Shown here in pieces: positions 1 to 27,892 of a stretch of 27,892 bases of DNA. The position numbers were made by a program, and so were the translations under genes. Location of the stretch: the IMG/VR virus record IMGVR_UViG_3300032456_000001. One strand, 5' to 3'. Numbering within the stretch: the first letter of the stretch is position 1; every line of letters starts with the position of its first letter. The notes beneath the pieces are model-generated. The model searched no databases and had not been told where the DNA came from. It saw only the letters and a program-made list of their open reading frames with translations. The stretch comes from an uncultured virus (IMG/VR IMGVR_UViG_3300032456_000001). Its lineage: Duplodnaviria > Heunggongvirae > Uroviricota > Caudoviricetes.

Positions 1-1
1 G

Positions 2-292
2 AGACTACAAGGTCAGGCGCTTCGAGCTAAAGCAGACATTACCATTGCCCAACTTCAAGGGGTGTCAGAGAAAGCTAGGGCAACAACTGATGTAGCCGTA
101 GCAGTGGCAGACACCATAGAAGTTGTCGTTACCGAGTCGCAGAGGTACTACGAAGCCGAGCAGCGAGTCAAATCTGTTGCAGCACAAGTTCTCCCTGATT
201 ATGCAGCTTTACTCTCTGGGGACAGCCCATTTAGCCGTCCCGAACAAATTGAGCAATCTCGCAATTTTCCACAACTACCTTACAGGAAATAA
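2..292 (+). CDS. Hypothetical protein, 5'-partial
   Basis: The frame of ORF 62..292 is open from position 2 (RLQGQALRAKADITIAQLQGVSEK...). Its stop is 1 nt before the next ATG. Confidence 0.7.
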   Translation, partial: RLQGQALRAKADITIAQLQGVSEKARATTDVAVAVADTIEVVVTESQRYYEAEQRVKSVAAQVLPDYAALLSGDSPFSRPEQIEQSRNFPQLPYRK

Positions 293-293
293 A

Positions 294-548
294 ATGTTTC
301 CACTCGCATTAGGATTAACTGTTTTAGTTTCGACCAACTTTCTAATTTACGCAATCAAATCTCAGTTACTAGCCGCCAATATAGGGATTATCATTCTAGG
401 GTTAGTTATCTGTTCAAATCTTTTAGCAACTCTTATGCCTACGCTGTTCTCGGAACTATGGAGCTTCCCGGTCAATAAAGTTATCGCCTACTCTATCGGG
501 TTTTGGTTTTGCATCACTTGTGGACTTATCGTAGGGGTTGCAACCTAA
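294..548 (+). CDS. Small membrane protein (about 3 TM segments)
   Basis: ATG at 294 follows the previous stop. The 84-aa product is hydrophobic (MFPLALGLTVLV...). TAATG overlap with the next gene. Confidence 0.7.
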   Translation: MFPLALGLTVLVSTNFLIYAIKSQLLAANIGIIILGLVICSNLLATLMPTLFSELWSFPVNKVIAYSIGFWFCITCGLIVGVAT

Positions 549-913
549 TGTCGAAAACGACTGAGCATTTCTTTGGAAATCTTTTTAACGAGAAAGATTT
601 CAACGCTCTAACCACCAAAACAACCGTAGCAATATCCATATCTGGTGGTGCGTGGTTAGGAAGTCTATTCTTTGGTGGCAAACCATCAAACCTTAAAACG
701 GCAAGTCTGTTGCTTGCTATTGCCATAGGAGTTTTGGCAAGCTCGTTAGCGCTCAAAAGACAGAAGTTAGTACGGAAAAAAGCCGTAATGATGCAGGTGG
801 AAAACAACGACTTCCTGCAAAAGACAGGTGTTCTCACTGGGTTAAACGCAGAGCTAACAACAAAGCACCTAGAAGAGTGCTTGAAGCAAGATGTCAAGCC
901 AAATTCTAAATAG
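548..913 (+). CDS. Membrane protein (2 TM segments, basic C-terminal region)
   Basis: ATG at 548 is coupled to the upstream stop. Two hydrophobic stretches are followed by KRQKLVRKK. Confidence 0.7.
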   Translation: MSKTTEHFFGNLFNEKDFNALTTKTTVAISISGGAWLGSLFFGGKPSNLKTASLLLAIAIGVLASSLALKRQKLVRKKAVMMQVENNDFLQKTGVLTGLNAELTTKHLEECLKQDVKPNSK

Positions 914-924
914 CAGGAGAGCGA

Positions 925-1443
925 ATGGATTTATTTCAAAGGATTGTCGATGTCTGGGCACCGCCAGTTAAACAAGGTAATACCACTGAATCAGTACCTA
1001 CTGAAACCGCTAGCAGACAAAGGATAGACTCAGGTTCGAGCCTTGAAAATCAAATATTGATTGAGGTCAATAAGTACAGAGAGAGTCGAAACCTCAATCC
1101 CTTGACAATGGATGCAAGACTTAGCGAGATTGCTACCAACCACAGTAGGTGGATGGATAAAAGCAGTCGCTTAACTCACGATGGCTGGAATGAGGCAAGG
1201 GGCCCGCAAGTTATGAAATCTTTTGCGAGAGCCGGAGAAAACTTGGCGGGTGGAGAGTGTTACGATTTTCAATTTTCCGAGCAACGCACATTGATTGTCC
1301 CTGGCTGGATAAACAGTTCAGGACATCACACAGTAATGATTCAACCTTATTTCACGCATACCGGAATTGGTATTTCCATCTCACGACTCCAGGGTGATGA
1401 TGGAAGAATCAATTATTTTGCAACTCAAATATTTGGAGCGTAA
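925..1443 (+). CDS. CAP/SCP-domain (YkwD-like) protein
   Basis: CAP motifs VNKYRESRNLNPL, HSRWM, GENL, WINSSGH and HTGIG; AGGAG RBS upstream. Confidence 0.9.
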   Translation: MDLFQRIVDVWAPPVKQGNTTESVPTETASRQRIDSGSSLENQILIEVNKYRESRNLNPLTMDARLSEIATNHSRWMDKSSRLTHDGWNEARGPQVMKSFARAGENLAGGECYDFQFSEQRTLIVPGWINSSGHHTVMIQPYFTHTGIGISISRLQGDDGRINYFATQIFGA

Positions 1444-1448
1444 AAGCA

Positions 1449-2399
1449 ATGTTCAATAAAAAAAATCTTGAGAAATCAGAAATCTCAAGAGACGAAATCG
1501 AGAAAATGTTAAAAATTGTCCACTCCGGCGACGTACATCGAGAACGAGGGGGACTTTTCAAAACAGACGGCACGGTAACAGAAGAACCTAATACGGGTGG
1601 CAGGTTCTGTCGAAGTATGCTCATTTTGGACACCGACTCGTTTGACTGGGATAAAGTTAAAGCACTTTGGATTAGCAACGAAATTGAACCGGAAGAGGGG
1701 TATTTCGATGAATGTTGTAGCCGTTGTGTAACAGCACGAGAAGCTAAAGTGAAAGCCCCTAGACTGGATTTTGTCACTCCAGCTCAAGGAAATTGGGCGG
1801 ATGCCTTTAAGATTCCGCTGGCGGTGTACCAAGCTGAAAGTCCGACAATACTTGGAAGTTTCGACTACTATGACCCAACCGGGGAAACGTTGGGAGTTAA
1901 TTTCTACCCTTGGTCAGAACAGGCAGGAATTGCGCGAAAAGACCCTAAGCTATTAACGGCAACTGCTTTAAAAGCCGTAGAGTTTATCAAAGCAAGGGAG
2001 GCTCAAATAACTGAAGAATGGATGGCTCTAAGACAAGAGTACGCCACTCAAGAAAGGCGTTGCATGGAAGCAGCCGAACAGGCCTTGAAAGAGTTGGAGC
2101 CGTTGAGTGTTGACTACGCAAACGCAGTGGAGAAAATTAAGCGTTACGGTGGTCAATCTCCGCGCCAACCCAACTATCAGGAGTGGCGAAACCTGCATAT
2201 CGAAACGGGTTTCAACTCTCAAAATCAATCGCAGCAAGCCAGCCAAGCAAAACAAGTTGCCCAGATTAGGCAGCAATTGCTGTCTCCATCACCCGACGCT
2301 TTTGAATTTCCTTCTGAGTTGCCGGAGAAGATTGGTATCCCAGTTCAGGCTTATTCCAATTGGAACAAGCAGTGTCACGCTAAAAATATGGCGCGTTAG
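1449..2399 (+). CDS. Hypothetical protein (coiled-coil, Q-rich C-terminus)
   Basis: 316-aa ORF starting 5 nt after the previous stop. Confidence 0.8.
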   Translation: MFNKKNLEKSEISRDEIEKMLKIVHSGDVHRERGGLFKTDGTVTEEPNTGGRFCRSMLILDTDSFDWDKVKALWISNEIEPEEGYFDECCSRCVTAREAKVKAPRLDFVTPAQGNWADAFKIPLAVYQAESPTILGSFDYYDPTGETLGVNFYPWSEQAGIARKDPKLLTATALKAVEFIKAREAQITEEWMALRQEYATQERRCMEAAEQALKELEPLSVDYANAVEKIKRYGGQSPRQPNYQEWRNLHIETGFNSQNQSQQASQAKQVAQIRQQLLSPSPDAFEFPSELPEKIGIPVQAYSNWNKQCHAKNMAR

Positions 2400-2474
2400 T
2401 TACTGAATTCCTTTTATACTCAGTCAAAAGTGGGTCAATTTCAATTATTACAATAGCTTCAAGGGGAGTGAACA

Positions 2475-2732
2475 ATGCCGGGAGATACAAGCATATTTGA
2501 TGTTGCCGTCAAGCTGTGGGGAATTAACTTAGAAAAGCTTTCACCTGAATACAGGTCAGGATTAATGCAAGACTTGCAAGACTCTCTAGCAACGGGTGGC
2601 TGTTTTGAAGATGAAGGTTTTTTGTCTGTACCTTGCGAGAGTGGAGCAATTACTATTAAGCCGCTAACTTGGTTCAGGTCAAGAAGAGAAGCATTGGAAC
2701 TGATAATGATGATTAATCGCCTAGAAGGATAA
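2475..2732 (+). CDS. Hypothetical protein
   Basis: 85-aa ORF with GGGGAG RBS. Confidence 0.7.
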   Translation: MPGDTSIFDVAVKLWGINLEKLSPEYRSGLMQDLQDSLATGGCFEDEGFLSVPCESGAITIKPLTWFRSRREALELIMMINRLEG

Positions 2733-2737
2733 AACAA

Positions 2738-3040
2738 TTGAGTATCAACACCATCGCCGGAGATATGCGCGACTATCCCGTCCAACCTCGTCCCTGCCTA
2801 ACTTGCCCATTTGAAGGCAAAGAACCTGTACAACTTTCACCAGGAGCTTACGCCAAATATATTCAGAATTTAATGGGAGAGGGGCAACATATCTGCCACA
2901 ATAGCAACGGTACTCGCATTTGCAGAGGCGGACGAAACATCCAATTAAGATGGCTTTGCGCGACTGGGCAGCTAGCAAAACCTACCGATGAAGCCTTCGA
3001 CCAAGCTATTGTTGATGCAATAGAAAATAGGGAAAGGTGA
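2738..3040 (+). CDS. Cys/His-rich hypothetical phage protein, probably zinc-binding
   Basis: PCLTCPF...ICH...CRG pattern. Start is TTG at 2738 or ATG at 2765. Confidence 0.7.
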   Translation: MSINTIAGDMRDYPVQPRPCLTCPFEGKEPVQLSPGAYAKYIQNLMGEGQHICHNSNGTRICRGGRNIQLRWLCATGQLAKPTDEAFDQAIVDAIENRER

Positions 3041-3104
3041 TACATTAATACTGTAAACAATATTGCAGAGACACATCCCTGAGAGAAATCTTGGGGTTCC
3101 TTGT

Positions 3105-3293
3105 ATGAAGACAAAAAACAAACCACCCGGTAATCACTGTGCCGTTTGCAATAATAAAATTGTTATAAAACCAAACGAGTCGGTGTGCCGTTTTAAGTGG
3201 CTAAATTATAAAGGTCAACTTTCAACAATTCACGCTTGCAATAATTGTATATCACCCGACAACAACGAAAACAATCAAGCCTCAATCGTCTAA
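3105..3293 (+). CDS. Small CxxC...CxxC zinc-finger-like protein
   Basis: ATG at 3105; CAVC and CNNC motifs in 62 aa. Confidence 0.45.
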   Translation: MKTKNKPPGNHCAVCNNKIVIKPNESVCRFKWLNYKGQLSTIHACNNCISPDNNENNQASIV

Positions 3294-3393
3294 GTGCTAA
3301 TTAAATTCTATACCGCTGCAACTCAACAAATAACTTATAATTGTTTGCCTTGTTTTGTTGACTCTAAGGATAGTTATTTATGATTACTGCCTT

Positions 3394-6300
3394 GTGGTTA
3401 CATCAGTAGGGTCAGTTTTATTTAGTGTAGGAGTTGATGCGTCAGGATTGGGAAGAAGTCTTGACGAAGCTCGTCGGAGCGTGGGAAACCCAAGCATAAA
3501 CATTCCCCTAATTATTGTTCCGCCTAGAATCCCAGAAATCCCGCCCATAGTTGTCCCGCCCATAATTGTTCCACCTATAGAGATTCCGCCAATAGACACA
3601 GCCGCTGCAATTGCTGGATTTCAGGCGTTGGCGGATGCAGCAAAATTTACCTTTGGGACTATAAAAGGGTTTGCAGAAGAAGGAATTAATACTTACAAAG
3701 GCTTTGAAGGCTCTCTTAACTCATTCCGTGCGGCAGCAGGTGCGAGTGCCGAAGAAGTAGCAGCACTTGAAAGAGAAGCGGTGTCTATTGGAATCGCGAC
3801 AACTAAAACAAGCAACGAGTCGGCAGAGGCTGCTGTTGAATTGGCAAAGCTGGGTTTCAGCGCTAAAGATACCGCTAAAAACTTACGCGGCTTAGTCGCA
3901 ATGGCAGAAGCCTCTGGCGCTAGTGTTAAAGTATCTGCTTCAGTTGTTGGTGCTGCTACCACTATTTACGGCAGAAGTGCCAACGAAATTGCAAACGTAG
4001 TTTCAGCCACGGCGGCGGCTGGTGCGATTGATGCGCCTGACTTTCTGCAAATATTGTCTCAAGCTGGTGCAGTTGCAAAAGCAAACAATCAAGACTTAGA
4101 AACCTTAGCAACAACTTTTAGTTTAGTTAGAGATGCCGGATTTAGTGCCTCAACTGCCGCCACAGCGGTAAAAACAGTTATTGGCAGACTTTCAGCACCT
4201 TCTACAAAAGAAGCGTCTGAAGCCATGAAAAAACTAGGGGTAGATATCCGAGATTCTACAACCGGAGAAATGCGAAATCTGGTTGAGTTAGTTCCAGAGT
4301 TTCGTTCTGCCCTTAATAAAATGCGACCAGACGAAAAGGCCAGTTTGGTAAGAATAATCTTTGGAGATGAAGGCGGGCCAGCCTTTCTTGGTTTACTAGG
4401 TCAAACTCAAGACAAAATAGACAAAACTTATACAAAAATCAAAAACGCTCAAAAAGGAGATTCTGGCGCAGGCTCAGCTATTGAACAACAAAAACAGTTA
4501 CAACAAGGTTTGGGGAATGCTACGGAACAGTTAAGTGGAAGTATAGACGCTCTAAAATTACAATTAGGAAAATCTCTTGCACCTTCACTAGCCGCAGCAG
4601 CAACAGCCGCCAATTCGCTTTTAGGTGTTTTTTTAAGTGCACCTGCACCAGTTCAAACATTAATTGGTGGAACAATCGCCCTTGTTACGGCTACATCTGG
4701 GTTGATTGTTGGCTATACCATTCTTGAGAAATTGCAGATTATCAAAACTGCACAAGAAATCGCCGGAGCCGCTGCAACTACTGCCGGAATTGTTGTTACA
4801 AAAGCTGCCGCTGCTGCTAAAACGGTTTACGCTTTAGCTACTACCCAAGTTACAGTTGCGATGGTCACAAATAATGCGGCAATGGCAGTTACCCAAATTC
4901 GGTTAGTAGCAATGACGGCGAACTATCTTCGCGCAACCATTGTAACTAACTTATTTGGGACATCCTCTTACTTTGCTGCTGTTGGTCTTGGTGGTATGGC
5001 AACTAGCGCTGCCTTGGCATTAGCACCTCTTGCAGCGTTGGGTGCAGCCATTGGATTGATTGCTATTGTCCAAAAAACTCAGGAAATGAAGGGGCTTAAC
5101 GTTGCGCTTGATGACCTACGAGCCAACACTGACATTGTGGGCAAGGCTGGAGTGGGTAGCGCTCAAGACTTAGGCAATGCTCAACGCACCCGTGCCAAAG
5201 CCACAACAGAAGGGCGAGGGTTGACAACGGTTGAGAAAGAAGCTGAGAAAAAAGCTTTAAAACGCGCAGATAATACTTTACCCCTGCTAGATAAACAATT
5301 AGAAGAAGCCAACGCCGTCCCCGAAGCCAAGGCAGGATTATTTGGCATAGGCGGAAACGAAGCCGAAGCTCAAAACAATGCGCGAAATGCTGCAATTGGT
5401 CAAATTAAAATGCAGATTGACCAAGTTAATCGGCAGAAAAAGTCAATTCAAGAATCAATTGAACTTGACAAGAAAAAAGCTGTACAGCAGGAAAAAGCAA
5501 AACCTACAGTTAACTCAGTTACAGAGGCAATTAAGAAACAATCAACAGCGCTTGAGGAAAAAGTCCTAAAGCAAAAATTTGCGATTGAAAGTGATTTGAC
5601 TGCTGGCAAAATCAATGAAAAAGAAGCCGCTAAAAGGCGGGCGGCAATCGAGTTACAAGCGGCAACAGACAAAGCAAGCTTTGCCAATAAGTCTGTTAAA
5701 AGTTTAGGCGACGCAAAGAAAGAGAAACCTGAAGATTTGGAGAAGCTGAAAGAAACTCAGAAAAAAGCCCAAGAGGAACTACTAAAGGCTCAACAAGAGG
5801 CTAACAAAACTCGTGCAGCGGCAGAGGAAGACCGGAAAAAGAAACAGTTAGACTCGTTTGAGGATAAGTTTAAAGGTAAACAGCAATCCATCCAAAAAGA
5901 CACGAGCGGTGCGACCTTAGAAGCTAAGCAGGCAGAGTTAGGCGGTACAAGTGCTGAAGCTACCTCTAAAAAAATTGAGGCAATTCAACAATCTCAGACT
6001 CGAAAAGAGATTGGACTACTAACTCAAAAACTAGCGGCTACCAAACAGTTGCAAGCCTCTGGCGTAATCACTGCCAAAGAGTCTGCTGACAGACAGGCTC
6101 AAATTGAGGAAGAGTTAACCAACAAAACTCTCGCATTAGTTGAAAAGCAAATCGTCGCCAAACGTAAAGCTGCCGTTGATGCGATTGAAGCGCGACTGTC
6201 CGAGCAAAGGTTACCTCTTGAACGGCAGGCGGCTGATTTAGGAGTTAAATCTCAAGACTTAGATTTGTCTGCTAAACAAGCTTCGGCGGCTGGAGGGGTT

Positions 6301-9300
6301 GACGATGCTCAATCCAAGTTAGACCAACAGCGTCTCGGTTTTCAGTTGCAGATTGCAGAACTCGCTGGAAACACCGCAAAACAGGAGGAGTTGAAAGAGG
6401 CAATTTATCAGAAACAGGTTAGTCATCTTGTAGCCTCTCAGGCACAGCAACGGGCTAGCGTAGGACTCGCACGTAAACAGCAGGAAATCGAGCTACAACG
6501 TCAAGAGATTTCAGCCAAGATTGCAATCATTGAGGCTCAGGCAGCTTTAGCTAAAGCTGTGGCGACAGGAGCCTCAACAGAGGAAGTTGCTGGATTAAAG
6601 CAAGCGCTAGGATTGCGAGGTCAGGCAGCCGCTCAAATTGGCAAAGTCAGAGCAAGCCAAGCTCAAGTCAATGCACTTGAAGATAAAAAGCTGTCTATTG
6701 AGCAGCGGACGACCAAGGAAAACTTAGAGCAAGGTCGAGCGATTGAGAAACAAAAAGAAGCTAGGCAGAAAGCTCTAGAGCAGATTGAACAAGCTGCCAA
6801 AGTTCAAGAGCGTACCAGTAAACTGGCAACCACAAATGAAACCCTTGGCGTTCGCAAGGCTGAACTTTCTGGCAGTATTTCAGCACAAGAAGCCGCCAAG
6901 CAAATTGAAGCAATTGGCGTTAAAACTGCTGAACGCGAACGCGGAATTTTAGAAAGTAAGTTGACAACCACGCGCCAAATGCGAGCGCAGGGCTTAATCT
7001 CTGTTAAGGAAGCCGCAGACCGCGAAGCACAGATTCAGCAAGATTTAACACAAGCAAGTCTCAACCTAATCGAGAAAGAACTCGCAGCCAAGAAAAAGGC
7101 GGCAACCGACGCAATTGAAGCACGGCTGTCTGAGCAGAAGCTACCTCTTGAGAAGCAAGCAGCCGATTTGGGGGTCAAGGGTCAAGACTTAGAATTAGTT
7201 GCGAAAAAACAAGGTGCAATAACTGGGGTACTAGAGGCTCAATCCAAACTAGACCAGCAACGATTAGGTTTTCAGTTACAATTGGCAGACCTCGCTAGTA
7301 ATACTGTTCAGCAAGAGCAACTGAAAGAAGCGATTTATCAACAGCAGTTAAAGTCCCTTGCTCAGTCACAAGAACAGCAAAAAGCAAATGTTGGACTAGC
7401 TCGTCAGCAGCAAGCCATCGAGTTACAGCGCCAGGAGATTACCGCAAAAATTGGTATTCTGGAAGCCGAAGCATCGTTAGCCAAAGCTAAAGCAACTGGT
7501 GCATCTAGTGGAGAGATTGCAGCCCTCAGTCAGGCTCTAGGACTACGGAATCAGGCACTCGGACAAATCAGTAAAGTCCGTTCTGCACAATCTGAAATCA
7601 ATAGTCTTGAAGACAAGAAACTGGCAATTGAGCAAAAGGCGACTCGTGAAAACCTAGAACAAACTCGCGCCATTGAAAAACAGAAAGAAGCCAAACAAAA
7701 AATAGTTGAAAAAATTGAAGAAGCTCTCAAAGTTCAAGAGCGTATCAGTAAGTTAACGACTACAACTGATACCTTGGCAATCCGTAAAGCCGAACTTGCT
7801 GGGGGATTATCAGCAGAAGATGCCGCTAAACAGATTGAAGCCGTCCAACTCAAAACAGCAGGGCGCGAGATTATCATCCTGCAAAATAAGTTAGTTGCAA
7901 CCCGTCAACTACGCGCTCAGGGCGTTATTTCTGCCAAAGAAGCCGCAAACAGAGAAGGGCAAATCCAGCAAGAATTAGCAGGTGCAAACCTTGGGCTGAT
8001 TGAGAAGCAGTTAGAAGCCAAGCGCAAAGCAGCCACCCTAGCAATTGAAATTCAATTAGCCGCGCAAAAACTAAGTCTTGAGAACGAGCTAAACACTCTT
8101 GACAGTCAGAAGTTTGGACTAGATCAACAGTCGCGCAAACAGGCAGCAGCGGGTGGTCTTACTTCTGCGGTATCCGACCTTGACAAGCAACGGTTGGAAT
8201 TCCAACTTGCTCTTGCAGATGCGTCCGGCGATGCCACCAGAGCTGAAGGAATTAAAAAGCAGATTTATGACCAGCAAGTAGCATCACTCGCAGTTCAGCA
8301 ACAAGCTCAACAGCAGTCACTAGCTATTAGCCAGAAACAGCAAGCAATCGAACTACAGCGCCAAAAAATTCAAGCTCAGATTGCCTTGTTTGAGTCTCAG
8401 GCGGCGGTTGAGAAAGCTAAGGCAACGGGTGCAGCGCCTCGCGAAATTGCAGCGTTAAAACAGGTTCAAGGTTTTCGAGAACAAGCACTCGCTCAAGTTG
8501 GGGAATCCGAAAAAGCTCAAAGTGAAATCAACCAACTTGAGCAGCAGCGGCTAAACATCGAACAACAAGGGGGACGGGAACGCCTAACACAGCAACAACA
8601 ACTTGAGGAAGTTCGCAAAGCAGCGCAAACCAAAAAAGACTCTGGTGGCAGTCTTAGTTCGACAAGCTCTGTACAGTCGTCAAATGTTTTTGATGCGTTT
8701 GGCAACGCAAAACCCGCTCTTGATCAAGTTAAAGTTGCCAAAGAGGTAGAGGACAAGAAACAGCAGCAAACCTTAACTGTCACCGCTCAAACTGCGATTA
8801 TTCAAGCTTTGGGAGCCGTACAAGCTGAAGGGTTAAAAGGTTTAGGGTTTGAAGCTCCCAAGGCTGCACCTGTTGCTGAAATGACTCCCGACTGGCTCAA
8901 AGGCATCAGTGCTGAAATTGGCAAACCTTTAGAAATCGCTAAGTCACTGCCAATTTTTGACGTTCCTGTTGACACCGTTTCAGCGGTTCCCGATGTTGAA
9001 ACAGCGAACAAATCCCTTGTAGCCGCTCAGAAGGCGATGGAGGATTATACTAAGAAATGGAATGCCGAAGCTAGAGCCGAAAACGAATTAGCGGCTCGTG
9101 ATTTCGCAAAAAGAAAAGGTATTAATTTCAATACCGAGGAAGGTAAGGTCAATGCTGCAATTGGAACAGCCGAGGAAGCCACCTTGGGAGGTTTGCGCGA
9201 AGCGAAAGCAGCAATGGAGCAGTTTGGGAAACCCGTTAATGGAGCTTTGAAAACATTTGAAGGTGGCCAGACTCCTATAACTGAACTTCAACGTTTGCAA

Positions 9301-9648
9301 CAACAATTAGACGAGGCAAGAGGGAATCAAGTCAAGGCTGAAGGAGAGGCAAACAAACCTAAAGGATTAGAGGCAACTGTTACTAGGATTTATGAGATAT
9401 TAGCAAAAAGATTAGGTGATGTAGCTCCATCTAATCAGCCCCCAATTGCTCCAAAGATTGATACCGAGGTCAAGCAAATTACAATGTCCCTAGAAGAAAC
9501 AGCAGGCAATATTTACAACTTACTCGAAACTATCTCGGACAAGTTAACTGGAATGGGTAAAGGCGGTGTCGGAAACCTTACTGTCGTTTCCCAGAATCCA
9601 GTAGCCGAATGTGCTGAAATCTTAAGCGCACTGGGTAGGAGAAGATAA
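3394..9648 (+). CDS. Phage tail tape measure protein (TP901-type core)
   Basis: Ala-rich N-terminal TMP core (ESAEAAVELAKLGF, GFSASTAATAVKT, IFGDEGG), hydrophobic segments, then a long coiled coil. GTG at 3394 is the likely start; the ORF is open from TTG at 3355. Confidence 0.95.
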   Translation: MVTSVGSVLFSVGVDASGLGRSLDEARRSVGNPSINIPLIIVPPRIPEIPPIVVPPIIVPPIEIPPIDTAAAIAGFQALADAAKFTFGTIKGFAEEGINTYKGFEGSLNSFRAAAGASAEEVAALEREAVSIGIATTKTSNESAEAAVELAKLGFSAKDTAKNLRGLVAMAEASGASVKVSASVVGAATTIYGRSANEIANVVSATAAAGAIDAPDFLQILSQAGAVAKANNQDLETLATTFSLVRDAGFSASTAATAVKTVIGRLSAPSTKEASEAMKKLGVDIRDSTTGEMRNLVELVPEFRSALNKMRPDEKASLVRIIFGDEGGPAFLGLLGQTQDKIDKTYTKIKNAQKGDSGAGSAIEQQKQLQQGLGNATEQLSGSIDALKLQLGKSLAPSLAAAATAANSLLGVFLSAPAPVQTLIGGTIALVTATSGLIVGYTILEKLQIIKTAQEIAGAAATTAGIVVTKAAAAAKTVYALATTQVTVAMVTNNAAMAVTQIRLVAMTANYLRATIVTNLFGTSSYFAAVGLGGMATSAALALAPLAALGAAIGLIAIVQKTQEMKGLNVALDDLRANTDIVGKAGVGSAQDLGNAQRTRAKATTEGRGLTTVEKEAEKKALKRADNTLPLLDKQLEEANAVPEAKAGLFGIGGNEAEAQNNARNAAIGQIKMQIDQVNRQKKSIQESIELDKKKAVQQEKAKPTVNSVTEAIKKQSTALEEKVLKQKFAIESDLTAGKINEKEAAKRRAAIELQAATDKASFANKSVKSLGDAKKEKPEDLEKLKETQKKAQEELLKAQQEANKTRAAAEEDRKKKQLDSFEDKFKGKQQSIQKDTSGATLEAKQAELGGTSAEATSKKIEAIQQSQTRKEIGLLTQKLAATKQLQASGVITAKESADRQAQIEEELTNKTLALVEKQIVAKRKAAVDAIEARLSEQRLPLERQAADLGVKSQDLDLSAKQASAAGGVDDAQSKLDQQRLGFQLQIAELAGNTAKQEELKEAIYQKQVSHLVASQAQQRASVGLARKQQEIELQRQEISAKIAIIEAQAALAKAVATGASTEEVAGLKQALGLRGQAAAQIGKVRASQAQVNALEDKKLSIEQRTTKENLEQGRAIEKQKEARQKALEQIEQAAKVQERTSKLATTNETLGVRKAELSGSISAQEAAKQIEAIGVKTAERERGILESKLTTTRQMRAQGLISVKEAADREAQIQQDLTQASLNLIEKELAAKKKAATDAIEARLSEQKLPLEKQAADLGVKGQDLELVAKKQGAITGVLEAQSKLDQQRLGFQLQLADLASNTVQQEQLKEAIYQQQLKSLAQSQEQQKANVGLARQQQAIELQRQEITAKIGILEAEASLAKAKATGASSGEIAALSQALGLRNQALGQISKVRSAQSEINSLEDKKLAIEQKATRENLEQTRAIEKQKEAKQKIVEKIEEALKVQERISKLTTTTDTLAIRKAELAGGLSAEDAAKQIEAVQLKTAGREIIILQNKLVATRQLRAQGVISAKEAANREGQIQQELAGANLGLIEKQLEAKRKAATLAIEIQLAAQKLSLENELNTLDSQKFGLDQQSRKQAAAGGLTSAVSDLDKQRLEFQLALADASGDATRAEGIKKQIYDQQVASLAVQQQAQQQSLAISQKQQAIELQRQKIQAQIALFESQAAVEKAKATGAAPREIAALKQVQGFREQALAQVGESEKAQSEINQLEQQRLNIEQQGGRERLTQQQQLEEVRKAAQTKKDSGGSLSSTSSVQSSNVFDAFGNAKPALDQVKVAKEVEDKKQQQTLTVTAQTAIIQALGAVQAEGLKGLGFEAPKAAPVAEMTPDWLKGISAEIGKPLEIAKSLPIFDVPVDTVSAVPDVETANKSLVAAQKAMEDYTKKWNAEARAENELAARDFAKRKGINFNTEEGKVNAAIGTAEEATLGGLREAKAAMEQFGKPVNGALKTFEGGQTPITELQRLQQQLDEARGNQVKAEGEANKPKGLEATVTRIYEILAKRLGDVAPSNQPPIAPKIDTEVKQITMSLEETAGNIYNLLETISDKLTGMGKGGVGNLTVVSQNPVAECAEILSALGRRR
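5840..8628 (+). repeat. Three diverged tandem repeats (930 bp / 310 aa) inside the tape measure gene
   Basis: AIEARLSEQ / AIEARLSEQ / AIEIQLAAQ start at 6181, 7111 and 8041, an exact 930-bp period. Outer boundaries are approximate. Confidence 0.9.
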
Positions 9649-10139
9649 TGCCATATCCAACAATAGAAGATTATCCATACCTAAGACTTGAAATCGACAC
9701 TCTTATGGTAACTCTAAGGAACTTGCCAAGCTACTCTAGAAAGTTATTGCACGGGGCTAAGATAGATTACGCCTTTAGTGGCAACGCATTCATAAAGCGA
9801 ACGCCGCATGAAGCAAAACACCTGTGGAATGTGACTGTATTGGCTTCTTGGGAAGAGAGGAATCAGTTTTGGTCGGTAGTCAGACGCGCAGACAGTAAAA
9901 TATTTGTTCCACCTTTTGACGGATATAAAATTATATTGAGTGATGTATTTCTCAGTTTGACAGAGCCTGTTACTACCCGTCTACTAGCAGACCCATTCAT
10001 CAATAGTCAGAGCGGATATGTCGAATATTTTGCTAAGTTCTTAGTCGGGATTGACCTGTCTACCATTGAAGAGAAGGCGATAGGAGAGTTGATGGAATTG
10101 AGTTTTGTAATGAGCGAATTAGAAAAACTAGCCGTGTGA
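9648..10139 (+). CDS. Putative distal tail (Dit-like) protein
   Basis: 163 aa, coupled to the TMP stop (TAATG). The functional call rests on position only. Confidence 0.6.
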   Translation: MPYPTIEDYPYLRLEIDTLMVTLRNLPSYSRKLLHGAKIDYAFSGNAFIKRTPHEAKHLWNVTVLASWEERNQFWSVVRRADSKIFVPPFDGYKIILSDVFLSLTEPVTTRLLADPFINSQSGYVEYFAKFLVGIDLSTIEEKAIGELMELSFVMSELEKLAV

Positions 10140-10237
10140 ACTGCTAAGAATCTTGCAAGCAGATTTACGCTGTTGTTAATGATCAAATCCCCGTGCACGA
10201 TTGTCGGCGCGGGTAGTTTTCTAGGGAACCCCGTCGG

Positions 10238-10505
10238 TCATTGATTGCTAATTTTTTCCACAAAAAACTCTAGTGTTCGCATCTGCGAAGGTGTCAAGCT
10301 GCTAAGTAATTCCGTGAACTCGAGTTGCCTTACAAAGGATTCTAGGGATAGCTTTTGGGATGGTGTTAGAGTGCCGTCAGGATTCAAATCTTGGAATAAG
10401 TCGCAGGCTGAAGGGATAAGCCATAAGCAGTTGTCGCCGTGCCGTGGGATGAGTGAGATTTGTTTGTGGACGTAGTTTTCAGCGGTGGTGAGGAAGTGAC
10501 CTCAT
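10238..10505 (-). pseudogene. Possible frameshifted small gene
   Basis: An 87-codon frame (GHFLTTAENYVHKQ...EKISNQ*) has no early in-frame start. The ATG at 10505 is 1 nt out of frame (ATG A GGT CAC). Confidence 0.35.
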
Positions 10506-10546
10506 TTTAATTGCTCACTTCATTGCATCTGATAATGAGTTGTTTG

Positions 10547-10894
10547 CTAGAGAACTTTGAGCCCTTCTCTAGATGTTCGGACACAGGAGTTCCGAAACTC
10601 CTGCAAATTGACAGCGGGTAACGGAGAAAACCCGTCCTCTCCTTTTGTCATCGCAACCACTGACGGAAAATACCCCGTCAACCCGTGAATGGCCACCACT
10701 ACTAGTACTGACAGAGGCGCTAAGCCTGGTGGCACAATCACTACATCTTCGCTTCCGTCTCCTACAATGGAGGCTAAGTAGGCAATGAGTTTCTGGCAAA
10801 GCTCCGCGTCCGCTAGATCAACGTGAAGCTGATGATTAACAAACCCGTCGGCGGTTAAAACTGGATTGGGATGAGAAAAGTTTAGTTTAATCAT
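10547..10894 (-). CDS. csx15: Csx15-like protein (CRISPR-associated family; candidate cyclic-oligoadenylate ring nuclease or sponge), stand-alone
   Basis: Motifs LNFSHP (N-terminus), PPGLAPLSVLVVVAIHGLTGYFP and NLQEFR match the Csx15 pattern NFSHP...PPGxA...HGxxGxFP...NLQxxR as I recall it; not searched. Confidence 0.75.
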   Translation of the reverse strand: MIKLNFSHPNPVLTADGFVNHQLHVDLADAELCQKLIAYLASIVGDGSEDVVIVPPGLAPLSVLVVVAIHGLTGYFPSVVAMTKGEDGFSPLPAVNLQEFRNSCVRTSREGLKVL

Positions 10895-10932
10895 AATTTT
10901 TAGAATCCCTACTGAGAAAGATTTACAGGGAA

Positions 10933-10959
10933 AAGCGTAAGAGGGAGTCGAACCCTCAT
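10933..10959 (-). ncRNA. 3' half of a mini tRNA-like element (T-arm plus acceptor 3' strand)
   Basis: GAGGG-TTCGACT-CCCTC forms a canonical T-arm, followed by TTACGCT-T. It pairs with the 5' half at 11392-11410 once the IS is removed. Confidence 0.6.
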
Positions 10960-11391
10960 AGAAAAACTCGGTAAGTGGGAAACTCAGTATCTTCAGACCT
11001 GAGAGGGAAACGGCTCGGCGGTTTGAACCGCCTTGAATCTTTCCATTACCGCATTGGAGTTGCTTGACTTGGTGTACTTTTGTAATGTACTTTCAGCAGG
11101 ACAGTTACTACCTCAAATCTCACAACCCTGTACGCATAATGTTTGCTCTTTTGGAGCCTCCCTTGCGGGGTAATGTTTGCTTCGCCAATGTTTTCTGAGC
11201 TTTTTAGACCTGCAACACTGTTTCAGTGACTTTAAAACTGTTTAATTGCAGGCGACAGGGCAAGGAACTAGCTTCGCATTCCAGGGTGTCGTGACTCAAA
11301 AAACGTAGTCAGTTAAGACTTAGGCTGGTCAGAATAGCTTGCTTCAACTTTCGTCTTACAAGCTCAGTGGCTTTAGCCCTGAGTTTCTGAC
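10960..11391 (-). mobile_element. Non-autonomous IscB-type IS200/IS605 element (iscB deleted), 432 bp
   Basis: Matching 21-nt subterminal hairpins CTCAGT-N10-CTGAG at 10983-11003 and 11363-11383. On the minus strand it begins GTCA and is followed by ATGA (10956-10959), a known type of IscB TAM. The ATG CGT at 11137 after the RNA reaches a stop after 5 codons. Confidence 0.85.
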
Positions 11392-11411
11392 AGGAGTAAC
11401 CTACTATGCTG
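11145..11411 (-). ncRNA. IscB omega RNA (HEARO family) scaffold with predicted 5' guide 11392-11411
   Basis: GTCAGAA/TTCTGAC closing stem; GACCAGCCTAAG, ACTACGTT, GACACCCTGGAATGCG..GCTAGTTCC, TTAAACAG and AACATTGGCGAAGCAAACATTACCCCGCAAGGG motifs; intact helices CGACA/TGTCG, CCTGCAA/TTGCAGG and GTTTTTTGAGT/GCTCAGAAAAC. Confidence 0.9.
11392..11410 (-). ncRNA. 5' half of the mini tRNA-like element (acceptor 5' strand plus short hairpin)
   Basis: AGCATAG pairs with TTACGCT at 6 of 7 positions, including one G-U. TAGG-TTACT-CCT|A closes its fourth pair only across the IS junction. Confidence 0.55.
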
Positions 11412-11417
11412 AAGCAC

Positions 11418-11624
11418 TTAGAGCCCGTGGGCAAACTCTAAATATTGCTTTTCGACACCGCAAATATTCCCTTGACTTAACTCGTAGCTCAAGTCAACAT
11501 CTACTTCTGCCCACAATAAGGCTGTGTCTAGTTGTTGTACTATTGGGCGAGGATTGGTCAATACCTCCTGCCCTACTTCCGTTAACGGGATGAAAGTATT
11601 TTCGACAATTTTAAAGTGATACAT
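11418..11624 (-). CDS. Hypothetical protein (68 aa) downstream of hammerhead 1
   Basis: ATG at 11624 with GGAG/GGA upstream. The longer upstream extension of the ORF runs through the ribozyme. Confidence 0.65.
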   Translation of the reverse strand: MYHFKIVENTFIPLTEVGQEVLTNPRPIVQQLDTALLWAEVDVDLSYELSQGNICGVEKQYLEFAHGL

Positions 11625-11644
11625 AATATTCCAACTCCGTAATT

Positions 11645-11706
11645 TTACTAGCCTCGTCAGTGGCAAAGTAGTAAGCTTTACCAGACACCTGAGAAGGTGT
11701 TTCGGC
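11645..11706 (-). ncRNA. Type II hammerhead ribozyme with loop I / 3' tail pseudoknot (copy 1)
   Basis: GCC-GAA-ACACCU(UCUC)AGGUGU-C^UGGUAAAG(CUUACUA)CUUUGCCA-CUGACGA-GGC-UAGUAA. Complete catalytic core with a GUC cleavage site at 11684/11683; loop UUACUA is complementary to tail UAGUAA. Confidence 0.95.
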
Positions 11707-11714
11707 TTTTTGAC

Positions 11715-12332
11715 TTAACCTCGCAAATTCCAAGGATTAATTACTACTGCTGTAATCTCCCGTTTTTCAACTTCTTTTTTGTTTGTTAAATAATTGCGAA
11801 CTCGCCATTGTCCACCAAATCGATATCTTGTTTTCTCGTTGTAACAGCAGGTAGGACTATGGCAACTCTTTGAATAATTAGACTCGGGGCATGAAGCGTA
11901 ATCTTTAGCCTCTGACACCATACTTTCAAGGCATGGTGTCAGTTCAAATTCTGCTGCCTTATAGAAGCTAGAAACAGAATCATACTTAATCACTGACAAA
12001 TCTTTGCAGATTTTCAATAATGCGGTTTGTCTTGAAGTTATTTCTGTTTTTCCATCATCTCCTATTAGTTGCCAGTCCACTTGTACGAATGCTCTTCTTG
12101 GGACAGTACAATCAACTTGTTTGGCTATTTTTGAAAAAATCAAATCTAGCTGAATCGGGGTAAACATTTCGTTACCCACCCATTCTAAATGCTTTTCTAT
12201 GTTGGGATAATTTACATTGTAATTTCCATCGACAAATCCAATAGAGACACACCCAAAAGTCATTCGCAAGAATCCACGTTCTGTGTTTTTAATGGCGATT
12301 TTAGATGGAACCGAAAGAATAGGTTGAGCCAT
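11715..12332 (-). CDS. Hypothetical protein (205 aa), first gene of cassette 2
   Basis: AGGAGA RBS 6 nt upstream, directly behind a near-consensus promoter. Confidence 0.85.
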   Translation of the reverse strand: MAQPILSVPSKIAIKNTERGFLRMTFGCVSIGFVDGNYNVNYPNIEKHLEWVGNEMFTPIQLDLIFSKIAKQVDCTVPRRAFVQVDWQLIGDDGKTEITSRQTALLKICKDLSVIKYDSVSSFYKAAEFELTPCLESMVSEAKDYASCPESNYSKSCHSPTCCYNEKTRYRFGGQWRVRNYLTNKKEVEKREITAVVINPWNLRG

Positions 12333-12338
12333 TGATTT

Positions 12339-12500
12339 TCTCCTTTGTTAGTTGTTTTTCGCTTAATAGCAAGTGGTTTTTTCTATCTGTTATTACTATA
12401 GGCTACTCGCTAGGACTTGTCAAGCGTTTTGGGAAAGTATTTTTCAAACGGTATCGAAAGCGTTGCTATGTATGGTGCTTAGCAGTTGTGTTCGCAAGTA
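12339..12500 (-). promoter_or_regulatory. Repeated promoter/leader/RBS module, copy A
   Basis: TTGACA (12418-12423), 17-nt spacer, TATAGT (12395-12400); RBS AGGAGA at 12339-12344. 150/162 identical to 13290-13451 by manual count. Confidence 0.9.
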
Positions 12501-12786
12501 GTGGACAGGACAACTCGTAGTAGAGCGCCGTGTCTACGCCATTTTCTTCCGGGTCATAGTCACTATCCTGCCACTCCAACCCGGCAATACTAGGGTGAAC
12601 GAGCCACCAATAAATCACAGAAGTAATTCCATAGAAGTAGACAGTTTCTTTCTCAAATTTCGTCCACCCTTGTGCGACGAGCTTTTCAGTAAACGCTATT
12701 TCCTCGGAGCTTTTTTCCGAATTTAGTAGCTCTAACGCTTGCTTGGCTAAGGTTAATTCCTGCTCTTTGCTAAATACAAAATCCAT
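12466..12786 (-). CDS. Hypothetical acidic protein (106 aa) downstream of hammerhead 2
   Basis: ATG at 12786 (MDFVFSKEQ...). The upstream ORF extension is ribozyme sequence. The last 11 codons lie inside promoter repeat A. Confidence 0.75.
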   Translation of the reverse strand: MDFVFSKEQELTLAKQALELLNSEKSSEEIAFTEKLVAQGWTKFEKETVYFYGITSVIYWWLVHPSIAGLEWQDSDYDPEENGVDTALYYELSCPLLANTTAKHHT

Positions 12787-12802
12787 TATTTTCTTTGTGA
12801 TT

Positions 12803-12864
12803 TTACTAGCCTCGTCAGTGGCAAAGTAGTAAGCCTTACCAGACACCTGAGAAGGTGTTTCGGC
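12803..12864 (-). ncRNA. Type II hammerhead ribozyme with pseudoknot (copy 2)
   Basis: Identical to copy 1 except for one stem I change (A-U to G-U, pairing kept). GUC cleavage site at 12842/12841. Confidence 0.95.
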
Positions 12865-12884
12865 GATTATTAGATAGGAAAAGA

Positions 12885-13283
12885 CTAACTAGCTATAAAG
12901 TCAGCTTTTATGCTTTCAGGTACATAAGCTTTACAACGTTGGACAAACTTATCCGCTGATGTTAGGCCTCTTGAGTTTATGTCCGTACTTACCTCGCCGA
13001 TTGTAACTTCCTTTGTGACGTTACACTTCTTAATAGTGTAAGCCCAACTTCCATAAGGATAGTCCCCAAACCACATTAAAAGGTAATCACAATAAGTAGC
13101 TTTATCTGCTGCGCCCTCAAATATCCAGTAATCCACTTGACGTAGCACTGCTTTATCCTCCCCATTACTGAAAACTTTAGATACTCCCAAACCACCATCA
13201 GTCCAGTAACTAATCTCTCCTTTTTCATCAACTGTTAGAGCAACTTTTTCATTAAAATCGAATTCAACTTGTGGTGTCATCAT
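12885..13283 (-). CDS. Hypothetical protein (132 aa), first gene of cassette 1
   Basis: AGGAGA RBS upstream, directly behind a near-consensus promoter. Confidence 0.85.
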   Translation of the reverse strand: MMTPQVEFDFNEKVALTVDEKGEISYWTDGGLGVSKVFSNGEDKAVLRQVDYWIFEGAADKATYCDYLLMWFGDYPYGSWAYTIKKCNVTKEVTIGEVSTDINSRGLTSADKFVQRCKAYVPESIKADFIAS

Positions 13284-13289
13284 AATTAG

Positions 13290-13451
13290 TCTCCTTTGTT
13301 AGTTGTTTTTTGCTTAATAGCAAGTGGTTTTTTCTATCTGTTATCACTATAGGCTACCCACTAAGACTTGTCAAGCGTTTTGGGAAAGTATTCTTCAAAC
13401 GGTATCAAAAGTGTTGCTATGTATGGTACTTAGCGGTTTTGTTCACAAGTA
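13290..13451 (-). promoter_or_regulatory. Repeated promoter/leader/RBS module, copy B
   Basis: TTGACA (13369-13374), 17-nt spacer, TATAGT (13346-13351); RBS at 13290-13295. Confidence 0.9.
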
Positions 13452-13474
13452 TTGGTAGCGTCGGTGTAGGGATG

Positions 13475-13505
13475 TTGACGCGCTGGGTCAATCTCGTGAT
13501 ATAAT
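13475..13505 (+). promoter_or_regulatory. Putative promoter of the rep leader
   Basis: Extended -10 TGaTATAAT (13497-13505); TTGACG at 13475-13480 with a long 19-nt spacer. Confidence 0.65.
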
Positions 13506-13541
13506 CAAACAAGAAGCCACCCGTTATAAGCGGGTGGCTTC
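13505..13541 (-). terminator. Intrinsic terminator of the antisense RNA
   Basis: 11-bp perfect stem GAAGCCACCCG/CGGGTGGCTTC (13513-13541), followed on the minus strand by TTGTTTG. Confidence 0.7.
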
Positions 13542-13597
13542 AATCAAAAAATGTTGGATACAGCGGAACAAAACCTTGACAAGGTGGCGATTGTTCT
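13505..13597 (-). ncRNA. Predicted ~90-nt countertranscript (antisense) RNA to the rep leader
   Basis: Bounded by a near-consensus minus-strand promoter and a terminator, and lies wholly within the rep 5' UTR. Ends are approximate. Confidence 0.7.
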
Positions 13598-13603
13598 TTG
13601 TTA

Positions 13604-13632
13604 ATTGTAGCACCCCTGACGAACGTTGTCAA
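13604..13632 (-). promoter_or_regulatory. Promoter for the antisense RNA
   Basis: TTGACA (13627-13632), 17-nt spacer, TACAAT (13604-13609) with extended TG. Confidence 0.8.
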
Positions 13633-13703
13633 GTGCTATCAAATTAATTCTTAACAAGAGTCTCCTGCTGTATTCACCACAACTCTACACAAGGTGAATC
13701 GAT

Positions 13704-14192
13704 ATGGACACATCAAGACTAGGATACTTTGACGAAGATTTAGCTACCATCATCGGCGTAATTGAAGCCACCATGTTTAACAAGCTTCAGTGGTGTGTTG
13801 AGAGTCCTTCAATGGCTGGAACAGTCGTAGATGGGCAAAAGTGGATTCGCAACCCTATCAAGTGCACAGACCCTAAAAAGAAAGAGCGAGTACAAGAACA
13901 CGGCAAGTTTATTGACTGGCGCGGCAATTTTCCATTCTTGAGTTTTTATCAAATCAAGTCTGGATTTGCCAAACTTGAAGAACTCGGTTTAGTCATCAGT
14001 CGGAAGCTTCGAGCCGGAAAATGGGATGCCTGCAAGTATTACACCATCGACACAGAAAAGCTAGCTGAACTGCTGGAACCCGCATCACTACCCATTTGTC
14101 AAAATCCGTCAAATCGATATGTCGAATCTCAGCAAATCGATTTGATGACTGACTGCAAATCATATCAAGATACATCTTCAAAAAAAGTTATT
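13704..14192 (+). pseudogene. Phage replication initiator (N-terminal winged HTH), 5' part, interrupted by the IS605 element
   Basis: LAxxIGxxEA...W...FPFLS..QIK....LEELGLV...KYYTID pattern of phage replisome-organizer proteins. The ORF runs into the IS left end and stops at 14237. Confidence 0.8.
14094..14162. repeat. Three imperfect 23-bp iteron-like repeats (putative replication origin)
   Basis: ATTTGTCAAAATCCGTCAAATCG / ATATGTCGAATCTCAGCAAATCG / ATTTGATGACTGACTGCAAATCA. Each has an ATTTG...CAAAT dyad; the period is not a multiple of 3; an AT-rich tract follows. Confidence 0.7.
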
Positions 14193-14205
14193 CAACTAAG
14201 GCAGC

Positions 14206-14289
14206 AGGAGTCCCGCACTCTAATGGTACTCCGTTGAGTGACGGGAGGAGTCCCGCACTCTAATGGTACTCCGTTGAGTGACGGGAGGA
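14206..14289 (+). repeat. Exact 40-bp tandem duplication of the IS left-end hairpin
   Basis: AGGAGTCCCGCACTCTAATGGTACTCCGTTGAGTGACGGG occurs twice, followed by AGGA. Confidence 0.95.
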
Positions 14290-14367
14290 ATGCGCGTGAG
14301 GCGTACCCGCCGAACAAATTATCTATAAACGCAGACAGAATTTTTCAATACGTGATATAATCTTGTC

Positions 14368-15573
14368 ATGAAACAAGTTCTGACAGTATCTTGCAAGCTC
14401 CAAGTGACACCTGAGCAGTCTATCAAAATTGATGCAACCTTTCAGGCGTTCGCGAGTGCTTGTGAATATGTGAATCAAACTGTGTCGCCAACCCTGACAA
14501 ACGAATTGGCGATGCAATCTTTGATATATCACGATGTCAGAGATATGTTTGGACTTTCGGCACAGTTGGCAATCCATGCTATTAGACGGGTTTCCGGCAA
14601 CAGAAAAACAGCCAAAAAAGATGGGAAACCGGTCAATAAATTTGCTCCTACTAGCGTCACTTACGATACCCGTATCTTTTCTTTCAGGGAGAAAGATTGG
14701 ACAGTAAGTTTGACTACTACTGGTGGCAGGGAGCGGTTTGTACTGGCTATTGGGAACTACCAACTTGGATTGCTGAAAGGTCAAAACCCCAAGACTGCTA
14801 CTTTGTGCAAACGCAAAGATGGTAGTTACTATCTCAATATTCAGCTTGAATCTCAACCAGCCGAGCCTCCACCAAGCAATCACGTTTTGGGCTGTGATTT
14901 GGGTAGGACTGATATTGCAGTTACTTCTGATGGAGATACATTTAGCGGTAAACAAATTACCCAAGTTAGAAATCATTATGCTAAGTTGAGAGAGAATCTC
15001 CAACGAAAAGCCACGAAAGGCACACGCAGCTCTCGGCGTAGATGTCGAGGATTGTTGAAACGGTTGTCGGGCAAAGAAAAACGCTTTCAGACCTTAGTAA
15101 ATCACACTATCAGTCACCGTATTGTAACGAAGGCTCACAACAAAAATCAAGTTATCGCTTTAGAAGATTTGACTGGGATTAGGGAGCGTACAAATCAGCA
15201 GCCACGCTCGAAGAAAGAGCGCAGACTTAGTAATAGCTGGGCATTTTTTCAGTTGCGTCAATTTCTGATTTACAAAGCTATAAAGCATAGCGTCAAGATT
15301 TTGTTTGTCGAGCCTAGGTACACCAGTCAAATGTGCCACAAATGCCATCACATTCATCCTGTAAAGGGTGAGTCTTATAGGAATGGCAAAAAGTTCGCTT
15401 GTGGTCATTGCGGATGGAAAGGTGATGCAGACTTAAATGGTAGTAAGAACATTGCTACTATTGGGGCTTCCGTAAATAAGCCTGAAGGTTCGAGATTATT
15501 TTGCCATTTGCAAGATCATTTCAGGGCTATTGAAAGCCCACACTGTACCTGTACTCAGGTCAGTGCTGGGTAA
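14368..15573 (+). CDS. tnpB: RNA-guided endonuclease TnpB
   Basis: RuvC-I GCDLG, RuvC-II ALEDL, zinc finger CHKC...CGHC and RuvC-III DADLNGSKNI; all catalytic residues present. TGaTATAAT ends 6 nt before the ATG, suggesting a leaderless mRNA. Confidence 0.97.
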   Translation: MKQVLTVSCKLQVTPEQSIKIDATFQAFASACEYVNQTVSPTLTNELAMQSLIYHDVRDMFGLSAQLAIHAIRRVSGNRKTAKKDGKPVNKFAPTSVTYDTRIFSFREKDWTVSLTTTGGRERFVLAIGNYQLGLLKGQNPKTATLCKRKDGSYYLNIQLESQPAEPPPSNHVLGCDLGRTDIAVTSDGDTFSGKQITQVRNHYAKLRENLQRKATKGTRSSRRRCRGLLKRLSGKEKRFQTLVNHTISHRIVTKAHNKNQVIALEDLTGIRERTNQQPRSKKERRLSNSWAFFQLRQFLIYKAIKHSVKILFVEPRYTSQMCHKCHHIHPVKGESYRNGKKFACGHCGWKGDADLNGSKNIATIGASVNKPEGSRLFCHLQDHFRAIESPHCTCTQVSAG

Positions 15574-15598
15574 TTTACGCCAAACTTCCAAGAGAACG
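15420..15598 (+). ncRNA. Predicted TnpB reRNA/omega RNA with guide from flank 15579-15598
   Basis: Established TnpB architecture: the scaffold overlaps the tnpB 3' end and the right-end hairpin, and the guide is the flanking DNA. The 5' boundary is a guess. Confidence 0.55.
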
Positions 15599-15740
15599 AA
15601 CCAAGCGAGAGCAGCTATTGGCGGCAAATATGGCTGATGCGGCGGCTTTTGCGAAAGAAATGCCATTTACGAAGCCTAAACCAGTTGTTGAGGTAGTAGT
15701 TGAAAAGCCAGTTGAAGAAGATGAGCCGATACTCTGGTGA
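15579..15740 (+). pseudogene. Replication initiator, 3' part (53 aa)
   Basis: AKLPRERTKREQLLAANMADAAAFAKEMPFTKPKPVVEVVVEKPVEEDEPILW* is in frame with 13704-14192 after IS removal, giving 216 aa in total. Confidence 0.75.
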
Positions 15741-15742
15741 CA

Positions 15743-15907
15743 CTACTTGTTCGTTTTAAGCGTTCTTATCCCCTCTCTCTCGGCGTTGACTCTGTACTTA
15801 ATTTGAGCCTTAGTCTCCCATGCTTTCTTGTATTCAACGTTTTCAAACAGCTTGGAAAAACCCGTTAGATGTTTTAGTCTTAAAAGCTCTTCCGGCTCCA
15901 TCCCTAG
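15743..15907 (-). pseudogene. C-terminal remnant of an IbrB-like (ParB/Srx-domain) phage protein
   Basis: LGMEPEELLRLKHLTGFSKLFENVEYKKAW resembles the IbrB-family C-terminal LGM..E.LRLK...G...LF....Y..AW motif. An in-frame TAG lies immediately upstream. Not in the ORF track. Confidence 0.7.
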
Positions 15908-16044
15908 CTAACAAACTAGACATGACACTAGAGCAAGCTCAATTGAGTGCTTAGGCTCTAGACTGAGATTATTAAATAGCTTACAACTAAGCTATAATAA
16001 TTGAATAAATCGTTAAAGTACAAAAGTAAAGATTGGAGGAAACA

Positions 16045-16482
16045 GTGGGCGAAGCAAAAAGACGGCGCAAAAATGATATCAATTATGGAGTAAATGTGAT
16101 GAAAATAAACAATCCCTCTCCCAAAGAAGAACGGAAAGCTATTGTAGTAGCTTTTTGGCGCGCAGATGGAAAATATCTAACAGAGCAAGAAGTTTCAACG
16201 GGCAAGAGTATTGTTAGATTTTGGGTGTACAAAGGAATTGTACATACCAACAGAACAGATAAATTCATAAGAATTTCCCCGGCAACAGAAACGGACAGAT
16301 ACAAGAATTACAAAGACATAATAGACTCCGCTGTTTGCGATTTATCTGGAAAGCCAGATGGAGTGTGGTATTTTCAATTCAGACGAGGGTGGTATAGTGA
16401 ACCACTGCCAGATGGATTTTTAGAAGCTTTAGAATATAAGGGTAACTTAATGCCGAATGAACTTTTAGAAGCCTTAAGATAA
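16045..16482 (+). CDS. Hypothetical protein (MGEAKRR N-terminus)
   Basis: GGAGG RBS at 16035-16039 before GTG at 16045. Confidence 0.8.
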   Translation: MGEAKRRRKNDINYGVNVMKINNPSPKEERKAIVVAFWRADGKYLTEQEVSTGKSIVRFWVYKGIVHTNRTDKFIRISPATETDRYKNYKDIIDSAVCDLSGKPDGVWYFQFRRGWYSEPLPDGFLEALEYKGNLMPNELLEALR

Positions 16483-16713
16483 GGTCACTTGACTTCAAAG
16501 CAGTAATAAAGGGTAACACAGATTAATTGAAGCTAATTAACACCCTATCAGGCGTGATAATTGCAGAATTTCCGACTGTAGCTATTAGCATTCTTGCCGA
16601 AAAGTTCAACCTGTGAAATTGAGATATACTTCAGTGTCAATAAATCAGTCATAATTAAAAATATCTAGTAATTGGCGGCAATTCAATCTGCTTATACTCC
16701 TATCCTACAACCT

Positions 16714-19350
16714 ATGACAGTTAATGCAGCCGCTAGACCTAACAAATTACTCGTTGCCGGATTAGAGTTTCCTGGTTTCGCTCGATTCGTGTGCGACGAG
16801 AATGAGTTGGACACCAGCGGCCTCATTTACGCTACGGGGACGGTTGAAATCCACGACCATCACCTAAACCCGCAAAAGCTTAACGATAGGCTGAATCGTT
16901 GGTGGTGTTGGGGGAAAAAGTTAGAAATTCAAATATTGAATGGCAACGGAACCTACAAGCTACACCCGCGTGGCACTCAATACTTGATTCGGTCATTCTA
17001 CAACTTTGCCGATTGTCAGCTTACAATTCAAACTGGCTGCCTGCTGTCGCTGCTGAAAAATCGGTCAATTGACGACTTCAGGGAAGACAATAAAATTCCT
17101 AAAGAAACGCCTTCTACGCAGCAGGAACAGCAAGACGGCTACACAGAGTCAACGTCTGTAATCGTAATCTCATACTCCTCACCAGGCGTATCGTTTACGT
17201 CATCCAGTAGTTCAGGTTCTCCGCCTCCACCCGTTGTCGTACCAAAAGGCGATTTAACATTACCTGAGATATTTCGAGAGTTTCAGAAATCAAAGTTTTA
17301 CGATATTCAGGCAGTCGTTACCTTCTTACTGGGTAGGGCTGGAGCAACTAAGATTTACGGTAGTGTTACTGGACAGATTAGGGGGCCTATCAACTTTAGC
17401 GGTTCACTGATTCAGCAAGCCGGAGATTTGTGCTTTAAGGCTTCTCCCCCTAGCTACCTTTGGGCGGACAAAGACGGCATCCGAATTACTAAGATTAACA
17501 TTACAAACAATCCGACCGCGCTGGTAGTTGTAATTGGCAAAGATGAAATTGAATACGCACCTTTGGACAGCGGACTAGACGCAATTAAAGAGTTAGTTGT
17601 ATCGGGAAGTATTGACAAGAAAAATACAGAGAAACCCGACGGCAGTACCGAGACAGTTAACCCTGACGGCAGTAAAGAAAAAACTTCAATCACTCAAGAT
17701 TTTGGGCCTGAGACAATCATCAATATTAACGGCAGTCCCACAACGGAAGTGCTGCTATCAACGACAACAACGGTAGAAAAAATAGAGCCTGGTCAAAAAA
17801 CTGTTACAACAACAAAAGTAGAGCGGCGCGGGCTAGCAGTTCCTGGCGCTAAAACTAATCGCAGCGCATTTGTAGAAAGTTACAGAAGTATCAAAACTCA
17901 ATATTTTAGCCAGATTCCCAGTAATAATGGCAGACTAGATTATGAAGAAGAAATCATCAACGAGCCTGTCTGCAAAGTCTTTGCTGGCTTCTTTGGAGCT
18001 TATGCCGACGTAAACTTTACAATGCCTTCAAGTGTTACGGGCGTTGGTGGACAGACTTTCCCTGCTGATAACTGGCTGTTAAATACTACTCAAATCCTAA
18101 GCAGCAAAACTCGGACAAATTATACCTACAATTCTAATGGAGTGCAAACCGCTACAACCTCAGTAACTGAAGAATATATTTCTAAAATCCTGACTAATTA
18201 TTGGCCGTTTATCGGAACACTTGCACCTAGCGGACAAACTACTGAACAGTGGATGCGTTGGGGCTCAAATGAGATGCACCGTGTTACAGCTAAAACAACT
18301 TATCAAGCTAGATTCTCCGCTGAAATTGAAGCGATGGACGAAAAATTGTGGAAGGATAAAGTTTCAGTGAATATTACTGAAGTTACAGCTATTCCTACTT
18401 ACACTCGTGTGGGAGATGTTGAGAGTTCTAGTACAGTAAGTTATAGCACTCGGAATATCAACACGTTTCAAGTCAAACATCAAACGCGGATGTCGCTAAT
18501 GACCGAGAAAGATGGCGACAAAATAGAACTCAGTCGCTCTGGACTTGCCAATGCTCCGGCAACTGAATACTTACCCGCATATTCAGCCGCTGGAACAGAT
18601 GGCGAAGGCTTGGATGATTGGGAAGACGAAGAGAAAAAGATTAAAAAACATTGGAACTTTGACCTAGAATGTTCGGGTCAAACACCGCCCAAAGAGTTTG
18701 CAAGTATTGGCAAGGTTCCGACTGAAGCAATTCTCAAGCAAATCGCAGCAATTCTGTATTTTTACAGACAAGGAAAGAGTAAAGCTTATGAGTTGACAAT
18801 TGCCCTTAACGATTGGTGGCTGTCCAACTTGTACCGCCCGGTACTGACAGTGCAGGTGGTTGAGCCGGATGAGAACGCAATGACTTACTTGCTCACAGGC
18901 TTGAACTTTTCTTGCGAACCTGATGCTAACTTAATTCTGGGTGACTTGTGGTGGATTGGGGGAACGGCAAACTCTTTGATTAGCAGCGCGCAAGGAAATT
19001 GGCTTGTAAGTAATGCTAATATTGTTGATAAAGCCGTTGTGTTCGTAGTTGGCGACAGAGTTGAAGTTGGTTTGACTGGTGGAATTATTCCCGGTATTGA
19101 GCCTAGTCGCTATTGGGTGTCAGCAGTACAAGTCGTTGAAGGTAAACAGCAGATTCAACTTTCGATAACTGAGGGTGGCGCGGCTGTACCTGTAACTGGT
19201 GCTATCATTGGGCAACCGAGAATCACAACAGTTGTAGCAAAGCAACCTGTGCTAGCATTTGCTCAACTCAAAGAATGGTTGCAAATTACATCTACCGATT
19301 GGTTGAACACGAGTTTAAATGACTGGTTAATTACAGAGGTTGGCAATTGA
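16714..19350 (+). CDS. Putative tail tip / baseplate hub protein
   Basis: About 880 aa, Thr/Ser-rich and beta-strand-like; first large gene after TMP/Dit once the island is discounted. ATG at 16714 is likely; the ORF is open from 16672. Confidence 0.65.
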   Translation: MTVNAAARPNKLLVAGLEFPGFARFVCDENELDTSGLIYATGTVEIHDHHLNPQKLNDRLNRWWCWGKKLEIQILNGNGTYKLHPRGTQYLIRSFYNFADCQLTIQTGCLLSLLKNRSIDDFREDNKIPKETPSTQQEQQDGYTESTSVIVISYSSPGVSFTSSSSSGSPPPPVVVPKGDLTLPEIFREFQKSKFYDIQAVVTFLLGRAGATKIYGSVTGQIRGPINFSGSLIQQAGDLCFKASPPSYLWADKDGIRITKINITNNPTALVVVIGKDEIEYAPLDSGLDAIKELVVSGSIDKKNTEKPDGSTETVNPDGSKEKTSITQDFGPETIININGSPTTEVLLSTTTTVEKIEPGQKTVTTTKVERRGLAVPGAKTNRSAFVESYRSIKTQYFSQIPSNNGRLDYEEEIINEPVCKVFAGFFGAYADVNFTMPSSVTGVGGQTFPADNWLLNTTQILSSKTRTNYTYNSNGVQTATTSVTEEYISKILTNYWPFIGTLAPSGQTTEQWMRWGSNEMHRVTAKTTYQARFSAEIEAMDEKLWKDKVSVNITEVTAIPTYTRVGDVESSSTVSYSTRNINTFQVKHQTRMSLMTEKDGDKIELSRSGLANAPATEYLPAYSAAGTDGEGLDDWEDEEKKIKKHWNFDLECSGQTPPKEFASIGKVPTEAILKQIAAILYFYRQGKSKAYELTIALNDWWLSNLYRPVLTVQVVEPDENAMTYLLTGLNFSCEPDANLILGDLWWIGGTANSLISSAQGNWLVSNANIVDKAVVFVVGDRVEVGLTGGIIPGIEPSRYWVSAVQVVEGKQQIQLSITEGGAAVPVTGAIIGQPRITTVVAKQPVLAFAQLKEWLQITSTDWLNTSLNDWLITEVGN

Positions 19351-19673
19351 TGGAATCGAAAACTTCTTATAATTTTATTGAACCTAAAGGTTATGTTTTG
19401 CCTCAAGTAATAGACTCTCAACCTATCCAAGAATTCGGATGTTTAACTATTTGCGCCATTCGATATTGCTTTGGACGGATGACATATATGCCGTCGTTAA
19501 TTGTTGACGCAACTAAAGCAAATTGGAGCCTACTAACCCCACAGGATAGGGCTATCATTCTCAAAGATGTTGCTCAAGCAATTCAAGATGGTAGGCTGGG
19601 GATGGATTGTGACAAACAAATGTGGCTAGCTTTTTATGATTGGATGATGAGGAAATGTAATGAAACCATATAA
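19350..19673 (+). CDS. Conserved phage hypothetical protein
   Basis: CAIRYCFGRMTYMPSL...LGMDCD...W motif familiar from phage ORFs; TGATG coupling to the upstream gene. Confidence 0.75.
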   Translation: MESKTSYNFIEPKGYVLPQVIDSQPIQEFGCLTICAIRYCFGRMTYMPSLIVDATKANWSLLTPQDRAIILKDVAQAIQDGRLGMDCDKQMWLAFYDWMMRKCNETI

Positions 19674-19953
19674 GCTAAGCTTGCGAGCGGCAATGAGACG
19701 CTACTCCCAATCTCAATCAGCCTTCAATATTCAAAACTCGCTAACTCCCGTTACGGCTGAAACAAACAGAACGCCTCCAGCAGCGGAAATTGGCAAGTTT
19801 CAACAATTTGACGCTGAAGCAGGGCGCTATGTCTTCACCAGTGACACTCAATCAGTCACCGTCTCTTCTAGTCAGATGCTTAGTAACGGACGCTTGGGCA
19901 AAGGACAGAAAGTCTTGTTAGCTCAAGGTACAGCCGACTTTATACCCGCTTAG
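19660..19953 (+). CDS. Small putative tail-associated protein
   Basis: 97 aa; shares FDAEA...SNG..GQKV motifs with the N-terminus of the next gene. Confidence 0.7.
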   Translation: MKPYKLSLRAAMRRYSQSQSAFNIQNSLTPVTAETNRTPPAAEIGKFQQFDAEAGRYVFTSDTQSVTVSSSQMLSNGRLGKGQKVLLAQGTADFIPA

Positions 19954-19955
19954 CC

Positions 19956-22331
19956 ATGCCAGATATTAACGACATTGACGGCCGCCCCGCAATTGAAACC
20001 GATGAACCAATGTCGATTCAAGAAGCGAACCTGTGGGCTTTAGGACAAAGAGACAAAGCAAATGCTCAAAAAGCTGCGATTGAGCGGTTACGGTGTGATG
20101 CGGCTAAACGTCGTGAGAGCAAACCAGCAAATCCACTGGAAACACTGAAGCCTGACCCTAGCTACAGAGTTCGTGAGTTCAACGCTGAAGCTGATGCTTT
20201 TAATGTTGATGGTAGCGACGGCAAGAAATTGCTTGGCAAAAGTTTGAGTAACGGCAACGTTCGCAATGGTCAGAAGGTGCGTTCGTTCATCGCACCAAAC
20301 GGTCAAGTTGTTATTGATGTTAAGCCAAAAGGAAGGGATATAGTTATTCCGAAACCAGAGCCAAAACCGCCCGTTGAAAAAGTTTTAGACAATATTAAAA
20401 TATTGTTTTACGTTGATTCGGAGATTTCTCCCTTTGTTGGATACGATGAATTAACCGTTGAGCGTCTATGGAAAGAACTCTGGATAGGTGGCACATGGCC
20501 TGTTAAAAAAATTTACACGGTCCCAGATGGCTATAGAATGGCTGATGCTTTCATTGTCAACACAGGAGAAAAAGAAGAAGATTATGTTGTAATGGGAAGA
20601 CTTTTCCCTGTCAAGCAAATTCACAAGTGGTATAGCCAACTCAATATATCAGATTACGCAAACACACTAGGAACTCCCGCCGCTATTCTATTCACAATAG
20701 AAAAAGGAATTACCAGTCAACAAGAGTTTTGGGCGGATTCTTGTCCTCCTTATTTTTGGCGATACTGTGGAGGCGGGTTTTTCTATTCCGCTGGTAGTGA
20801 AATAGGAGTAAATACTATAGATGCTTTTTCTGGAAACGTAAGAAGCTATTGGCCCAGAAGCTATAATTGGTACAATGGTTGGCAAAATAACAATTTTGGA
20901 TATGCAAATAATTATATTTCAAAAGGAATAGCATCTAGTTTTACAAGCTTTGCTTTCCATAAAGTTGGGATGTATAGTGGTCAGTCTTATTATGGTAATC
21001 CAGATACCAATTATGTGGTAAAACCTAGCAATACTCATATTCCTTTAATACCAGATTACGATAAATATTCTTCATTGGCTTGGCACACTGTTGATGGTAT
21101 TTATCAACCTCCAGAAATGTTGTTCGGGGTTGATGTTTCTTCATGTTGGTATTTTAAAATTAAAAGTATTAACTCTCAAAACGTTAACACTTTCTATTCT
21201 TTCCAGACCCCTGGTAATATTGAGTTGTCTTCTACACCTGGGGAAATGGGAGTTTCTGGAGAGTTTTGTGTAACTCCAAGTAAAAATTTTAGTATAAATT
21301 ATGAAGCTCCAATTTCTCATTACAACACATCTACTGAACTGTATACAAGCACTACTGGCTTTTTGTATGAACCTTTGCTAGTAAATGACACTGGAGAGAA
21401 AACATTAACTATCAAGCAAATATCTTTAGCTGTATCGCCTTCTCAACAAATTACTTCGGCTAATTCTTTAGTATATTTGTCTGACGCAGGAGAAAGTGCT
21501 ACTTTTAAAAAGATATCAGGCATTCCCGAACTTAACAACTTTAGCGGATTAGGACTTAAGTTTTCGACATATTTTAACGCTAATTATACTGTAGTACCGC
21601 CCTACACTTTCTCAAGTCTATCTTATACTTATTCTGGTTATCTTGACCTGTTGTGGAGTAATACGGTTGTTTGTGATACAGAAATTTACTGGTATCCAGG
21701 CATAGATGTCACTTTTTCTTTATCAGCCAATCAATCAGAAACTAACAAAGAAATATTGTATTTAAAAGATTTTTTGTTACAATTTGCTCAATTTACTGGG
21801 CTAGCGGTTATGCCGTCTGATGACATTCGCAGATCCTCGTCATTTATTGGATATTATTTTTCTATTGACACTATTTGTCAGTATCTAAAACCTTTGTCTT
21901 CCTATATTGATAACAGTATTTATATTCCTTACTGCTTCCTAGATACTAATAAAAAATTTTACGGAACGCAGTCTTTAAATTATGCAGAGCCAGAAAAAAC
22001 AAGAGTTCTTCCTCAGTCCACTAAAGCTATAGTCAAAATAGTAGAATTAAAATTAAATGAATCAACAGAAGAAATAAAGGTTGCACCCAATGTAAAAGAA
22101 TTACCTATATATATGGTAACACCCGAAAACACAGAAAGTCCGACAATAGCGCTAGCCTCCGCTAATTATTGGAGCAAAAGCAAAACAAAGGGAATACCGA
22201 TGCCCGTGTTCACGCCAACACCATCAGAAGTTACAGCGCCACCCACACCCACACCCACACCTACTCCCACTCCCACTCCTACTCCTACTCCCACTCCTAC
22301 TCCCACTCCTACTCCCGGTGGCGGCTACTAA
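19956..22331 (+). CDS. Putative tail / receptor-binding protein with C-terminal Pro-Thr repeat
   Basis: 791 aa in the tail module, with an aromatic/Asn/Ser-rich distal region; ends (PT)12PGGGY. Confidence 0.6.
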   Translation: MPDINDIDGRPAIETDEPMSIQEANLWALGQRDKANAQKAAIERLRCDAAKRRESKPANPLETLKPDPSYRVREFNAEADAFNVDGSDGKKLLGKSLSNGNVRNGQKVRSFIAPNGQVVIDVKPKGRDIVIPKPEPKPPVEKVLDNIKILFYVDSEISPFVGYDELTVERLWKELWIGGTWPVKKIYTVPDGYRMADAFIVNTGEKEEDYVVMGRLFPVKQIHKWYSQLNISDYANTLGTPAAILFTIEKGITSQQEFWADSCPPYFWRYCGGGFFYSAGSEIGVNTIDAFSGNVRSYWPRSYNWYNGWQNNNFGYANNYISKGIASSFTSFAFHKVGMYSGQSYYGNPDTNYVVKPSNTHIPLIPDYDKYSSLAWHTVDGIYQPPEMLFGVDVSSCWYFKIKSINSQNVNTFYSFQTPGNIELSSTPGEMGVSGEFCVTPSKNFSINYEAPISHYNTSTELYTSTTGFLYEPLLVNDTGEKTLTIKQISLAVSPSQQITSANSLVYLSDAGESATFKKISGIPELNNFSGLGLKFSTYFNANYTVVPPYTFSSLSYTYSGYLDLLWSNTVVCDTEIYWYPGIDVTFSLSANQSETNKEILYLKDFLLQFAQFTGLAVMPSDDIRRSSSFIGYYFSIDTICQYLKPLSSYIDNSIYIPYCFLDTNKKFYGTQSLNYAEPEKTRVLPQSTKAIVKIVELKLNESTEEIKVAPNVKELPIYMVTPENTESPTIALASANYWSKSKTKGIPMPVFTPTPSEVTAPPTPTPTPTPTPTPTPTPTPTPTPTPGGGY
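22242..22316 (+). repeat. Hexanucleotide coding repeat (CCY ACW)12 CCC encoding (PT)12P
   Basis: Read directly from the sequence. Confidence 0.95.
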
Positions 22332-22335
22332 TTTA

Positions 22336-23112
22336 CTAAATTGGAACTATAGCAAAAGTCGGATTAAACTTAACCTTGATTCTGTGAGTTTCCTTCATCC
22401 CTCTCCTGTCTAGAGCTTCCTGAATTGCTGATTGAATTAAAACAAAAAAATCAATTGCTAGTTTGTCGCCCGTAACAGAGTTTTCGTGTTTCCTGTATTG
22501 ATACAGATACTCATTTATTTTCCCTATTTCTGTAATTTCCGACAGTCGCAAGCAAATGTCATAGTCCTCAATTGTGTCAAATTCCGTGCGAAAACCACCA
22601 ATTTCTAGGTACGCAGATTTTCGCATCATTCGGAAATGAAACGCCATGAAAACCGATAAGATTCGCTCTTTAGAATACGGAATAGAACATCGCCAGCCGG
22701 GCCGCATTTTTTGCCCATTCGCATCAATATCTACATAATTTGTATACACCAACCCCCAGTCGGGATTATTGTCAAGCGCTGCGACTGTTAACTCGATTGC
22801 CTGTTGTTCCAGTAAATCATCAGAGTCAAGTTGCCCGACATACTCTCCCCGTGCCGCACTAAACCCCGCAATCAGCGCATTTGCAGCCCCTCTGTTAGCG
22901 TCATCTGCTGGTCTGTTGGGGTTGGTCAATACCCGAATTCTAGGGTCATGCTCCGCGAAGTTCTGGGCAATCTCTAAGCTCCCATCTGTGGAACCGTCAT
23001 CAGAAATTATCAGTTCCCAGTTTTTGTCTGTTTGCCAGATGACGCTTTCGATGGCGGTTTCAAGGTAACGCTTGCGGTTATAAACTGGGATAACAATAGA
23101 AACAAAAGTCAT
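22336..23112 (-). CDS. Glycosyltransferase family 2
   Basis: VSIVIPVYN, DDGSTD, LDSDD (DxD) and EDYDICLRL motifs. Confidence 0.95.
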   Translation of the reverse strand: MTFVSIVIPVYNRKRYLETAIESVIWQTDKNWELIISDDGSTDGSLEIAQNFAEHDPRIRVLTNPNRPADDANRGAANALIAGFSAARGEYVGQLDSDDLLEQQAIELTVAALDNNPDWGLVYTNYVDIDANGQKMRPGWRCSIPYSKERILSVFMAFHFRMMRKSAYLEIGGFRTEFDTIEDYDICLRLSEITEIGKINEYLYQYRKHENSVTGDKLAIDFFVLIQSAIQEALDRRGMKETHRIKVKFNPTFAIVPI

Positions 23113-23156
23113 ATAAATATACAGACAAATTATTCATCAAATATAGCAGATTCATG

Positions 23157-24047
23157 TTAATTTTGCGTTACACATTTATAGCCAAGCTTTTCTAAGTTGC
23201 GCCAATTTGTTAATTCAATATTTTCTACCTCTATGGCGCTTAATTCATTACGCCAAGCATCAATCCTTGCTGATTCAATTGGCTTAAAAGTCATTGGATT
23301 TAAACCAGCCTGACTTGGTAGCACTAAGTTCAACTCCGCATTCTTCTGATAGAACAACAGCATTGACTCGTCAAAATCCAAGCCTAGCCAGTTACACAAT
23401 TTTAATAATTCTATTGACGGATTTGCGACCAACTCTTCGTACCGAATCAGAAAGAATTGGTCGCAGTCGCGGTATTTCTCAACTAGCTTCGTTACGGCAT
23501 CCCACTGACGCGCCATTCCTTCTAAGTCTCTGGGGCCAGTCCAAACCTTTTCCGCTCTTAATTCTTTTGATAAAATTGCTTGCAATGAACTGTAGCAGGC
23601 TCGAAAATCTCGAAGAATCAAAACAACCCTAGCACTTGAAAAGTGTTTCCAAATTATTTCTAATTGGTGGATATGGCAAGGGTTTTTATCTCCCCAGACC
23701 AAAGAGGTTGGAGCAAACTGCTGAAGATAGCCTTGGTATACCGAGTTTATGGCTAGCGCATAGCTTAAAAAATTATATCTTTTTAAATCCCTAGATAAAG
23801 CTTGTCGATTGACACCCCACTGGCAAAATTTAGGAAATCTTGATTTGTCGTAAAGACTGTTTAAAAAATCTTCAATCTTGTTTGACAGGTTTCCGATGTT
23901 GCCGTACTCTTTTTCTAGAGAAATGAAAAAAAGACTTTCAGGAGGAATGCAAATACCCGGATGAGTCGTTAGCAGTAGTCGTAAAAGAGTCGTGCCAGAA
24001 CGTGGCGCTCCTGTTACAAAAATAGGGTTAACTTGGTGATTAAGCAT
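23157..24047 (-). CDS. Sulfotransferase (PAPS-dependent)
   Basis: 5'-PSB loop GAPRSGTTLL, WGDKNP, LRDFRACYSS and RYEELV motifs; ATG at 24047. Confidence 0.93.
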   Translation of the reverse strand: MLNHQVNPIFVTGAPRSGTTLLRLLLTTHPGICIPPESLFFISLEKEYGNIGNLSNKIEDFLNSLYDKSRFPKFCQWGVNRQALSRDLKRYNFLSYALAINSVYQGYLQQFAPTSLVWGDKNPCHIHQLEIIWKHFSSARVVLILRDFRACYSSLQAILSKELRAEKVWTGPRDLEGMARQWDAVTKLVEKYRDCDQFFLIRYEELVANPSIELLKLCNWLGLDFDESMLLFYQKNAELNLVLPSQAGLNPMTFKPIESARIDAWRNELSAIEVENIELTNWRNLEKLGYKCVTQN

Positions 24048-24082
24048 AAATACAAAGAATAACAACTGAAACTTTAAAAAAT

Positions 24083-24937
24083 TTATTTATAACTTGGCAT
24101 TTCCTTGATTTCTTGAATTGCACCCATCAAAAGTGGTTGAGTTACAGTTTTAAGTTGATGTTGCAAGATAGCAGTTTTAGCAGCATTCTGAGCAACTTTT
24201 ACAACCTGTGCAGCAGAGAATCCGTCCATTTCTGGCAGCAAAATATCCCAGTCTAACTCTTCCGTTTGAGTAGTTTTTGGAAAAGAAACTTGCAACGTAT
24301 GAACCAGTAGCAATTGAACTTCACGCTTGCTCGGTTTTGGTAGCTCAATCACGTCATCAAATCGTCGCCAAACCGCCGAATCTAAAGATTTGGTCAAGTT
24401 GGTTGCCATCACAATCAACCCATTGTCGGGATTGTATTCGTCTAAAACTTGCAAGAAAGTATTAACTATTCGCTTAACCTCGCCAACGTCTTTATTGTCT
24501 TCTCTTGTTCTGAGGATAGAATCACACTCATCGAAAAACAAAACGCATGGAGTTTCGCTAATCTCGTCAAAAACCTTTCTTAGATTCTTGGCTGTATCTC
24601 CTAAAAACGATGATAAAATTGAGTCAAATTGCACTTTAACCAGTGTTAAGCCAGTATTCCATGCTAGACGCTCGGCTCCAAGGGTTTTCCCACAACCAGG
24701 GACTCCGTACAACAGAATCTTTTGCCTGTAGTGCAGGTTGTGAACAGCCAATCTAGCTCGTGCTGCATACTCGCACTCAATGCGACGGAATCGGTCTTCA
24801 ACAGCATCGGGTAGCACCATGTCGTGCCGTAGTTTTTCTCGCTCTACAATTGTTGCCATTGATAACTTGTCTCGATTCAATGGTAATGGAATCAACGTCC
24901 TTTCAAGGATTGATTGTTTAGTGGCGGTTCTAGGCAT
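24083..24937 (-). CDS. AAA+ ATPase, IetA-like (family usually paired with an S8 protease)
   Basis: Walker A GVPGCGKT, Walker B FFDECD, sensor ATN and LDSAVWRRFD. LRHDMVLP...EYAAR.RL...AERLAWNTGL resembles the S8-associated ATPases as I recall them. Confidence 0.85.
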   Translation of the reverse strand: MPRTATKQSILERTLIPLPLNRDKLSMATIVEREKLRHDMVLPDAVEDRFRRIECEYAARARLAVHNLHYRQKILLYGVPGCGKTLGAERLAWNTGLTLVKVQFDSILSSFLGDTAKNLRKVFDEISETPCVLFFDECDSILRTREDNKDVGEVKRIVNTFLQVLDEYNPDNGLIVMATNLTKSLDSAVWRRFDDVIELPKPSKREVQLLLVHTLQVSFPKTTQTEELDWDILLPEMDGFSAAQVVKVAQNAAKTAILQHQLKTVTQPLLMGAIQEIKEMPSYK

Positions 24938-24971
24938 GATATTATTGTTTTAGTGTTATTAAAATTGTATC

Positions 24972-25748
24972 ATGCAACGATTCTTTTTAGTCGGATGTCC
25001 TCGCAGTGGCACGACAATTTTTCAAAGCTTATTAGCCGCGCATCCAGAAATCAATACATTTCCAGAAACTAAGATTTTTCAATACACCTTATGGGATGGA
25101 TTTCGGCACAAACTGCCTGAGCGGTTGCAGCGTTTCTTTTATTTTGAAATAATGCGTCCAGAGTTGCTAGAACCTTTTAGAGAATGTCAGACAACTGAAG
25201 AGAAGATAACATGGTTTATCGGCGTTTTGGATGGATTGACAATTGAGAACGAGAAAAATATCTGGGTAGAAAAGACACCCGAACATATATTTTTTATTCC
25301 TGAAATTCAGCGCCATGTTCCTGACGCAAAATTCATTCATATCACTAGAAACGGGTTAGATACAATTGCATCTTTGTGGGAAGCTACCCACATGACCGAA
25401 AATCAACTATGGGGCGGACAGTGGACGTTAAATCATTGTATACAGAGATGGAAAGATTCTATCAAAATCACCGAGAAGTACGCTGAGAACAAGAATCATT
25501 TGATGGTTGAATACGAACGACTAATCTCCCACAAAGTCGAGGTATTGACTGAGTGCTGTAATTTTGTCGGCATTGACTACAGCCCTGTCATGCTCACTGG
25601 TTACAAGTTCCAAGCTTTAAACCTGGGGGGAGGAATGCCGTGGCATCAGGGTATTGACAGAGATATTGAAGCACCCGCAATTCCTAAATACAAGAAAGTC
25701 TTTCAGCAGCAAGAGATTGAATATATCCTTGACAAAATTCAAGAGTAA
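24972..25748 (+). CDS. Sulfotransferase (PAPS-dependent)
   Basis: GCPRSGTTIF, WVEKTP, TRNGLDTIASL and EYERL motifs. Confidence 0.93.
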   Translation: MQRFFLVGCPRSGTTIFQSLLAAHPEINTFPETKIFQYTLWDGFRHKLPERLQRFFYFEIMRPELLEPFRECQTTEEKITWFIGVLDGLTIENEKNIWVEKTPEHIFFIPEIQRHVPDAKFIHITRNGLDTIASLWEATHMTENQLWGGQWTLNHCIQRWKDSIKITEKYAENKNHLMVEYERLISHKVEVLTECCNFVGIDYSPVMLTGYKFQALNLGGGMPWHQGIDRDIEAPAIPKYKKVFQQQEIEYILDKIQE

Positions 25749-25789
25749 TTTTGGTGACATTAACTTTGAACTATTCATAATTAATATTC

Positions 25790-27370
25790 ATGCCCACTGA
25801 CACAGGTAGGGCTTTTACTACTGCTAATTTTCTCACAGGCTTACCCGCTCTAAAGGCTATAAACTTTGGTAGCGCTGACCCCGCAGGTGTGTGGTTTGTA
25901 GTTCCAAATGTTTCAACAAACAATATCGAAGTTTGGGTCTGGCAACCAGCGTCAGTAGTCGCACCTGACGAAATCTCTGTCGTGCGACCGGATTCGGTAA
26001 TTCCGGGGAGTCCGGGACGCTGCATTCAAAGCCTTAAATTAGACGTATCTCAGATTGTAGGCATTCTGGGTTCTATTGCGAATTTAAGCACCAACGGCCT
26101 GATTAAAAAAGATGGGAACATTGCGAGCACGGCTACTCTCAGTGCCTTTGGAGAAACCTTAATTGATGATGCTGACAGTGCAGCAGGGAGGGCTACGCTC
26201 GGATTAGACAGTGTAAACAATACGGCTGATGCCGCCAAAAGTGTTGCAAGCGCGGCAACTCTAACACCTGGAAGAAATATCAACGGTGTTCTTTTTAACG
26301 GGTCAAGTAACATTACTCTAACTGCTGCAAATTTAGGGCTTGGCAGTGTAGACAATACTTCCGACGCTGGTAAACCTATTTCGAGTGCTACTCAAACCGC
26401 ACTTAATTTAAAAGCTGATTTAGCTAGTCCTACTTTTACTGGGAATTTAGTTATACCTAGCGCTGCCGGAACTTCTGTAGGTACTGTTTGGAGGAACGTT
26501 AACAATCTAGAGTACAAAGATAGTTTAAACGTTACTCAGATACTTTTAAATAGTGCTGGAAATCTAGTTAACTTATCTAATAAGCAGACAGCCTTAAACA
26601 CTTTATCGGGAACTCAAGTAGGCAATAGAGTTCTGAGAAGCGACGGGACTAATGTAACATTGTCTCAAGTCAGCCTAACAACTGATGTTATTAATGTTTT
26701 ACCTGGAACTTTAGGAGGAACTGGGCAATCGGTTTATACCGTTGGAGACGTACTGTTTGCTAGTACGACTACCGCTCTTTCCAAATTAGCTAATGTAGCT
26801 ACTGGAAATACTTTAATCTCTGGTGGGGTTGGAGTTGCGCCTAGTTATGGGAAAGTTGGGCTAACTACTCATATAAGTGGAGTTTTACCTATTTCCAATG
26901 GGGGGACTGGAAGTGCTACTCAGAATTTTGTGGACTTAACCGCCGCTCAAACAATTGGAGGTGCCAAAACTTTTGCTGCACCAATAGTTGTTACCAATAC
27001 CACAGCATCGACATCAACAACAACTGGAGCTTCTGTGGTTGCTGGAGGGGTTGGGGTAGGTGGTATTTTGAACGCTTCAGGATTACAAGCCCCTAACATT
27101 TGGGAACTAGAACCTAGAAGTGGCGCTACTGCGGTAAACGCGAATAATCTCGTGTATCCTCAATTTGCAGGGACTAAGTGGCTTGATGGAAGTGCAACCA
27201 ATTTAAATGTTCCTATTAATTCTGGAATGATTCATCAATTTGACACACTGTTTGGGACAGGTTCTCAAAATTTATATAGGGTTCAAGAATTTTATGTAAA
27301 CAATAGAAAATGGATGAGGCAAGAAAATAATGGTGTCTGGGCTGCTTGGAAAGAGTTTTCTTTCTTGTAA
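25790..27370 (+). CDS. Phage tail fibre protein
   Basis: Fibre repeat LGLGSVDNTSDAGKPISSATQTALNLKA, LPISNGGTG and QTIGGAKTF motifs, and a knob-like C-terminus (WMRQENNGVWAAWKEF). Confidence 0.85.
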   Translation: MPTDTGRAFTTANFLTGLPALKAINFGSADPAGVWFVVPNVSTNNIEVWVWQPASVVAPDEISVVRPDSVIPGSPGRCIQSLKLDVSQIVGILGSIANLSTNGLIKKDGNIASTATLSAFGETLIDDADSAAGRATLGLDSVNNTADAAKSVASAATLTPGRNINGVLFNGSSNITLTAANLGLGSVDNTSDAGKPISSATQTALNLKADLASPTFTGNLVIPSAAGTSVGTVWRNVNNLEYKDSLNVTQILLNSAGNLVNLSNKQTALNTLSGTQVGNRVLRSDGTNVTLSQVSLTTDVINVLPGTLGGTGQSVYTVGDVLFASTTTALSKLANVATGNTLISGGVGVAPSYGKVGLTTHISGVLPISNGGTGSATQNFVDLTAAQTIGGAKTFAAPIVVTNTTASTSTTTGASVVAGGVGVGGILNASGLQAPNIWELEPRSGATAVNANNLVYPQFAGTKWLDGSATNLNVPINSGMIHQFDTLFGTGSQNLYRVQEFYVNNRKWMRQENNGVWAAWKEFSFL

Positions 27371-27402
27371 ACATTAGAATAGTTTAATTATAATTTAAAT
27401 CA

Positions 27403-27892
27403 ATGCAACTAGAAACCGAATTGACCCCAACCAAAACTCAAATTGACAGAATATCAAGACTTGAGTATGACAGTGGAAAAGTCACAGTTTATTTTTCTAC
27501 ATCTCTGCAAATAGGTGGTGAAGAATTGGATGCAGTATTCGATATTAGCCGTCCAGTTACTTTAGACTTAGTAGAAATTCAAGATGCTTTAGATGTTATT
27601 TTTGCAGTAGCGTTTAATGCTAGGACAGCGCAATTATCAACGCCCGCAGACGGAACAATAGTTGACCCTCCCGACTATAGGGGATTCTACAATGAATTAA
27701 TCACAACTCAAATATTCGCCATTGCGCGACAGCAAGCAGGCGAGAATACGCAGGCTAACGCGGCTTACACAGACTTTGCGCTAGCACTATCTAGTGCGGT
27801 TTCTGGGAGCGTGAACTTGATAGCGCTGCAAGTTTGCCTAGATGAAATACTGACTGCTTTAGCCGATGTTCTACAACAAGAGGATTTGAGTG
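27403..27892 (+). CDS. Putative tail-fibre-associated protein, 3'-partial
   Basis: ATG at 27403 and open to the window end (MQLETELTPTK...PPDYRGFYNELI...). Not in the ORF track. Confidence 0.7.
   Translation, partial: MQLETELTPTKTQIDRISRLEYDSGKVTVYFSTSLQIGGEELDAVFDISRPVTLDLVEIQDALDVIFAVAFNARTAQLSTPADGTIVDPPDYRGFYNELITTQIFAIARQQAGENTQANAAYTDFALALSSAVSGSVNLIALQVCLDEILTALADVLQQEDLS

What the first reader, a model, noticed from the sequence alone, without database searches (positions are those of the whole stretch)
10933..11410. Hidden 46-nt mini tRNA-like element revealed by excising the IscB element
Joining 11410-11392 to 10959-10933 (minus strand) gives AGCATAG-TAGG(TTACT)CCTA-T-GAGGG(TTCGACT)CCCTC-TTACGCT-T. 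This folds as an acceptor-like stem with one A-C mismatch, a single short hairpin in place of the D and anticodon arms, and a canonical T-arm. It occupies the same inter-ORF position as the hammerheads. Established: acceptor stem plus T-arm is the minimal RNase P / RNase Z substrate. Inference: a second, host-enzyme-dependent mRNA cutting device that releases the csx15 mRNA, or a tRNA decoy.
Basis: partly seen in the sequence, partly recalled or inferred. Interest (0 to 1): 0.75.

Follow-up and report, generated by a model that had tools for sequence, protein, structure and literature searches.

The report
Split mini tRNA-like element in phage operon
A small tRNA-shaped RNA element that sits between two genes of a cyanobacterial virus has been split in this genome by a jumping-gene remnant, and its intact relatives suggest it marks a place where the host's tRNA-trimming enzymes cut the viral message.

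Summary
Window 10960-11391 (minus strand) is a 432-nt mobile-element remnant: a HEARO/IscB guide-RNA scaffold plus a transposon end, with no IscB gene. Eight related viral or metagenome contigs lack the insert.

That element is a canonical T-arm plus a short acceptor-like stem and a small central hairpin. A second hairpin follows 3-4 nt later. Its 22-nt T-arm core is the longest invariant run in about 590 aligned columns.

Three further elements of the same build lie in other gene gaps of relatives. Their stems differ in sequence but still pair. No tool calls any of them a tRNA.

In the window's own copy the acceptor stem is weak (one A·C mismatch, not beyond chance) and the element is broken by the insert.

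The best reading is inferred, not shown: a processing mark for RNase P and RNase Z, like plant-mitochondrial t-elements. It would work in parallel with the hammerhead-like motifs in the neighbouring gene gaps.

An att-site origin is not supported. No RNA data were available. The "IscB element" label is only partly right.

The parts
11392..11410 (-). 5' half of the tRNA-like element: the acceptor-like 5' strand (11410-11404) and most of the short central hairpin. The last 16 nt (11407-11392) also lie where the guide of the inserted omega-RNA would be.
   Evidence: Aligns with the uninterrupted element of L001, L018 and others.
10960..11391 (-). 432-nt non-autonomous IS remnant with no IscB ORF, inserted in the same direction as the operon.
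   Evidence: Ends are defined by 8 insert-free contigs. There is no ORF of 100 aa or more. In 4 metagenome runs this stretch has a depth in the thousands against about 28 for the flanks in X1, with unrelated flanks starting at 10956/10962.
11170..11391 (-). HEARO RNA, the IscB omega-RNA scaffold.
   Evidence: Rfam RF02033, 160.9 bits against a gathering score of 83, E 1.5e-34, model positions 1-211 of 211.
10960..11032 (-). Transposon end with a GGCGG..CCGCC hairpin, homologous to the end of a full-length IscB element in a Pseudanabaena MAG.
   Evidence: blastn 72.5% over 80 nt, E 4e-4, to L167 3927-4004. Both copies end in a T-run followed by a flanking ATGAG.
10933..10959 (-). 3' half of the tRNA-like element: AT linker, T-stem 10957-10953, T-loop 10952-10946, T-stem 10945-10941, acceptor-like 3' strand 10940-10934, and position 73 at 10933.
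   Evidence: Positions 10959-10938 are invariant in 7 of 7 aligned sequences. The ATGAG at 10959-10955 is the flank shared with L167, that is the motif next to the transposon.
10906..10931 (-). Hairpin with a 7-bp stem and a 12-nt loop, starting 2-3 nt after the tRNA-like element and ending 11 nt before the csx15-like start codon.
   Evidence: 7-bp stem. Present in all relatives and in the RNAalifold consensus. An equivalent hairpin follows sister elements B, C and C2.
10547..10894 (-). Downstream gene: Csx15-like protein of 115 aa.
   Evidence: NCBIfam NF040560 CAS_Csx15, 45.2 bits against a cut-off of 35. 29 homologue clusters.
11418..11624 (-). Upstream gene: 68-aa ORF of unknown family. 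Its stop codon lies 7 nt before the element.
   Evidence: No Pfam or NCBIfam match.
11642..11707 (-). Type-II hammerhead-like motif in the preceding gene gap.
   Evidence: Rfam Hammerhead_II at 25.2 bits, below the gathering score of 37; E 0.0016 in a 121-nt search. The core CUGANGA / GAAA / GUC is visible in the sequence. A near-identical copy lies at about 12807-12866, but it was not listed by Rfam at E<=1.
12395..12423 (-). Promoter-like site that would drive the 205-aa ORF, the 68-aa ORF and csx15 as one transcript.
   Evidence: TTGACA-17-TATAGT, 11 of 12 matches. No comparable site lies downstream on this strand. This is a consensus match only.

Best explanation
The finding is one member of a small family of tRNA-derived mini elements in a clade of cyanophage-like viruses.

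Build (shown):
- A 6-7-bp acceptor-like stem stacked on a canonical T-arm (5-bp stem, loop TTCGAYT).
- A variable central piece of 14-32 nt in place of the D and anticodon arms. No CCA is encoded.
- After a 3-4-nt spacer, a stable hairpin that ends shortly before the next start codon.

Proposed function (inferred): the element lies inside a polycistronic transcript. The host tRNA-end enzymes treat the acceptor/T-arm minihelix as a pre-tRNA.
- RNase P would cut at its 5' side, which ends the upstream message a few nt after its stop codon.
- RNase Z would cut after position 73. The csx15-like message would then begin 2-3 nt before a hairpin that could protect its 5' end.

In neighbouring gene gaps of the same operon, type-II hammerhead-like motifs would do the same job by self-cleavage.

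In this window (shown): the element is split by an IscB-less omega-RNA/IS remnant. The remnant landed at the ATGAG formed by the linker and the start of the T-stem, which is the motif this transposon family sits next to. The local copy is therefore probably impaired.
For: Shown:
1. Insert-free relatives carry the intact element. 8 of 11 contigs lack the insert, and all 11 have the element.
2. The T-arm core is the most conserved stretch of the locus: a 22-nt invariant run against a next-longest run of 8, with 44.7% of 591 columns invariant overall.
3. Sister elements occur in other stop-to-start gaps, on the coding strand.
   - B: G002 about 48.3 kb, L013 106-207 and L015 3-97.
   - C: G002 about 56.2 kb.
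   - C2: L015 387-490.
   - A covariance model trained only on the finding's own orthologues ranks them next after those orthologues. E is 4.5e-4 and 0.059 in 319 kb, and 5e-5 to 0.14 with filters off.
4. Both stems covary across the family. 93.3% of cells pair against 74.0% in shuffles. 9 of 12 pairs change on both sides. 0 of 500 shuffles reach the observed values, and slid controls pair at 28-59%.
5. Element B folds on its own into acceptor + hairpin + T-arm: ensemble frequency 0.70, z -2.95. With its trailing hairpin z is -3.48, reached by 0 of 200 shuffles.
6. All four types have a hairpin 3-4 nt after the acceptor 3' strand.
7. The operon context fits: a strong promoter-like site only upstream and hammerhead-like motifs in the two preceding gaps.

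From the literature (passages read):
- Plant-mitochondrial t-elements were found through the same GGTTCRANYCC motif. Their ends coincide with mRNA termini, which is attributed to RNase P/Z (PMC1920247).
- Tandem hammerheads cut polycistronic RNAs of prophage-like regions (PMC3088659).

Recalled, from no call: acceptor plus T-arm is a minimal RNase P/Z substrate. Cyanobacterial tRNA genes mostly lack an encoded CCA and rely on RNase Z. A 5'-terminal hairpin stabilises bacterial mRNA.
Against: - There are no RNA data, so no cleavage site, no released small RNA and no processed ends are shown.
- The finding's own type (A) has the weakest acceptor.
   - Pair 1:72 is T·T in most copies.
   - Position 4 is A·C in the window, A-U in L002/L003, C-G in the L001 type and C·U in the L018 type. 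Two of the four variants are therefore mismatched.
   - Shuffle p for acceptor complementarity is 0.05-0.07 for most A copies but 0.52 (window) and 0.75 (L018).
   - Fold z-scores for type A are -1.08 and 0.08.
- The covariation count rests on only four independent element types. I cut the rows at ends chosen from the structure itself, which favours the acceptor helix.
- Three contigs carry the insert, so an intact element is dispensable, at least in the short term.
- Rfam tRNA scores only 18.4 bits against a gathering score of 29 on L001 and nothing on B or C. ARAGORN finds none, including in its mitochondrial modes.
- The family was found only in this narrow virus group. Three further collection scans added no new member.
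- The hammerhead-like motifs are below Rfam's threshold, and one of the two was not listed at all.
Confidence: 0.45

Rival explanations
1. The conserved T-arm hairpin, with the hairpin after it, is a binding or regulatory element of the csx15-like 5' region. Alternatively it is a decoy for a tRNA-binding host or defence factor. It acts without RNase P/Z cleavage, and the acceptor-like pairing is secondary.
For: - The T-arm is invariant at sequence level across about 30% divergence, while the type-A acceptor is imperfect.
- The trailing hairpin has a loop sequence kept between types A, C and C2, which suggests sequence-specific recognition.
- The element always lies just upstream of a start codon.
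Against: - The acceptor stems of B, C and C2 are fully different in sequence yet still paired, and they directly abut the T-stem as in tRNA. A T-arm-only binding site would not need this.
- There is no anticodon-loop mimic for a decoy of anticodon nucleases.
- No partner has been identified.
Confidence: 0.25
2. The element is a decaying tRNA pseudogene or fragment left in the gene gap, with no present function. The window's insert is one more step in its decay.
For: - The T-arm with 3 nt on each side is identical over 23 nt to that of a real tRNA in an unrelated viral contig (L006), so a tRNA origin is plausible.
- The acceptor is mismatched in the window and in the L018 type.
- The insert is tolerated in 3 contigs.
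- At a relaxed ARAGORN threshold, 1 of 6 pieces was called a poor tRNA-Leu.
Against: - The longest invariant run of the locus lies here, not in the flanking genes.
- Four element types keep the acceptor and T stems through compensatory change while the D and anticodon arms are absent.
- All sit at the same kind of place with the same trailing hairpin.
Confidence: 0.12
3. The element is a partial tRNA copy that serves as a phage attachment (attP) or recombination site matching the 3' end of a host tRNA gene.
For: - Partial tRNA sequences in viruses can be attP. This is so for the HF1 haloviruses (passage read in PMC7230728).
- The sequence-level invariance of the 3' half would fit an identity block.
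- A serine recombinase domain lies about 900 nt away in G003 (28-393).
Against: - The invariant 22-mer has 0 exact matches in one genome each of 185,579 bacterial and archaeal species.
- No tyrosine integrase was found in 4 of 4 related records, with the control ringing in 14 of 14 genomes.
- No resolvase was found in the complete record G004 or in G002.
- An attP does not need a complementary 5' strand.
- Several different elements occur in one genome.
Confidence: 0.05
4. The element is a chance resemblance: a GC-rich hairpin that happens to carry a T-loop-like loop.
For: - The motif count in the window equals expectation.
- The window's acceptor stem is not beyond chance.
Against: Conservation, sister elements found by a model trained on type A alone and covariation.
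Confidence: 0.03

Closest known systems
t-elements of plant mitochondria (tRNA-like processing signals; Forner et al. 2007, PMC1920247, passages read)
   Same: - Non-canonical tRNA-like structures that carry the GGTTCRANYCC T-arm motif.
- Embedded in longer transcripts next to protein-coding genes.
- Proposed to direct RNase P and RNase Z cuts that make mRNA 5' and 3' ends.
   Different: - These elements are in viruses of cyanobacteria, not organelles.
- They are much smaller (46-64 nt, with one short hairpin or arm in the middle).
- They come coupled to a hairpin 3-4 nt downstream.
- They alternate with hammerhead-like motifs.
- No ends have been mapped here.
mascRNA / MALAT1-type tRNA-like 3'-end processing, and the mitochondrial tRNA punctuation model (recalled, from no call)
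   Same: A tRNA-shaped element inside a long transcript is cut out by RNase P and RNase Z, and this defines the ends of the flanking RNAs.
   Different: Those are eukaryotic, and the elements are full cloverleaf-like structures or true tRNAs. Here the D and anticodon arms are missing and the setting is a bacterial virus.
Hammerhead ribozymes between genes of prophage-like operons (Perreault et al. 2011, PMC3088659, passages read)
   Same: They occupy the same kind of place, the gaps of a polycistronic phage transcript, and are presumed to cut the message there. The window has two such motifs just upstream.
   Different: Hammerheads cut themselves. The tRNA-like element would depend on host enzymes.
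HEARO / IscB omega-RNA in IS200/IS605-type elements (Rfam RF02033; Meers et al. preprint 10.1101/2023.03.14.532601, passages read)
   Same: - The insert matches the full HEARO model.
- It lies in the same direction as the upstream gene, as that preprint reports for IscB elements.
- It ends next to a short conserved flanking motif.
   Different: No IscB ORF is present. About 1.3 kb is missing compared with the Pseudanabaena copy L167, and only the scaffold and the end remain.
Partial-tRNA attP sites of temperate viruses (e.g. HF1-group haloviruses, PMC7230728, passage read)
   Same: A conserved partial tRNA sequence in a virus genome.
   Different: No matching host tRNA and no integrase were found. 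A complementary 5' strand is present, and there are several different copies per genome.

Membership tests
Canonical tRNA (Rfam RF00005 / ARAGORN) | Cloverleaf with D arm and anticodon arm, scoring above the detection thresholds. | tested here: not met
   - ARAGORN found 0 genes at the element in the window, L001-L003, G002-G004 and in 6 excised elements, including the -mt and -mtmam modes.
- Rfam tRNA scored 18.4 bits against a gathering score of 29 on L001 and gave no match on B or C.
Canonical tRNA (Rfam RF00005 / ARAGORN) | T-arm: 5-bp stem and 7-nt loop with the T54 T55 C56 R57 A58 pattern. | tested here: met
   Window 10957-10941. All 12 element copies have 5 of 5 paired T-stem positions and the loop TTCGAYT.
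t-element-like tRNA-derived processing signal | GGTTCRANYCC-type T-arm joined directly to an acceptor-like stem, in a non-canonical fold. | tested here: met
   - The family-wide pair count gave 93.3% of cells paired, with the acceptor helix at 89.3% and the T helix at 100%.
- The window's own acceptor has 6 of 7 positions paired, one of them G·U, plus one A·C mismatch.
t-element-like tRNA-derived processing signal | Ends of the element coincide with mRNA termini in vivo. | not testable with these tools
   No RNA run holds the stretch.
t-element-like tRNA-derived processing signal | Cleaved by RNase P and RNase Z. | not testable with these tools
   Needs an enzyme assay.
HEARO / IscB omega-RNA (RF02033) | Match above the Rfam gathering score over the whole model. 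| tested here: met
   160.9 bits against 83, model positions 1-211 of 211.
Autonomous IscB IS element | IscB ORF (RRXRR/RuvC plus HNH) directly downstream of the omega-RNA. | tested here: not met
   - No ORF of 100 aa or more lies in 10960-11169.
- The relative L167 has a 437-aa ORF there with RRXRR at 238.5 bits and HNH at 43.9 bits.
Autonomous IscB IS element | Defined ends, no target duplication, conserved flanking motif. | tested here: met
   - Empty sites in 8 contigs give exact ends and show no duplication.
- ATGAG flanks the end both in the window and in L167.
- Unrelated flanks begin at 10956/10962 in 4 runs.
Phage attP made of a partial tRNA | Identity block with the 3' end of a host tRNA gene. 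| tested here: not met
   0 exact matches of the invariant 22-mer in genome contigs. The true host may be missing from that collection.
Phage attP made of a partial tRNA | Integrase encoded by the phage. | tested here: not met
   - PF00589 matched 0 of 4 records.
- PF00239 matched only G003, not the complete G004.
- The window's ORFs gave no recombinase family other than a TnpB-type ORF.
Hammerhead ribozyme type II (RF02276), for the neighbouring motifs | Score at or above the gathering score. | tested here: not met
   25.2 bits against 37 for 11642-11707. The copy near 12807-12866 was not listed at E<=1, and neither was listed in the whole-window scan.
Hammerhead ribozyme type II (RF02276), for the neighbouring motifs | Conserved core (CUGANGA, GAAA, cleavage triplet GUC) with three stems in the type-II order. 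| tested here: met
   - Read in the sequence and in the Rfam alignment.
- My regular-expression scan found it twice in the window and once each in G003 and G004.
- The same scan gave 2 unrelated-looking hits, at window 25142 and in G001.
YrlA (Y RNA-like, tRNA-mimicking) | Match to RF02553. | tested here: not met
   18.0 bits against a gathering score of 69.

The most novel reading that the evidence does not exclude
Viruses of filamentous cyanobacteria punctuate their small-gene operons with two interchangeable kinds of RNA cutting mark. One is the self-cleaving type-II hammerhead. The other is a 46-64-nt mini tRNA-like element that borrows the host's RNase P and RNase Z. Each is placed so that the downstream message starts at a protective hairpin. 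This would be the first t-element-type mRNA punctuation system in a phage or bacterium. In the window lineage a solo omega-RNA has landed in one such mark and uses its 5' half as its guide. With an IscB supplied by the host's many copies of the same element, it could cut insert-free rival phages at that very site.
Probability: 0.3. Interest if true: 0.75.

Novelty: new variant of a known kind. Interest (0 to 1): 0.6.

Why it matters
If these elements are cut by RNase P and RNase Z, they show that phages use host tRNA-processing enzymes, as well as ribozymes, to split polycistronic messages. They would also set the 5' ends of early or anti-defence genes such as the Csx15-like gene. This logic is known from organelles and from a few eukaryotic long RNAs, but I did not find it described for phages in the four literature searches on this point.

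The elements are very small, self-contained RNase P/Z substrates. They could therefore be useful as natural, compact processing tags.

The case also documents an IscB-less omega-RNA carried by a phage. It is inserted so that the host transcript would supply its guide, which bears on how such guide-RNA transposons spread between hosts and viruses.

Tried and rejected
- **Own genome.** The window's assembly is not held. The nearest record, G001 (11 kb), does not cover the locus.
- **Cultured phages.** The only DNA match is a HEARO piece in Microcoleus phage My-WqHQDG. The Csx15-like protein has no match there.
- **Expression.** No RNA holder is listed among 19 runs.
- **Empty site of the window's own lineage.** Laying 4 DNA runs gave no contig that joins across 10960-11391.
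- **Widening the family.**
   - Exact stretches of elements B and C, and of the C hairpin, found only G002 or unrelated coding DNA.
   - The hairpin-loop scan of the window and G004 found no further copy.
- **Distant relatives.** L004 and L005, reported at 32% identity to the upstream ORF, are unrelated coding DNA.
- **Fold of the window's interrupted copy (494 nt).** The T-arm forms but the two acceptor halves do not pair.
- **ARAGORN at 80% threshold.** It called a poor tRNA-Leu in 1 of 6 pieces, starting inside the upstream ORF. I treat this as an artefact.
- **Phage-encoded CCA-adding enzyme.** PF01743 matched 0 of 4 records.
- **Earlier notes of this scan.** Nothing was returned in 3 look-ups.
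- **The CUGAUGAG in L001 just before the T-arm.** It looks like a hammerhead core. No GAAA follows stem II and it is not kept in the window, so I rejected it.
- **Model hit L157 8838-8938 (+), E 0.038.** It has no T-loop and is noise.
Full report
**What is at the coordinates**

On the minus strand the window has a run of small ORFs:
- a 205-aa ORF (12332-11715);
- a 68-aa ORF (11624-11418);
- a 115-aa ORF (10894-10547).

The 115-aa protein matches NCBIfam CAS_Csx15 at 45.2 bits against a cut-off of 35.

Between the last two ORFs lie 523 nt. Rfam finds one family in the whole window. This is HEARO, the IscB omega-RNA, at 11391-11170 on the minus strand, with 160.9 bits against a gathering score of 83. 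No ORF of 100 aa or more follows it. ARAGORN finds no tRNA in the window.

**The insert and its ends**

I fetched relatives through the two flanking proteins, and through the 22-nt stretch around the T-arm.
- Two viral contigs (L002, L003) have the same insert at the same place.
- Eight contigs lack it: G002 (=L001/L014), G004 (=L009/L018), L011, L012, L013, L015, L016 and L017.
- In those eight, the gap between the two genes is 99-101 nt and is continuous with the window's two flanks.

The comparison places the insert at 10960-11391 (432 nt). There is no duplicated target, and a 2-nt ambiguity does not change the joint.

**What the insert is**

The end of the HEARO match occurs exactly in 11 stretches of filamentous cyanobacterial genomes (Pseudanabaena, Baaleninema, Lyngbya, Oscillatoriales).
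- In one of them (L167) the scaffold is followed by a 437-aa ORF with RRXRR (238.5 bits) and HNH (43.9 bits) domains.
- That ORF is followed by an end that is 72.5% identical over 80 nt to window 11032-10955.
- Both copies stop at a T-run and are flanked by ATGAG.
- Another copy (L166) has an internally deleted 175-aa ORF.

The window's insert is thus a non-autonomous, IscB-less derivative made of the guide-RNA scaffold plus the end.

In four public metagenome runs the insert has word depths in the thousands, against about 28 for the phage flanks in X1. Unrelated flanks begin at 10956/10962. It therefore belongs to a high-copy element family of the community.

Passages of Meers et al. (10.1101/2023.03.14.532601) say that the IscB omega-RNA abuts one transposon end. 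They also say that these elements sit next to a short adjacent motif, and that they tend to lie in the direction of the upstream gene. All three fit here.

The ATGAG is made by the 2-nt linker and the first three T-stem bases. That explains why the insert sits exactly there.

**The element itself**

In the window's numbering:
- acceptor-like 5' strand, 11410-11404;
- short hairpin, 11403-11392 plus 10959;
- T-stem, 10957-10953;
- T-loop, 10952-10946;
- T-stem, 10945-10941;
- acceptor-like 3' strand, 10940-10934;
- position 73, 10933;
- a 7-bp hairpin, 10931-10906, ending 11 nt before the start codon.

Conservation is striking.
- I aligned 7 sequences that are 67-79% identical overall.
- Of the 591 columns, 44.7% are invariant.
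- The longest invariant run is 22 columns, covering the linker, the T-arm and the first three bases of the 3' strand.
- The next longest run is 8.

RNAalifold on the nine gap sequences gives a 5-bp acceptor helix, the T-arm and the trailing hairpin.

**Weak points of the finding's own type (A)**
- Pair 1:72 is T·T in most copies.
- Position 4 is A·C in the window, A-U in L002/L003, C-G in the L001 type and C·U in the L018 type. Only two of the four variants pair there.
- Shuffling the upstream 60 nt reaches the observed acceptor complementarity in 5-7% of trials for most type-A copies. It does so in 52% of trials for the window and in 75% for L018.
- Fold z-scores are -1.08 (L001), 0.08 (L018) and -1.8 (window joined). 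The minimum-energy fold of the joined window sequence lacks the acceptor stem.
- In the uncut 494-nt window sequence only the T-arm forms.

**Sister elements**

A scan for T-arms with an abutting acceptor stem found two more elements in G002. It covered the window and the records G001-G004, 319 kb in all. Both are on the coding strand, in stop-to-start gaps, and each is followed after 3 nt by a hairpin.
- B lies near 48.3 kb. It has a 7-bp perfect acceptor and a 5-bp central hairpin with a 7-nt loop.
- C lies near 56.2 kb. It has a 6-bp acceptor and a 32-nt central arm.

A covariance model built only from five type-A orthologues ranks C and B directly after the orthologues. E is 4.5e-4 and 0.059 in 319 kb. 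With filters off, the model also finds B copies in L013 and L015. It finds a fourth type, C2 (L015 387-490, E 5e-5), at the place orthologous to C. C2 has the same trailing hairpin but different acceptor and T-stem sequences.

Element B alone folds as acceptor + hairpin + T-arm (ensemble frequency 0.70, z -2.95). With its trailing hairpin z is -3.48, reached by 0 of 200 shuffles.

I counted pairs on an alignment of 8 distinct rows (types A, B, C and C2).
- 93.3% of cells pair, against 74.0% in shuffles.
- 9 of 12 pairs change on both sides.
- 0 of 500 shuffles reach these values, and slid controls pair at 28-59%.

Two caveats apply. There are only four independent types. I also cut the rows at ends chosen from the structure, which favours the acceptor helix.

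No member is called a tRNA.
- ARAGORN finds none, including in its mitochondrial modes.
- Rfam tRNA scores 18.4 bits against a gathering score of 29 on L001.
- Rfam gives nothing on B or C.

**Context**

Promoter-like sites with 11 of 12 matches lie at 13374-13346 and 12423-12395 on the minus strand. None of that quality lies further downstream. The 205-aa ORF, the 68-aa ORF and csx15 are therefore probably one transcript.

The two preceding gaps hold near-identical 60-nt motifs with the type-II hammerhead core.
- Rfam scores the one at 11642-11707 at 25.2 bits, below its threshold of 37 (E 0.0016 in a 121-nt search).
- It did not list the other at E<=1.
- It listed neither in the whole-window scan.
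- The same motif precedes the 68-aa ORF in G003 and G004. G002 has none, but has three tRNA-like elements instead.

**Mechanism**

The architecture fits a processing mark for the tRNA-end enzymes:
- an acceptor/T-arm minihelix;
- no encoded CCA;
- a position 73 followed by two pyrimidines, mostly TT;
- a hairpin 3-4 nt later.

RNase P would end the upstream message just after its stop codon. RNase Z would leave the downstream message with 2-3 free nucleotides and a 5' hairpin. The hammerhead-like motifs would likewise leave stem I at the new 5' end.

The substrate rules, the reliance of cyanobacteria on RNase Z and CCA addition, and the protective effect of 5' hairpins are recalled knowledge. 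They come from no call.

The closest described kind is the plant-mitochondrial t-element. It was found through the same T-arm motif, and its ends coincide with mRNA termini (PMC1920247, passages read). Hammerheads that cut polycistronic prophage RNAs are described in PMC3088659 (passages read).

Nothing here shows cleavage, and no RNA run holds the stretch. I give this reading 0.45.

**Rivals**
- **Binding or regulatory hairpin, or a decoy (0.25).** This fits the sequence-level invariance of the T-arm and the conserved loop of the trailing hairpin. It does not explain why unrelated acceptor sequences keep pairing.
- **Dead tRNA fragment (0.12).** This fits the mismatches, the tolerated insert, and the identity of 23 nt with a true tRNA of an unrelated virus (L006). 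It does not fit the conservation or the covariation.
- **attP (0.05).** This is known for partial tRNAs in haloviruses (PMC7230728, passage read). The evidence against it here:
   - The invariant 22-mer has no exact match in one genome each of 185,579 species.
   - No tyrosine integrase is found in 4 of 4 records.
   - A resolvase domain occurs only in G003, not in the complete G004.
- **Chance (0.03).**

**Novelty**

Four literature searches on this point returned no description of such mini tRNA-like punctuation in phages. They covered tRNA-like elements, hammerheads, RNase P/Z, phage and cyanophage.

A survey of structured RNAs in viruses mentions tRNA-like candidates only in general terms. 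I read passages of PMC10690425 but did not open its supplements.

I rate the finding a new variant of a known kind. The family is narrow, and three further scans added no member.

**Verdict**

The structural reading is largely supported at family level, but it is weak for the window's own broken copy. The functional reading is plausible and untested. The "IscB element" label needs correcting to an IscB-less omega-RNA remnant.

Noticed in passing
window 11642-11707 and about 12807-12866, minus strand; also G004 about 17400 and G003 about 2051: Near-identical 60-nt type-II hammerhead-like motifs lie in gene gaps just before start codons. Rfam scores one of them at 25.2 bits, under its threshold of 37. 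It misses the other one, and it misses both in a whole-window scan.
   Followed up: partly
window 11392-11407 (minus strand) with 10955-10959: The 16 nt before the omega-RNA scaffold, which would be its guide, are the 5' half of the tRNA-like element. The flanking ATGAG would follow the target in an insert-free phage. The same element family is high-copy in the metagenomes that hold the phage, so a host IscB could perhaps use this phage-borne guide against insert-free relatives. The insert-free relatives seen here differ from the guide at 5 of 16 positions.
   Followed up: no
window 13300-13420 and 12340-12470, minus strand: A repeat of about 120 nt lies in front of two ORFs. It holds a TTGACA-17-TATAGT promoter-like site and the leader down to the ribosome-binding region.
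   Followed up: partly
window 14368-15573, plus strand: A 401-aa TnpB-type ORF (OrfB_IS605 plus the Cas12f1-like TNB domain). It is a second guide-RNA-nuclease transposon in the same window, and this one still has its protein.
   Followed up: no
window 10547-10894, minus strand: A Csx15-like protein (a CRISPR-associated family) is encoded by a virus. It has 29 homologue clusters of 66-79% identity in metagenomes and none in 50,697 cultured-phage records.
   Followed up: partly
L166 2574-3101 (Pseudanabaena MAG): A copy of the same IscB element family has an internally deleted 175-aa ORF that fuses the N- and C-terminal parts. It is an intermediate between the full element and the ORF-less remnant in the window.
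   Followed up: no
G002 (130 kb record): Its GC content is 31.9%, against 42.7% for the window, G003 and G004. It still shares the csx15-like locus at about 70% nucleotide identity. It has three tRNA-like elements and no hammerhead-like motif. A fourth T-arm-like hairpin near 57.9 kb has no clear acceptor stem.
   Followed up: partly
G003 28-393 (minus strand) and 695-769 (plus strand): A resolvase-domain ORF and a tRNA-Met gene lie within about 1 kb of the interrupted element in the window's closest relative. Neither is present at that place in G004 or G002.
   Followed up: no
window 3355-9648 (plus strand), and 22336-25748: A 2097-aa ORF has no Pfam match. Further along lies a cluster with a family-2 glycosyltransferase, two sulfotransferases and an AAA ATPase.
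   Followed up: no

Follow-up and report, generated by a model that had tools for sequence, protein, structure and literature searches.

Genomic setting

The window, i.e. the whole 27,892-nt stretch of viral DNA analyzed, carries on its minus strand two copies of a 62-nt element, each located in the spacer between two small ORFs of the same orientation. The features of the locus are reported in Table 1. A 166-nt repeat, D1, is found twice, with 92% identity, and contains a sigma-70-like promoter (11/12 matches in the promoter scan); additional D1 copies are scattered through three related phage contigs, indicated as G002, G003 and G004. D1a is the likely source of a transcript carrying ORF C, copy 1 and ORF D, and a scan of the minus strand for terminator-like sites between promoter and ribozyme found none. 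The phage itself is probably a cyanophage, with a filamentous cyanobacterium as host.

Table 1. Features of the two-ribozyme locus. Positions refer to the window; all features are on the minus strand.
Feature	Position	Strand	Remarks
Hammerhead copy 1	11645..11706	minus	type II; read from sequence
Copy 1 stem II	GCC 11706-11704 / GGC 11653-11651	minus	3 bp
Copy 1 GAAA	11703-11700	minus	
Copy 1 stem III	11700-11695 / 11690-11685	minus	6 bp, loop UCUC
Copy 1 GUC cleavage triplet	11686-11684	minus	predicted cut 11684/11683
Copy 1 stem I	11683-11676 / 11668-11661	minus	8 bp including U.G
Copy 1 loop I	11675-11669	minus	
Copy 1 CUGACGA	11660-11654	minus	
Copy 1 pseudoknot	loop UUACUA 11674-11669 / tail UAGUAA 11650-11645	minus	complementary
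Hammerhead copy 2	12803..12864	minus	anatomy of copy 1 shifted by +1158
ORF D	11418..11624	minus	68 aa; true start ATG 11624; GGAG 11637-11634; downstream of copy 1
ORF C	11715..12332	minus	205 aa; upstream of copy 1
D1a promoter/5'-UTR repeat	12339..12504	minus	TTGACA-17-TATAGT 12423..12395; AAGGAG before ORF C start
ORF B	12466..12786	minus	106 aa; true start ATG 12786; downstream of copy 2
ORF A	12885..13283	minus	132 aa; upstream of copy 2
D1b promoter/5'-UTR repeat	13290..13455	minus	TTGACA-17-TATAGT 13374..13346; upstream of ORF A, copy 2 and ORF B

The upstream ORFs terminate 8 nt (copy 1) and 20 nt (copy 2) short of stem II, while the next ATG (11624 and 12786, respectively) is found 20 nt and 16 nt after the tail; intergenic placement and distances are those given in an earlier note on this DNA. 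The same note had objected that the automatic ORF list extends two frames into the ribozymes. This is indeed the case for 11418..11666, opened by a TTG, and 12466..12846, opened by a GTG, and the starts of homologous proteins support the shorter versions: in G003, homologues of ORF B that have no ribozyme upstream share the MDFVF... start, and conservation among ORF D homologues is confined to the part from M(Y/R)HFKI on. For ORFs A-D, no match was found in Pfam, PHROGs, NCBIfam or PADLOC, nor was a usable Atlas match found for ORF C and ORF B. ORF A and ORF C, like ORF B and ORF D, were considered as possible paralogues, and rejected as such on pairwise comparison.

Anatomy of the two elements

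A repeat finder locates both elements within a direct repeat of 68 nt (11639-11706 and 12797-12864), featuring 97% identity and two differences. One of them (11641/12799) falls just 3' of the tail, outside the ribozyme. The other, an A at 11677 and a G at 12835, is the sole difference inside the 62 nt and changes an A-U pair of stem I into G.U; pairing is preserved, as the earlier note had observed.

The core of a hammerhead consists of CUGANGA, GAAA and an NUH cleavage triplet, which in this case is GUC. All three are found in both copies, in the permuted order of type II, at coordinates which the note had given correctly to the base. Stem I (8 bp) and stem III (6 bp) are both closed by a loop, while stem II (3 bp) is open-ended; the cut is predicted, in copy 2, between 12842 and 12841. 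The class also features a pseudoknot of at least 4 bp between loop I and the nucleotides immediately 3' of stem II; in both copies it comprises 6 contiguous pairs, and the perfect UUACUA/UAGUAA pseudoknot described in the note is read letter by letter.

When the window is searched for the permuted pattern CGAAA..GTC..CTGANGA, matches are found at these two sites only, against 0.10 expected, and two or more matches occur in 0 of 100 shuffles, an estimate to be read with the caveat that the two sites, being copies of a single repeat, are not independent. The classical-order pattern, CTGANGA..GAAA..GTC, has one match elsewhere in the window, which is at chance level.

Covariation and family membership

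A family of viral hammerheads was gathered by a pattern which fixes the sequence of stem III; stem III pairs therefore carry no information, and this subtype is favoured by the model. The alignment retains 80 sequences, as 12 of the 92 parsed ones, with stem I unparsed, are omitted. Paired cells amount to 89.1% in the alignment, compared to 66.2% in shuffles, none of which (0/500) reaches the observed value, and to 36-43% in slid controls. Two-sided changes are seen in 8 of 8 pairs of stem I, 2 of 3 of stem II and 6 of 6 of the pseudoknot, and all core columns are invariant; the outcome is unchanged when the window's clade is removed. The most frequent geometry in the family combines a 3-bp stem II, an 8-bp stem I and a pseudoknot of 5-6 bp, and the window copies share it. 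The outermost pseudoknot pair (columns 41/62) is formed in 33 of the 80 members: five base pairs are well supported, and a sixth is possible. Loop and tail of the same sequence reach 5 bp in 55 of 82 cases, against 30% of cross pairs, a control diluted by the identical pseudoknot letters that many members share; controls by shuffling the tail of each sequence are weak.

Scores were obtained from a covariance model, R2, based on 76 other viral hammerheads, with the window's clade excluded. Copy 1 scores 60.4 bits and copy 2 53.3 bits (E = 7.9e-15 and 7.2e-13), and the next-best match in the 27.9-kb window 10.5 bits. Model R1 gives 66.0 and 59.9 bits, respectively. Both copies align full length to R1, R2 and the Rfam model RF02276 (Hammerhead_II).

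The Rfam type II models had been suggested in the earlier note as a check, and RF02276 bears out the identification in part: the alignment covers 66 of 66 model positions, but the scores, 25.2 and 22.9 bits, are below the gathering score of 37, which is an operational threshold and not a biological criterion. The shortfall stems from the A/U-rich letters of stem I and tail and from two one-base insertions, core and pairing being without defect. The match to RF02276 emerged only in scans of 101 nt. A scan of 11400-13100 at E<=10 reported no hammerhead, and a scan of the whole window at gathering thresholds reported a HEARO RNA alone. In the four related records, G001-G004, RF02276 has no match at E<=1 (0/4). 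Over eight hammerhead loci, neither of the two from this clade passes the RF02276 threshold, while the other six do.

Core, topology, covariation at the family level and model scores agree, and support the assignment of both elements to the pseudoknotted type II hammerheads, as the note had proposed. A different kind of element, acting on DNA or on transcription termination, such as a REP-like repeat or an intrinsic terminator, is hardly credible: a terminator-like hairpin followed by a T-run can be seen on the plus strand at 11683-11702, where it is the complement of stem III, but copy 2 has no T-run, no plus-strand gene ends there, and the full hammerhead core, along with four covarying helices, would be left unexplained.

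Plain folding gives a less distinct picture. The minimum free energy of 91-nt stretches is no better than that of shuffled sequences (z = -0.09 and -1.28), and both hairpins are present in the minimum free energy structure of copy 1 only, where the centroid fold shows the hairpins of stem I and stem III as well. Stem I is A/U-rich and includes wobble pairs.

Conservation in related phages

One near-identical copy of the element is found in each of G002, G003 and G004. Over these three and the two window copies, 4 of the 62 positions vary, none of them located in the core, in stem II or in the pseudoknot strands. Three of the four substitutions are structure-neutral, one falling in a loop and two preserving a pair; the G002 copy features an A.C mismatch in stem I. 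Two pair-preserving changes are too few to prove selection on structure within the clade. Flanking sequences become unrelated right at the ribozyme borders.

G001, the nearest record, a fragment of 10,980 bases, has no match. Two matches to a clade-specific pattern were found in metagenome contigs, corresponding to G003 and G004, with none further. In the collection of phage isolates, the only match concerned HEARO, in a Microcoleus phage. HEARO adjoins the hammerhead in G003; a link between the two RNAs was considered and dropped, since the adjacency is not kept in G002 and G004.

In each of the five instances, the ORFs on either side are co-oriented and a D1 promoter is located upstream. The flanking genes vary: ORF A, ORF C or a 139-aa ORF is found upstream, and ORF B, ORF D or a 114-aa ORF downstream. 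A 213-aa homologue of ORF C precedes the hammerhead in G002, while homologues of ORF D follow it in G003 and G004. A similar setting prevails in the family: of 89 members, 64 have, no more than 20 nt upstream, the stop codon of a frame of 40 codons or more (12% at random positions), and 64 have, no more than 60 nt downstream, a first ATG which opens an ORF (16.5% at random positions).

Such conservation bears on whether the elements are inactive relics, or structured spacers, copied within a mobile gene cassette and still present owing to recent shared ancestry rather than to selection for cleavage. Several observations fit this explanation: the 97% identity of the window copies, which points to a recent duplication; the small size of the clade (the window and three records), whose pattern has no match in 185,579 species genomes; the scores under the Rfam threshold; and the stem I mismatch in one relative. 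The explanation is nevertheless improbable, as the core and both pseudoknot strands are invariant in the five instances while the flanks show 69-88% identity or are unrelated, most of the clade substitutions do not affect the structure, and the geometry is that of a family with members which, according to Perreault et al. 2011, are active (PMC3088659).

Proposed role in transcript processing

From their sequence, both elements are very probably functional, pseudoknot-stabilized, self-cleaving type II ribozymes, which would cut a polycistronic mRNA between genes. The most likely function is the self-cleavage of polycistronic early mRNA, by which the downstream gene would gain a 5' end of its own. 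Each ribozyme would be part of the transcript of two small genes, initiated at the strong sigma-70-like promoter that the phage carries in repeated copies; the polymerase is presumably that of the host, acting early in infection. During transcription, stems I and III would fold, and the 3' tail would pair with loop I, holding stems I and II side by side; the RNA would then cut itself 3' of the C in GUC. The upstream RNA, with ORF A or ORF C, would have the stem III hairpin and a 2',3'-cyclic phosphate at its 3' end; the downstream RNA, with ORF B or ORF D, would start at a 5'-hydroxyl, and its leader would comprise the stem I hairpin and the pseudoknot, leaving 16-20 nt to the start codon. The fates of the two cistrons would so be uncoupled, in stability and possibly in translation, and the 5' end of the downstream gene defined regardless of which gene lies upstream.

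The nearness of the start codons may be given a different weight. The earlier note had put forward the hypothesis that cleavage might tune translation; control of ORF B and ORF D translation could even be the main role, folding or cleavage setting ribosome access, with mRNA separation as a secondary effect. Only 16 and 20 nt separate the tail from the ATG, and in copy 1 GGAG is found 7 nt past the tail; the distance from the end of CUGANGA to the start is short in the whole family (median 28.5 nt; 25 and 29 nt in the window). Effects on translation are suggested in a review (PMC6765202), and for haloviruses the 2011 report mentions a variant hammerhead whose distance to a start codon is 13 nt (PMC3088659). 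On balance, this main role appears rather unlikely. The mean unpaired probability of the region from -18 to +5, computed from nested-fold partition functions, with pseudoknots outside the model, is equal in cleaved and uncleaved RNA (0.41-0.47 for copy 1, 0.50-0.62 for copy 2). Copy 2, moreover, has no clear Shine-Dalgarno sequence, and proximity to the start is equally expected of a ribozyme filling a short intergenic spacer.

The presence of two ribozymes in the same orientation, with no terminator-like site between them on the minus strand, would also permit the excision of a 1158-nt RNA, including ORF B, D1a and ORF C, and its ligation into a circle. The products would bear 5'-OH and 2',3'-cyclic phosphate ends, which are the ends used by RNA ligases. 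Such an outcome is very improbable: G002, G003 and G004 contain a single match each, and D1a is an internal promoter between the copies, which places these in two transcription units. For clustered prophage hammerheads, the 2011 report states that circular or spliced products, when sought, were not obtained (PMC3088659).

The processing role may extend further. It is possible, although tentative, that small phage gene cassettes carry the hammerhead along as their 3' terminus, where it acts as a natural insulator. The ribozyme, travelling with a gene inserted between a promoter and an existing gene, would cut the RNA of that gene off the displaced downstream gene, which would regain a constant, protected 5' end with its ribosome site. 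This would explain why conservation stops exactly where the ribozyme does, and why flanking genes are shuffled among relatives. It would also explain DNA contigs from public runs, in which the D1 leader is joined to the start of ORF B, without ORF A and copy 2; the evidence for these contigs is weak, as the sides are short.

Comparison with known systems

Pseudoknotted type II hammerheads are described in prophages by Perreault et al. 2011, where fast cleavage is reported to require the pseudoknot (PMC3088659). The window copies resemble this class (RF02276) in the permuted topology with open stem II, the identical catalytic core, the very short stem II, the pseudoknot of 4-6 bp between loop I and the nucleotides after stem II, and the location between phage or prophage genes, with variable flanking genes. 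They differ from the type II consensus in that stem I and pseudoknot are A/U-rich, instead of G/C-rich, stem II is longer by one pair, and the linker has U where A is usual. Because of these letters, the extra pair and the U linker, RF02276 scores are limited to 23-25 bits, and the whole A/U-rich clade, falling under the Rfam threshold, is missed by standard annotation.

The closest arrangement is that of clustered prophage hammerheads, such as those of the Agrobacterium tumefaciens ardA locus, Clostridium scindens and Azorhizobium caulinodans, for which the 2011 paper showed cleavage of polycistronic RNA both in vitro and in E. coli (PMC3088659). There, too, co-oriented ribozymes are found between short genes of a polycistronic phage transcript, and the proposed role is processing into single-gene mRNAs. 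Here, in contrast, there are two copies, in two modules each headed by a promoter, the phage is a probable cyanophage, and no known family accounts for the flanking genes; the prophage loci are of demonstrated activity, that of the window copies being predicted from sequence. In Desulfovibrio vulgaris, three type II hammerheads, of the same class and also adjoining genes of phage origin, cleave in vivo (PMC8782182); these were detected through RNA ends in cells, by cyPhyRNA-seq, and not, like those of the window, by sequence.

This ribozyme class, with its pseudoknot and its location between phage genes, was already on record in 2011, and the general picture is unchanged. The two copies add examples from a tailed phage of a probable filamentous-cyanobacterium host. 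Composed of two promoter-gene-ribozyme-gene modules, the locus is a natural test bed for the role of bacterial and phage hammerheads, with relatives that carry other gene combinations and possible natural variants lacking one module.

The last comparison is with RiboJ, an insulator of synthetic biology, engineered from the hammerhead of a plant satellite RNA. Placed before a ribosome-binding site, RiboJ cuts off variable upstream RNA and leaves a constant 5' end on the downstream gene. The element described here is natural, and of type II; the principle is similar, and would give an insulating effect of the same kind.

Two hammerhead ribozymes on the minus strand

The minus strand carries two genuine, very probably active type II hammerhead ribozymes, which belong to the pseudoknotted class already known from phages. 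In RNA order, each copy starts with the 5' strand of stem II (GCC, 3 bases), followed by GAAA, stem III (a 6-bp hairpin with loop UCUC) and the cleavage triplet GUC; then come stem I, an 8-bp hairpin closing a 7-nt loop, CUGACGA, the 3' strand of stem II (GGC) and the tail UAGUAA, perfectly complementary to UUACUA of loop I. This is the layout of a circularly permuted type II hammerhead. The description of both copies in the earlier note matches the minus strand base for base: this includes the single difference between the ribozymes (A at 11677, G at 12835), which changes a stem I A-U pair into G.U, and the distances to the preceding stop codons and following ATGs, reported in the table. The duplicated unit delimited by the repeat finder is only 68 nt long (11639-11706 and 12797-12864), with two differences. 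The permuted core pattern is present in the window at these two sites only, against an expected 0.10, and no shuffle out of 100 reached two matches.

Coordinates of the ribozymes and neighboring features; the first ten rows follow the order of transcription of the minus-strand block
Feature	Position	Strand	Description
D1b	13290-13455	minus	166-nt promoter/5'-UTR repeat; TTGACA-17-TATAGT and AAGGAG ribosome site
ORF A		minus	
Hammerhead copy 2	12864..12803	minus	stop codon 20 nt before stem II; predicted cut 12842/12841; ATG at 12786, 16 nt past tail
ORF B		minus	
D1a	12339-12504	minus	92% identical to D1b
ORF C		minus	
Hammerhead copy 1	11706..11645	minus	stop codon 8 nt before stem II; predicted cut 11684/11683; ATG at 11624, 20 nt past tail
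ORF D		minus	
HEARO RNA	11170-11391	minus	full length; RF02033, 160.9 bits; 27 nt past ORF D
Csx15-like ORF	10547-10894	minus	115 aa; NCBIfam NF040560, 45.2 bits (cut-off 35); also PADLOC Csx15
Promoter-like site	13632..13604	minus	TTGACA-17-TACAAT with TG
Terminator-like hairpin	13541..13513	minus	strong; 11 pairs, then T-run; about 60 nt past promoter-like site
Replication-initiator-like ORF	13704-14237		adjoins TnpB-like gene
TnpB-like gene	14368-15573	plus	Cas12f1-like TNB domain, OrfB_IS605; PHROG transposase, E = 1e-46
Glycosyltransferase/sulfotransferase cluster	22336-25748		glycosyltransferase family 2 gene, two sulfotransferase genes, AAA ATPase

Assignment to the type II family

The standard Rfam scan of the window reported the HEARO RNA alone and no hammerhead, and none was among the results of a permissive scan of 1.7 kb. 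When 101-nt stretches are given to RF02276 (Hammerhead_II), the check proposed in the earlier note, both copies align over all 66 model positions, but their scores (25.2 bits, E = 0.0013, for copy 1; 22.9 bits, E = 0.0055, for copy 2) are under the gathering score of 37. A family set was collected by scanning IMG/VR for the core with the window's stem III sequence: the resulting 118 stretches and the two window copies correspond to 92 distinct parsable sequences. For 6 of 8 family-set loci, Rfam gives matches of 39-61 bits, above threshold, while the two loci below it are the window's own close relatives. The collected set is therefore the known family, where the window clade (the window and three related IMG/VR phage records, G002, G003 and G004) forms a low-scoring branch. 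An independent covariance model, trained on 76 sequences, window and near relatives excluded, assigns 60.4 bits (E = 7.9e-15) to copy 1 and 53.3 bits (E = 7.2e-13) to copy 2; the next-best match in the window scores 10.5 bits.

Covariation was evaluated on 80 of the 92 sequences, those whose stem I pairs from its ends over 5 bp or more; the G002 copy, with a stem I mismatch, is among the 12 dropped. Paired cells are 89.1%; shuffles give 66.2%, with 0 of 500 as high as the alignment, and sliding the partners lowers the figure to 36–43%. Substitutions affecting both partners are found for 8 of 8 pairs in stem I, 2 of 3 in stem II and 6 of 6 in the pseudoknot; these counts, for which stem III, fixed by the search pattern, carries no information, are unchanged after removal of the window clade. 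The family-mode geometry is that of the window: 3 bp in stem II, 8 bp in stem I, 5–6 bp in the pseudoknot. Since the sixth pseudoknot pair is formed in only 33 of the 80 members, only five pairs can be taken as firm, with the sixth a possibility.

The clade-specific pattern is absent from 185,579 species genomes; in the metagenome collection it is found in two contigs only, both already seen. The general pattern occurs in 44 stretches from genomes of many phyla, 15 of which, including one from a Microcoleus genome, score at least 45 bits with the model. Unrelated viral contigs from the family scan, L010 and L033, each contain a pair of type II hammerheads separated by a few hundred bases; the L010 coordinates are 1497-1560 and 1882-1945 (plus) and 2386-2550 (minus), and this contig also features a FuFi-1 RNA (144 bits).

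Localization between genes

The position relative to reading frames was surveyed for 89 distinct family members with enough flanking sequence, the two window copies included. In 64 of them, stem II is preceded within 20 nt by a stop that ends a frame of 40 codons or more, and in 48 within 5 nt; positions drawn at random from these loci give 12% and 3.4%, respectively. In 64, the first ATG opening an ORF lies within 60 nt past CUGANGA, against 16.5% of random positions, with a median distance of 28.5 nt (25 and 29 nt for the window copies). Nearby upstream stops and downstream ATGs indicate that members of this family typically take up the spacer separating two co-oriented genes.

The window belongs to a tailed phage: it encodes a 2097-aa tape measure protein, along with tail-protein matches, and its sole phage-isolate match is a Microcoleus phage. 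Runs sharing words with the region carry freshwater, mat, biofilm, sand and glacier metagenome labels; only one contains most of the region, and no run recorded as RNA contains it. The small minus-strand genes form a block interrupting the plus-strand structural genes. Between either D1 promoter and its ribozyme no terminator-like site is present on the minus strand. ORFs A-D had no match in family-database searches and show no paralogy among them. The D1 promoter is near-consensus, and its leader, with AAGGAG, is conserved; shorter D1 copies recur across G002-G004, which suggests that small gene modules are headed by a phage-wide family of promoters.

Other features surround the block. HEARO is the guide-RNA scaffold of IscB/IsrB nucleases; no ORF of IscB/IsrB size follows the window copy, which looks like a mobile, solo copy inside the phage. 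G003 has HEARO at the equivalent position, G002 has it at another site (19955-20178), and in G004 this spot lacks it. The TnpB-like gene is a second element of the same insert related to RNA-guided nucleases. Csx15 is a CRISPR-associated accessory protein; the window ORF matching it is conserved as a 116-aa ORF in G003 and G004, and such a phage-borne copy could be a counter-defence gene. From its promoter-like and terminator-like sites, 13505-13632 (minus) could give an ORF-less transcript of about 90 nt, possibly a small RNA. The 22336-25748 cluster, within the structural region, may be linked to surface or host polysaccharide modification.

Relatives and possible exchange of gene cassettes

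The region is common to three IMG/VR records, two of them estimated complete (83.9 and 91.7 kb), and the model finds exactly one match each in G002, G003 and G004. The order is D1, ORF C, ribozyme, 114-aa ORF in G002; D1, 139-aa ORF, ribozyme, ORF D, Csx15-like ORF in G004; D1, 139-aa ORF, two ORF B-like genes, ribozyme, ORF D, HEARO, Csx15-like ORF in G003. The tandem paralogues of G003 (at least two, 1600-2467 minus in locus L127) together with a third DNA match, weaker and further along, suggest that ORF B belongs to a rapidly duplicating small gene family.

In a five-way alignment, the conserved block runs from the first base of stem II to six bases past the tail, within four unrelated upstream and three unrelated downstream contexts. 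Only 4 positions vary within the 62-nt ribozyme: one in loop III, two stem I changes preserving pairing (U.G to C-G; A-U to G.U) and, in G002, a mismatch replacing G-C by A.C. No variation occurs in the core, stem II or either pseudoknot strand.

Compared with G002, the window contains an extra module, D1-ORF A-ribozyme-ORF B, between two D1 copies. In public run X1, contigs cover the whole region at an even depth of about 24–29 and are interrupted within both ribozyme repeats, the expected behavior of a short repeat. A few joints connect the D1 leader directly with the ORF B start, leaving out ORF A and copy 2 (about 498–510 nt): 12794 to 13305 in X1, 12791 to 13290 and 12795 to 13294 in a second run, X3. 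Natural variants devoid of this cassette may exist, but the joints are only a hint, because their short sides measure just 27–41 letters. The ribozyme may be the portable 3' end of shuffled gene cassettes and act as a natural insulator.

Proposed function and relation to known hammerheads

Self-cleavage, D1-driven transcription and effects on expression are all inferred, in the following scheme. The ribozyme would be transcribed within a two-gene message from a D1 promoter, fold, with the pseudoknot aligning stems I and II, and cut itself. The upstream message would end in the stem III hairpin; the downstream one would open with a 5'-hydroxyl, followed by the stem I hairpin and pseudoknot and, a short way on, the start codon. 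That cleavage tunes translation, as the earlier note proposed, is plausible, but the start-site accessibility calculation does not support it: the mean unpaired probability at positions -18..+5 is the same with and without upstream RNA (0.41–0.47 for copy 1, 0.50–0.62 for copy 2), pseudoknots being outside the calculation. Nor is the idea new, since, according to a 2019 review (PMC6765202), differing product stabilities or translation efficiencies have been suggested, without the matter being settled.

The literature searches covered open-access papers and preprints; among the 12 papers listed in one of them, none joins hammerhead ribozymes with cyanophages. Dataset S1 of Perreault et al. 2011 (PMC3088659) may already include related sequences. 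The two copies add to a known ribozyme class, and their significance is modest. According to the same paper, an mRNA-splitting role is proposed for such clusters, the flanking genes are not constant, and fast cleavage needs the pseudoknot; clustered prophage hammerheads cut polycistronic RNAs of about 2 kb in vitro and, for one locus, also in E. coli. Type II hammerheads of Desulfovibrio vulgaris are reported to be active in vivo (PMC8782182).

Follow-up and report, generated by a model that had tools for sequence, protein, structure and literature searches.

A probable translational switch worked by a countertranscript in front of a tailed-phage replication-initiator gene

Plasmids, in the textbook account, count their copies by attenuating initiator synthesis with an antisense RNA, and the lytic replicon of phage P1 (repL) is reportedly controlled by an antisense RNA from the promoter P53as. 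A stretch of 27,892 nucleotides from an uncultured virus of the Caudoviricetes (IMG/VR record IMGVR_UViG_3300032456_000001), referred to here as the window, raises the question of whether a tailed phage can carry a comparable device in front of its replication-initiator gene. Our analysis, carried out in silico, established the promoter and terminator signals and two alternative leader folds that covary and recur in distant relatives. That the leader contains a real regulatory element, of a known mechanism type in a new setting, is well supported. Taken together, this element is probably a translational switch that a countertranscript operates in front of the initiator gene, and its bearer probably a tailed phage of filamentous cyanobacteria with Microcoleus-like hosts.

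Profile matches support the downstream gene as a relative of phage replication initiators. The window protein matched phrog_11233 (replication initiation protein, E 1.1e-10) and phrog_6493 (DnaD-like helicase loader, E 8e-9), and the full-length initiator, 473-474 aa in L002 and L005, matched phrog_11233 over profile positions 5-228 of 297 (E 2.7e-12). The N-terminal winged-helix domain also matched phrog_9773 (O-like), and tblastn gave matches of 27-34% identity in 10 phage records, where the genes carry replication initiation, O-like or primosomal annotations. Neither the 177-aa nor the 473-aa protein had a Pfam match, RepA_N included, and searches of NCBIfam and, by sequence, of the PDB returned no match for the initiator. 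The AlphaFold model of the full-length protein was of low confidence (mean pLDDT 54.9) and gave only weak, generic winged-helix matches in Foldseek (E at least 0.08). A preliminary description of this DNA had called the gene rep; the kinship stands, but the window holds only the N-terminal third as an open reading frame, a TnpB-bearing segment having replaced the middle. Residues 1 to ~164 and 419-474 are all that is kept of the initiator.

The same description had placed two convergent promoters and a countertranscript terminator around the leader, and all three are present as conserved sequence signals (Table 1). The sense promoter is overlooked by a 16-18 nt spacer rule; in a scan widened to spacers of 16-19 nt it scored 11/12 plus the TG against the E. 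coli sigma-70 consensus, the host being probably a cyanobacterium, and its start is predicted near 13512. Its -35, TG and -10 were retained in 5/5 close versions of the locus. Sites scoring 11/12 against this E. coli consensus occur only four times in the entire 27.9-kb window, both strands counted, and three of the four lie within 13346-13632; 200 shuffles of the whole window averaged 1.0 such sites and never exceeded 5. The antisense promoter kept a -35-like TTGAC and a -10 TAnnAT in all eight versions, the distant L045, L046 and L051 included, with the TG displaced in L001 and missing in L051. The putative countertranscript would end at a G+C-rich hairpin whose minus strand, in the terminator scan, forms 11 pairs (8 G-C) from 13541 to 13513 followed by the tail TTGTTTGATT. 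Terminator scan and folds found this stem in 5/5 versions; one position is C.A on the plus strand, that is G.U on the minus strand, in two versions, and another is U.G on the plus strand, that is A.C on the minus strand, in one. The layout of a cis-encoded antisense gene, a promoter and a terminator far upstream of the start codon, was found as sequence signals in 8/8 versions.

Table 1. Coordinates of the features of the initiator leader and its surroundings in the window
Feature	Position	Strand	Basis or detail
Sense promoter of the initiator leader	13475..13505	+	TTGACG (13475-80), 19-nt spacer, extended -10 TGaTATAAT (13497-13505)
Predicted initiator mRNA leader, ~192 nt, untranslated	13512..13703	+	Distance from -10 to ATG
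Bidirectional G+C-rich hairpin	13513..13541	both	Leader 5' stem-loop (+); countertranscript intrinsic terminator (-)
Predicted countertranscript, ~90 nt	13505..13597	-	Positions of promoter and terminator
Segment A (anti-sequestor/pre-emptor), inside the antisense target	13552..13566	+	Pairs with 13665-13679 in MFE
Internal leader hairpin H2, holding the antisense promoter sequence	13600..13648	+	MFE, RNAalifold, pair counts
Antisense promoter	13604..13632	-	TTGACA-17-TGcTACAAT, 11/12 with TG
Segment B, common partner of A (ON) or C (OFF)	13665..13678	+	MFE, blocked fold, cofold, covariation
Segment C, Shine-Dalgarno AAGGUG and AUG, hidden by B in the OFF fold	13691..13706	+	Cofold
177-aa ORF, truncated phage replication initiator (O/DnaD-like), N-terminal winged-helix part	13704..14237	+	PHROG, tblastn
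TnpB-bearing segment replacing initiator codons ~165-421	14196..15578	+	blastn breakpoints relative to intact L005
2 x 40-nt tandem repeat in the TnpB-bearing segment	14206-14285	+	Repeat search
tnpB	14368-15573	+	Pfam OrfB_IS605, Cas12f1-like_TNB
Initiator remnant, final ~56 codons	15579..15737	+	tblastn 419-474, 89% identity; blastn

The coordinates first proposed for the leader pairings matched the sequence exactly to the base: UGGAUACAGCGG lies at 13555-13566, CUGCUGUAUUCA at 13665-13676, AUUCACC at 13672-13678, GGUGAAU at 13693-13699, AAGGUG at 13691-13696 and the ATG at 13704. The leader sequence (214 nt) reached a minimum free energy (MFE) of -72.7 kcal/mol, against -45.95 +/- 4.05 for 200 shuffles, none of which was as good (z -6.60). 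This MFE holds the A:B helix exactly as it had been described, 13555-66 with 13665-76. The duplex was better than 499/500 shuffles in the window and superior to 493-500 of 500 across the five close versions, L001 having one C.U mismatch in the helix. The 7-bp B:C helix taken alone was without significance in the window (83/500 shuffles as good), and its support is the covariation reported below. A further pairing, of CUUGACAA with UUGUCAAG, had been proposed inside the A:B helix; the two are complementary as sequence but do not pair in the MFE, and the pairing is unconserved in the L002 and L004 versions. Neither the sequence nor the terminator scan gave a U-run after 13699 or a plus-strand terminator there. 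The induced hairpin being devoid of a U-tract, the switch would be translational and not a terminator, and transcriptional attenuation was rejected. A leader peptide, the 17-codon ORF at 13551-13604, was rejected as a conserved feature, the L004 type having no ATG there.

Covariation was examined in five distinct close versions, which represent about three lineages. The MAFFT alignment placed indels inside B, and RNAalifold saw only 7/12 A:B pairs in it; the versions were realigned with covariance models, one of these alignments taking in matches at E <= 1e-5. The L002-extra row of the covariance-model alignment was misregistered (posterior ~0.5), the source of most 'other' helix 3 cells. Both helices, A:B and B:C, are preserved by compensatory changes in all five versions, which bears out the earlier proposal of two mutually exclusive pairings as real, conserved and covarying. 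In pair counts made on alignments fitted to the structures, 86.3% of the cells of the ON structure were paired, versus 35-44% with slid partners, and 6 pairs had double changes, versus 0-2; the score was reached by 0/500 shuffles. For B:C, 35/35 cells were paired, with two double changes (U-A to C-G and C-G to A-U) in the L002 version, kept although they weaken the L002 Shine-Dalgarno (SD) sequence. H2 displayed U-A to C-G and A-U to G-C double changes and plus-strand G.U pairs. Such G.U pairs, present in both A:B and H2, are consistent with plus-strand RNA and not with DNA.

Around the leader, a palindrome-like CTTGNCAAG occurs three times (13368, 13575 and 13626), and the region is a control hub between divergent early operons. 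Both observations would suit inverted and direct repeats acting as DNA sites, origin iterons or repressor operators, instead of as RNA structure. This reading is scarcely credible, as it conflicts with helices whose pairing survives G.U intermediates and double changes, sensible only in plus-strand RNA, with the z-score of the leader fold and with the CTTGNCAAG copy at 13575, which is unconserved in the L002 and L004 versions.

The countertranscript itself is a prediction from the positions of its promoter and terminator. It would consist of a 5' stem-loop, a ~24-nt single-stranded spacer mimicking segment B, the terminator hairpin and a U-rich tail (fold -29.0, z -3.66), and its predicted target ends ~107 nt upstream of the initiator AUG. 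In 5/5 close versions the free leader had A:B in its MFE, and B:C once the antisense target was blocked. When the window leader was cofolded with the antisense RNA, 13693-13706 paired with 13665-13678. Blocking the target raised the SD opening energy in the window from 3.9 to 6.7 kcal/mol and that of the TIR from 5.3 to 9.4 kcal/mol; both energies increased by 1.5-6.7 kcal/mol in 5/5 close versions, and the SD/TIR opening energy was also higher in 3/3 distant versions in silico. The antisense RNA had been expected to favor a fold with the ribosome binding site occluded, and in these computations blocking or cofolding the antisense target did shift B onto the SD and AUG. The SD opening energy of the free leaders was 3-4.5 kcal/mol, indicating an incompletely open SD, so the predicted contrast between ON and OFF is moderate. 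Identity between types was 46-52% in the antisense target, 93-94% in the hairpin and 86-93% in the SD region; the most diverged segment is thus the target, as specificity determinants would look.

Based on these folds, the rightward promoter would make a ~192-nt leader opening with a stable hairpin. In the leader alone, A would pair with B, leaving the SD and AUG of C open and the initiator translated. The convergent promoter within the leader would produce a ~90-nt antisense RNA ending at the same hairpin, read on the opposite strand as a terminator. This RNA would match the leader's first ~86 nt, A included, with perfect complementarity, and its single-stranded middle would mimic B. By binding the nascent leader before B is made, this RNA would remove A, whereupon B would pair with C and the start codon and block translation. 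The inhibitor would be made by each genome copy, and the circuit should limit initiator synthesis with rising template number. We infer, then, that the antisense RNA is made, binds the leader and affects translation.

The two alternative helices, the best-supported part of the finding, would also serve in a self-contained cis-acting RNA switch, in which A:B and B:C respond to temperature, to a protein such as the initiator, to a ligand or to transcription-translation kinetics, the minus-strand 'promoter' being kept only as part of H2. H2 covaries on the plus strand and takes in the -10 along with the stretch that precedes the -35, and the conservation of the antisense promoter is in part explained by this hairpin. 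The spacing between the -35-like element and the -10 was 17, 18, 19, 19, 19, 15, 15 and 17 nt across the eight versions, from which it follows that the -35 cannot act alike in all of them; the antisense RNA, moreover, is a predicted one. The hairpin does not account for TGTCAA (the -35), invariant where its RNA partners vary: it is unchanged also in the L004 type, where 3/6 surrounding apical pairs are broken, so RNA pairing is not the reason for its conservation. Nor would a cis-acting switch call for TAnnAT and TTGAC to be joined in 8/8 versions, three of them with unrelated leaders, by a suitably spaced minus-strand hairpin ending in a U-rich tail, or for a promoter that is one of the window's four 11/12 sites and has a TG. 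Rfam, for its part, gave no match to a ctRNA, antisense, riboswitch or thermometer family at the gathering score, the best at E <= 10 being not above 21 bits against gathering scores of 43-90, and the only match passing in the window was HEARO, outside the leader region. We consider a purely cis-acting switch unlikely.

Just past the antisense terminator sit leftward genes and a further leftward promoter. This arrangement would also fit a leftward promoter acting mainly at the DNA or transcription level, through convergent transcription interfering with the sense promoter 90-130 bp away or read-through to the leftward early genes, with RNA-RNA pairing secondary. The antisense transcript would end between the -10 and +1 of the sense promoter, the portion of a review consulted (PMC5703833) assigns convergent transcription a role in pIP501, and the U-tail is interrupted (TTGTTTGATT), so that termination may be leaky. 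The 11-12-bp G+C-rich stem nevertheless makes a strong terminator, the leftward genes have 11/12 promoter cassettes of their own, and an effect on transcription leaves unexplained both the covariation of A, B and C and the constant inclusion of A in the antisense target. It is accordingly a very unlikely account of the locus.

The predicted switch recurs in more distant relatives. Upstream of Rep orthologues of 35-57% identity we found the same switch logic in unrelated sequence, clear in L045 and partial in L046 and L051. In L045 (57% Rep identity), the sequences of A, B and C are unrelated to those of the window; A:B was reached by 0/500 shuffles and B:C by 3/500, and blocking the antisense target raised the SD opening from 3.0 to 11.2 kcal/mol. 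L045 also has the same 5' hairpin-terminator and a TGnTACAAT. In L046, B:C alone was matched by 337/500 shuffles.

Searches for additional copies covered several collections. The phage GenBank collection had no DNA match, the genome scan by protein found no copies, the metagenome scan found none beyond contigs already known, and viral scans with three patterns each returned the same 4 contigs and none further. A hairpin-pattern genome scan yielded 11 loci, of which the two cyanobacterial ones, once aligned, proved to be unrelated hairpins. G001, the closest record, is a fragment of 11 kb that lacks the leader region. Two poly(A) RNA libraries of one study matched 6% of sampled words; their contigs are L002-/L004-like relatives of 85-99% likeness covering 13585-14195, and, showing neither strand nor start nor end, are uninformative about the antisense RNA. 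One inverted junction (13484/13706) and some loose ends in these contigs look like a relative's different arrangement or an assembly effect.

The preliminary description had gone on to suggest copy-number control of a plasmid-like element, perhaps a phage-plasmid, and had pointed to par genes as a check. This suggestion is unsupported: the complete relatives are phage genomes of 84-92 kb, and integrase and ParA matches were absent from the records searched. Direct terminal repeats are present in the nearest complete one, G002, a feature compatible with a packaged phage genome and uninformative about a prophage state. Phage_integrase had no match at or above the cut-off in the records searched. 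Among the relatives' records, AAA_31 (ParA-type) was found in 0/4 and CbiA, over its cut-off, in 0/6, with one sub-threshold match of 16 bits in G009, the partition search covering these two families.

One relative has two cassettes of different specificity types, one on its initiator and the other on an unknown 259-aa gene, and another relative has that second type on its initiator. The 259-aa protein had no Pfam or PHROG match, and its gene has no relative in the window or in the other loci searched. Promoter, bidirectional hairpin, countertranscript and A/B/C switch could then form a portable cassette of exchangeable specificity, placed upstream of different early genes in phages of filamentous cyanobacteria, whose diffusible countertranscript would, besides dosing the initiator in a lytic cycle, shut off the initiator of an incoming phage of the same type; this extension is decidedly speculative and rather improbable. 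If true, virulent phages would exert incompatibility or superinfection exclusion on one another through RNA, driving the diversification of the target segment. A real countertranscript would mean a brake on replication initiation that senses template number in this cyanophage group, a compact, sequence-programmable translational switch working in cyanobacteria, and regulatory cassettes seen swapped between genes and phages.

Among known systems, the initiator is comparable to lambda O and the DnaD-like replisome organizers, whose PHROGs its N-terminal winged-helix domain matches; unlike them, the window copy is without codons ~165-421, and Pfam, NCBIfam and PDB sequence matches are absent. Short cis-encoded phage RNAs that control a neighboring gene, as predicted here, include lambda OOP, which starts near the replication gene O, P22 sar and sas, P1/P7 c4 and lambda aQ. 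The part consulted of a review from 2025 on small RNAs in phages (PMC12197685) gives their targets as cII, ant or Q and ascribes to none of them an exchange of anti-sequestor and sequestor, whereas the window RNA is predicted to target an initiator leader through such an exchange. Antisense attenuation upstream of the initiator of a tailed, apparently non-temperate phage was not described in that part of the review or in our literature searches.

Plasmid systems provide the closest parallels, as far as the consulted portion of the review cited above (PMC5703833) describes them. With pT181 RNAI and pIP501 RNAIII, a pre-emptor and a 3' arm compete for a 5' arm, and the antisense RNA sequesters the pre-emptor; the window uses the same three-element logic, with A as pre-emptor, B as 5' arm and C as 3' arm. 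The hairpin induced in pT181 and pIP501 terminates transcription, whereas that of the window, which covers the SD and AUG, is followed by CGAUAUGG; the stem-loop with U-tract of a pT181/pIP501-type attenuator is not found, and the predicted effect is on translation. Binding of pSK41 RNAI, according to the same portion (PMC5703833), causes a stem-loop to form that masks the ribosome binding site and does not terminate transcription, and the pSK41 Rep is DnaD-like. The likeness to pSK41 noted at the outset agrees with this account: the window has a predicted countertranscript of ~90 nt, an induced B:C helix over the SD and AUG, no U-tract, and a gene matching the PHROG of a DnaD-like loader. Its working mode would thus be that of pSK41 RNAI, induced sequestration of the ribosome binding site, while, judged by sequence, it is homologous to no known ctRNA. 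Kinship to pSK41 by sequence or family is absent (no match in Rfam or to RepA_N), and the window does not qualify as a RepA_N replicon. Unlike the plasmid, the bearer is a tailed phage, the countertranscript terminator doubles as the 5' hairpin of the mRNA, and a module of this type also sits upstream of a second, unrelated gene.

Consensus scans found the convergent promoters and the minus-strand terminator-like hairpin of the preliminary description as sequence signals, and all of its coordinates agree with the window sequence. The consensus scan skips 19-nt spacers, and promoters were rescanned with spacers of 16-19 nt. Only four promoter-like sites with at least 11/12 matches were found across the 27.9-kb window on both strands (200 shuffled controls: mean 1.0, maximum 5), and three of them, leftward early, sense and antisense, crowd into 13346-13632.

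Features of the switch region and of the controlled gene in the window
Feature	Position	Strand	Basis or remark
Leftward early promoter	13374	-	own scan, at least 11/12
Sense promoter, TTGACG and TGaTATAAT, spacer 19 nt	13475-80 and 13497-13505	+	scan with spacers 16-19
Predicted initiator leader, ~192 nt	13512-13703	+	predicted
Terminator-like hairpin, 11 pairs (8 G-C), tail TTGTTTGATT	13541..13513	-	consensus scan
Predicted countertranscript, ~90 nt	13597 to about 13505	-	predicted
Antisense promoter, TG and TTGACA-17-TACAAT	13632..13604	-	consensus scan, 11/12
TnpB-bearing segment	14196-15578	+	replaces initiator codons ~165-421 (about 771 bp), window and L001
Tandem repeat, 2 x 40 nt	14206-14285	+	within TnpB-bearing segment
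tnpB	14368-15573	+	within TnpB-bearing segment
Initiator remnant, last ~56 codons	15579-15737	+	

The leftward early promoter (TTGACA-17-TATAGT) lies inside a 166-nt direct repeat (12339-12504 and 13290-13455, 92% identity). This repeat precedes successive leftward early genes, and L005, a locus of a close viral relative, has three copies of part of it. About 30 nt up to and including the sense -35 (13444-13480) are invariant across all close versions, far beyond what a -35 alone requires, and 24 nt of this block recur at each extra promoter copy in the relatives L002 and L003. Two leftward ORFs have a 68-nt direct repeat (11639-11706 and 12797-12864, 97% identity) at their 5' ends.

The predicted leader has a minimum free energy of -72.7 kcal/mol (z -6.60), equalled by none of 200 shuffles. 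This fold includes a 5'-terminal hairpin (H1, 13513-41), an internal hairpin (H2, 13600-48) and a long-range duplex between the anti-sequestor A and its partner B (13555-66 with 13665-76, extending to 13552/13679), while the antisense-covered stretch also pairs with the region upstream of B. As had been proposed, two mutually exclusive pairings exist: A:B in the free leader, and B with segment C, which carries the Shine-Dalgarno (SD) sequence AAGGUG, once the antisense-covered part is barred from pairing, in the window and four other close versions. Cofolding with the 93-nt antisense RNA paired 13665-78 with 13693-13706, covering the SD and the AUG. The proposal that the antisense RNA favors the occluded fold is thus borne out in silico by both constrained folding and cofolding. 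Blocking the antisense target raised the opening energy of the window from 3.9 to 6.7 kcal/mol for the SD and from 5.3 to 9.4 kcal/mol for the initiation region, with an increase in all five close versions (differences of 1.5-6.7 kcal/mol). The contrast between the two states is moderate, not absolute, because GGUG in the free leader pairs weakly with early codons in a local hairpin. In the window sequence no U-run follows the induced B:C hairpin, and the predicted effect is therefore on translation, not termination.

The initiator protein and three DNA patterns retrieve the element in four viral contigs only, and a metagenome scan gave three contigs only, two matching the lengths of viral contigs already found. 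Five distinct close versions were compared: the window, L001, the initiator copies of L002/L003 and of L004/L005, and an extra copy in L002/L003. The A:B duplex was better than 493-500 of 500 dinucleotide shuffles in all five. The B:C duplex alone is weak (equalled by 83, 42, 4, 13 and 21 of 500 shuffles), and the best B/C duplex of L001 is another pairing. In the covariance-model alignment (A9, with the extra-copy row misregistered), which covers about three lineages and was fitted to the structures, 86.3% of 227 cells of the A:B fold are paired and double changes occur in six pairs, whereas sliding the partners by 1-3 columns leaves 35-44% and 0-2, respectively; none of 500 shuffles attains the covariation score. 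One A:B pair changes from G-C to A-U and two more pass through G-U, A-U and G-C; L001 has one C.U mismatch. For the occluded fold, in an alignment likewise fitted to the structure, the seven B:C pairs are kept in 35/35 cells, with two double changes in L002 (U-A to C-G and C-G to A-U) despite AAGGUG becoming AAGUUG. Since A:B and H2 contain G.U pairs, which would be C.A on the opposite strand, the plus-strand RNA is the selected structure. We consider the A/B/C switch very probably real.

The initiator leader of L002/L003 (L002:2781-3023) carries UUGGAU three times in tandem in A and once more in C, and CAACCG is duplicated after B, so that several A:B pairing registers are possible.

Several features argue for a genuine antisense gene. 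A -10 TAnnAT, a TTGAC motif and a minus-strand terminator stand at matching distances in 8/8 versions, and the L004 type keeps TGTCAA unchanged despite the loss of three of the six apical H2 pairs that surround this motif. All predicted RNAs fold into a terminator hairpin, ahead of which the sequence complementary to the target is unpaired or weakly paired. Between types, no part has diverged more than the target segment (46-52% identity; H1 93-94%, SD region 86-93%). Against it, hexamer spacing ranges from 15 to 19 among versions, and H2 pairing accounts for part of the promoter conservation. On balance, the full mechanism, in which the predicted countertranscript would operate the switch, appears reasonably probable.

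A profile of initiator homologues led to distant loci whose initiators are 35-57% identical. L045 is the clearest case, with the layout of the window and unrelated switch sequences. Its sense -10 is TGnTACTAT, with a hairpin GAAGCCCCGC... at +1, and ATTGTAGCAC and TGTCAAG on the plus strand correspond to leftward TGcTACAAT and TTGACA. A and C are near-copies, each pairing with B (A:B attained by 0/500 shuffles, B:C by 3/500), and blocking the antisense target lifts the SD opening energy from 3.0 to 11.2 kcal/mol. L046 fits in its A:B duplex, attained by 1/500 shuffles, and in its opening energy, which increases from 3.1 to 7.3; its B:C duplex is no better than chance (337/500 shuffles equal). 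In L051 a leftward TTGACG-17-TATAAT is present, nine U follow a minus-strand hairpin, and the opening energy increases from 3.2 to 6.0. Three other paralogue loci, L048-L050, are limited to a short leader and its 5' hairpin and lack antisense signals.

Two viral records of about 188 kb hold two or three initiator paralogues each (L045, L050 and L053 in the 188.9-kb record; L046 and L049 in the 188.6-kb record). The antisense cassette sits on one paralogue per record, the others having a short leader and a sole 5' hairpin.

An extra complete cassette (promoter, hairpin, antisense, switch), of the L004 specificity type, lies at L002:1606-1866 and also in L003. It precedes an unrelated 259-aa ORF (L002:1844-2623) for which neither Pfam nor PHROG gave a match and the window contains no relative. 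About 1 kb farther upstream lies a third copy, which is partial and limited to the promoter (L006).

The controlled 177-aa ORF matches a PHROG replication initiation protein (E 1.1e-10), a DnaD-like helicase loader (E 8e-9) and initiator, O-like or primosomal genes of 10 phage records (27-34% identity), with no match in Pfam, NCBIfam or PDB sequences. Full-length relatives have 473-474 aa. The TnpB segment is a replacement of initiator DNA, not a mere interruption, and 5 bp separate the stop codon of tnpB from its junction with what is left of the initiator 3' end. L001 shows this arrangement as well, and since its 83.9-kb record carries direct terminal repeats and is rated 100% complete, the phage seems to manage with a truncated initiator.

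Genes for a TP901-type tape measure (3355-9648) and for tail-fibre-like proteins identify the window as phage DNA. The earlier suggestion of a phage-plasmid with copy-number control is without support, since the relatives' records gave no match to Phage_integrase (0/8), AAA_31 (0/4) or Resolvase (0/2), and none above cut-off to CbiA (six records). Three named initiator homologues belong to Microcoleus spp. and another to a Xenococcaceae MAG, which points to filamentous cyanobacteria as hosts. The window also holds a full-length HEARO RNA (11170-11391, minus strand; 161 bits versus a gathering score of 83). Downstream on the same strand, a 115-aa ORF (10547-10894) matches CRISPR-associated Csx15 (NF040560, E 1e-11), not an IscB-type nuclease. 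A family-2 glycosyltransferase, two sulfotransferases and an AAA ATPase cluster at 22336-25748, adjoining tail-fibre-like genes.

The element is a real, conserved regulatory element and, with its predicted countertranscript, would belong to the countertranscript-attenuator kind. It lies, unusually, in the early region of a cyanophage group that appears to be non-temperate. Two twists are notable: one hairpin serves both the sense transcript and the predicted countertranscript, and different genes and phages reuse and exchange the cassette. For the P1 lytic replicon, an antisense RNA (P53as) is known. In the literature searched on cyanophages and tailed phages, we found no account of comparable initiator-leader control. 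Among the phage small RNAs in the accessible parts of a 2025 review (OOP, sar, sas, c4, aQ and others), action on an initiator leader through fold exchange is not described for any (PMC12197685). According to the available portion of a review on plasmid replication in staphylococci (PMC5703833), pT181 uses a 'pre-emptor' logic with termination, and pSK41 RNAI, a countertranscript of ~83 nt, pairs with a site ~100 nt ahead of the rep initiation region, inducing a stem-loop that covers the RBS without termination. The window element is not a homologue of the pSK41 system, because RepA_N and Rfam searches gave no match. Its logic, likened to pSK41 from the outset, nevertheless agrees with that portion's account of RNAI in each feature testable in silico, the transcripts here being predicted.
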